Assembly: GCA_036172245.1 (NCBI GenBank)
Contig: JAYWIR010000071.1
Span: forward strand, 372,001 to 418,360
Direction of reading: 5' to 3'
DNA from: Raillietiella orientalis
Lineage: Eukaryota
Length of the DNA: 46,360 nucleotides
Below, piece after piece: positions 1-46,360 of the stretch; within the stretch, counting starts at the first letter, position 1, and each line of letters opens with the position of its first letter. The notes under the pieces were generated by a model. The model had not been told where the DNA came from, made no database searches, and was given only the letters and a program-made list of their open reading frames with translations. The position numbers and the translations under genes were made by a program.

Positions 1-2550
1 CATCCACGAGGGGGGAGGGGCGAACTCCTTTCACAACCGGACGGGAATCCCCACTCTTTGCTTCTGTTTCCCGGAAGGACTCCAGAGGATCGACTCCCAA
101 TCCCGGGCACTCATCGGAGGCATCCAGTTTGAACCGCTACCGGTACTGCACCCGAATAATTGGCCAACTAGCCTCATCTCGCGGTGGGGATTCGAACCCA
201 CGACGCATCCCCATCTCTCGGCATCGATTCTTTCCGCGTATTCACCTGCCACGCCTGGTGGTGCCACGCTCAGAGACCGCAACCTCGTGGCCTCCGACGC
301 GGGCTGGTGGCCAACAGTGGTTCGGAGTTTCTACCACGATAAGTAGGAGGCGGATGCATTCTGTAAGGCTGGCGCAACCGTCAAAACGGGGAAGCTGCAG
401 CTTTCGTCCCGGCGCATGAGCGTACATTCGCGCTAAGGAGGATACGAGGCGCGCGTGCTAGGCTCTCAGGGAGAGATTGCTGATCCCAGCTGAAGTTCCT
501 GTCTGCAATTCCCCTGTCCTTCTCTCGGAGATTTCGTTAGGAGGCTCACCCGCTGGAGGCGTCTCTTGCGCAGAAGCCAACCTGTGAGAAACGCATTGCA
601 CTAGGGTCCTTTCCTTAGTGCAATGCATAAAAGGCTGGAGGTTCGTCGTGTGGCCTAGACGAAAGCCGGGGCTTAGAGACACGTCTGGCAGTCCGGGACG
701 ACCAGGGCCAAGAGCGCTCGTCTCCGGATGAAATACGGAGCACCGAGCGCCAATTTTATTCCTCCATGTGCGCGACAACACCATCGGAACGCGACTTGCT
801 GCCTGGTGTTCCCGTGATCGGGGAGTAGCGAACTCCTCTTGAGCGAGTCTTCGCGGCAGGAGAGATCATCTCCATCATCAGCAAGGTCAACAGGAGGAAA
901 GCACCAGGGGAGGACAGCCTTCTGCTAAATTTTACCAGTGTTTCGCGGCAGAGATGACCCTGCCGGTACATCGGATATGCCCCGCTGATTCGGGAGACAG
1001 ACGAGCTGCCCGCCTCCTTCCCATTAGCAAAAGTACGTTTCCTTCCAAAGGGAGGAGACCAGCGTCCGGTTACCGTGATTAACACGGAAGCCAAGCTGCC
1101 TGCAAAGCTATGGACTGAATGCCTGGGGCGGTTAGCGGAAACCTTAACCAGTCCGGGATAGACTCACGCTGTTCCCGGACGAAGCGTGGAAACAAACCCG
1201 TTCCTTGTCAGATACTGGCCTCCGTTGAGACGAAGGGTTACGCCAATCGGCAAAAAAAATCCTGAATACCAAGATGGCCAGGGAGTAAGAGGCTACGCTG
1301 ACTCGGAGGCGTCGGGAGCCCTTGCTATCGCAGTAGGTTTGCAAAAGGATTCGACTGCGCCGACCAGGATCCTTTTGGAACTTCTGGAACTCATGGGTTT
1401 TTTGGATGCCCTCCTGGCCTACCTGCACTCCTGCTGGTGCGATAATCAACCTTTTTTTAGGGCCGACACGCATACGGCGTATCAATAAGGCATGGGCTTC
1501 GGCAAGGAGACAGCCTGAGCTCGTTGGTCTTCATCATCTACTTCGAGTTGGTGCCTAGAGCGTAGAGACAACTCTTGCTGCCCTTGCCAGCTCGTGCCCC
1601 GGTACGCCTATTGTGTCGTCCTAAGAGGACGATCTTCTGCTCCTGTTATTCGTGTCATCCTTGGCAGCACCTCTCGAGGAATTCCTCGAGCGGCGCTGCA
1701 GGGAAGCTGGCATGAGTGTAGACAGGGCGAATCGAGACAGTTCTTCCCGTTGGTGCGGCGTAAGCAGAGTAACCGGACTGGATCCACTTGGGGATCCCTA
1801 CGGTCAGGTGCCTGAAGTACTTGGGAGTCCCGTTTTGGGGGAATTGGACTTCTGCATAGCAGCAGCCTGGTCCAGTTGCCTCCAAAAGGCAGAATCGGCG
1901 CTCATCCCGTTCCTAAATGCCAAGTTTCTCTAACTGAAACGGACTGTCTCGTGAAACACATTTGTGGTTCCTCTCCTCCTACCCTGCGTTTTGTTTGTTC
2001 CCCGCACAGAGATATGACAAAGCGGACCAAGGACCTTCTGAGAAAGCCTTCTGGAGAATGCAGAGGTCCTGGGTCTACATGAAGAACTTGTGCGCGCTGC
2101 GTCCGGGAGTATGAATTCGTTGTATTCTCATCAGCTCAGAACTGAGCTGGTGAGAATAGAGCGTAAGGTCCAGTTCCGAAGAAGAGTTCTAGTGGCAAAG
2201 TTCTGGACCACCCATTGGTGCATCCCAGCCAGACTCCTGGCTAAGATGGAGCTAACAGCCGGCGCCGAGAGACTCGGTCCGTCCTTCGTGCATGGCCACC
2301 GAGAGTTGCCCCGATGCGGGTACCAACTCGGGAAAATGGCCGCCTTGGTCCAGGAGAACAGATCCTGGAAGCAGGAAACAGTTCAGCATTGGAAGAAAAG
2401 AAACGGAGTGAGTCTGGAGCCATCGTGATTCTTGAACTGCTCGTCGTAAGAAATCATGGACTGCCCAAGGAAGACCACCTGGACTCAATTGCAGCCACCA
2501 TGAACACAATCCAACATGGCGGTGGCCTTGCAAGATGGGGAGTCTCCTGA
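1..2550 (+). mobile_element. Decayed Tx1-like non-LTR retrotransposon (ORF1 remnant + RT region; no recognisable APE domain)
   Basis: Frameshifted translations match the intact ORF2 at 37372: KVNRRKAPGED (~885-915), ELPASFPLAKVRFLPKGGDQRPVTVINTEAKLPAKLW (~1003-1113, cf. RLPASFHEGRMKLLPKGGD...RPITILNTDAKWLAKIW), HAVPGRS (~1166), GLRQGDSLS (~1495), EDDLLL (~1626), LKYLGVP (~1812). Bases 165-390 give an ORF1-like TSLI..GFEPTTHP..SILSAY / FYHDK.EADAFC. Boundaries approximate. Confidence 0.8.
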
Positions 2551-2599
2551 GAAATCGCGGGTAAAAGGAAGAAGTTGGGATGCTGGACTGCACGTCAAC

Positions 2600-3345
2600 T
2601 GACTGACGCTTGTACCACCGCCGCTCTCCCCAGAGGAATTCTTCGCTGAGCAGAGCTTCTGGACGTTCGTTTAGAAGAGGTGCAGACTGCCCCAGTGTTT
2701 GTGGACAGCTCCACGCTCCCCCTCAAGTGGTGGGACTCGGCAATGCAGTTGCTGCGCTGGGCGATCCTGTGCAACGCACGAGCCCACCTCTGGACGAGGG
2801 GGAGCGCGGCCCCAGACTGTGCGGGGAACGGGAAACCTTTCCGCAACTGTTGTTGGATTGAGTCGTTGCCCTCCTGAGCGTCCGGGAACGCCCCGCTGCG
2901 ACCCTCCCACTCGCGACGCACAACGGCAGAGAGGTCTTGCGGCGCCTCTTCGCGAGCGACTCGATGTCTCCTGCAGCTTCCCTTGCGGCTCTGTGATGAC
3001 TGTGGAGGCGAGAAGCTGCGCCGAAAAGGGCCGGTCGAACGGTGAGGTCGCAATTGCCTGCTCCTTCATGAGGAAGGCGACAGGATGGCCACCAAAGCTC
3101 TGCCAGCAAAAGGAGGAAGATGCCAACATCCTCGGGAGGATGCTGAGGAAATCAGGAAGAAATCTGTGATCCCGTCCCTTCCCCCCAAGATTTTTTACAC
3201 TGAACTTTGGTGTTCTTTTTTTTTTTGTTTCTGTTCCTGTGTGGATCTCATCGGGGAGCTGCTCACGAGAAGCAGCGCCTCCGATGCATCTGCCCCCGTG
3301 GTGGTCCATTTTTACATTTCATACGACTTCTATCTTTTTTTGTAA
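2600..3345 (+). mobile_element. Decayed 3' end of a Tx1-like ORF2 plus T-rich 3' region
   Basis: RLCGERETFPQLLLD at ~2814-2858 resembles the ORF2 C-terminal zinc motif (CLACGEEETQLHVLTC in the intact copy; CKSCGGVETLPHLLLDC at ~14750-14800). Confidence 0.6.
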
Positions 3346-3376
3346 AAATTTTTTTTGCAGTAAACGCCTAGCGTGA

Positions 3377-4090
3377 TTGGGTGAAAATAAAGGGGCGACG
3401 CCGAGAACGGGGAGTGCCTCGTGGGTTTCGAGCTCTCCCCGCACGATGACGCTGGTTGGCTCATGGGCTTCGGATGCGGCACTGGTGAGTGGAAACCGGT
3501 TGCCCCTGTTGACCTTCCGGGTCCTTTCAGGAATTATGAAGCGATTCGGGGTTCCTCTTCAGTTGTGTAAATGAAGTCTCTCCCCCCCTCCCTCTCGAAG
3601 GGGATCCTCCGCATTCCATGGAGCTGGTTGATACCTCCCTCGAGGGTTTGCCTCTCCAGAGTGAAAGAAGCGCGCTGATCCCTTTCGGGAGCAACTCTTC
3701 ATAGAAATTTGGAAGCATTCCTTCCAGAGGAGGAAACGACGGAACGGTTCCCTTGCGGGTTCCCTTCGGAGAAGAAAATGAGGAGCGAGGTTTCCCTCCG
3801 GAGAGAACAAGGAAGAAGAGTTTTCCTTCGGGTCTCCTTTGGAAGACAACCAGGGAAAGAACCCTCTTCGGAGTTCTCCTCCCAAGCATAAGAGAACGGA
3901 CTCTTTCCTGCGGCGCCTTCCTGGATTCATAGGGTAGTTACCTGTCGGGTGCCCCTTAACTTGAAGAGTTACACGCACCCTCGGGTAGCGCGGACAGTGT
4001 TAGGGAGTTTTATGAGTCCCTCCCCCTACTACCCCAAGAAGGGGAACGGTTCTTCAGCACTAGGCGAATCAGGAAAATAAAAGAAAGCCT
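3377..4090 (-). mobile_element. 5' region/ORF1 start of the decayed Tx1-like family, inverted copy
   Basis: The reverse complement aligns by eye with 6370-7200 (CCCGAGGG.GCGTGTAA.TCTTCAAG...CCTATGAATCCAGGAAGG) and with 1-230 (GCCAAC.AGC.TCATC...AACCCACGA.GCA). Confidence 0.7.
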
Positions 4091-4329
4091 CCTGAAGGTC
4101 GACTGCGATGGCCGTCGTTCCGCTGCCGGGTGGAGCCCCGCGCGAACTCCCGCGCTTCTCGTGCTGTCGTTAGAAGCAGCCGTAGCGTTTCCCTCCTGTA
4201 GGCGCGGACCAGATGTGGGCGGAGAGCAGGTAGGTCTTGGGGTCTCGTAGGTCCGGTCCGCCAGCACCCCGACGTGACCTTGTCATCCCGGATAGCCGGA
4301 CCGTTTCTTTCAGATCCCCCCAATCAATC

Positions 4330-4800
4330 GAAGCAAAACAGTCCAAGACCGACATGCGTCGGTCGTGACCGGGAGTAAACGGCTGCAGGTCTTCACTCCG
4401 CCACGAGGTAAGAAAGGGGCATCAGGAGCGAGCTCGGAAAAAGATTGCTCCCCTCCCCCCCTCACCTGCGGCGCTGCAGCTTTCGACCTGTACCTGGAGC
4501 AGCCGCGGGAGAGGCACCGACCACAGGAACATCACAGAGTGCTCCCATCCTCTGAAGGCTTCCTTTGACTGGCTTGAGGTTCTCGTGAGGAATTTTTCTC
4601 TGCCACTGGAGACGGCTCGAGCCAAGGTCCTAAGGAGTTCAGCAGAATGCCGACAAGGTCTCCCAGTCCTTGCACGTCTCGAATGCGGTCGTTTATTTCG
4701 ATATGCGAGCGTCAGAAAAATCGTCAAGTTAATCAAAGTGCAATCGAACTGGAGATGCGCAGCAAGACGACCAGTCTCCAGAAAAAGGTCTCTACCGGTC
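4330..4800 (+). mobile_element. Short decayed LINE RT fragment
   Basis: RGIR... / DCSPPPL...FDLYLEQ around 4415-4500 resembles RT motif B (RGVRQGDALSPMLFVLYME). Confidence 0.4.
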
Positions 4801-4801
4801 G

Positions 4802-7800
4802 TTACATCTGATTTCCAGGTGCTGTCAGCGAGGGCTCTTGGCTGGCGTGTCTTCCCTCTCCGGGAGGAGGTTCTGCGGCGGCACGATGCTCGATCGAAAT
4901 CTTCCTATCGAAAACATCAATTGTCGTGCTCTTTACTTGCTCCAGTATTTTCGAGGACAGCTGAACTTCCATCAGACTCGTAGGTGTGAATATGAGGAAG
5001 CATTCTCCTTTGACCTGCAGAGCAAGTAAGCATAAACTTCGTTGTCCGCGCGGACAGGTGTGTGGATGGGAAGCGGAGCGGTAGGGGGCTGATTGGCGCA
5101 TCTGTCTCGGACACCTTTTCAAGCGCTGCTGAACAGACGAGTCATAAATGTAGACATGCTGGAGATGACCGACATTCCCACCCACCCCCTCAAATCACGA
5201 GCCGATTTGGGTTTCGGGCCGCACCTCCTTTCCAGGGCAGTGGAAGGCTGGTTTCCTTCCTGACAAAGGAGAGTCGCGAAGCAAACTTCCCAAAGACGCG
5301 AAGATGGTCAGCGTGGAAATGGATGGAGTCCGCGGAAGCAGGGGCGCCAGCCAAGCGCGCCGAGTTTCACGGGAGTCTCGCACGTTCTCGCTCCGAAGAC
5401 GCTTCTATGGTGCTAACGGAAGAGGGCCAGTCAAGGAAGATCCTCTCCAAAGAGGTTTCCGGAGGCCGCAGATGATAACGAGCGAGGGGATAAGACGCGG
5501 GTGATGCGTTCTGTGGCCTGGAGAGGGAGCCGCGATCGGTAATAAAAAAAAAAAAAAAAAGTGTGAAAAAGGTCGGTTCACCTGAGTGATATATTGCTTG
5601 TGGTTCAGAGTGAGGATCCGATCTTCCGTTAGATGTAAGTTGATGATAGGTAATCCCTCAGTTTTATTCAAAACGCTGCAATTCACCTGTAGAGAAATCT
5701 CTTGGCTGGAAGATCAACGGGAACGGCAACTCACTTGGCTAAACTTGTGCCTCACGGTCTTTGCGTCGAGAAGGTGTGCCAGTTTCCGCACGAATGGCTT
5801 GTGGGCAAAACTCCAGACCGTGCTTGGGGAGAAGCAGGAAGACATTGAGCTACTCGATGCGTATAGGACCTTATCGTCCTTCGTGATATCGATTCTGCGA
5901 ACAAACAATCATTACAGCATTTAGAAGGTAAGGGACCTTGGGGAGGCGTTCCCTGAGCTGGTGGGAACGCAGAAGCTGCCGAAACGAGGAACCGCCTCGC
6001 TCTTTTGGTGGGGAACGAGCGTCAACTACCAGCAAAAGTCCCTCGAATGCCCACAGGAATATCGTGGGTCCTCAGCTGCCGAAACGATGGTTGGTATTTT
6101 CATTCTGTTACGAAAGGAGGAGTCGGGCGGCAAATGTTCCACACAGACCGCGCTGTTTTGGCAGCTCGGACCAGGAAACGCGCGGCTTGCAAATAGTTCG
6201 TGCAAGAGCAGCAAGAACTATCCGCAGTGGCGTGGTCCAGATGGACCACTCCGAAATGGCGTTGCTCGAGATACGCCACTCCGAAATCGAGGATGATGGA
6301 GATCTTTTGGGGGTTCCTTGCTGTCTTCGCTGTTTTCCTTCCGTTTTTTTTTTTTTTTTCCTTTCGGGTTTTGATTTTTTTGGCTCGTCAAGTACCTCAA
6401 GAACCGTCGCGTCCCTGGAGGCGGCTCACGCAGCTCTTCAATGCTGTTCCACCCCACCCGAGGGAGCGTGTAATTCTTCAAGATAGGGGTACACCGGGAT
6501 GGAATCATCCTATGAATCCAGGAAGGGCTTCGGAAAAGGGAATCCGTGACTCTCATGCCGGAGAAGGGATCCCCAAAGGGAATCCCCCTCCCGGTTGTCT
6601 CCAAAGAGAAGCCCATAAGGAATCTCCTTCTTATTCTCTCCGGAGAAACACCTCCCGGAGGGGATTCCGCACCATTTCATCTTCTCCGAAGGGAACCGGA
6701 TCCGCTAGTAGGAATTTCTTCTCCGGAGGGAACCCTCAAGGGAACCTCTCCTGTTTACTCCTCTGAAGAAGACCCCGAAAGGACGCTTCTGAATTTTCTC
6801 AGAAGGGCTCTCCCTGAAGAGAGCGCAGCATGCTTCTCTGCACTCTGAAGAGGCATCATCAATCCGCCGGCTCCATAGTACGAGACGAAGGGTCCTCTCC
6901 GAAGAGAAGGGTCCGCTACTTTGCACGACCGGAGGGGGAACTCTCTATTCCTTGACTTCTGGAAGGATCCCGGTGAGTCGACTCTTAATCCTGGCCACTC
7001 ATAGGGGACCTCCGGTTTGAACCGCTACCAGTACCGCCACACCCGAACGAATGCAGGCCAACCAGTGTCATCTCGCAGGAGGACGCACCCCTCCTTGTCC
7101 CGTTGTCGCTTCTTTCCGCGTATTCGAACCCACGACGCTTGGCGGTGCCACGCGCAGAGACCACAACCTCGTGGCCTCCGACCGGGATACACAGTTGCCG
7201 CGGGGAGCAAAACACTCGATGCCTTTACTTGCGTATATCGAAAGAGTATACGTTGCTCTGCCTGAGATCCATCGTTGTGACTTCCCCTTCCAAAGATTTG
7301 CTCCTGTTGTAGTTCAGCGTGAGAATTCCTCCTCTCTCTCTAGATAGGGAAACACAATTGGCATCAGAACCTTCCTTGATGATATATCATCTCACCCATT
7401 AAGTTCCAGTGTCATCTGTAACTGCTTGAGATTCAAACTGTCTTTGATTAAACTCTCCATAGTAAACCTCTTTATAGTGAAGCTGCCATCAAATTGAAAC
7501 CCGTGATACAGGGAATGCCGTGGCTGCTTATGGTTCGTGATGGCCCGAACAGGATAGCGCACACCCTGCAATAAAGATGGAGCTCCATCCACCGTGGAAA
7601 TCTGAGAATAAATTTACTTTCAGCGCTTCACTTCACATCGTGGGGCGGGGTAGATAGGAGCGTAGGTGCATGTTTCGAAAGATCCTGTGTGCAATGAGAG
7701 CTTCGGGAAAAATGCGCCACGACTAGGAGTTGCACTTCGAATGCGTCACGATGATGCACAAGAAGACATCCGGAATGCAGTTTCCAGCACGTCAGCGCAC

Positions 7801-8480
7801 CCTACCTCTTGGGTTCTCTCGAAAAAGCTCACCAGTGTGATGAGCATCCCTCTCAGGGGACGCCAGCGCGATGTGAAAGCGACCAAACAAACGGTACCGG
7901 GATGTTCTCCTTCCGCTAGGACACAGGGAATCACTCACCTGGATGATATCAGATCCTTTGATGAATTTCACTTCATCACCGCCGTGGTACATTCCTGTAA
8001 CATCAGACGATTCCAGCTTCCAGGTTTTGGATTTATGCAGACGGATTTTTTTCTTGTCATCTATGCAACAGCGACAAGCTTGGAAAGATAACGCTCTGCG
8101 AGCACCTACTGCATGTTTTTCTGTGACATTTCGGATGATACACCGTTATGAACTCTGACTCGGTGTCAAAGTTGAGATCAAATAAGTCGTTTCCCGATCC
8201 TACTTTCGCTTTCAGCAAGTACAGGCCCTAAATTCTGATCATGGGACATAAAGGAACCACCAGAACCTTACGCTCGCATAATGTAGATTTATCTTTTCTT
8301 CACTGGAAAATTCGGAAGCAGCAGTCCGTTCGGAAGCCACAGTCCATCCGAATGTGGCGCTGTTTGGAATAACAGCATCCGTGAGGATTGATTTCTTCAA
8401 GATTCAGAAACATCTTACCAGAAAAGCCACAGGAGTCCCGCGAGAAATGAGGGAAAGAAGAGGTTTCTGGATTCCCACAT
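4802..8480 (-). CDS. Secreted pepsin/cathepsin-D-like (A1 family) aspartic protease homologue, predicted inactive, 394 aa, 9 exons
   Basis: Hand-spliced exons, all GT-AG and phase-consistent: 8480-8419, 8359-8272, 8227-8110, 8060-7939, 7601-7396, 7339-7229, 5894-5735, 5686-5582, 5014-4802 (1185 nt, no internal stop). Features in order: hydrophobic N-terminus MWESRNLFFPSFLAGLLWLFCATFG; YLLKAKVGSGNDLFDLNFDTESEFITVYHPKCHRKTC; KSKTW; flap Y in MYHGG; QFDG; GGILTL; VNCS..LPIINLHL..LTLNHKQYI; terminal IDVFDRKISI. These are colinear with the pepsin fold. Confidence 0.85.
5060..5560 (+). mobile_element. Probable retroelement 3' remnant with poly(A), antisense within intron 8 of the protease-like gene
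   Basis: GC-rich block ending in AATAAA plus an A17 run (5541-5560). No convincing protein motifs. Confidence 0.4.
6370..7200 (+). mobile_element. 5' region/ORF1 start of the decayed Tx1-like family, within intron 6 of the protease-like gene
   Basis: 6900-7190 is a diverged direct repeat of 1-300 (shared GTTTGAACCGCTACC, TTCTTTCCGCGTATTC, CAACCTCGTGGCCTCCGAC). 6370-6960 is an inverted homologue of 3530-4090. Confidence 0.75.
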
Positions 8481-8619
8481 GTCTGGATCGCAAGGGTGAG
8501 TTTTTAGACCAAGACCTCTACGAGAACTTTTGATCCGTAGCTATCTGTGTGCCATCTCGAGATGTCAACAAGGGAAAGGTATTTTATCTCCAGAATTTGC
8601 ACTTTTATTGCTAATGCAG

Positions 8620-9331
8620 GTGTGGATCGCAGTGATCTGTTTATGGTTACCGGAAGAAATTACCAGTGAGAAGCCATTATCCAGCTGTCGTGCCTGTCGT
8701 CTGTAAAAATCCAGAATATTCTTTCAAATGGAACTTGATCAGGCTCAATGATTGATGTGGATGACGAGAAGATCAACATCCCAATTGCACCCTGCATCCA
8801 CTTTGAGGGGAACGATTATTCAACATCGTGCTCCAGAAGATTATACAAGAGGCTGGAGACGCTGAATACGAGCTTTAAAAGTCCTTCTTCCTCCCCCCCC
8901 TCCTCACCGCGACAGCCTATTATGCAGATTCACGTGACAGATTGGGATAGTTTCGTCAGTGAACTTCTGAATTCGGAGGAATTTCCAGGTATGTTAATTT
9001 CCATCTGCAAAAGAACTTCGTCGTACGTCCGCCGTAATTCCTCTTTCCAACCATTCAGGTTGACAAATGCGCAGGCGACGAATGAAAAAAGATCGTATTT
9101 TTTTCTAATCTTTCCATTGGTACATCATAGGATAGAGAAAGCTCTTGCAAGCTCACTGAATCTACTGTACCAGCTCGATTACCCATAATGCTGCCACCAT
9201 CATTATGGGTAATGGAGCGCTTCAGCTATCCTGAAAGAGCAATGGAAATGCTTTCTTGCATTACGGATGATATCTACATGATGAACTGATGAACTGCTCT
9301 GGATGGAGCCATCAGGAAAGATGTTTCACGC
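8620..9331 (+). pseudogene. Possible disrupted spliced coding remnant of unknown family
   Basis: Acceptor/donor-like sites (TAATGCAG|GT 8619, CCAG|GTATGT ~8988, CATTCAG|G ~9058, GC|GTGAGT ~9331) flank coding-looking frames interrupted by stops and frameshifts. No family recognised. Confidence 0.25.
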
Positions 9332-9987
9332 GTGAGTTATGTTAGAGAGATCATTCGAGCTGCTCACCTGCGAAGTTGCCTCACCGAGAAGACTGCAAGT
9401 GGTCTTGCTGAAGGCGCTGCATAATTTCCGTGATCCGATCGCAAGCATTTCAGGGGTTGTTTCATGGTCACCCATAGAGTCGTGGGTAAGGTGGAACAAG
9501 CCCTGAAGTGCGGGAAAAGCCAGGCAATGCGCTGCTGAAAGAGGCAGAGCTGCGAGGGAGGTTCCAAACTAAAGCGGCGTTCTGCGGGGAGTGTGATAAC
9601 TTTCCTTTTTTTTTTATTTTTATTTTTTTTATGTGCGGTGGATCTTGGATAAAAAGTAATGACTTCGCCACTGCAAGCTGGAGTCTGAGCATCCCAAAGT
9701 GAGGAAGACATGACATTTCTGGGTCCCTAACCCAAAAATTCAACTGCATGTAGGTTTCAACTTTTGGAGTCTGGTTTGAAATGTATGCTTATTCTGCATA
9801 GATTAATATGCAAATTTATTTCTATATTCATATTTATTAACATACATATTTTTAACAGTAATACTGTTGGAACAGATACGTTTACTAAGATTCAGTAACA
9901 TACATTTTATTAATAAAATCGATAAGTTGTTGATTATATTGGTGATACATAAATTGAAAATTATAAAAAATAAATATATATGTTTGT

Positions 9988-10014
9988 TATATATATATAT
10001 ATATATATATATAT
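9988..10014. repeat. (TA)n microsatellite in an AT-rich tract
   Basis: Direct reading: ~13 TA units. Confidence 0.95.
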
Positions 10015-10569
10015 GCATGCACATATTCATATTCATATACCCACATACATATAAAATCGTGTAGGCAACCCCTATGTAAGAGATTGGGAGCAAGATTTCC
10101 TCTTTACCAGGCTGGCGTCTTTGCCGTGGTACGAGCTATTTCCTGGATTTTATCCAATATGTAGTGATGGCTTTATTGGGATTGTCCCGCAGTTGCGGGT
10201 CTCCATCTGGCGTTCGAGAAAATCTTGTAGATGTCGGTGACTGCTACGTCTCTTCCTCGTTCCAGAATTGCCCTTCTGGTCATTATCCTGATAAAGAAGA
10301 GGACTGCTATCAACCTCACTATTGATTTCGACGTAGGGGCATTTCCTTCTCCCTCTTATACCCACTGAGTACTTTGGGCCTAGTTTAGTCTTCTGGATTC
10401 ACAGCCTTCTTGCTTCCTTGCCGGTCTTTGTGCATGGGATGGCAGGTAAACAGACGACGCGCTGTTTTCCCTGAATCCACGCGCATGGTGAAATTTCTTT
10501 CGCAGAAGCGAACGACTCTGCTTCCGTGAAAGGAAGACATTATGAAAAAGCATAAAGACCTGCACCTGG

Positions 10570-10870
10570 GACTACAGCTTCCGCGGCTTTGCCCCCAGTG
10601 CTTGCGACTCGTCCCTAGGGACCCTGAAGGTTAGTCTTGACTTCTCGAGGTCTTCGCGAGCAATACTTGGTCTTGTCGCCGGTTCCCTGGATACCCTTCT
10701 CTGCAATTTGGATCCAATCGCTGTTTCTGACTCTTCGGATTTCACGCCTTTTCCGCTTGGCGGAACCTTCCATATTCCTTCTGCACTCCTACAGAGACAT
10801 TCGCGCAAATCGTCCGCACCCCAGAAATGGTCAGACTGCTCCTTTTTTCCAATCATCTTCCTGCTGATTG
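10570..10870 (-). mobile_element. Decayed Tx1-like ORF1 zinc-knuckle remnant
   Basis: EQSDHFW / REC / ECRR fragments resemble CGQRGHFFREC...ECRRY of the intact ORF1. Confidence 0.35.
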
Positions 10871-11299
10871 TGGTAAAGAGGCGAACGAAGGAAGAAGCAC
10901 TCTAACCTGTTCTTTGGGACCGAATTTCTAGCTTTTCGGCACTAAGGCGGAAGCTTTGTCCATGACCAACTGGTGTTTGGTTCACTTGGCTCCACCTCTG
11001 GTATCCACTTTTTCCGATCGTCAGTAAGTGTCGGTGTTAGCTCCTCTGAGCCATTGACCCGCTTTGCACATGCCCTATGGAAAACATGCAGTCAATCGTC
11101 CCAGCAACAGTGCATTAACCACTTGGGAAAACTCCCCTTTAGGGAATGTGGTTTGCTTTCAAGGGTTCAGTGCAAGACCATTGAGGCGCCATGCGTCCCC
11201 TACTGCACCATTAGGATGGGGAACAACTGGATGCATCTGCAGCGTAAAAGTGAACTTTCGGTGTTCGCTCACTAGGAGACGTGTCGACTGGCGAACGAA

Positions 11300-11760
11300 G
11301 CTACGACTGAAGATCGAGCTTAGAATCCGCAAACATGGAAGGAGTTTCTCGGCATTTCCCGTGAAAGCTCCAAGATCCCAGGGTTCCTAGTTTTCGCCCC
11401 TCCTTCCGGTCTGCCTCTCCGTGATGATCAGGATGCCATCTTCGTGCACTGGGCTCTCCCCCGTCACGCCAGCACGACCCGATGGGAATAGTGTACAAGG
11501 AATGCACCCCCTATGAAGGAGGGGGGAGACCCTTCCACGTGCTATTTGAATGCGGAAGTCTGGGTCAGAGATGGAAGTGCATGATCTTCCTTATGCTGCT
11601 CCGCGTGACCTGTCTAGAAACATGTACGCGTTGCCAGGCTTACCAGTAGCCTCCTCCCTGGAGGTTTCCTGACACGTGCGAGCGACAGTGGGCGCCATGA
11701 TCATGAAAAAAAAAAAGAGGGTGGCTCGCATCTCAGAGAACCGTTTGCGATCGCCATCGC
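11300..11760 (+). mobile_element. Decayed LINE ORF2 C-terminal remnant
   Basis: KEC...ET.FHVLFEC at ~11495-11553 resembles the C-terminal zinc motif of L1/Tx1 ORF2. Confidence 0.4.
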
Positions 11761-12357
11761 CTTTATTAAAATGGAAAAGAAATGTTCCAATCTGGGATGT
11801 GGAGTAGACTACCACCGGGCACATTCTCATGAGCATACCCTCAGAGTGCTTACCTGCATCAACCCAAACATCATCCTCGAACCTATGATGGCGTTCATCC
11901 AAGCCTGCATCTCTTCCACGTTAGATTTCCTTTAGACACAGAATAACCATAATATCGACATTTCACCAGGGATTCCTCCTTCATCCATACAGACCATGAC
12001 GCATTCTCCTATCCCCCCCATTATCATAGATATCTTCCTTTTTAACCTGCCTCACAGACAACGAGTACGATTTCCATTTTATGTAAAATCCTAAATATGC
12101 TTCCTTGAAAGAAAGCCATGAAACGAGGATCCTCATTCTTAGGTTGTTCTTCGGATGAAAACACAATAAACGCATTCGAATCTTGAGAAATTCTTAAGAA
12201 ATTAAAATTTTTGATTCAAGGAAAGAATCTTTGGCTCAATATTTAATCCCGGGTCACTTAGCATCTACTGAATCACGCTCAAAGACCTCACATAAAACCC
12301 TTTCCCATATCAGACCTCCAGCATCTCATCGAAGTATTAAATCCATAATTGTTCCTC

Positions 12358-12825
12358 AGATATGCGCTGGCCGCGACCCCAGCTGCTCTTGCGTCCAGAC
12401 CCATCTACGCGCACTGTCGCGACCTTCCTACTCGCCAGAAACTGAAAAACCTACTGACCTACGACGACAAAACCACGAAAGGCAGGAGCGGTTCTGTTCC
12501 CCCAGTTGGGCGTGGGCTCGACTCTTGAGCGCCATGCATTTTGAGGGCTAGTTGCTTCGGCAGGCGGCTCTTTACACACTCCTTAGCTGATTCGGGCTTT
12601 CATCGCCACTGTTCTGTGCCCATTGACAATCAACACCATTCACGGGATGGAATGAGTACTACTCACCAAAATTAGCACGCTGAACCACTCATGGGTTCTA
12701 CGGTCCGAGCTGCGGTCCATAAACAAGCCGGACTTCTCATCTGTTATTCTCATCCTTAAAGTTTGAGAGTAGGTTCAGGTCATTTCAACCCCAAGACCTC
12801 TGATTATTAGCTTTACTGGATGAAT
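12358..12825 (-). pseudogene. Degenerate 28S (LSU) rRNA fragment
   Basis: The plus strand carries mutated antisense copies of conserved eukaryotic LSU blocks in the correct order: GCGCCAT.CATTTT.AGGGCTAGTTG.TTCGGCAGG, TTACACACTCCTTAGC, TTAAAGTTTGAGA.TAGGTT, CCCCAAGACCTCT.AT.ATT.GCTTTAC. Internal deletions present. Confidence 0.85.
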
Positions 12826-14415
12826 ATACAAGGATGGTTTAGCACGGCTATCAAGTTCTTGTTTTATTGCATTCGAATGCTATGAGCAGGAAAAAACACT
12901 AAGAGTAGAAATGGATTGGTGGATAAATTGGTGGATAAATCAAGCAGAGGTAAAAAGAAATAGACAGGTGAAATGTAAAAACAAAGTGTGTGCAATTGAG
13001 ATGTTTAGTAAAGAGGAAAGATAGATCTGTAGAAAGAAAGATAGCTCCTCTAGATTCAAAGGCCTGCCAAACCAGATGGATTTCAGCATTTCCTTCGCAT
13101 GCTTAAATAAAAGAAGTTGGCTTGATGCTTTGCAATTCGCATCACTGTCGGAAATTTTTCCAAATTCTTCAAGCACACCATGCAGATTCCACCATCATTG
13201 TCAACTGTATATAAGTGAATCATTGCCAAGCTCCTGTAAGAATTAAGTGCTTTTTTCTTTACATTCTTATTAATAGCAATTTAAAAAATGTTCACTGTGC
13301 AGTTTTTTGATTAAGCTTTTAGACTTCTTTTTTTTTTTTTTTTAATTTATTGCCTACCAAGATTCTTAAAAAGATAAGGTGCAGTGCGAAAAACTTCAGT
13401 CCTTTTGAGATAATGCAAATGAATTCCGTTAGGTTATCATCTTTCATTGATATTTCTGGGGAAGTTGTATTTATTAGGCTTTTCTGTTTTGCAGCGCCAT
13501 CTTTTCTTGTGAAGCAAAATGACCACTGCGATTGCAGATTTTGATACTGGTTGATGTAAACGATGTAATATGTAATTTTACAATGATACTTTCCATGATT
13601 ACTTGAACCAACTTATGATTAAATAAATAATCAGATGACTTGTTAACTCGTGAAAAATTAATAAACAACAAATACCATCATACATTTGAAGTAGCTTTAT
13701 TTCAGTGTCGATTATTCAGTATGTTACAACAAAATAAAATCAAGTTAAATTAATACCAAGCATGAAGGTTTTCTTCACTGGATATTCCATTAAATCTGTG
13801 AACGGTGCTTGAAGCAAGTGCAATGCTACAAAAGAATGGGGGTGCAAAAAAAAGAAAAAAAGGAAAGTAATGTCAAACATCTACGAAAACATTGGGAAAA
13901 GTTCGATTTTTTGAAACCCAGTTAAGTATTCCAATGCTTGCAAATTGAGCAATGAAAATGCAAATGTGTGATATTGCAATTAATGATTCCACTAATACGT
14001 ACTTTTGCACATGGTATTTTAATGTTTTGTTTAGGATTTTACACGAGTACACCGTTTTATTAATTGTGTTGTTTTTCTGATTATTCTGTATTTTACAGTT
14101 TCATCTTATGTATTTTTCGGCGTAACTCACTGCTTTTTTTGTTTGTTGAAGGACACGAAGTATGCCATAGGAATGGATTTGTTGCACGAGGCCAGTGTAT
14201 CGTGTGCCACATGAACACGGAGGATTCATCAATATTTATTAACAGTAGACTACTACTGCAGCTTTTGAATTCCTACAAGTAGACGAAGCATTTTGAAGCA
14301 TAGTTACGAACAATTTATGAAGCTTTTTGCACGAAAGGTATAAATGATTTTGTTGAAATTTAGGCCAAAAATCTAAGGAAAGAGCAGAACGAGTAAGATG
14401 AAGAAAAATATATAT

Positions 14416-14597
14416 ATATTTTTAGCAAGATGTTTTCAACATCGAAATCTAGTAAACTGACTGATGATGGCATGGGGAGACACATGGGATTACACCTTCT
14501 ACCTAGTAGATATAAATCATATGTCTTTCCTTTCCCCCCATGCCATCATCAGTCAGTTTACTAGATTTCGATGTTGAAAACATCTTGCTAAAAATAT
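14416..14597. repeat. Perfect 62-bp inverted repeat with 58-bp spacer (MITE-like or foldback)
   Basis: 14416-14477 is the exact reverse complement of 14536-14597. Confidence 0.95.
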
Positions 14598-17500
14598 TTT
14601 TTTTTTTTCTCAACGCAACGGACCGTTGCCATGACAGCACCTAACGAGAGGCCGCCTGGCGTGAAGAAGCGGCGCATCAAGTCCCTTGCAGTGTCCCCCT
14701 GGTGCAGGAGAGCTGAGGCCAGCCTCCGCCACAGTCCTTAGAGGACACTGCAGTCCAAGAGCAGGTGCGGGAGCGTTTCCACTCCCCCACAACTTTTGCA
14801 GTTCGGGAGACAACTCCCCTGGAAACACGGTTCGTGCGCTGGTTGCAATGGAAACCCCAATGCACCAGCATGACAACGTCTTGTTTCCAAGAAAGGGGGA
14901 ACATAGAAGCGTTCAAGCACGAAGGAGAGACCACGGGGGGCACACTCAAAAGTTCACTCCACCGGAGGAGTCCTTTCGAAATGTTGCGAAGCGTCTGCCA
15001 ACTCGCTAGTCCACCAGCCACCCATGAGTAGGGTTGCTCCTGCAATGGTGCAGGCGACCTCCCACCTTGACCGAAGGCAGCTATCGTCACTCGCCCTGAG
15101 GGCAGACAGCGCTTCGGCGAGGGGCGTGACGGCCAGGCGAGTCCACTTCTCCTAATTGTTCATCACCTCCTCCACTGTACAGTAAGGAGAGAGGTTGATG
15201 CAACGGAGTTCCAGACGGGGAACATCATCATCAAACAACTTGCCCAGGCATACAACGGTTCCTCCTCCAGGCGTTGAAGTTCGTTGGGAGGCAGGAAATC
15301 CATGTGTGGGCTTCCAGGAGGCGGTAAAGAGGTTTCAAAAGGAAACCGAAGCTTCTCATGGCGCACTCCGTATGCGGCAGCAGCGAGAGAAGTCCTTCGC
15401 TGCCAGTGCAGTGCCCCAGTAGCAGGAGCGCGGAGCACACCACGGAGTGGACCAAAGGTGGCACAAAGGGCCAACATTCGTAACTGCACCTGCAGCTCGA
15501 TCCTCTCCAACGTCAGGATGCCCATTCCGATGCGGAGCCGCCAAATCTTTGAGGCGGATCCTGGACCTCGCGGGTCCCCAAAAATCTTTTCTCAACAGGC
15601 GTCTTGCCTGGAGCTTGGCCGAGTAGGGGAGCGGGCAAACAAAAAACAGGGGACGGAGGAGGAAGGCAACGAAGGTGTTCCAAACGGAGGACCGCTCCGG
15701 CAGGACGAACCTGCCAAGGTGGAACGGACTTAGAGCACTCGCAGCCTTCCGAAGGCAGTCCGACCAGCTTCCACTGGACTGATGTCCCCCGGCGGGACGC
15801 CTAAGTACTTGAAAGACGTAGCGGACGGGATCCCTAGGCGGATCCAGTCGGATCGCCCCTCCCATGCCGCACCAACAGAAACGACCACACTTTTGCTCCG
15901 GTTTATGCTCACGCCCACTCCCCGGCGAATCAGCTCGAGGAAATCCTCCAGACTGGACACCGGGGCGGTCATGGGTAAAAGGAGAAGCAGGTCATTGGCA
16001 TTTATCATCCGGATATGACGGGGTATTTATTATTCTGATTTTTTACAAAATCAGATAATAAAGTCTATAAATATGGCCTGTCGTGGAGGACTGCCTCGGG
16101 CTCCGAGGAGCATAGCATCGGGAACCATTCCCAGATCAGGCTCGCGCCTGGGAAGTTTGGGCTGGCGAGCAGCCCTTGGTTTGGCCGGGGCTTGGCGAGC
16201 TTTTGTGCTGCCCTCGAAGTCCGAATTTCGCGCACGCAGTAGGCGTTTTGCCTGCCGGCTCTTTTGCTGGCAGCCTAAAGCTGCTCCAGCATTCAGGGAG
16301 GGTGCCGCCGGCGCCAATCCCTCTCTAGAGGGCGCGGCGTCGGCAGCTTCCCTTTCGGTGCGGGCGACAGCGGCGGCGCGCGCAACCGTCGCAGAGGCTT
16401 TGTCGTGTGCCTTTGGCGCGCAGGACTGCCTCTTCAATCCGCCTACCTTGATAATGGGGAAGTAGGAAGGATCTCTTAGCTTCCTCTGCTTCACCTTCCT
16501 CCCCACAAGAGTCCAGCCAGCTTCGCCATTCTTCGGGTTGCTCGGCTCGACGCCAGGGCCTGCAGGGTCCTCTGCATCCGTTCCAAGGCCTCCCGACGGG
16601 CGATCGCGGCAGTTGCTCCCTCGCCGCATCTGCCTTTTGTACCTTTTTACCGGGAAGTGCGGGCGGAGTGGAGGGATTCTGGGGGGTCGCGCGAGGCTTC
16701 GCAGCCTTTCCCGCGGATCGGCTCGCCGTGGACGGCTTGCCTTTTGAGGGCGGAAGGGCGCGCGACCCCTTTTTGGACGCTCCGGTTGTCTTCCCGCGCG
16801 TGCCACCGCCATTTTGCTCCGGAGCGGGAACGGACGGGGACGGTTGTGCAGCCTTTTGCCGGATGTTTTCGGCAGACTGCGTCGCGCGATGCTTGCTTTT
16901 TGCAACGTCAAGTGGTTTTTTGCCCTTTTGCGCGGACTTTTGGGGCGTTTTTCCCCCAGACACGCCCGTGCAATCGGTCTTCGGCGCATTTATCCCCTGC
17001 GGAACCTCGTTCGCGCCGGATTTCTTGCCCGATGACGGGGCGGTTGGATTCGGCGCGGACGGCGAAGTTGCGGGGAGGTTTCTCGCCCGTCTTTTTCTTT
17101 TGAGCTCGGCACACTCATTGATAGAATGGCCGAGGATCTTGCAGTAGCGGCAACTGCGTGTGGGGCACTTCCACGGACGGTGGCCCTCCTTGCCGCAGTT
17201 GCAGCAAGCCGGGGTTTGTCGGCAAACCGAAGAGACACGATGGCATCACCAAGTTGGATCTGCGAAGGCAGCAGCCTCCGTTTCTCCATCGTGACGCGGG
17301 CCGTGGCGAGTCCGCAAGGGAGGCACGGAACCTTTGTCACCGGGTTCGCGCGCCTCCACGATGCGTGCACGGTTGCGAATGCCTCCAGTGCAGCGATCAA
17401 TTCGCGGTCGGTGATTCCCAGCCGAATGGCCGAGAGTTGGACCATGAACGACTGGTCCAGGGCCGCGGAGGCGACCTCCTTACCCCTGATCTTCAAGGGG

Positions 17501-17990
17501 GTTCGGAGCAGGCGCTGGACGAGGGCTGCATCTCTGCAGTGAACCTCCCAATGCCCCAGCGTTAATGCCAGGAGGTCGTCCTCGCGGACCCCAACGCGTT
17601 CCAGCTCGCTCCAGAGCTGGTCTCCCGTCCCATAGGAATACAAGGCAATCACCTTGTAGGAGAACGCGGGCTTATAGCCTTGGGTTACGTATGCTCGCAG
17701 CTCTATCTCGTCAGGGGGCGCTCCATTAGCCGCCGCTGCCTTGGCAACGGCGGCAAAACCTCTCTCTGGGACGAGGGACGATCGGTGGAGGCTTCCACTC
17801 CTCCCGAAGAAGGTCCTGCAGCGCAGGGGGATTCCTCCACCTCCATGGAAGCAGGTGTTGGCCTCATCTTCATGTGAAAATTACACACCACACCCAAAAA
17901 AGACAACCGCAAGAATTCTAACGACGGAGCGCAAGAATGCACGTCCGAACAATGGCGGGGGGTCGGCTGTACAAGGTCTTGCTTTCGTGG
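14597..17990 (-). mobile_element. Internally deleted Tx1-like element (frameshifted ORF1 + 3' half of ORF2 + A12 tail)
   Basis: ORF1 runs from ~17873: FAAVAKAAAA, RRM-like 16990-17652, CCHC knuckles CCNCGKEGHRPWKC and CRYCKILGHSINEC (~17105-17205). It then jumps to NANDLLLL (degenerate YADD, ~16000), INRSKS, FKYLGVP and the C-terminal CKSCGGVETLPHLLLDC. T12 at 14597-14608 is the poly(A) tail. Confidence 0.85.
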
Positions 17991-20900
17991 CTATTAGAAA
18001 CTTGTGACCTGTGGAATCTAAATGACTGAAATTGCAGCATAAAGAAGCCTTTATCAAAAACTTCCACTTTCCCATATATTTGGAACACGTAATTCGTTCA
18101 GCAAAGCTAGTAACAAATTTCCGTCATAAGTAGTGGTGCACGATGCAATAACATTATATGATTGACCAATTATAATACTCCAATTAATTAAAAACAGGCA
18201 CACTATTTTTCAAATATTGTTCTGCATTAATATAATCTGAAGCAAACTCTTTATTAATAATTTGAAGCCGATCCTATCCATTTAATTTAACAAAATAAAA
18301 ACAAATTAAATGAAAATAAATGATGGAAAAAGGTTCTCTAAAGTCCTCCACAGCCAAAACCAAGAGTTAGAACTGATTATAGGTAATACGTAATATTATT
18401 ATTATTACTGAATGCCATTGCTCGGAAAAGCGTATGTAAAGTGGTATGCAGCCATAGGAGAGTAATTTTGCAGAAAACTTGGACTTTTGATTGAAATAGG
18501 TATCCCTGAATTGCAAGATACCTTCAACTTCAACTAACTTGAATTAATTCCTCCTACAATTATAGAAGAATCTCGAACAAATGTTGAAATTTTAAATAGA
18601 ATATTTTCACTCTTCTGCATTCTCAGTTGCATGAAAATTAGCCTTATTCTCAGGTTGATAAAGTTTTTCATTACAACCGCGTTATTGAAAATTCTGCGTC
18701 TTGGGATCATGTTTCACCATGGTCTCCTGAGAATTGGACAAGCGGAAATCGTTTGAAAGAAAACGAAGAAAACGAATTAAATGCGTTCATTTTGTACACT
18801 TTCAAAGACTATTAAAAAAAGATCGTAAAGATGGTGGAACTACGACAAAAGAAACTGCTTTCGCATCTGCATCCTTATCGATTAAGAACAATGACTTAAA
18901 ATCTCTTCAAGACAGGAATTCCATTCACATTATATTTGCTCACGAATGATCATCATTTATTTTCTGCATATCATGTTAATTTCTTTAAATGAAAGCCTAA
19001 ATGGGCCTCTAAAGCTATACCGGCTTTCAGAAATGAGTACTGGTCTAAATGCAATGCTCATAGCATTTCTGGGCACCTATTGACTCCTTGCTTATTAAAT
19101 CTTGATTGTATTAACATTCACAGACATTCTACCATTCGATTCATCTCAAAGTATTTGGTACCTGTGACACTCTTGCTAACAGCAAACTGTAAAAATAACA
19201 CTCAAATCATCGAATTATTAATTTCTATCCTAAACTACATAATTCAGGAGAACAAAATTCTTTAAGAATATCACAGAAAGAGAGAGAGAGAAAAAAAGTG
19301 AATGCAAAGAATACAACGACATCGAAGGTTAAAAATGTACCATTTATGTAAAATATAATGTGAATTACTATGTGTCATCGAAATTACTTATGTGTTTTCC
19401 TCTTTTAAGAATGGGAAACTGCTTATTACATGTCCGAAGGAAAAGCATCAAAGGGAACAAATATGAATTCTCTACTAGGATTTTTCCCGATCATTCAGCA
19501 TCAAGATCAAATAATGATAATCGCAAAAAACTCTTGAGAAACCAATACGATTTCCTATGCATTAAACGTATACAGTGCACAGACGTATAGCTTGAAAGTT
19601 TCTTGACAAAAGACGAACAGGATTTTCGGGAAAGTGAAAATGTGACTGACTATTGGCTACACTGGCCTGTTTACTGAGTGTTGCAGAGAACTGCTTGATT
19701 CCTGAAAGCTGTGGAGATCTTGAATAGATATTACATCCGTAGAGAACCGTAGTTTGTTTAAAAAGGCGACATGACTGAAATCGGCCAGTCATATTAAACA
19801 GAGGAGCACTTTCACTACTTAATGAACACTAAAAATTATTCGATCTAGTGACTACATTAGTGGCTTAACGATGCAGATAAAAGTTCTTTCAACAAAACTG
19901 TACTTCTGTTTACAACACAAAGCAAACGAGAATTTTACTCGGAGTTTTTGGAACAAAATGCGAAAAGATGGATATTTTCATTTATATATCCATAGGCTTT
20001 CATAAAATCCATGACACACTTCTTCAATACAGAATTCCAATGGAAAATCCTGTACTCAGGTATTATTTAAAATTGCCTAGCAATCTTTACCTGGGACATT
20101 AATGTCAGAATGATTATTGAAATTTTGAAAATCGAATCAATTTGTTGCTCAATCATTCCTTTTTCACCACCTCTCACATGTGCAAATAGACAACAGTAGC
20201 CTTTAATTCCGGGACGGTTCCGCAAGAAAATTTGCAGACGCACAAATGGGCATTCATGAGATGCAAATCTGGGATTCCTGAGCATCCGCAACGAAATACG
20301 CAATGAATGTTGGCTCCCTGGCACGTCCTGAGAATTGTATTCAGCAGAAGGAGGGAACCCCGCCACAAGGGAAGTGGAGATACTGCTGCAACGGCATTCT
20401 TTGTTTGAACTTTGAAGACATTTGGAAAAATGAAAAACAATACTTGCTTTATCATTCAGGAAAACTTCCGATAATTTCTGTGCTACTCTCTGCCCTACTG
20501 GTGAGAACGTTTGCATTTGCCGATCGTTTCCGTTAAAGTTCTACGCCTTAAGAAACTGAAAGCAAATATGCAAAATGAATACAATTCGCAGAGCACTTAT
20601 ATAGAAAGTCTCCCTTTCCATTTGTTTACTGCTCAACTAAAGCACAGTATTGCTACGGTGAAAGAAATCGGTTTGCAGCAGAGGAACTTACGTTGCTAAT
20701 AAAAAAAGAAAAAAATGGTCATAGGCTACGGAAACTTGCTCGATGAAGCTTTTCGTTCATTTTCATTTCAGCTGAAATCATTTTTATTAACCTACTGAAA
20801 CTGTCGTGGAAGCGTCATAGATTGTCTCTTTTTTCGCTTTGAATTTTATATGCATCACTGCAAATTTACAATGGATAAGACACAATATACTGGACTTGGA

Positions 20901-21879
20901 GGCATATGGAACTGCAGCCAGTCACTCTTATAATCCTCAAAACTGATTGTATTCGATTCCGATCTTGCACTAGCGAATAAGTAATATTATTAAGCAAGAA
21001 TTTATTTAGCTATTATAAAGCATCGCCTTATACCACTGTTCTTCAAAAATGATCCAAGTTTTCCAACACCCAAGTTCCTTTTCAGCGTGTTCACCTAAAG
21101 AAGTAAACCTTACAATCTCGACTAAGGTGAAAGGCGAAAGAGATACAAAAGATACAAAATAAATGATACTTCGTTAATGTGTAACAGCTGAATTCTATCC
21201 GAACAGCGTTTATTTTCGCATTTTCCATCAATTTCAGGCGAACTTATTTCGACACGCTGGTTGTGAACCTCAATTGTTCTTCCTTCTTTCCTGATGTTCT
21301 CTTGTCGCTGCATTGCTTAATTACAACTTTGGTCATTAGAACGCCGTTGGGTGTGCTCCTTGATCGCTGAAGGATCTCAAATGTCACAGAACTTACTGTC
21401 AGAAAATAACTGATGCCCTTGAATACTGAAGGCATTATTTTTTTTAAATGGTTCTGTCTATTTATTTTTAAATACTTCACGAGTACTCTGCAAGGTGCTT
21501 GTGATTTATGACACTTAACCATATAAAATAATTATTGCACCATATGGATGAACAAGGCAATCATAACCACCATTCATCTGCTAAGCAGATTTTCATTTCA
21601 TAAACTAACTTTGCCAGTTTTTGTTTAGATGTCAATTGCTTAGAGCATTGTGTTCTCCCAAACCAATAATTTTGAAATATATACTTGTAATTTGTTTTTC
21701 AGTTATTCATCAATACGAAATACATTCGCCGTCGCTGGATTCACTATATCCATGCATGCCTCAACTACCAGGAGTTATTGCGGAGATGGGAAATCAAACG
21801 TCTGTTTGTTTCTTCATGGCTACATAACGACATTGCCTATTTATATTACAATACCATTAGTTTTCTCTTCAAAGCACCA

Positions 21880-22540
21880 TTACTTGAATCCTATTATGGA
21901 TATAAAGCCCTATCAGTGTTCATTCTGACATCTATTCCACTGATAAACACTGCCCACCTTTGCCTTATAAAAGTTGCTTCAATGATGGCAGACTCTGAAA
22001 ACTTGGTAGCTCATTGTTATGGAGGATTTTCAGGTACTACATGAGTGTGAAAATTATTTATGAATAAACTTCTCTGCCAATTTTCTTCTAGATATAAACT
22101 TGTGTCTAAAAGTGATTTCAAATGCCATTATATTTCATGGAACAGATGCAAGTTTAAAACTTCAGGCATTTTATTGGTTAGAATTGGCTCTAAATCAATT
22201 AGTTTCCAAAGATGTTTCCTTGTTAGGAAATCTCAGTGGAATCATAATTGGTGCCATCTATGTGAAAATCTGTCAAAATCTTTGGGAAACAACTTCTCTG
22301 GGTAAGCACCTTTTGAAACATTTTCTTTCTTCCTCCTTTTTTGATAACTTAAGGACTTTTCAAGGATCAGGCATAGTTCATTTATTGCAAAAATTTATTT
22401 CATCATTAATGATCCCAAATTTTTCATCTAATATTGTTCTTGAAAAATCAATCATAATGATGGAGGCATGTTTATTTACTTGAAATCAACGTGAAAACAA
22501 ATAAATTGATATATCTTTAGAGAAACCTGATAGGTAGGGA
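21880..22540 (+). mobile_element. Possible highly decayed Penelope-like RT remnant
   Basis: Faint ordered similarities only (PTF.L.K, KLVS..D, GIIIGA, NFSSNIVLE, YL.IN...EKP), with many stops. Confidence 0.25.
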
Positions 22541-25500
22541 ATTCTCAGCACAAATTTCATGGCTTAAATTGCAACAGACTTGACCTCCAAAAACACTCAA
22601 CTAGAAACAATGAAAGGCGCAAATCAGGTAGAAAACCTGGAACAATTTTGATGAAATGGAGAACAGTAAAATAGCATCAGGACATGACTAAAAGCAGAAC
22701 AAACTGCAGTGCAAGGATCCATGAGATATGATGAGAACTGAAGTATCATTGCTATCTAGAATGAAAGGCATTTATTTCTATAATACCTTTAATCAAGCTT
22801 CCTTAAACAGTTTACCATCAATAGAGGATGGAAATGGAAACACACTTGTAAGAGAGCTGCATAGGATCACTAAGCTTGTAGTTTGAAATCTAAATCTATC
22901 TGAATTACAATTCCTTAAAAAATTTTTGCAATCAATGAAGCTTTTTCATTTTGTACAATGTTCAAAAGCTGTGAACATTCTATTCTTTTTAATATTTAAA
23001 GGCATTAGATTTTATTCTTTGCATATAGAATAGAATTCATGCCATTTGGTAACTTGTCACAGCATATTGCAGGTTATTTCATATTCTTAACAAATGATCT
23101 GCATTTGAGAAAACTGTAGACTCTACTTTGCTGTTGTTTCAGTTTGTTCAAAGGTTTATACAAATCCTTTGCAGCATCTATCCATCAATTTGATATCTTC
23201 TGTTCAGTTTTGGTTGGTTCATTGCAGCTTTGCATCTTGATCTTATGTGAGCTTTATCTTCTTTGGCTTATCTCAACTTTGGAAAGAGGATCAATTTTCC
23301 AACATTGTATGTAAGACTACAAAAGTCCATCAAATCAGTTTTGCATTTCTTGATATATCAGAAATAGTGCACTAAATCTGCATTTGGAACCTCCTTATGT
23401 AAAATATATACATTTAGCTTTTCTTTTGTTTCCTTCAAACTTGAAAAATTGTACCATTCCATTTGTTTTCAATCCATGCGAAATTATTCCCCATTGGATT
23501 CATGTTTCCTGCAAATCTATCATACCTACCATTTAATTTGCAATCTTCCCTTTTTACTAAACATCTCAATTGCACTCAATGTTTTTACATTTCACCTATT
23601 TCTTTTTCCTTCTGCTTTATTTATCCACCAATTTGACTTTCTACTCTTAGTGTTTTTTCCTGCTCATAGCATTCTAATGCAATAAAACAAGAACTTGATA
23701 ACCCTGCTAAACCATCCTTGTAAATTGAAGCTATTAAAGCATCTTGCAGTTTACAGCCATAGATTGGTCTCTTGAGAAACAATTCACCAACCAATAATCA
23801 AGAGTGCACATTATTCATCATGAGTAATGTTAAATGAATGAGGAATGAATTAGCTTCTAATGATCATTCAATCAATTGATCAAATTTTTAATGGACAATT
23901 CTAAATTGATTATAAATTACATTAACAAAATGTCAGTGTCACTGTATTTATATTCATGGTACAGGTTAATCTTTGTTTTTTATCTTCATTTGAAAAGAGA
24001 TATGGAAGTACTTGGATTCTGTGTTGAAATAAGCAGTGATACTTATCATAAGTTTAGGTTTAGCTCCAAGGAACAATGTACACATGTATTGTGCTACTGA
24101 ATCCTGTTTCAATTAATTGTGGCAACCTTGAATTCATAGAAGTTTAAATTATACAAATGTCTAACAGAAAAATGTACAACAATAATTAAATCGCTAAGGA
24201 TTTTCAAGAACATTGTAATCAAAATGATCAGTTACAGGTTGTGTGCAAAATTCAAAAACACCTTTGGTGCCAAACGTAATGCCAAGGAGTATGCACAATA
24301 GCGATGGAACCACATCAATGAAAAAGTCCATTACTTCAAAACATATTTACAAAAACAACGAACTAATTGGAATGCAAAAGAAAATTTCCAATAGAAGTGT
24401 TTGCACGGACAAAATTTGCTAGTAACAGTGACATAACACAGAATTTGGATAAATTACAGCTTTCACTGTAAACATGTGAACACCTGTTTCATCCACAAAA
24501 AGCATATTAAGGAAATTTTTACTATTTCTCATATTCTGTGATTACTGCTGAATAAAGTTTCTTGATTTACTCATTTTCTAGCTTATTATTACATTTAAGA
24601 TGAATACTTAATTAGTAAGTGAAAAATATTCACTGCATAAGAGTATCTATCACAACTAAAATTGACAATGGAATGCGGTTTCTGTTTTCATTTCTTTGGA
24701 ACCACATTTTTGCTCGTATGTTCAGAGTTCAGAGTTTCCGATGTAACGTTTCTGAAGCACATGAAAGTAATTGACTTACACTTTGCACTTTGTGATCTTG
24801 TAACAGCGCAACAACATATATTGATGTGAAGGATATTAACAATTTACATCATCTTTTTGAAATTGTACCAATCAGCCAACGAGCCAGATCCTAAATGTGC
24901 AAATATATTCCTTCAACCATAACCAAAAGAACCAAACAATCTAAAATTGTCAATGACACTTAAAGGACATAATGAATTTTGAACTTTTCTTTACATTTCA
25001 ACTTATTACCTCATTTAATCCAAATATGTGATCACCTTTAAAAATTAATGAACCTTTTTCTTAAAGAAAAGCTTTTTGTTATTGATTTATGATTGTAGTT
25101 GTTTTGCCTTCTATTTATTTATTTACTTTTTGCAAACTCCAAGAATATTTATTCTTGCCCATAGATTATGATTATTGATGAACTGTACACTTACACAGTT
25201 CATCAATGATCACAAGGAAGCCTAATATTCATCCTCTTCTTTTAAACGCATACATATGCAAAACTTCCGATGAACAATATCCATCATGGATAAAAGTATC
25301 CTATAAACTGCAATTTTAAGTTGGGCCACCGGGAAAATTGCAATTTGGACCTTTTGCAACAGCCATCAAAGTTGGGGATTTTCTGTTTTTGAAAAAAATA
25401 CTGTAACCAAATAATGTCTTAATAGATGTTCACCAGCTACTTCTGCATTAGTCGTAATGCACCTCTAAACGGTAAAACTCACTACAATCCTCCAAATCTT

Positions 25501-27206
25501 TACACTCTTGCGGAAACTTTCGTTTTCGCCAAAAAAAATATAAGGCAAAACTACCATGGTGGTGCCAGATTTAGATGAATGTTTTTTAAAAAAATTCCTT
25601 GTACAAACACATTGAGGTGAAGAACATCTAAAAAATGCGTGAGGTAAAACCTTTTCAAAACGTACGCATTTCAGGGACTTGTGGAAAATCTTCAAGGTCG
25701 TAGCTTTTCCAGTGCTTCCCCTAAAGAGCATTGAGCATCACCACCACGTCAACCTTAGCATCCTGCAGCTGTGTTGGTCGCTCTTCCCTCAGCATCACTC
25801 GCGCAAACAAGTGGGGCAGTCCTCAAGCCCCAAACACGAAACCTGGAATACTCAATGTGAAGATGATGGATAAAACGAGCACTCACGAGTTCATATTCGA
25901 GGGGCTCTGTAACATCCTACTTGGTTCCTTGTTCTGTAGCATCTTGTTCATTATGGTTTACTTTTGAATATTTTGAATGAATCTAAAGCAAGGCAATGCA
26001 AAGGCCTGGACTCGAATCTAACTGGCCTGCCGTTTCGACGAAATAAAAATAAAATTTGGATAGTGTCTGGATTGAATCAAAGAAAACAGATCCTCACAGT
26101 AGGCAATATTTGGACGAATATATTAAGAAATAAATAAGGAATGAGAAACTGGCCATTCGATACTAGGTGACTACTGTGGGGCTGAGTCACTAACAGCTAG
26201 CTGTTAACGAAAGGAAAAAGTGACGCGGTATTGCTTTCATCTGTTTCTAGGCCTTGTTCTAGGGCACTCTTGTTTCAACCAGCGAAGGCAAGACCGAGCT
26301 CACAGGAATCAAGGCAGAGGCAGCTCACCAGCTACATCACCAATAGAATCAGATAAACTACGGAAGAGCTTGGAGAATGACACAGGAACCAGGTCAGCAA
26401 CCAAATCCTCTCTAACTCCTAGGATATACTATAGAAGGAATGCAATGCAATATATTTAAGTGAAGTAACTACAAGGAAAAAGGAATCTCAGGTTAGTACC
26501 AAGGAGTCAATAAATCTGGGCTAGTGTATTGATTAGATTTCTACTGCTACATCTCAACGTGAGCAGGAAGACATGGATAAGAATGCACAAAACACTTTGC
26601 TCTAGTGCTAAAAAAAAAAGAAAAAAAGAGAAAAGAAAAGAAGGAAAGCAGAAGAATAATTCCTTCCCATGGAAACTCATTCAGAATCTGAGAAAGAAAT
26701 CCGTTTAATACATGAATGTTCTTAGTCAGGAAAGTCAACAAACAAACAGTTCCTAGGGGAAAAATTGGCCTCAAAGACACATGCTTTAAAACGAAGCCTT
26801 AGAAATTGCGTAACTTGTAGGAAAATTAAAAAAAAAATCTTCCTGGACTTCTAATTGATTCAAGATCTACAGCAACACGGGTGTATAACATACAATCACC
26901 AAATAATGTGCAAAACAACTTATTTTTCCATGGCAGCCCACGAGCAATCTCGTTGTTCCACAAGACGTGCCTTAGGTCAAAATTACAGAGTGAAGATCTC
27001 AAAGAGGACTGCGCATCAATAGATATGACAAAAGACGGCGACATGTATTAGAAGGCTAGAGATATGAATCATATTGGACACTTGGGTAATTAATGTAGAT
27101 TCTAGCTTCACGAGCTGGAACGACATCATAAGGGGTACATGAATGATACCTCCTTATGTAGTTTGCTCTTAAATTGCAATACTGTACACTAGAAGATTTG
27201 GTGAGC

Positions 27207-27658
27207 TTAAATTTCCTTCTCCCCTGGAAATAAACGTGCAACTACAGGTGATAGAATACATTCATTCACTATTTCAGCTATTTGTACGATGATATAGTTC
27301 ATTGCAAGACCCGCTGCAAATGGTACTACGGTTCCTATCACTGCACTTGTTAAAGCTGCTGATTGCATCCCAACACCAGGAAAAATGGAACCTGCAGCTG
27401 CAGCAAGACCAACTCCAGTCCGGATACTTAGAGCTGTTAATGTGCCGAAGTACATTACAGCAACTTTGGCCTTATCCTTATCTTCTTTTTCAGTTCTATC
27501 TGAAAAGCAAAGAGAATGCACCCCGTGCTACCTTGTACTACCTTGTTCTTCGGATATAAATATAGTTTCTTTGATTTGATATCTTTGTCTCATTTCCGCT
27601 TACTTTTTACTAACTCGTAAATATCTTTTAAAACTTTTATTTCATCAATTTGAAGCAT
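27207..27658 (-). CDS. Putative small Gly/Ala-rich membrane protein (2 exons; 5' end uncertain)
   Basis: Exon 27658-27604 (MLQIDEIKVLKDIYELVK, donor GTAAGC) splices in phase to 27499-27207 (acceptor TTTTCAG), which encodes long hydrophobic GVGLAAAAGSIFPGVG...VIGTVVPFAAGLAMNYIIV segments. The frame also stays open some way upstream of the ATG. Confidence 0.45.
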
Positions 27659-28359
27659 ACATGCATCCAATTTGGTATAATCTCCACCCACTACACTCTT
27701 GAATGCAGCTGTATTACATTCAAAATTCCCAGTACGTATTTGTGGAGACCTAGAATGTTGAGCTTCTATATTCTCAGTGAAAATAAAAACGTGTATTTTG
27801 GATTCTGTTTTGTCTCTGTGTTGGTGTAATTTGAGGGTTCATTTACTGAAGTGTTTCAGCAAATAGGTTTGTTTCTGCTTTGGATGGGACTGGAAAATAC
27901 ACAGTTAGAGGTTAATCGCAGATTTCATCTTAATAAATTGTTAATTCGGGAACAAGGAATTGCACAAGCGTGATTATCTGACAAGGATTCGCGGTTTGTA
28001 GGTTTGTGACGGAAGGAAAATCCCGGTGTAGTAAAGTTCAATCAAAAATAAAAGTTGCGAAGCATTGTGCTGCAACTGTTGCTGTTGCTTGGTTGGATTT
28101 CCTGATCATTTCCAGCTACGTGTTTAATTAGGAAGGCTGAACAATTTTCTACTCTTCGTGCATCCCATCTATTCTCGAAGCTTGCTTTTCCATCGATTGA
28201 AGGGTGTCCCATGTTTCGTCTTCTGATTAAAGAGTGGATACCTTTGAAGGTATTTTTCCAGATCAACTTTCGAAAGTGAATAGAAAAAAAAAAGAAAAAG
28301 CAAACGAGTAGGGTTTGCAACGAGGCTTTCCACCTTACTGTGGTTTGCAACTGAGAACC

Positions 28360-28560
28360 CCGCTGACCGCGGTGTGCATCCCCTTAGTTCCACGGTGAAA
28401 CCCAATGGAGGGTGTACACGTCGAGTACACGTTCGTCGCCGCGAGCTCGCCGGGCCGCAGTTCCCGCGGTCCGATATTTGTGCGAGCGCGGTGCACGTCG
28501 CCTGCCGCGGGGTCCCCCAGGAAAGGGTCTTCCCTGTGTACGCGGTGCATTCAGGAGAGG
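28360..28560. promoter_or_regulatory. CpG-rich island, candidate bidirectional promoter
   Basis: Sharp GC/CpG-rich patch with recurring CGCGG(TG) motifs in AT-rich DNA, lying between the divergent 27207-27658 gene and DNAJC3. Confidence 0.4.
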
Positions 28561-28981
28561 GGAAGGAAGTCACCGGATTTTTATTCACCGGTAATGCCGT
28601 TTCAAAAGGGGAAAACATGACGGTTGTTCGAATTCAGCATCATTATTGCAGTGTGGTTTCTCTGAAGAACCCAAGTGGCCTATTACGAATATAATTGTGT
28701 GAACAGAGCAACAATTGCTTGTTTTAATTATGTGCTCAGTGCATTACAGTTTTCAAGATTAAAAAAGAACTTTCGTATAAGTTGTTATCGGTGTTGGAAA
28801 ATTCTAAACATTTTCGTTTAGATTAAGCCAAAAAAAAAAAAATGCTTATCTACATTTCAGTGTGACTTCCATAATTTCTAAAAAGTGTCACCTGTAATTT
28901 TTTTTAGATCTGTCCAAACAAATATTTTTTAAACATGGTGAACCTTTATGAAAGTTGATCAAAAATCACGATTTTTTGGTC

Positions 28982-31900
28982 ATGCTTCAGAACATTGTAG
29001 TATTATTATATTCTGTATTTTCTTCACCTGTTGTTTTGTTTTTTTGTGGTGTATGGAATTACAAAGGTATATTTTGCAAATTAATATATTTTTTTTCCTC
29101 ATATATTGATACATTAAATTGAACTTTATTGAATGTTTCTGGCCAACTGTTGTGTTTGTAGTCTGGTCATCCAGTGTTGAGGAACATTTGGAGCTAGGCA
29201 AAGAACTATTATCCAGAGGTCAATTGCAAGATGCCCTTGTTCATTTCAATTCAGCAGTTGGTATGCTTTCATGCCTGTTAAGATCAATGATGTTATTTTT
29301 GTATTGGATATTGTAGAAATCGACAAGCAGAATTATTTAACTTTTTATAAGAGGGCCACTGTGTATTTAGCACTAGGAAAAGCAAAAGCTGCAAAAAATG
29401 ATCTGGATGAAGTGATTAGGTTAAAACCAGATTTTTTATCTGTGAGTCTTATAGAATGAAAGTAATAAAATCTCTCCTGTGAACTTCAGGCAAGAGTACA
29501 AAGAGGGAACATATTCCTAAAGCAGGGTCACCTGGATGAAGCACACATAGATCTTGAATTTGTGGTAAATATTACATTGGTTAAATATTTTAAGTATAGA
29601 TGTTAATTAAATAAGGTATAAACAGTTGAGTGTGTAGTTCACCGGAATTGAGTATTTGTAGATTTGTGTTGCTTTGCAACTATTTTGAGGATTTCAAAAA
29701 TGTTTCGCATTAGTCTTGATCAAATTTCGTAACTTTTGAATTGCAAAATGTTGAAATTGCAGACTTTAATGTGGCATTTATTCTGTAAACTAATTGATGT
29801 TTTTCCCGTATGCATTGGATTTTATCTTTCATCGTTTGTAATAATTTCCCTTTAGAATAATATTATAATATCCCCGAATCACTGTCTTTACAAATCAAGT
29901 GCAGACATGAAGAACATGCATTAATTTTGAGACAACAAGCATTAATACAGAATGGGAATTCATGCTTAAAAGCTTCAAAAATTCTTGAAAACATCTATAG
30001 ATACTTATCGATTTTTTTGATTTTCGACGTAAGTTGGCTGTTAATTTTCCTAAATGATAAAGAACATGAATGTGTTTGATGTCATATGGTAAGTAAGATA
30101 AGTCAGTTGACCATAGTTATTGCAAAGGAAAGTTGATTTAGTCCCCAGTAATGAATAAAATTTTGATATGCAAAGGAAGAAAATGATAATTGTAAATTTG
30201 AATGGGAACTACAAGATGAGATAGAAACTGATTTAATAATATGAAGGGATAAAATTTCTATATTTTGAGTTCATAAATTTTACTTTTAAAGTGTGTAATT
30301 TGATCATATTACATGTTTTTTGTGGTCATTGCTTTTTTGTGTTACATAATTAATTGTATTTTGCCCATGAAAGTGTGGAAATTTTTCGTTATTTACATCT
30401 CAGAATGGGACGATTTGTGCAATATTTCAATTTTCATTTAATGCAATATCGCTGCATTATGTAAATGTCTCTTATCTTCCCCTTAATAGAATGAAAGTCA
30501 AATCAAAATGGTTGGAATTGATTTTATTTTTCATGATTCATATAAAATGCATTTTTTTTATAATAAGGATTTCTGTGATCATTTGTTTCAATTTAGTCCA
30601 ACAAATGTGCTCTATTTTCTAAACATAACTTTAGGAAATTTGTAATTTTATCTTTGTTCATTGGTTGTATACTCAATTGAAGTATTGCATAGTGAGAATG
30701 CAGTAGTAGAATTTTCAGTTCTTCAGAACTCTTAGCATTAAATCACAAACACAACATGCAGGTTTTATTGCTATTAAGCTTGGTAATTGTTTGGAACCAT
30801 GTTTCTATAGATAATTGGAAATCATTGTGCTTAAATGAAGCATTACTATGATTTGAGCATGTAGTAAAATTTAAAACGTGTTTAGTTGGAAACCTGATAA
30901 TGTTGATGTGCTAATAAGGAGAACTGGAAAAATACGTATTTGGTATTTTTATTTGTTCCAGTTACGTCAGCAACCCAACAACGATGCAGCACAGCAACTT
31001 TATAATGCTATTGCACCTGCGGCACAAACCACTGAAGAAATTGAAACATTGATAAAAGTAAATAATTACCATGGTGCTCTTGAACTTTTAGGGAGAGCAC
31101 TTGATGTAAGGTGATCATATAGCATGTTAACCAATATTACTACCACAATGCTTAGGTGTGCCCTTGGAGTGTGAAATTACGTGAAATAAGAGCTGAGTGT
31201 TTAATCCAGGTAGGTGACATGCGGGGTGCCATAGCTGACTTGAAGCCTACTATCAGGCTGATGCCTGATAATACTCCAACACTACTCAAACTTTCTCATT
31301 TGTATTATGAATTGGGTGAAGCAGATGAAGCTCTTAGGTAAGTACAGGTAATTGTTTTGCCAATCTAATTATTTGTTTATAATGTAGTCAGATACGTGAG
31401 TGTCTCAAATTGGATCCAGATCATCAGCAATGTTACCAGTATTATAAGAAGTTGAAGAAGTTACACAAAACAATTGAGGATCTTGAGAAATCTGCTAAAA
31501 ATGAACAGTATGCTGACTGTATTAACAATGCCAGAAAAGTAATGTTTACTTTAAGGTGTCCATAATTCCATTGATGTTTTTTATAGGTAGAGCAACTTGA
31601 GCCAGAAATTGCAATGTTTAAATTTTTGGCCAATGACAAATTATGCACATGTTTTTATAAAAGTAACGAAATATTCGAGAGTATTCATTCTTGTACAGAA
31701 GCTTTGAATATACAAGAAGAAGAGCGTCTGTATTGCGATCGTGCTGATGCCCATCTTGCAGACAATAACTGGGATGAAGGTACAAATCTTACTTAATATA
31801 GATAACTTAAACCTATTGCAGCTATTAGTGACTTTCAAAAAGCCCTTAAGATGAATGAAGGATTCCAAAGAGCACGTGAGGGTTTGCAAAGGGCCCAGAA

Positions 31901-32225
31901 ATTGCAAAAATTGTCGCTAAAGCGTGATTATTACAAAATTTTGGGTGTGAAACGAACTGCCACCAAGCAAGAAATCACGAAAGCCTATCGCAAATTAGCT
32001 CAAAAATGGCATCCAGATAACTATTCTGGAGATGAGAAAAAAATGGCAGAGAAAAAGTTTATAGATATAGCTGCTGCAAGGGAAGTACTTTCTGATCCAG
32101 AGAAACGACAAAAGTATGAAAATGGTGAAGATCCGCTGGATCCCGAATCACAGCAAGGACAGCAGTTTAATCCATTCCACCATTTTCATGGTGCACCATT
32201 CCAGTTTCGGTTTCATTTCAATTGA
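28982..32225 (+). CDS. DNAJC3: DnaJ homolog subfamily C member 3 (P58IPK; TPR repeats + C-terminal J domain), 9 coding exons
   Basis: Exons 28982-29066, 29162-29260, 29317-29441, 29490-29564, 30962-31105, 31156-31337, 31388-31538, 31587-31779, 31822-32225 (GT-AG). Motifs: VEEHLELGKELLSRGQLQDAL, YLTFYKRATVYLALGK, IRECLKLDPDH, KRDYYKILGV, WHPD, and C-terminal FRFHFN. First exon is least certain. Confidence 0.95.
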
Positions 32226-33059
32226 TTCTTGTTAGGTTTATCTGACCTAGTCATTGTTTAGTGCCTTATTTTTGTAGAGAAATTAATTCCCAATCCATGT
32301 CTGTATCTTTTTTTGAAAGCATAAGAGGCATAAGATGCTTGTTAGTGTTGCCATCTGCCACTCGGATTATTTTATTATAAATCTAAATGACTGGATAATG
32401 TAAAATATCGATTATTATCACACAATAAATCTTGTGTTTTTTTCTGAAACTTTTATGAAAATAAATTTAAAATTCTGTGATAGAATTTGAATGTAAAATT
32501 TAAAAATTATTATAGAAAAGAATTTACCACGCAAACCAGCATTTAGCATGGCCCCCCCAACAATTACAGTGTTGACCATGTATTTCATGTAAATCTAAAT
32601 CTATCAATAAGTACGTCAGTCTTCCCCTGCCCAATAGTTGGCCATCAAATAATGTGGAATATTAAGCCAGTTATTCTGATGTATTCCTTGGGTACTGTAT
32701 CCTTAACAGAATCTAAATGTATGGGTCCATAAAATCTTCAGCACTGTTACTTCTGCCACTTTCAAAATGTTCAATGATTCTCGGTGAGAAATGTAATTAA
32801 TGCTACGAATTTCATACGATAATGTACTTTTTTTTTGAAAATGAGTTAAACAGCAGAAGCATTCTGCCAAAGGATTAGCATTGGCAACTTCGCAAATTAA
32901 GGTCGGGATCGATTTGCAAGCATGTAACAGTTCTACTCAATAACATGAAAGCCATGCGGTTTCACATTTCCCCAATCCCACAAGGGGTGGGATAAATTTA
33001 TTTTCTGATCATTCATACTGCGATCTCATTCGTTCCATTTTGAACAAAGTTCATAACTA

Positions 33060-35500
33060 TTTTTTTTTTTTCCATTGAAGTTTACTACGGGGAGTCAGAG
33101 AATTGAGGTTCTGCACTAGCCAGGGTTTGGGTGTGTTTGGACAATATCTCCAATTTTTTTAAGGATACATCGGTATGCTGGCACTTTAAAACAGTTCCGT
33201 ATGCCCATCTCTCTTCGGATAATCCCTTTCAGGATTTCCATGGGAGATTCTGCCCTTCCACTGGTCCTCATCTTCTATCATCTGATTAGGATGGCCCTAA
33301 TAAACAGGGCAGTGGACGTCCTAGACATGAGATCGTAACAAGGGACGTTACCTCTTCCTTGAAACATCTTGTCAGGACTTACGTCGGCGAATAGTTCTGC
33401 AGCCCTGCAACCCTTTACAGAGTCTGCCAGTCTTGATGTATTGTGGGGCAGGTCAAGAAATGAAGTCATGTGTCCACGACCACGCATGCTTTGCAGACCT
33501 CGTCTTCTCTTGCAGCTGTGAAGTATTTCATTTTAAGCCCGCTCAGGATTCCTCCATGATAAACATCAGGAGGTTGTCCTGGGTCTCCAGCGGTATTTCA
33601 CTACAGCAGGTACTTCCAATCGCTAGCAGCATGACCCTGTTGCTCCCGGAGCGATTGGCAGCTTCTTGGAGGGCGTTGGTATCTTTGCCTTCAAAAGTAG
33701 ATGGTACAAGCACTTGCTCATCCTGGTTCACGCCATATTGTGGTTTTTAAACACTTCGCGCGTCTGATGGGTAAACCTACCTGACACCATCTCAACGTAC
33801 CATGTAATACATGAGGTATAGTAGTATCCTCCACTTTTCCAGCTTGCGGATCTACTGAAATAAACTCTGGGGTGCTAGCAGATCTAACTCCTCGTGTCGC
33901 TTCGGACAAGGGGCAGACCTCGAATCACCAAAGGATGGATTCATCCTGCGAGAGTTCCTTGCTCCCCGGCACGATCTTCAAATGGTGCTTCTGCCCCAAT
34001 TCCTGCTTTCTTTTCTATATGTGGTCAACAGTTGACCTTTCCCCTGCTCGGTCTAGTAACACAGTCATCAGGCCTCACGAGTTCTTCAGTAACAACGAGT
34101 AGGTCGCTCATAGGCCTACTACTACGGACAGTGATACCAATCGGTCGAGGTGATCAGGAGGTGTGGAGAGTCCCTGATGTCGAGGGCGTGTCCTGGCGAC
34201 TACATCCCAGTGCCTCCATCTTAATTGGGACAACGCAGAGATTTCAGTCGCACCCTTGGTCGATACGTGTGCCAAGGAGATTTCCCTAGCAGCTTTTCCA
34301 CTTGGAGCATGGTCTGCAGAAGACCGCAACGAAAAGTACCCTCAGCAGGAGTAATCCATACCAAATGTTGGCCCGTCGGTTCATGCAGAAGTGCAATCGG
34401 ATGTACTTGCGGAATCCGGGGCCGTAAAAATAAACAAATTTACAGTTCGCTGTTGCACCTTTCGTCTTTTCGTTGTGTTCTGTGCTAAGCCAAAGATTCA
34501 TCGGATCATCGATTGAGTACTCCCGGTTCATCGCATGAAAAATCTGAACGTGGATCCAAATCCAGACCATCGGGCCTGACGGATGAGCTTGAAAATCAAT
34601 TCATCCGTGAAAACTTCACCCACCGGGTCCTCTACCAGCGCGATGTGGCTCGTGCCAACTGACGTTTTTGAGCAGGATTGCTTTGTAACTCCGATGGAAT
34701 AAGGACATTTGGATAATCAGAGAGTGGACAGGGAGGTGGAAGATGGTCACCGAAACCACGCGGATCGGTCCACCACCCATGCCTCCAACCGAAGAGGATG
34801 GAGAGAACGGAAAGGATGAAAGAGGACGCCGTCCATCGACACCAGGCAGCGGCGACAACGGCAGCTTCAAAGCGGCCCCACACGGACGCGACGTCGGGAA
34901 TGCATGCAATGCCCGCTCGCGATCACGAAACGGACCTTTGCGGAAAGCGGCGGCGGCGACGGGACATACCGACCCTCCACCGCTCCGAAAATGGCTTCCC
35001 CAATCAGCACAGTCCAACAAACCGAAGACACGCTTCGGGACGATTCGACGGAAAAGAGGCGACCTGAAAAAGCGTAAAAGCGACGTGGCGCTCACCAGGG
35101 GGAAGCGATCGACTGGGAGGTGGGACAGCCGCTATTGGCTAACGTCGCCGCCACGGAACGAGCGCAGCCTCCACCGGACCACGAATCAGGCAGAGCATCG
35201 CGACGAAGCGCAACGCGCATGCGCACGAACTATCAACAGAGCATAGTGCGCAAATAAGAACAGAGATGGGGAAACCAGAGCAACAAAAAATAAAAAATAA
35301 TCTTGGAGAAAACCAGAGAAAACAACGAAAAAATCACAAAAAAAGAAGAAAGCATTTATTGCAAAAGCAAACAACCACAAACAACAGCAGAAAAACATGC
35401 CATAAAAACTCACAAAACGCCAGAAATCCGCAAATAAACATTCAAATTCACAATACATGAAAAGAAAAGACAGGATAGATCAGAAAATTCAGCATACATA
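33060..35500 (-). mobile_element. Decayed, internally deleted relative of the U1-associated Tx1 element
   Basis: 33120-34420 translates (with stops and shifts) to KYIRLHFCMNRRANIWYGLLLLRVLF, IPLETQDNLLMF, GILSG, VCKAC..DT.LHFLTCPT, FQGRGNVPCYD, ALFIRAILIR, EILKGIIRREMGIRNC. All are colinear with the C-terminal half of the ORF2 at 37372-40899. T12 tail at 33060-33071. 34550-34800 has a weak ORF1 match (DPVGEVFTDELIFKL vs NQFGEIFSGEGFAKM). Extension beyond ~34420 to 35500 is tentative. Confidence 0.75.
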
Positions 35501-35505
35501 CAATC

Positions 35506-35668
35506 ATACTTACCTGGCTTCGAGGCGATCTTGGTCACCATGGAGATCCCTCCAGAGTGAGGCTCGATCATTGCACTGCGATTGGGCTGACCTCTGCGAT
35601 AACCCCAAACGTGGGTTACTCGGAAGCATAATTTTTAGGCTGGGAGACTGCGTTCGCGCGGACTCCTG
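35506..35668 (+). ncRNA. U1: U1 spliceosomal snRNA sequence, full length (163 nt)
   Basis: 5' ATACTTACCTGG; stem-loop I (GAGG.GATCTT/GAGATCCCTC); U1A loop ATTGCAC (35570-35576); SLIII CCCCAAACGTGGG; Sm site AATTTTTAG (35630-35638); SLIV GGGAGACTGCG-TTCG-CGCGGACTCCT. Confidence 0.95.
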
Positions 35669-35806
35669 CGAATTTCTTCAAAGTAAGTGGTTTTTTTCGA
35701 GTGCTGTGTGGAAAGTGGTGCGACAGAAAGGGACCGTGGACTTTGCCCTACCACCCAGTGTGCGGAGGAGGACGTTGCCCCACGGGATCGGCCCCAGTGG
35801 GGGAAA

Positions 35807-37365
35807 ATGGAGGCGATGGACGTCTCCACATGTGCGAGGCCGGTAGAGGCGCTGGCGGCGAGATCGGCGGAAGGGCCGAACGCAGCGTGCGCGGGAGCGG
35901 CGTCCCCTGCAACGCTCGTTGCGACGCCCGTATCGATCCGCCCTGCGTCGTACGCGGCGGCAGCAGCGGCGGCGCCACCTGGCGGTTGGAATGCGGCGGC
36001 GGTGAAATCGGTGGGTTTTCCGGGAGTGCCTCCGGCAAAACCGAGGATCGCTGTCCAACCAACAAGGTACATCCTGGACGACGAGGATGAGCCTATACTC
36101 GTCCTGCCGGCAGATGTCAAGCCGGTAGTTTTTAACTGCGGTCCCCTTCGTTTGGCAAACGTGAAGGACATTTACATCGCCCTTCATCAGAAAAACGTCG
36201 ATATGGACGTAGTTCAGGCCGTGATTCCGTGTGGGAACGGTTTCACCATTTACACGTCGTGCGATCCCCTCATCGAGGCACTTTGCGATCACGGCTTGAC
36301 CATCAGTGGGAAGCTATTCCGTGGAGTAGGAGAAACCTCCACGACGACAGTGTACCTGAAAGGGGTTGACTTTCACACCAGCAAGAAAGTCATCAAGAAC
36401 TTCCTGTCGCAGTACGGGGAAGTCCACCATCTGGAGATACGGAACCAGTTTGGTGAGATCTTCTCCGGAGAAGGATTTGCCAAGATGCGCCTGTACGAAA
36501 ATGCGCAGATGCCTGGCGTGGCTTACATCGACGCGTATTCGCAATCGGTGATGTTCAAATACAGGCAACAACCTGTATTTTGCGCAGGCTGCAAGACGTT
36601 TGGGCACCGCATCGGAGCATGCCCTAGGGCTCAATGTCACCGATGCGGCCAGCGAGGCCACTTCTTCCGGGAGTGCAACCAGCCCATAAAGTGCTACTTC
36701 TGCGGCTTGTCTGGTCATTCGAAGAAGGAATGCAGGCGATACGCCGCATGGAGGGACGCACAGGGGCTGCCACCATTAACGGTGGAACCGCAAGTGCAAA
36801 CGGAAGAGGAGAAGAAGACTCCTTCGGCCGAGGTGACTGCCAGGAAGGCGGCAGAACTCACCGAAGGGAAAAGAAGCCCGCAAAGGGGAAGAGAAAGACA
36901 GCACCACAACCTTCTGTGGAAGCGCCGGCGGAAGAGGCCGAGCCAGCCAAGGAAGCGGTGGAAATACAAGCTGCAGAGTTGGCGGAAGTTGCCAACGTAA
37001 CAGCAGAAGTGCAAGAAGTCGCGAAAATCGTGCAGGAAGCAGTAACCAGAGAAGCGAAGGCAGAAGCTCTGGAACGCATCAGCCGGGTGGAGGCCTCCAT
37101 CAACGAGCGCGTTCCAGACGCGGCCAAACGCTTCCAATTGGAAGAAAGGATGCTGGAAGTGAAACAGCGCTTCGCCAGAGGGGAGCTTGAGGATCTGCAA
37201 TATGCAGTCCCTCGAAGCGTCCTTAATGAAACGAGGCACTCAATCGCAGACAGCACCGACTACGTCGGGTCAGAAAGCGACGTAGGAGATCAGCGAGACG
37301 CAAAGGGGGGGACGACAACGTCTCCCAAGAAGAAGAGCAAGAGGAAGAGCAGGTCCTCCAACTAG
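35807..37365 (+). CDS. ORF1p (RRM-like region, three CCHC zinc knuckles, charged C-terminus), one frameshift
   Basis: First ATG at 35807. Knuckles CAGCKTFGHRIGAC, CHRCGQRGHFFREC, CYFCGLSGHSKKEC. The A4 run at 36869-36872 is A5 in copy 2 (42388-42392), which restores one ~519-aa frame ending at TAG 37365. Confidence 0.88.
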
Positions 37366-37371
37366 TCCCCT

Positions 37372-40300
37372 ATGGCCACCTTCCTGTCGACTGTCAGGAG
37401 CATCAACATCACCTCCTGGAACGTGAATGGATTGTGGACCCCGGAGAAGAGACGGATGGTCACGCGGACCATCGAGCGTGACCACATCGTGTGCCTTCAG
37501 GAAACCCACGAGCTCGAACATCAGACCATCTTGGAGCTGGAACGACGACTGGACGCCCAGCTGTTCGTGAGCCCGGGCCAGAAAAGGACCAAAAGCGTGG
37601 CGATGCTCGTGAAGAACGAGATCGCACACACCATCCTGGAAACCTTTTCACCTTGGCCCGGCCGAATCGTCGGAGTGAGGATGTCCTGGTCCGGAAACGT
37701 TCACCTGTTCCTGGTGAACGTGTACGGGCCACACCGTGGAAAACATCGCTGCGCGGAGGCCGTGCAGTCTCTGCTTCGCAGCAAAGCTTCGGCAAAGGAC
37801 ATCGTGATCGTCGTGGGTGACTTCAACATGCTGGACAAGATAACGCAGTCCAAGGATGCACGGGGAAGAACGGCGTATCGGCGGCTGTCGGACGAGTTCG
37901 GCCTGCAATGGCTGTCTGCCGCGAGCAAGCCGATCGACCACGTCCTCTTCAGCGAAGACATCGCGAATCGTGTGCAAGGCTTCCGGGAGTCTCCATCCGT
38001 ACTCTCGGATCATCCCCTGCTACGATTCACGCTGAAAACAGAGAACCCCCGAAGAAAGGAAGGCGCGCGGGCTGCATTAGTATGCATGCCCGCATGGTTC
38101 CAGACGCATCCCTGTCACCAGGAATTGATCGAGGCGATCCTGCGCAGCACCACCATTCGCAGGGTCGCCGACTGGGACAGGTTGAAGCGAACCATCCATC
38201 TGTTCAGTAATATGCAATACGGCGACAGGAAGATGAGGACGGAAGCGTACCGCGAGCTGGAACAGCAGCAAGATCGCTCGTTCTCGAAGTACTGGCCCCA
38301 GTACGAGAGCCGGTACGTCTTCAAGACGGTCAAAGGAGAAGTTGGAGTGCTGGAAAGGAGGAACATCGCCAGCGACGTTTTCTCCATCCGGCACGCAGAT
38401 GAAGTCAGGCACACGTCCGAAGGAATCGCGGAGGCGTTCCACCATCATTACGCCTCGCACTTCCGACGAAGACTTCTGTGCCCGACAGAACAAGAGAACA
38501 TTCTGCGGTACCTGCATCCGCGTGTAAGGAAAGAACACCAGGAAAAGATGGAAGCCGAGATCTCCCCAGAGGAAATCAAGATCGCTTTCGCTGGACTGCG
38601 CAAGGATGTGGCGGCAGGTCCCGATAGTGTTCCCATCTCGCACTCTCAGCGGTACCTGCACGCCTACCTTCGCTTGTTCCACGAACTGACAAACGCCATC
38701 CAGGAAGAAGGAAGACTTCCAGCATCGTTCCACGAGGGAAGGATGAAACTGCTGCCGAAGGGAGGCGACCTGATGGAAGTCACCCAATGGCGGCCGATCA
38801 CCATCCTTAACACGGATGCCAAGTGGCTGGCGAAGATCTGGGCCAACCGCTTAAGAATGGCGATGCCATCCGTCGTGTCTGCTACGCAGACATGCGCGGT
38901 GCCCGGACGAAGCATGACTGCGAACGTGAAGTGCGCCCTGGCCACCATCGGTTATTGCCGATACGTGGGCGAAGACCTGGTGCTTGGGCTCACGGATATG
39001 GAGAAGGCGTTCGACACCGTGGACCACTCGATGCTGCTGAAGATCTTGAGGAAACTGGGCTTCCCAAGCATCTTCATGCATTACCTGGAATGGACCCTGG
39101 CGGAGCAAATCGTGAAGATCAGGATCAACGGACTTGAGACGGCAGCAATTCGGATGGAAAGGGGTGTCCGCCAAGGTGACGCCCTGAGCCCGATGCTGTT
39201 CGTGCTGTACATGGAGGCGGTGTCCGCGATTATAGATCGGGGCAGCCGCCTCCAAGGAATAAAAATCGACAGCCAGCAGCTGACACACCTTGCGTATGCG
39301 GACGATCTGCTGTTCTTCCTGAAGGACGAACGTGATCAGGAAGCATTCCTAGGTGTTGTCAAGCAGATGGAAAATGGACTAGGACTCCAGATCAACTGCC
39401 AGAAGAGCCACCTGCTGCCAATCGGGATCATGGACCTCTCAGTACTTCAAGAGGCCGGATTCCGAGCGGCTGACACCGTCAAGTACCTGGGTATCCGCCT
39501 CGGCGAAGAGACTGCGTCTTGCTGCCTGTGGCAGGAGATCCTGGGTAAGGTCACCGACGAAGCCACCAAGTACACCAGAGTCGACTTCAACATGAAGCGG
39601 AGGGCTGCCTTGTGGAACGGAGTGCTCCTTCCCAAGGTTCTCTACGGAGCAGCCTTCTGCCGAATGGACAAGAAAACAAAGGAAGAACTGGAAAGGCTAC
39701 AAAGAAAGATCCTCTGGCGGGAGTATAGACCCAGGGTACGGCTGAAACTTCTGTGCCGCCCACGCGAACACGGTGGGACCGGGATGAAGCTGCTGCAACA
39801 CTCCGTGGAATGCATGGATGCGCGGCAGCTCCTGGATCTCACCAGAAGTTGGGAAGACTGGCCCTATGCAGCGCACCGGGCGTACTCGAAGCTGTTGAAC
39901 GGCTCGAGAGGCCTGATGTCAGCGCTCATAGGTGCCACAGGACAATGGATCAACATCGACCCTACGTGGAAGCGGAAGCAGGCACTGGTGAGAACCCAAG
40001 GGTTCAAAATCGTGCCTCGCAGCTCCGAGATATGGGACGAAGAACTGGCCATGGTGATACCTCACTTGATCCCGATGCCAAGGGAGACGGTGAACTGGTT
40101 GAACCAAAGGCCTAGATTGAACATCCGACGGTGCGAGCAGTTCGCTACCAGTGCCAGCCGGCACCAACTGCGACTGCATCGCCTGACCACGACCTTGAGG
40201 GGTGGTTTCAATCATCGCACCCGGGAACTTTGGAAAGAGCAGCCGCAGGAGTCGTGGCTGCTGATGACCAAAGATAACATCAGGGTGGAAACGGCGCGAA

Positions 40301-40899
40301 AACACCAAGACCTGGATGCCCTCAACGCAGCCTCGTGCCGTTACGGCCCAGCACATGCCAATGTGGTGGCCGTCGGGGCTGCACTGATGAGGAGCGACCT
40401 ACCTCCGGACACTCAGGACGACCTCCTGTTGTTCTTCAACGGAGGCATTCTGAGTGGATCCAGATTGCGGCACTGGACCGGGAGACAACAAGATGGATTC
40501 TGTTTGGCGTGTGGGGAAGAGGAAACCCAACTCCACGTACTCACCTGCCCCACGCTGCGTCCGGACTGGAAGGCGGTAAAGGCGGTGACGTGCCTGCAGA
40601 GGAAGACTGCGATGCAGATCCTGTGGGGATTGTTTCAGGGGACAGGAGTGGTTCCCCTGTACAATCCGATGGTTTTGACGACGCTGGCCCTCTTCATCAC
40701 AGCCATTGTGATAAGAAGGGCCAAGATGTACACACAGCGACGACAAGTGCCGGCTTGGGACATTCTCAGCGGCCTTGTTCGGAAGGAAATCGGGATTAGG
40801 AGTTGCGGAAGAATCGCCGCCTGGACGTACCGTTACATCTTGATGAAGATGGTCGAGTACTCCCAGGCACAAAGGACGATCCCACCCTCCGCCCCTTAA
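37372..40899 (+). CDS. ORF2p: apurinic-like endonuclease + reverse transcriptase + C-terminal zinc motif (intact, 1175 aa)
   Basis: APE motifs: SWNVNG, LQETH, NVYGP, GDFN, IDH, SDH. RT motifs: WRPITILNTD, DMEKAFD, GVRQGDALSP, YADD, KYLG. C-terminal CLAC..ETQLHVLTC. Confidence 0.97.
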   Translation: MATFLSTVRSINITSWNVNGLWTPEKRRMVTRTIERDHIVCLQETHELEHQTILELERRLDAQLFVSPGQKRTKSVAMLVKNEIAHTILETFSPWPGRIVGVRMSWSGNVHLFLVNVYGPHRGKHRCAEAVQSLLRSKASAKDIVIVVGDFNMLDKITQSKDARGRTAYRRLSDEFGLQWLSAASKPIDHVLFSEDIANRVQGFRESPSVLSDHPLLRFTLKTENPRRKEGARAALVCMPAWFQTHPCHQELIEAILRSTTIRRVADWDRLKRTIHLFSNMQYGDRKMRTEAYRELEQQQDRSFSKYWPQYESRYVFKTVKGEVGVLERRNIASDVFSIRHADEVRHTSEGIAEAFHHHYASHFRRRLLCPTEQENILRYLHPRVRKEHQEKMEAEISPEEIKIAFAGLRKDVAAGPDSVPISHSQRYLHAYLRLFHELTNAIQEEGRLPASFHEGRMKLLPKGGDLMEVTQWRPITILNTDAKWLAKIWANRLRMAMPSVVSATQTCAVPGRSMTANVKCALATIGYCRYVGEDLVLGLTDMEKAFDTVDHSMLLKILRKLGFPSIFMHYLEWTLAEQIVKIRINGLETAAIRMERGVRQGDALSPMLFVLYMEAVSAIIDRGSRLQGIKIDSQQLTHLAYADDLLFFLKDERDQEAFLGVVKQMENGLGLQINCQKSHLLPIGIMDLSVLQEAGFRAADTVKYLGIRLGEETASCCLWQEILGKVTDEATKYTRVDFNMKRRAALWNGVLLPKVLYGAAFCRMDKKTKEELERLQRKILWREYRPRVRLKLLCRPREHGGTGMKLLQHSVECMDARQLLDLTRSWEDWPYAAHRAYSKLLNGSRGLMSALIGATGQWINIDPTWKRKQALVRTQGFKIVPRSSEIWDEELAMVIPHLIPMPRETVNWLNQRPRLNIRRCEQFATSASRHQLRLHRLTTTLRGGFNHRTRELWKEQPQESWLLMTKDNIRVETARKHQDLDALNAASCRYGPAHANVVAVGAALMRSDLPPDTQDDLLLFFNGGILSGSRLRHWTGRQQDGFCLACGEEETQLHVLTCPTLRPDWKAVKAVTCLQRKTAMQILWGLFQGTGVVPLYNPMVLTTLALFITAIVIRRAKMYTQRRQVPAWDILSGLVRKEIGIRSCGRIAAWTYRYILMKMVEYSQAQRTIPPSAP

Positions 40900-41054
40900 C
40901 CCTAGGAACACATACAGACCAATTGTGAAAGTGAAATGTATCACGGTCATACAGACATTAAAAGTTTTAATGAATGTGAATTAGGATGATTGGAGTGAAA
41001 GGAATTTTGTTGGTTGCAATAAATTCACCCCACCGCTTGTCGGACTTGGGGACA

Positions 41055-41195
41055 ATCTTGGTCACCATGGAGATCCCTCCAGAGTGAGGCTCGATCATTG
41101 CACTGCGATTGGGCTGACCTCTGCGATAACCCCAAACGTGGGTTACTCGGAAGCATAATTTTTAGGCTGGGAGACTGCGTTCGCGCGGACTCCTG
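41055..41195 (+). ncRNA. U1: 5'-truncated U1 snRNA sequence (nt 23-163) between the two element copies
   Basis: Identical by eye to 35528-35668. Lacks the ATACTTACCTG splice-site recognition end. Confidence 0.93.
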
Positions 41196-41333
41196 CGAAT
41201 TTCTTCAAAGTAAGTGGTTTTTTTCGAGTGCTGTGTGGAAAGTGGTGCCACAGAAAGGGACCGTGGACTTTGCCCTACCACCCAGTGTGCGGAGGAGGAC
41301 GTTGCCCCACGGGATCGGCCCCAGTGGGGGAAA

Positions 41334-42887
41334 ATGGAGGCGGTGGACGTCTCCACATGTGCGAGGCCGGTAGAGGCGCTGGCGGCGACATCGGCGGAAG
41401 GGCCGAACGCAGCGTGCGCGGGAGCGGCGTCCCCTGCAACGCTCGTTGCGACGCCCGTATCGATCCGCCCTGCGTCGTACGCGGCGGCAGCAGCGGCGGC
41501 GCCACCTGGCGGTTGGAATGCGGCGGCGGTGAAATCGGTCGGTTTTCCGGGAGTGCCTCCGGCAAAACCGAGGATCCCTGTCCAACCAACAAGGTACATC
41601 CTGGACGACGAGGATGAGCCTATACTCGTCCTGCCGGCAGATGTCAAGCCGGTAGTTTTTAACTGCGGTCCCCTTCGTTTGGCAAACGTGAAGGACATTT
41701 AAATCGCCCTTCATCAGAAAAACGTCGATATGGACGTAAGTTTCAGGCCGTGATTCCATGTGGGAACGGTTTCATTTACCACGTCGTGCGATCACCCTCA
41801 TCGAGGCACTTTACGATCACGGCTTGACCATCAGTGGGAAGCTATTCCGTGGGTAGGAGAAACCTCACGACGACAGTGTACCTGAAAGGGTTTGACTTCC
41901 ACACCAGCAAGAAGTCATCAAGAACCTGTCACCGTACGGGAAGTCCCTGCATCTGGAGATACGGAACCAGTTTGGTGAGATCTTCTCGGAGAAGGACACG
42001 CAAGATGCGCCTGTGCAATGCACGCAGATGCCTGGCGTGGCTTACATCGACGCGTATTCGCAATCGGTGATGTTCAAATACAGGCAACAACCTGTATTTT
42101 GCGCTGGCTGCAAGACGTTTGGGCACCGCATCGGAGCATGCCCTAGGGCTCAATGTCACCGATGCGGCCAGCGAGGCCACTTCTTCCGGGAGTGCAACCA
42201 GCCCATAAAGTGCTACTTCTGCGGCTTGTCTGGTCATTCGAAGAAGGAATGCAGGCGATACGCCGCAGGGAGGGACGCACAGGGGCTGCCACCATTAACG
42301 GTGGAACCGCAAGTGCAAACGGAAGAGGAGAAGAAGACTCCTTCGGCCGAGGTGACTGCCAGGAAGGCGGCAGAACTCACCGAAGGGAAAAAGAAGCCCG
42401 CAAAGGGGAAGAGACAGACAGCACCACAACCTTCTGTGGAAGCGCCGGCGGAAGAGGCCGAGCCAGCCAAGGAAGCGGTGGAAATACAAGCTGCAGAGTT
42501 GGCGGAAGTTGCCAACGTAACAGCAGAAGTGCAAGAAGTCGCGAAAATCGTGCAGGAAGCAGTACCCAGAGAAGCGAAGGCAGAAGCTCTGGAACGCATC
42601 AGCCGGGTGGAGGCCTCCATCAACGAGCGCGTTCCAGACGCGGCCAAACGCTTCCAATTGGAAGAAAGGATGCTGGAAGTGAAACAGCGCTTCGCCAGAG
42701 GGGAGCTTGAGGATCTGCAATATGCAGTCCCTCGAAGCGTCCTTAATGAAACGAGGCACTCAATCGCAGACAGCACCGACTACGTCGGGTCAGAAAGCGA
42801 CGTAGGAGATCAGCGAGACGCAAAGGGGGGACGACAACGTCTCCCAAGAAGAAGAAGAGCAAGAGGAAGAGCAGGTCCTCCAACTAG
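41334..42887 (+). pseudogene. ORF1 of copy 2, disrupted
   Basis: TAC>TAA stop at 41700-41702, a cluster of small indels at ~41735-42020, and a G-run shift near 42830. Confidence 0.8.
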
Positions 42888-42893
42888 TCCCCT

Positions 42894-45800
42894 ATGGCCA
42901 CCTTCCTGTCGACTGTCAGGAGCATCAACATCACCTCCTGGAACGTGAATGGATTGTGGAACCCGGAGAAGAGACGGATGGTCACGCGGACCATCGAGCG
43001 TGACCACATCGTGTGCCTTCAGGAAACCCACGAGCTCGAACATCAGACCATCTTGGAGCTGGAACGACGACTGGACGCCCAGCTGTTCGTGAGCCCGGGC
43101 CAGAAAAGGACCAAAGGCGTGGCGATGCTCGTGAAGAACGAGATCGCACACACCATCCTGGAAACCTTTTCACCTTGGCCCGGCCGAATCGTCGGAGTGA
43201 GGATGTCCTGGTCCGGAAACGTTCACCTGTTCCTGGTGAACGTGTACGGGCCACACCGTGGAAAACATCGCTGCGCGGAGGTCGTGCAGTCTCTGCTTCG
43301 CAGCAAAGCTTCGGCAAAGGACATCGTGATCGTCGTGGGTGACTTCAACATGCTGGACAAGATAACGCAGTCCAAGGATGCACGGGGAAGAACGGCGTAT
43401 CGGCGGCTGTCGGACGAGTTCGGCCTGCAATGGCTGTCTGCCGCGAGCAAGCCGATCGACCACGTCCTCTTCAGCGAAGACATCGCGAATCGTGTGCAAG
43501 GCTTCCGGGAGTCTCCATCCGTACTCTCGGATCATCCCCTGCTACGATTCACGCTGAAAACAGAGAACCCCCGAAGAAAGGAAGGCGCGCGGGCTGCATT
43601 AGTATGCATGCCCGCATGGTTCCAGACGCATCCCTGTCACCAGGAATTGATCGAGGCGATCCGCGCAGCACCACCATTCGCAGGGTCGCCGACTGGGACA
43701 GGTTGAAGCGAACCATCCATCTGTTCAGTAATATGCAATACGGCGACAGGAAGATGAGGACGGAAGCGTACCGCGAGCTGGAACAGCAGCAAGATCGCTC
43801 GCTCTCGAAGTACTGGCCCCAGTACGAGAGCCGGTACGTCTTCAAGACGGTCAAAGGAGAAGTTGGAGTGCTGGAAAGGAGGAACATCGCCAGCGACGTT
43901 TTCTCCATCCGGCACGCAGATGAAGTCAGGCACACGTCCGAAGGAATCGCGGAGGCGTTCCACCATCATTACGCCTCGCACTTCCGACGAAGACTTCTGT
44001 GCCCGACAGAACAAGAGAACATTCTGCGGTACCTGCATCCGCGTGTAAGGAAAGAACACCAGGAAAAGATGGAAGCCGAGATCTCCCCAGAGGAAATCAA
44101 GATCGCTTTCGCTGGACTGCGCAAGGATGTGGCGGCAGGTCCCGATAGTGTTCCCATCTCGCACTATCAGCGGTACCTGCACGCCTACCTTCGCTTGTTC
44201 CACGAACTGACAAACGCCATCCAGGAAGAAGGAAGACTTCCAGCATCGTTCCACGAGGGAAGGATGAAACTGCTGCCGAAGGGAGGCGACCTGATGGAAG
44301 TCACCCAATGGCGGCCGATCACCATCCTGAACACGGATGCCAAGTGGCTGGCGAAGATCTGGGCCAACCGCTTAAGAATGGCGATGCCATCCGTCGTGTC
44401 TGCTACGCAGACATGCGCGGTGCCCGGACGAAGCATGACTGCGAACGTGAAGTGCGCCCTGGCCACCATCGGTTATTGCCGATACGTGGGCGAAGACCTG
44501 GTGCTTGGGCTCACGGATATGGAGAAGGCGTTCGACACCGTGGACCACTCGATGCTGCTGAAGATCTTGAGGAAACTGGGCTTCCCAAGCATCTTCATGC
44601 ATTACCTGGAATGGACCCTGGCGGAGCAAATCGTGAAGATCAGGATCAACGGACTTGAGACGGCAGCAATTCGGATGGAAAGGGGTGTCCGCCAAGGTGA
44701 CGCCCTGAGCCCGATGCTGTTCGTGCTGTACATGGAGGCGGTGTCCGCGATTATAGATCGGGGCAGCCGCCTCCAAGGAATAAAAATCGACAGCCAGCAG
44801 CTGACACACCTTGCGTATGCGGACGATCTGCTGTTCTTCCTGAAGGACGAACGTGATCAGGAAGCATTCCTAGGTGTTGTCAAGCAGATGGAAAATGGAC
44901 TAGGACTCAAGATCAACTGCCAGAAGAGCCACCTGCTGCCAATCGGGATCATGGACCTCTCAGTACTTCAAGAGGCCGGATTCCGAGCGGCTGACACCGT
45001 CAAGTACCTGGGTATCCGCCTCGGCGAAGAGACTGCGTCTCGCTGCCTGTGGCAGGAGATCCTGGGTAAGGTCACCGACGAAGCCACCAAGTACACCAGA
45101 GTCGACTTCAACATGAAGCGGAGGGCTGCCTTGTGGAACGGAGTGCTCCTTCCCAAGGTTCTCTACGGAGCAGCCTTCTTCCGAATGGACAAGAAGACGA
45201 AGGAACAGCTGGAAAGGCTACTAAGGAAGATCCTCTGGCGAAAGTATAGACCCAGGGTACGGCTGAAACTTCTGTGCCGCCCTCGCGAGCACGGTGGGAC
45301 CAAGATGAAGCTGCTGCAACACTCCGTAGTATGCATGGATGCGCGGCAGCTCTTGGATCTCACCAGAAGTTGGAAAGACTGGCCCTATGCAGCGCACCGG
45401 GAGTACTCGAAGCTGTTGAACGGCTCGAGGGGCCTGATGTCAGCGCTCATAAGTGCCACAGGACAATGGATCAACATCGATCCTACGTGGAAGCGGAAGC
45501 AGGCACTGGTGAGAACCGAAGGGTTCAAAATCGTGCCTCGCAGCTCCGAGATATGGGACGAAGAACTGGCCATGGTGATACCTCACTTGATCCCGATACC
45601 AAGGGAGACGGTGAACTGGTTGAACCAAAGGCCTAGATTGAACATCCGACGGTGTGAGCAGTTCGCTATCAGTGCCAGCTTGCACCAACTGCGACTGCAT
45701 CGCCTGCTCACGACCTTGCGGGTTTGTTTGAACCATCGCATTCGGGAACTTTGGAAGGAGCAGCCGCAGGAGTTGTGGCTGCTGATGACCAAAGATAACA

Positions 45801-46360
45801 TCAGGGTGGAAACGGCGCGAAAACACCAAGACCTGGATGCCCTCAACGCAGCCTCGTGCCGTTACGGCCCAGCACATGCCAATGTGGTGGCCGTCGGGGC
45901 TGCACTGATGAGGAGCGACCTACCTCCGGACACTCAGGACGACCTCCTGTTGTTCTTCAACGGAGGCATTCTGAGTGGATCCAGATTGCGGCACTGGACC
46001 GGGAGACAACAAGATGGATTCTGCTTGGCGTGTGGGGAAGAGGAAACCCAACTCCACGTACTCACCTGCCCCACGCTGCGTCCGGACTGGAAGGCGGTAA
46101 AGGCGGTGACGTGCCTGCAGAGGAAGACTGCGATGCAGATCCTGTGGGGATTGTTTCAGGGGACAGGAGTGGTTCCCCTGTACAATCCGATGGTTTTGAC
46201 GACGCTGGCCCTCTTCATCACAGCCATTGTGATAAGAAGGGCCAAGATGTACACACAGCGACGACAAGTGCCGGCTTGGGACATTCTCAGCGGCCTTGTT
46301 CGGAAGGAAATCGGGATTAGGAGTTGCGGAAGAATCGCCGCCTGGACGTACCGTTACATC
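42894..46360 (+). pseudogene. ORF2 of copy 2, single frameshift, incomplete at window end
   Basis: Same APE-RT sequence as copy 1. One T is missing after 43662 (GATCCGCGC vs GATCCTGCGC). Could be a sequencing error. Confidence 0.8.

What the first reader, a model, noticed from the sequence alone, without database searches (positions are those of the whole stretch)
35506..46360. Tx1-like retrotransposon that appears to target U1 snRNA and rebuild its own target, forming a tandem array
Seen: order is U1(1-163) - ORF1 - ORF2 - 3'UTR - U1(23-163) - ORF1 - ORF2. Both copies follow the U1 3' end through the same junction (..GGACTCCTG-CGAATTTC), and copy 1 ends tail-less exactly at U1 nt 23. Known: Tx1-clade families are often sequence-specific (Keno at U2 snRNA, Mutsu at 5S, Dewa at tRNA arrays); Utopia also targets U2, and Dada DNA transposons include U1-targeting families. 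I do not know of a Tx1 family with this U1-restoring architecture. Inference: the element carries U1 sequence as its 5' head and inserts at U1 nt 22/23. Each insertion would regenerate a complete U1 upstream, giving a possible promoter-driven leader, a spared host gene and a fresh target. Copy 1 would be a newer insertion into the U1 head of copy 2.
Basis: partly seen in the sequence, partly recalled or inferred. Interest (0 to 1): 0.93.

Follow-up and report, generated by a model that had tools for sequence, protein, structure and literature searches.

The report
LINE retrotransposon array inside a U1 gene
Two tandem copies of an insect LINE retrotransposon sit inside a U1 snRNA gene so that a complete U1 gene with a promoter-like flank is rebuilt in front of the newest copy, which suggests, from this one locus only, a retrotransposon that targets U1 and may borrow its promoter.

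Summary
Rfam finds a full U1 at 35506-35668. U1 nt 23-163 recurs at 41055-41195 with no differences. Each U1 runs through the same junction into a 5.5-kb APE+RT LINE. The two copies are 98.2% alike.

New evidence:
- A 5'-truncated sister-family fragment (32967-34408, minus strand) shares the last ~37 nt and stops at the same base. So 41054 is a genuine element 3' end, joined without a tail to U1 nt 23.
- An insect PSEA-like promoter motif lies at -62 to -42 of the first U1.
- Copy 1 is nearly intact and copy 2 is decayed.
- A 600-nt patch differs with dN/dS 0.37, so other active lineages exist.

The host is an insect (DnaJC3 exon, 79% to a cricket protein).

Not shown:
- Genome-wide U1 specificity. 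There is one junction, no genome is held, and the sister fragment is not in U1.
- That the RNA carries U1. A 141-bp target duplication fits equally well.
- Tx1 membership. The RT tree is unresolved, and the ORF2 is L1/Tx1-like with no relative above 41% identity.

Precedents exist: U1-headed crocodilian Tx1 families, and Utopia/U2 arrays in Phytophthora with the same layout.

Verdict: probably a new variant of a target-specific LINE, of moderate to high interest.

The parts
35444..35464 (+). PSEA-like snRNA promoter element, positions -62 to -42 of the first U1
   Evidence: AATTCACAA at 35445-35453 corresponds to PSEA positions 2-10, with T5, C6 and C8. Those three positions are near-invariant in 101 insect Pol II PSEAs (PMC1761439, section 31). 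The fly PSEA is printed inside a probe in PMC4227766. The motif occurs 2 times in the window on both strands, with 3.6 expected. A hit on the right strand within a few bases of the right distance therefore has a chance of roughly 1e-4 (my arithmetic).
35506..35668 (+). Complete U1 snRNA sequence (nt 1-163), continuous with the element leader
   Evidence: Rfam RF00003, 132.9 bits, E 1.3e-33, full model.
35669..35806 (+). Leader / 5' UTR of copy 1. It contains a 5'-splice-site-like GTAAGT at 35683-35688
   Evidence: Sequence. In the predicted fold of 35506-35700, U1 nt 2-8 pair with 35683-35689 (z -2.99). No ribozyme or other Rfam family was found at E<=5.
35807..37365 (+). ORF1 of copy 1, from the first ATG, in two overlapping frames. 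It has three CCHC knuckles and a weak RRM-like stretch
   Evidence: Zinc-knuckle Pfam hits are below the curated cut-offs. PDB nucleocapsid and RRM hits are weak. The frame change coincides with an A-run length difference at 36868 versus 42388.
37372..40899 (+). ORF2 of copy 1, open, 1175 aa: APE endonuclease, reverse transcriptase and a Cys/His C-terminal motif
   Evidence: Pfam PF03372 2e-16 and PF00078 4.2e-30. Best solved relative is human LINE-1 ORF2p, 1.8e-54. The CX2CX7HX3C motif was read by eye.
40900..41054 (+). 3' UTR of copy 1, with AATAAA at 41018-41023 and a terminal hairpin at 41028-41051. There is no poly(A)
   Evidence: The last ~37 nt are conserved in the sister fragment and similarity ends at the same base.
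41055..41195 (+). U1 nt 23-163, identical to the same part of the first U1. It is the spacer between the copies and the head of copy 2
   Evidence: No differences. It lies within the Rfam hit 41033-41195.
41196..46360 (+). Copy 2 of the element, decayed, cut by the window end 215 nt before the unit's end
   Evidence: 98.16% identity to copy 1. ORFs are broken. There is an indel-rich patch at 41738-42022 and a one-base deletion in ORF2 after 43662.
32967..34408 (-). 5'-truncated fragment of a sister LINE family (ORF2 aa 733-1167 plus 3' UTR), not flanked by U1
   Evidence: tblastn E 3e-24 and 1e-20, 37-56% aa identity. The 3' terminal module is shared. There is no U1 in 32200-35520 at E<=10. 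The flank versus U1 local score has p 0.84.

Best explanation
This is an APE-type LINE of the L1/Tx1 supergroup, living in an insect genome, that has integrated into a U1 snRNA gene.

Proposed cycle:
1. Target-primed reverse transcription starts at a bottom-strand nick opposite U1 nt 22/23. The element's tail-less 3' end is therefore joined directly to U1 nt 23 (shown for one junction).
2. The element RNA begins with U1, because it is read from the U1 gene's own PSEA-type promoter through the U1 body into the leader (inferred).
3. At the end of reverse transcription the cDNA copy of that U1 leader anneals to the U1 nt 1-22 left upstream of the nick. The 5' junction then rebuilds a seamless, promoter-linked U1 (inferred from the layout).
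4. The rebuilt U1 is again a target. The next insertion lands promoter-proximal and pushes older copies downstream, where they have no promoter and decay. This gives the observed order: promoter - U1(1-163) - nearly intact copy - U1(23-163) - decayed copy.

A conserved 3'-terminal stem-loop probably marks the RNA for its own reverse transcriptase (inferred).
For: - U1 and repeat anatomy.
- The 3' end at 41054 is genuine. The sister fragment at 32967-34408 (minus strand) shares about 31 of the last 37 nt by my hand alignment (28 identical columns in MAFFT). Similarity stops at the same base.
- The 17-nt terminal pattern occurs only at these two places in the window (2 matches, 0.37 expected).
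- One loop-closing pair changes from G-C to C-G between the two families.
- A PSEA-like motif with T5/C6/C8 lies at -62..-42 of the first U1. None is seen at that distance before the second U1 (read).
- Polarity of decay: copy 1 ORF2 is open (1175 aa), while copy 2 has at least one ORF2 and many ORF1 frameshifts.
- The copies are not a plain duplicate. Outside a patch there are 9 codon differences in about 2860 nt. Inside 39655-40255, dS is 0.13, dN 0.048 and the ratio 0.37. This indicates exchange with another selected lineage.
- In run X1, 14 of 31 laid contigs are only 90-95% alike and 7 are 95-99% alike.
- No ribozyme separates U1 from the leader.
- Precedents: U1-derived heads on Tx1 families (PMC4494074, section 16); co-transcription with the target and flank-dependent transcription discussed for R2 (same paper, section 20); 'intact U2 upstream / U2 nt 39-end downstream' in Utopia arrays (PMC4640811, section 6).
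Against: - Only one 3' junction of this family is visible. The end of the array lies beyond the window.
- The sister-family fragment 2.5 kb away is not next to U1, so U1 targeting is not a property of the whole lineage.
- In run X1 one listed contig (284 nt, no mismatches) ends exactly at 41055. This could mark a branch to other 3' flanks, or just thin coverage (depth about 3.6). 25 of 33 pieces and 9 of 15 loose ends were not shown.
- The two U1 segments are identical, so they cannot tell an RNA-borne head from a target duplication.
- snRNA-type promoters are not known to drive long protein-coding RNAs (my general knowledge).
- The PSEA match rests on 9 bases, and the PSEB was not assessed.
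Confidence: 0.45

Rival explanations
1. The element is U1-site-specific, but its RNA has no U1. The bottom strand is nicked at U1 nt 22/23 and the top strand about 141 bp downstream, at the U1 3' end. U1 nt 23-163 is then a very long target-site duplication on both sides of each insertion. Repeated insertion into the upstream complete U1 builds the array.
For: It gives exactly the observed layout. The identical U1 segments fit a duplication of one target. Family-specific target duplications exist: Utopia families from reptiles make 20-bp duplications (PMC4640811, section 6).
Against: It needs a top-strand cut exactly at the mature U1 3' end, which would be a coincidence. 141 bp is far longer than the duplications named in the papers read here. 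U1-derived heads carried by L1/Tx1-type elements are documented (PMC4494074, section 16).
Confidence: 0.15
2. The element is a U1-headed LINE without U1 target specificity, like the crocodilian Tx1 families. The head-to-tail pair arose in a single integration. The reverse transcriptase jumped from near the 5' end of one RNA (at U1 nt 23) to the 3' end of a second RNA. The flank only happens to resemble a U1 promoter.
For: Template switching is the published explanation for snRNA heads and 5' extensions (PMC4494074, sections 17 and 19). The sister fragment is at a non-U1 site. A contig of run X1 ends at 41055.
Against: The PSEA-like motif at the right distance and strand has a chance of roughly 1e-4 (my arithmetic). 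Copy 2 is much more decayed than copy 1, which is unexpected for copies made in one event. A jump 22 nt short of the template end would have to be explained.
Confidence: 0.2
3. There was only one insertion. The array then grew by unequal crossing-over between the 141-bp U1 direct repeats flanking that insertion, so copy 1 is not a newer retrotransposition.
For: Direct repeats of 141 identical bases flank copy 1. Outside two patches the copies differ at only about 0.3%.
Against: The patch at 39655-40255 differs by about 6% with dN/dS 0.37, and the damage is one-sided. Both would need extra gene conversion from other family members. This rival does not touch the main point, since the single insertion would still show the U1-restoring layout.
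Confidence: 0.15
4. The tandem layout is an assembly artefact.
For: Repeats of 5.5 kb are hard to assemble. The indel-rich patch in copy 2 could be poor consensus.
Against: The copies differ at more than 100 positions spread along the unit, including a coherent 600-nt patch. The junction sequences are clean.
Confidence: 0.03

Closest known systems
Keno (Tx1-clade LINE specific for U2 snRNA genes)
   Same: An APE-type LINE with a precise 3' junction inside a spliceosomal snRNA gene (PMC4494074, introduction; PMC4640811, section 6).
   Different: The target here is U1, not U2. Keno is reported from frogs, fish, lancelet and hydra, whereas this host is an insect. No U1-restoring 5' junction is described for Keno in the passages I read. 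Membership of this element in the Tx1 clade is unresolved.
Utopia in Phytophthora (restriction-like-endonuclease LINE in U2 gene arrays)
   Same: In both, the downstream snRNA starts at an internal nucleotide (U2 nt 39 there, U1 nt 23 here). Upstream of the element there is an intact gene instead of the expected 5' fragment, and elements and snRNA pieces form arrays (PMC4640811, section 6; S2 Fig legend only, figure not seen).
   Different: Utopia has a different endonuclease type, a different snRNA and a different host kingdom. The authors explain the layout by deletion or recombination, not by an snRNA-bearing RNA.
Tx1-2_Crp, Tx1-2B_Crp and Tx1-4_AMi (crocodilian Tx1 families with U1-derived heads)
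   Same: An L1/Tx1-type LINE whose 5' end is U1-derived (PMC4494074, section 16).
   Different: Per PMC4494074, most of the crocodilian Tx1-Mar group prefers the Mariner-N4_AMi DNA transposon and Tx1-4_AMi prefers specific LTR retrotransposons, and none of the three is said there to insert in U1. The targets of Tx1-2_Crp and Tx1-2B_Crp themselves are not given in the passages I read. Their heads are ascribed to template switching and give no known promoter.
R2/R1 elements of rRNA genes (works like, not a member)
   Same: Transcription depends on the target gene, and co-transcribed target sequence can guide precise integration (PMC4494074, section 20, citing Eickbush and Fujimoto).
   Different: They have different clades, different targets and Pol I co-transcription. 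R2 cuts itself free with a ribozyme (recalled), and none was found here.
Dada-U1A_DR / Dada-U1B_DR
   Same: A mobile element specific for U1 snRNA genes that also occurs in tandem (PMC3706591, passages).
   Different: It is a DDE DNA transposon of zebrafish. It uses a different site in U1 (a GCGAAT/GCGAAC target duplication) and does not regenerate the gene.

Membership tests
Non-LTR retrotransposon (LINE) with apurinic-like endonuclease | ORF2 with an N-terminal APE domain followed by a reverse transcriptase | tested here: met
   PF03372 at residues 15-214 (2e-16) and PF00078 at 462-710 (4.2e-30).
Non-LTR retrotransposon (LINE) with apurinic-like endonuclease | A defined 3' end shared by copies, with 5' truncation of some copies | tested here: met
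   The sister fragment is 5'-truncated at about ORF2 aa 733 and shares the 3' terminal module.
L1/Tx1 supergroup | ORF2 closest to L1-type proteins; Cys/His motif near the C-terminus; ORF1 with RNA-binding modules | tested here: met
   The best solved relative is human LINE-1 ORF2p at 1.8e-54, against R2 at 9.4e-24. The L1 endonuclease is hit, while the TRAS1 and R1Bm endonucleases are not listed at E<=0.001. The CX2CX7HX3C motif was read. There are three CCHC knuckles.
Tx1 clade | RT domain groups with Tx1 reference elements in a phylogeny (RTclass1-type test) | tested here: inconclusive
   I built a FastTree of 77 RT domains. These were the 77 of the 83 collected proteins that phmmer matched over more than 300 query residues. 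The query is a long lone branch (1.43) in an open fork between plant L1-like and animal groups. Only one row bears a TX1-derived name. No Repbase references are available here.
Tx1 clade | Close sequence relatives among known Tx1 elements | tested here: not met
   Among the 150 best hits listed from 1.84 billion representatives, identity is at most 41%, over a short stretch, and mostly 25-33%. The best identities were 24-27% and 30%.
Target-specific LINE (U1 snRNA genes) | The target is seen in the flanks of a sizeable share of copies (more than 20% in PMC4494074, section 6) | not testable with these tools
   No genome is held. In the window, 1 of 1 visible 3' junctions of this family abuts U1, and 0 of 1 for the sister family. 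Run X1 was uninformative.
U1 spliceosomal RNA (RF00003) | Score above the Rfam gathering threshold over the full model | tested here: met
   132.9 bits against a gathering score of 69.5, model 1-166.
Insect Pol II snRNA gene promoter | A PSEA with T5, C6 and C8, centred about 50-55 bp upstream of the start | tested here: met
   35444-35464 has T5, C6 and C8 and is centred at -52. The PSEB was not assessed, and activity was not tested.

The most novel reading that the evidence does not exclude
This is a LINE that lives as a downstream rider of U1 snRNA genes. It is transcribed from the U1 promoter as a U1-led RNA. It inserts at U1 nt 22/23 and uses its own U1 leader to rebuild the gene. Every insertion therefore restores the U1 sequence behind its promoter, captures that promoter for the newest copy and recreates the target, and arrays grow only at the promoter-proximal end. 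This would be the first U1-specific retrotransposon and a self-renewing target strategy.
Probability: 0.35. Interest if true: 0.8.

Novelty: new variant of a known kind. Interest (0 to 1): 0.6.

Why it matters
Target-specific LINEs are models for safe-harbour insertion, and snRNA genes are a rare, low-copy target. [quoted passage not shown] They note that keeping specificity for a low-copy target is hard to explain.

An element that rebuilds its target, and possibly the gene, at each insertion would answer that puzzle directly. It would also give a natural case of a Pol II snRNA promoter driving a retrotransposon. The same idea may explain the unexplained 'intact U2 upstream' layout of Utopia arrays.

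If the rivals hold, this is simply one more U1-headed LINE with a local tandem pair.

Tried and rejected
- Whole-genome search: no genome is held.
- Sequencing runs: one run was listed (X1, share 0.32) and no RNA holder was listed. Laying X1 gave 31 short, low-depth contigs. No listed piece bridges 41054/41055 or 41195/41196, and only 8 of 33 pieces and 6 of 15 loose ends were shown, so no junction table could be made. A contig with a U1 variant (a G put in after 41124, T>C at 41143) exists, but its ends are not listed.
- Metagenome scan with the 3' junction pattern: 2 hits, both chance matches. They carry no U1 and have no similarity to the window; by my reading of the sequence alone they lie in bacterial-looking coding sequence.
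- Viral and prokaryote collections: no relative of ORF2 and no junction match.
- Protein searches: no relative closer than about 30-41% identity. The cluster look-up gave almost no names. The Atlas gave only generic APE+RT clusters.
- Pfam on 118 other ORFs of the window (9, 109): only a DnaJ domain, plus a weak TPR and a weak rhomboid hit.
- Idea that 41033-41054 is a mutated U1 5' end: rejected, because the same module ends the sister fragment at a non-U1 site (11/22 and 9/22 matches to U1 nt 1-22).
- Idea that the sister fragment's flank is a decayed U1: rejected (local score p 0.84). In register, 11 of the first 21 bases match U1 nt 23-43 if the terminal A is shared. This is a weak post-hoc hint of a shared site preference.
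- Ribozyme between U1 and the leader: none.
- The bacterial promoter/terminator scan is irrelevant to a eukaryote.
- Tandem repeat and tRNA scans: nothing.
- Literature searches for a U1-targeting retrotransposon: none found. Repbase and subscription journals are not covered.

Full report
WHAT IS THERE

Rfam finds three things in the window:
- a complete U1 snRNA at 35506-35668 (132.9 bits);
- a second U1 hit at 41033-41195 (105.2 bits);
- an unrelated 28S rRNA fragment at 12365-12892 on the minus strand.

A self-BLAST of the unit 35506-41032 finds itself and one more copy, 41055-46360. That copy is 98.16% identical over 5323 columns and starts at unit position 23. The base-by-base list shows no difference between 35528-35721 and 41055-41248. 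So U1 nt 23-163 and the first 53 nt of the leader are identical in both copies. 41033-41054 matches U1 nt 1-22 at only 11 of 22 positions. Both U1 3' ends run into the same leader. The window ends 215 nt before the end of copy 2, so there is only one visible 3' junction.

THE ELEMENT

Copy 1 has an open ORF2 of 1175 aa (37372-40899) with an APE endonuclease and a reverse transcriptase. A Cys/His motif lies near the C-terminus (read).

ORF1 starts at the ATG at 35807. It has three CCHC knuckles and a weak RRM-like stretch. It lies in two overlapping frames. The shift coincides with a one-base difference in an A-run (36868 versus 42388), which could be a real lesion or a consensus error.

The 3' UTR (40900-41054) has AATAAA at 41018-41023 and a terminal hairpin at 41028-41051, and no poly(A).

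Copy 2 is decayed. ORF1 is broken by an indel-rich patch, and ORF2 is split by a one-base deletion.

IS 41054 A REAL ELEMENT END?

Yes. tblastn with ORF2 finds a 5'-truncated fragment of a sister family on the minus strand at 32967-34408. It covers ORF2 aa 733-1167 at 37-56% identity, with E 3e-24 and 1e-20.

The two 3' UTRs are hardly alignable except for the last ~37 nt. These agree at about 31 of 37 positions by my hand alignment; MAFFT marks 28 identical columns. Similarity stops at the same base, after GGGGA(C/A)A. The 17-nt terminal pattern occurs only at these two places in the window.

In the predicted hairpin the loop-closing pair is G-C in one family and C-G in the other. That is one compensatory change between two sequences, which is suggestive only.

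The junction '3' end | U1 nt 23' is therefore a retrotransposition junction and not an arbitrary duplication breakpoint. The sister fragment itself is not followed by U1. No U1 is found at E<=10 in 32200-35520, and the flank-versus-U1 local score has p 0.84.

THE UPSTREAM FLANK

The host is an insect. A DnaJ exon at 31806-32222 is 79% identical to a Gryllus DnaJC3-like protein and 73-74% identical to cockroach and locust orthologues.

Insect Pol II snRNA genes have a PSEA centred about 50-55 bp upstream. Its positions T5, C6 and C8 are conserved in 100, 101 and 95 of 101 genes (PMC1761439, introduction and section 31). A fly PSEA is printed inside a probe in PMC4227766.

The flank of the first U1 reads AAATTCACAAT at 35444-35454. 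That gives T5, C6 and C8, with position 1 at -62. The 9-base core occurs twice in the window on both strands, with 3.6 expected. A hit on the right strand within a few bases of the right distance therefore has a chance of about 1e-4 by my arithmetic.

I conclude that the first U1 sits behind a genuine U1 promoter. The second U1 piece has the element's 3' UTR at that distance and no such motif.

HISTORY OF THE TWO COPIES

Outside one patch the ORF2 codons differ at 9 positions in about 2860 nt, with dN/dS about 1. Inside 39655-40255 there are 38 differences, with dS 0.13, dN 0.048 and a ratio of 0.37. That patch must come from another lineage that evolved under selection, so the family has further members.

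Run X1 agrees. Of 31 contigs laid, 10 are at least 99% alike, 7 are 95-99% and 14 are 90-95%. The intact copy is the promoter-proximal one.

MOST LIKELY MECHANISM

See Best explanation. The steps that are shown:
- insertion into U1 sequence with a precise, tail-less 3' junction at nt 23;
- a complete promoter-linked U1 upstream;
- polarity of decay.

The steps that are inferred:
- transcription from the U1 promoter;
- a U1 leader on the RNA;
- homology-assisted 5' joining;
- endonuclease specificity.

No known ribozyme lies between U1 and the leader.

In the predicted fold of U1 plus leader, a 5'-splice-site-like GTAAGT (35683-35688) pairs with the U1 5' arm. Its meaning is open. The same stretch loosely resembles the snRNA 3' box as I recall it, which I did not test.

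RIVALS

- A 141-bp target-site duplication gives the same layout without U1 in the RNA.
- A template jump between two U1-headed RNAs in one event could give a head-to-tail pair. It does not explain the promoter-like flank or the unequal decay.
- Unequal crossing-over between the U1 repeats could have expanded a single insertion. That would change only the claim that copy 1 is newer.
- Misassembly is unlikely, given more than 100 ordered differences.
- The thin run X1 gives one awkward fact. A 284-nt contig without mismatches ends exactly at 41055. This could be a branch to other flanks or simply low coverage.

COMPARISON WITH WHAT IS KNOWN

I read passages, sections 16 and 18 and the abstract of PMC4494074. 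Tx1 targets listed there are U2, U5, 5S, satellites, microsatellites and transposons. Three crocodilian Tx1 families carry U1-derived heads, and none is said there to insert in U1. The paper places most of the Tx1-Mar group in Mariner-N4_AMi and Tx1-4_AMi in LTR retrotransposons.

I read passages and sections 6 and 11 of PMC4640811. For snRNA genes, only Keno and Utopia (U2), Dada-U1 and Dada-U6 had been reported. In Phytophthora, the U2 downstream of Utopia starts at nt 39, while intact U2 genes were found upstream, in arrays. That is the same layout as here, explained there by deletion or recombination. I did not see its supplementary figures.

Dada-U1 uses another site in U1 (PMC3706591, passages).

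Five full-text searches found no U1-targeting retrotransposon. Repbase could not be searched.

CLADE

ORF2 is L1/Tx1-like: human L1 ORF2p scores 1.8e-54 against R2 at 9.4e-24. It is isolated. Its best identities are 24-30% and at most 41% over a short stretch among the 150 best hits listed from 1.84 billion representatives. In a FastTree of 77 RT domains it is a long lone branch in an unresolved fork. These 77 were the ones of 83 collected proteins that phmmer matched over more than 300 query residues. 'Tx1-like' is therefore not established.

VERDICT

The reading as a U1-targeting, U1-restoring LINE is the best explanation, but it rests on one locus. I rate it a new variant of a known kind, with interest 0.6.

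Noticed in passing
window 12365-12892 (-), with inverted repeat arms 12823-12911 and 23638-23726: There is a 28S rRNA fragment (Rfam LSU_rRNA_eukarya positions 955-1444, 84.9 bits) outside any rDNA context. An 89-nt piece of it recurs inverted, 96% complementary, 10.7 kb away. It could be rRNA pseudogene pieces, perhaps carried by a mobile element.
   Followed up: no
window 35680-35689: A 5'-splice-site-like AAAGTAAGTG lies 12 nt after the U1 3' end. In the predicted fold it pairs with the U1 5' arm (nt 2-8), closing the whole U1 in a long-range helix. It might be a real donor site, a U1 snRNP landing site or part of a 3' box.
   Followed up: partly
window 988-1197 (+), 15356-17880 (-), 10984-11103 (-): More distant LINE remnants are present. 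One RT piece is 43% identical to ORF2 aa 443-518, another is 28% identical at 15521-15999, and there is a CCHC knuckle at 17111-17221. The left half of the window is GC-rich and LINE-rich.
   Followed up: partly
window 29181-32222 (+) and 21691-22041 (+): Host gene exons are present: a DnaJ domain exon (1.1e-24) and a weak TPR exon, together looking like DnaJC3/P58IPK, plus a weak rhomboid-like ORF. The U1/LINE array starts about 3.3 kb downstream of the DnaJ exon.
   Followed up: partly
window 32946-32966 (-) versus U1 nt 23-43: If the terminal A is shared, the 3' flank of the sister fragment matches U1 nt 23-43 at 11 of 21 positions, including a common CATGG. This is a weak post-hoc hint that the lineage has a site preference, of which U1 may be the best match.
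   Followed up: partly
window 41738-42022: A 300-nt stretch of copy 2 is crowded with one- to three-base indels relative to copy 1. The rest of the unit has almost none. It is either a local decay hot spot or poor assembly consensus.
   Followed up: partly
window 32285-32293 (+): A second, perfect PSEA-core match (AATTCCCAA) lies just after the DnaJ exon. No snRNA-like sequence lies about 60 nt downstream, so it is probably chance.
   Followed up: yes
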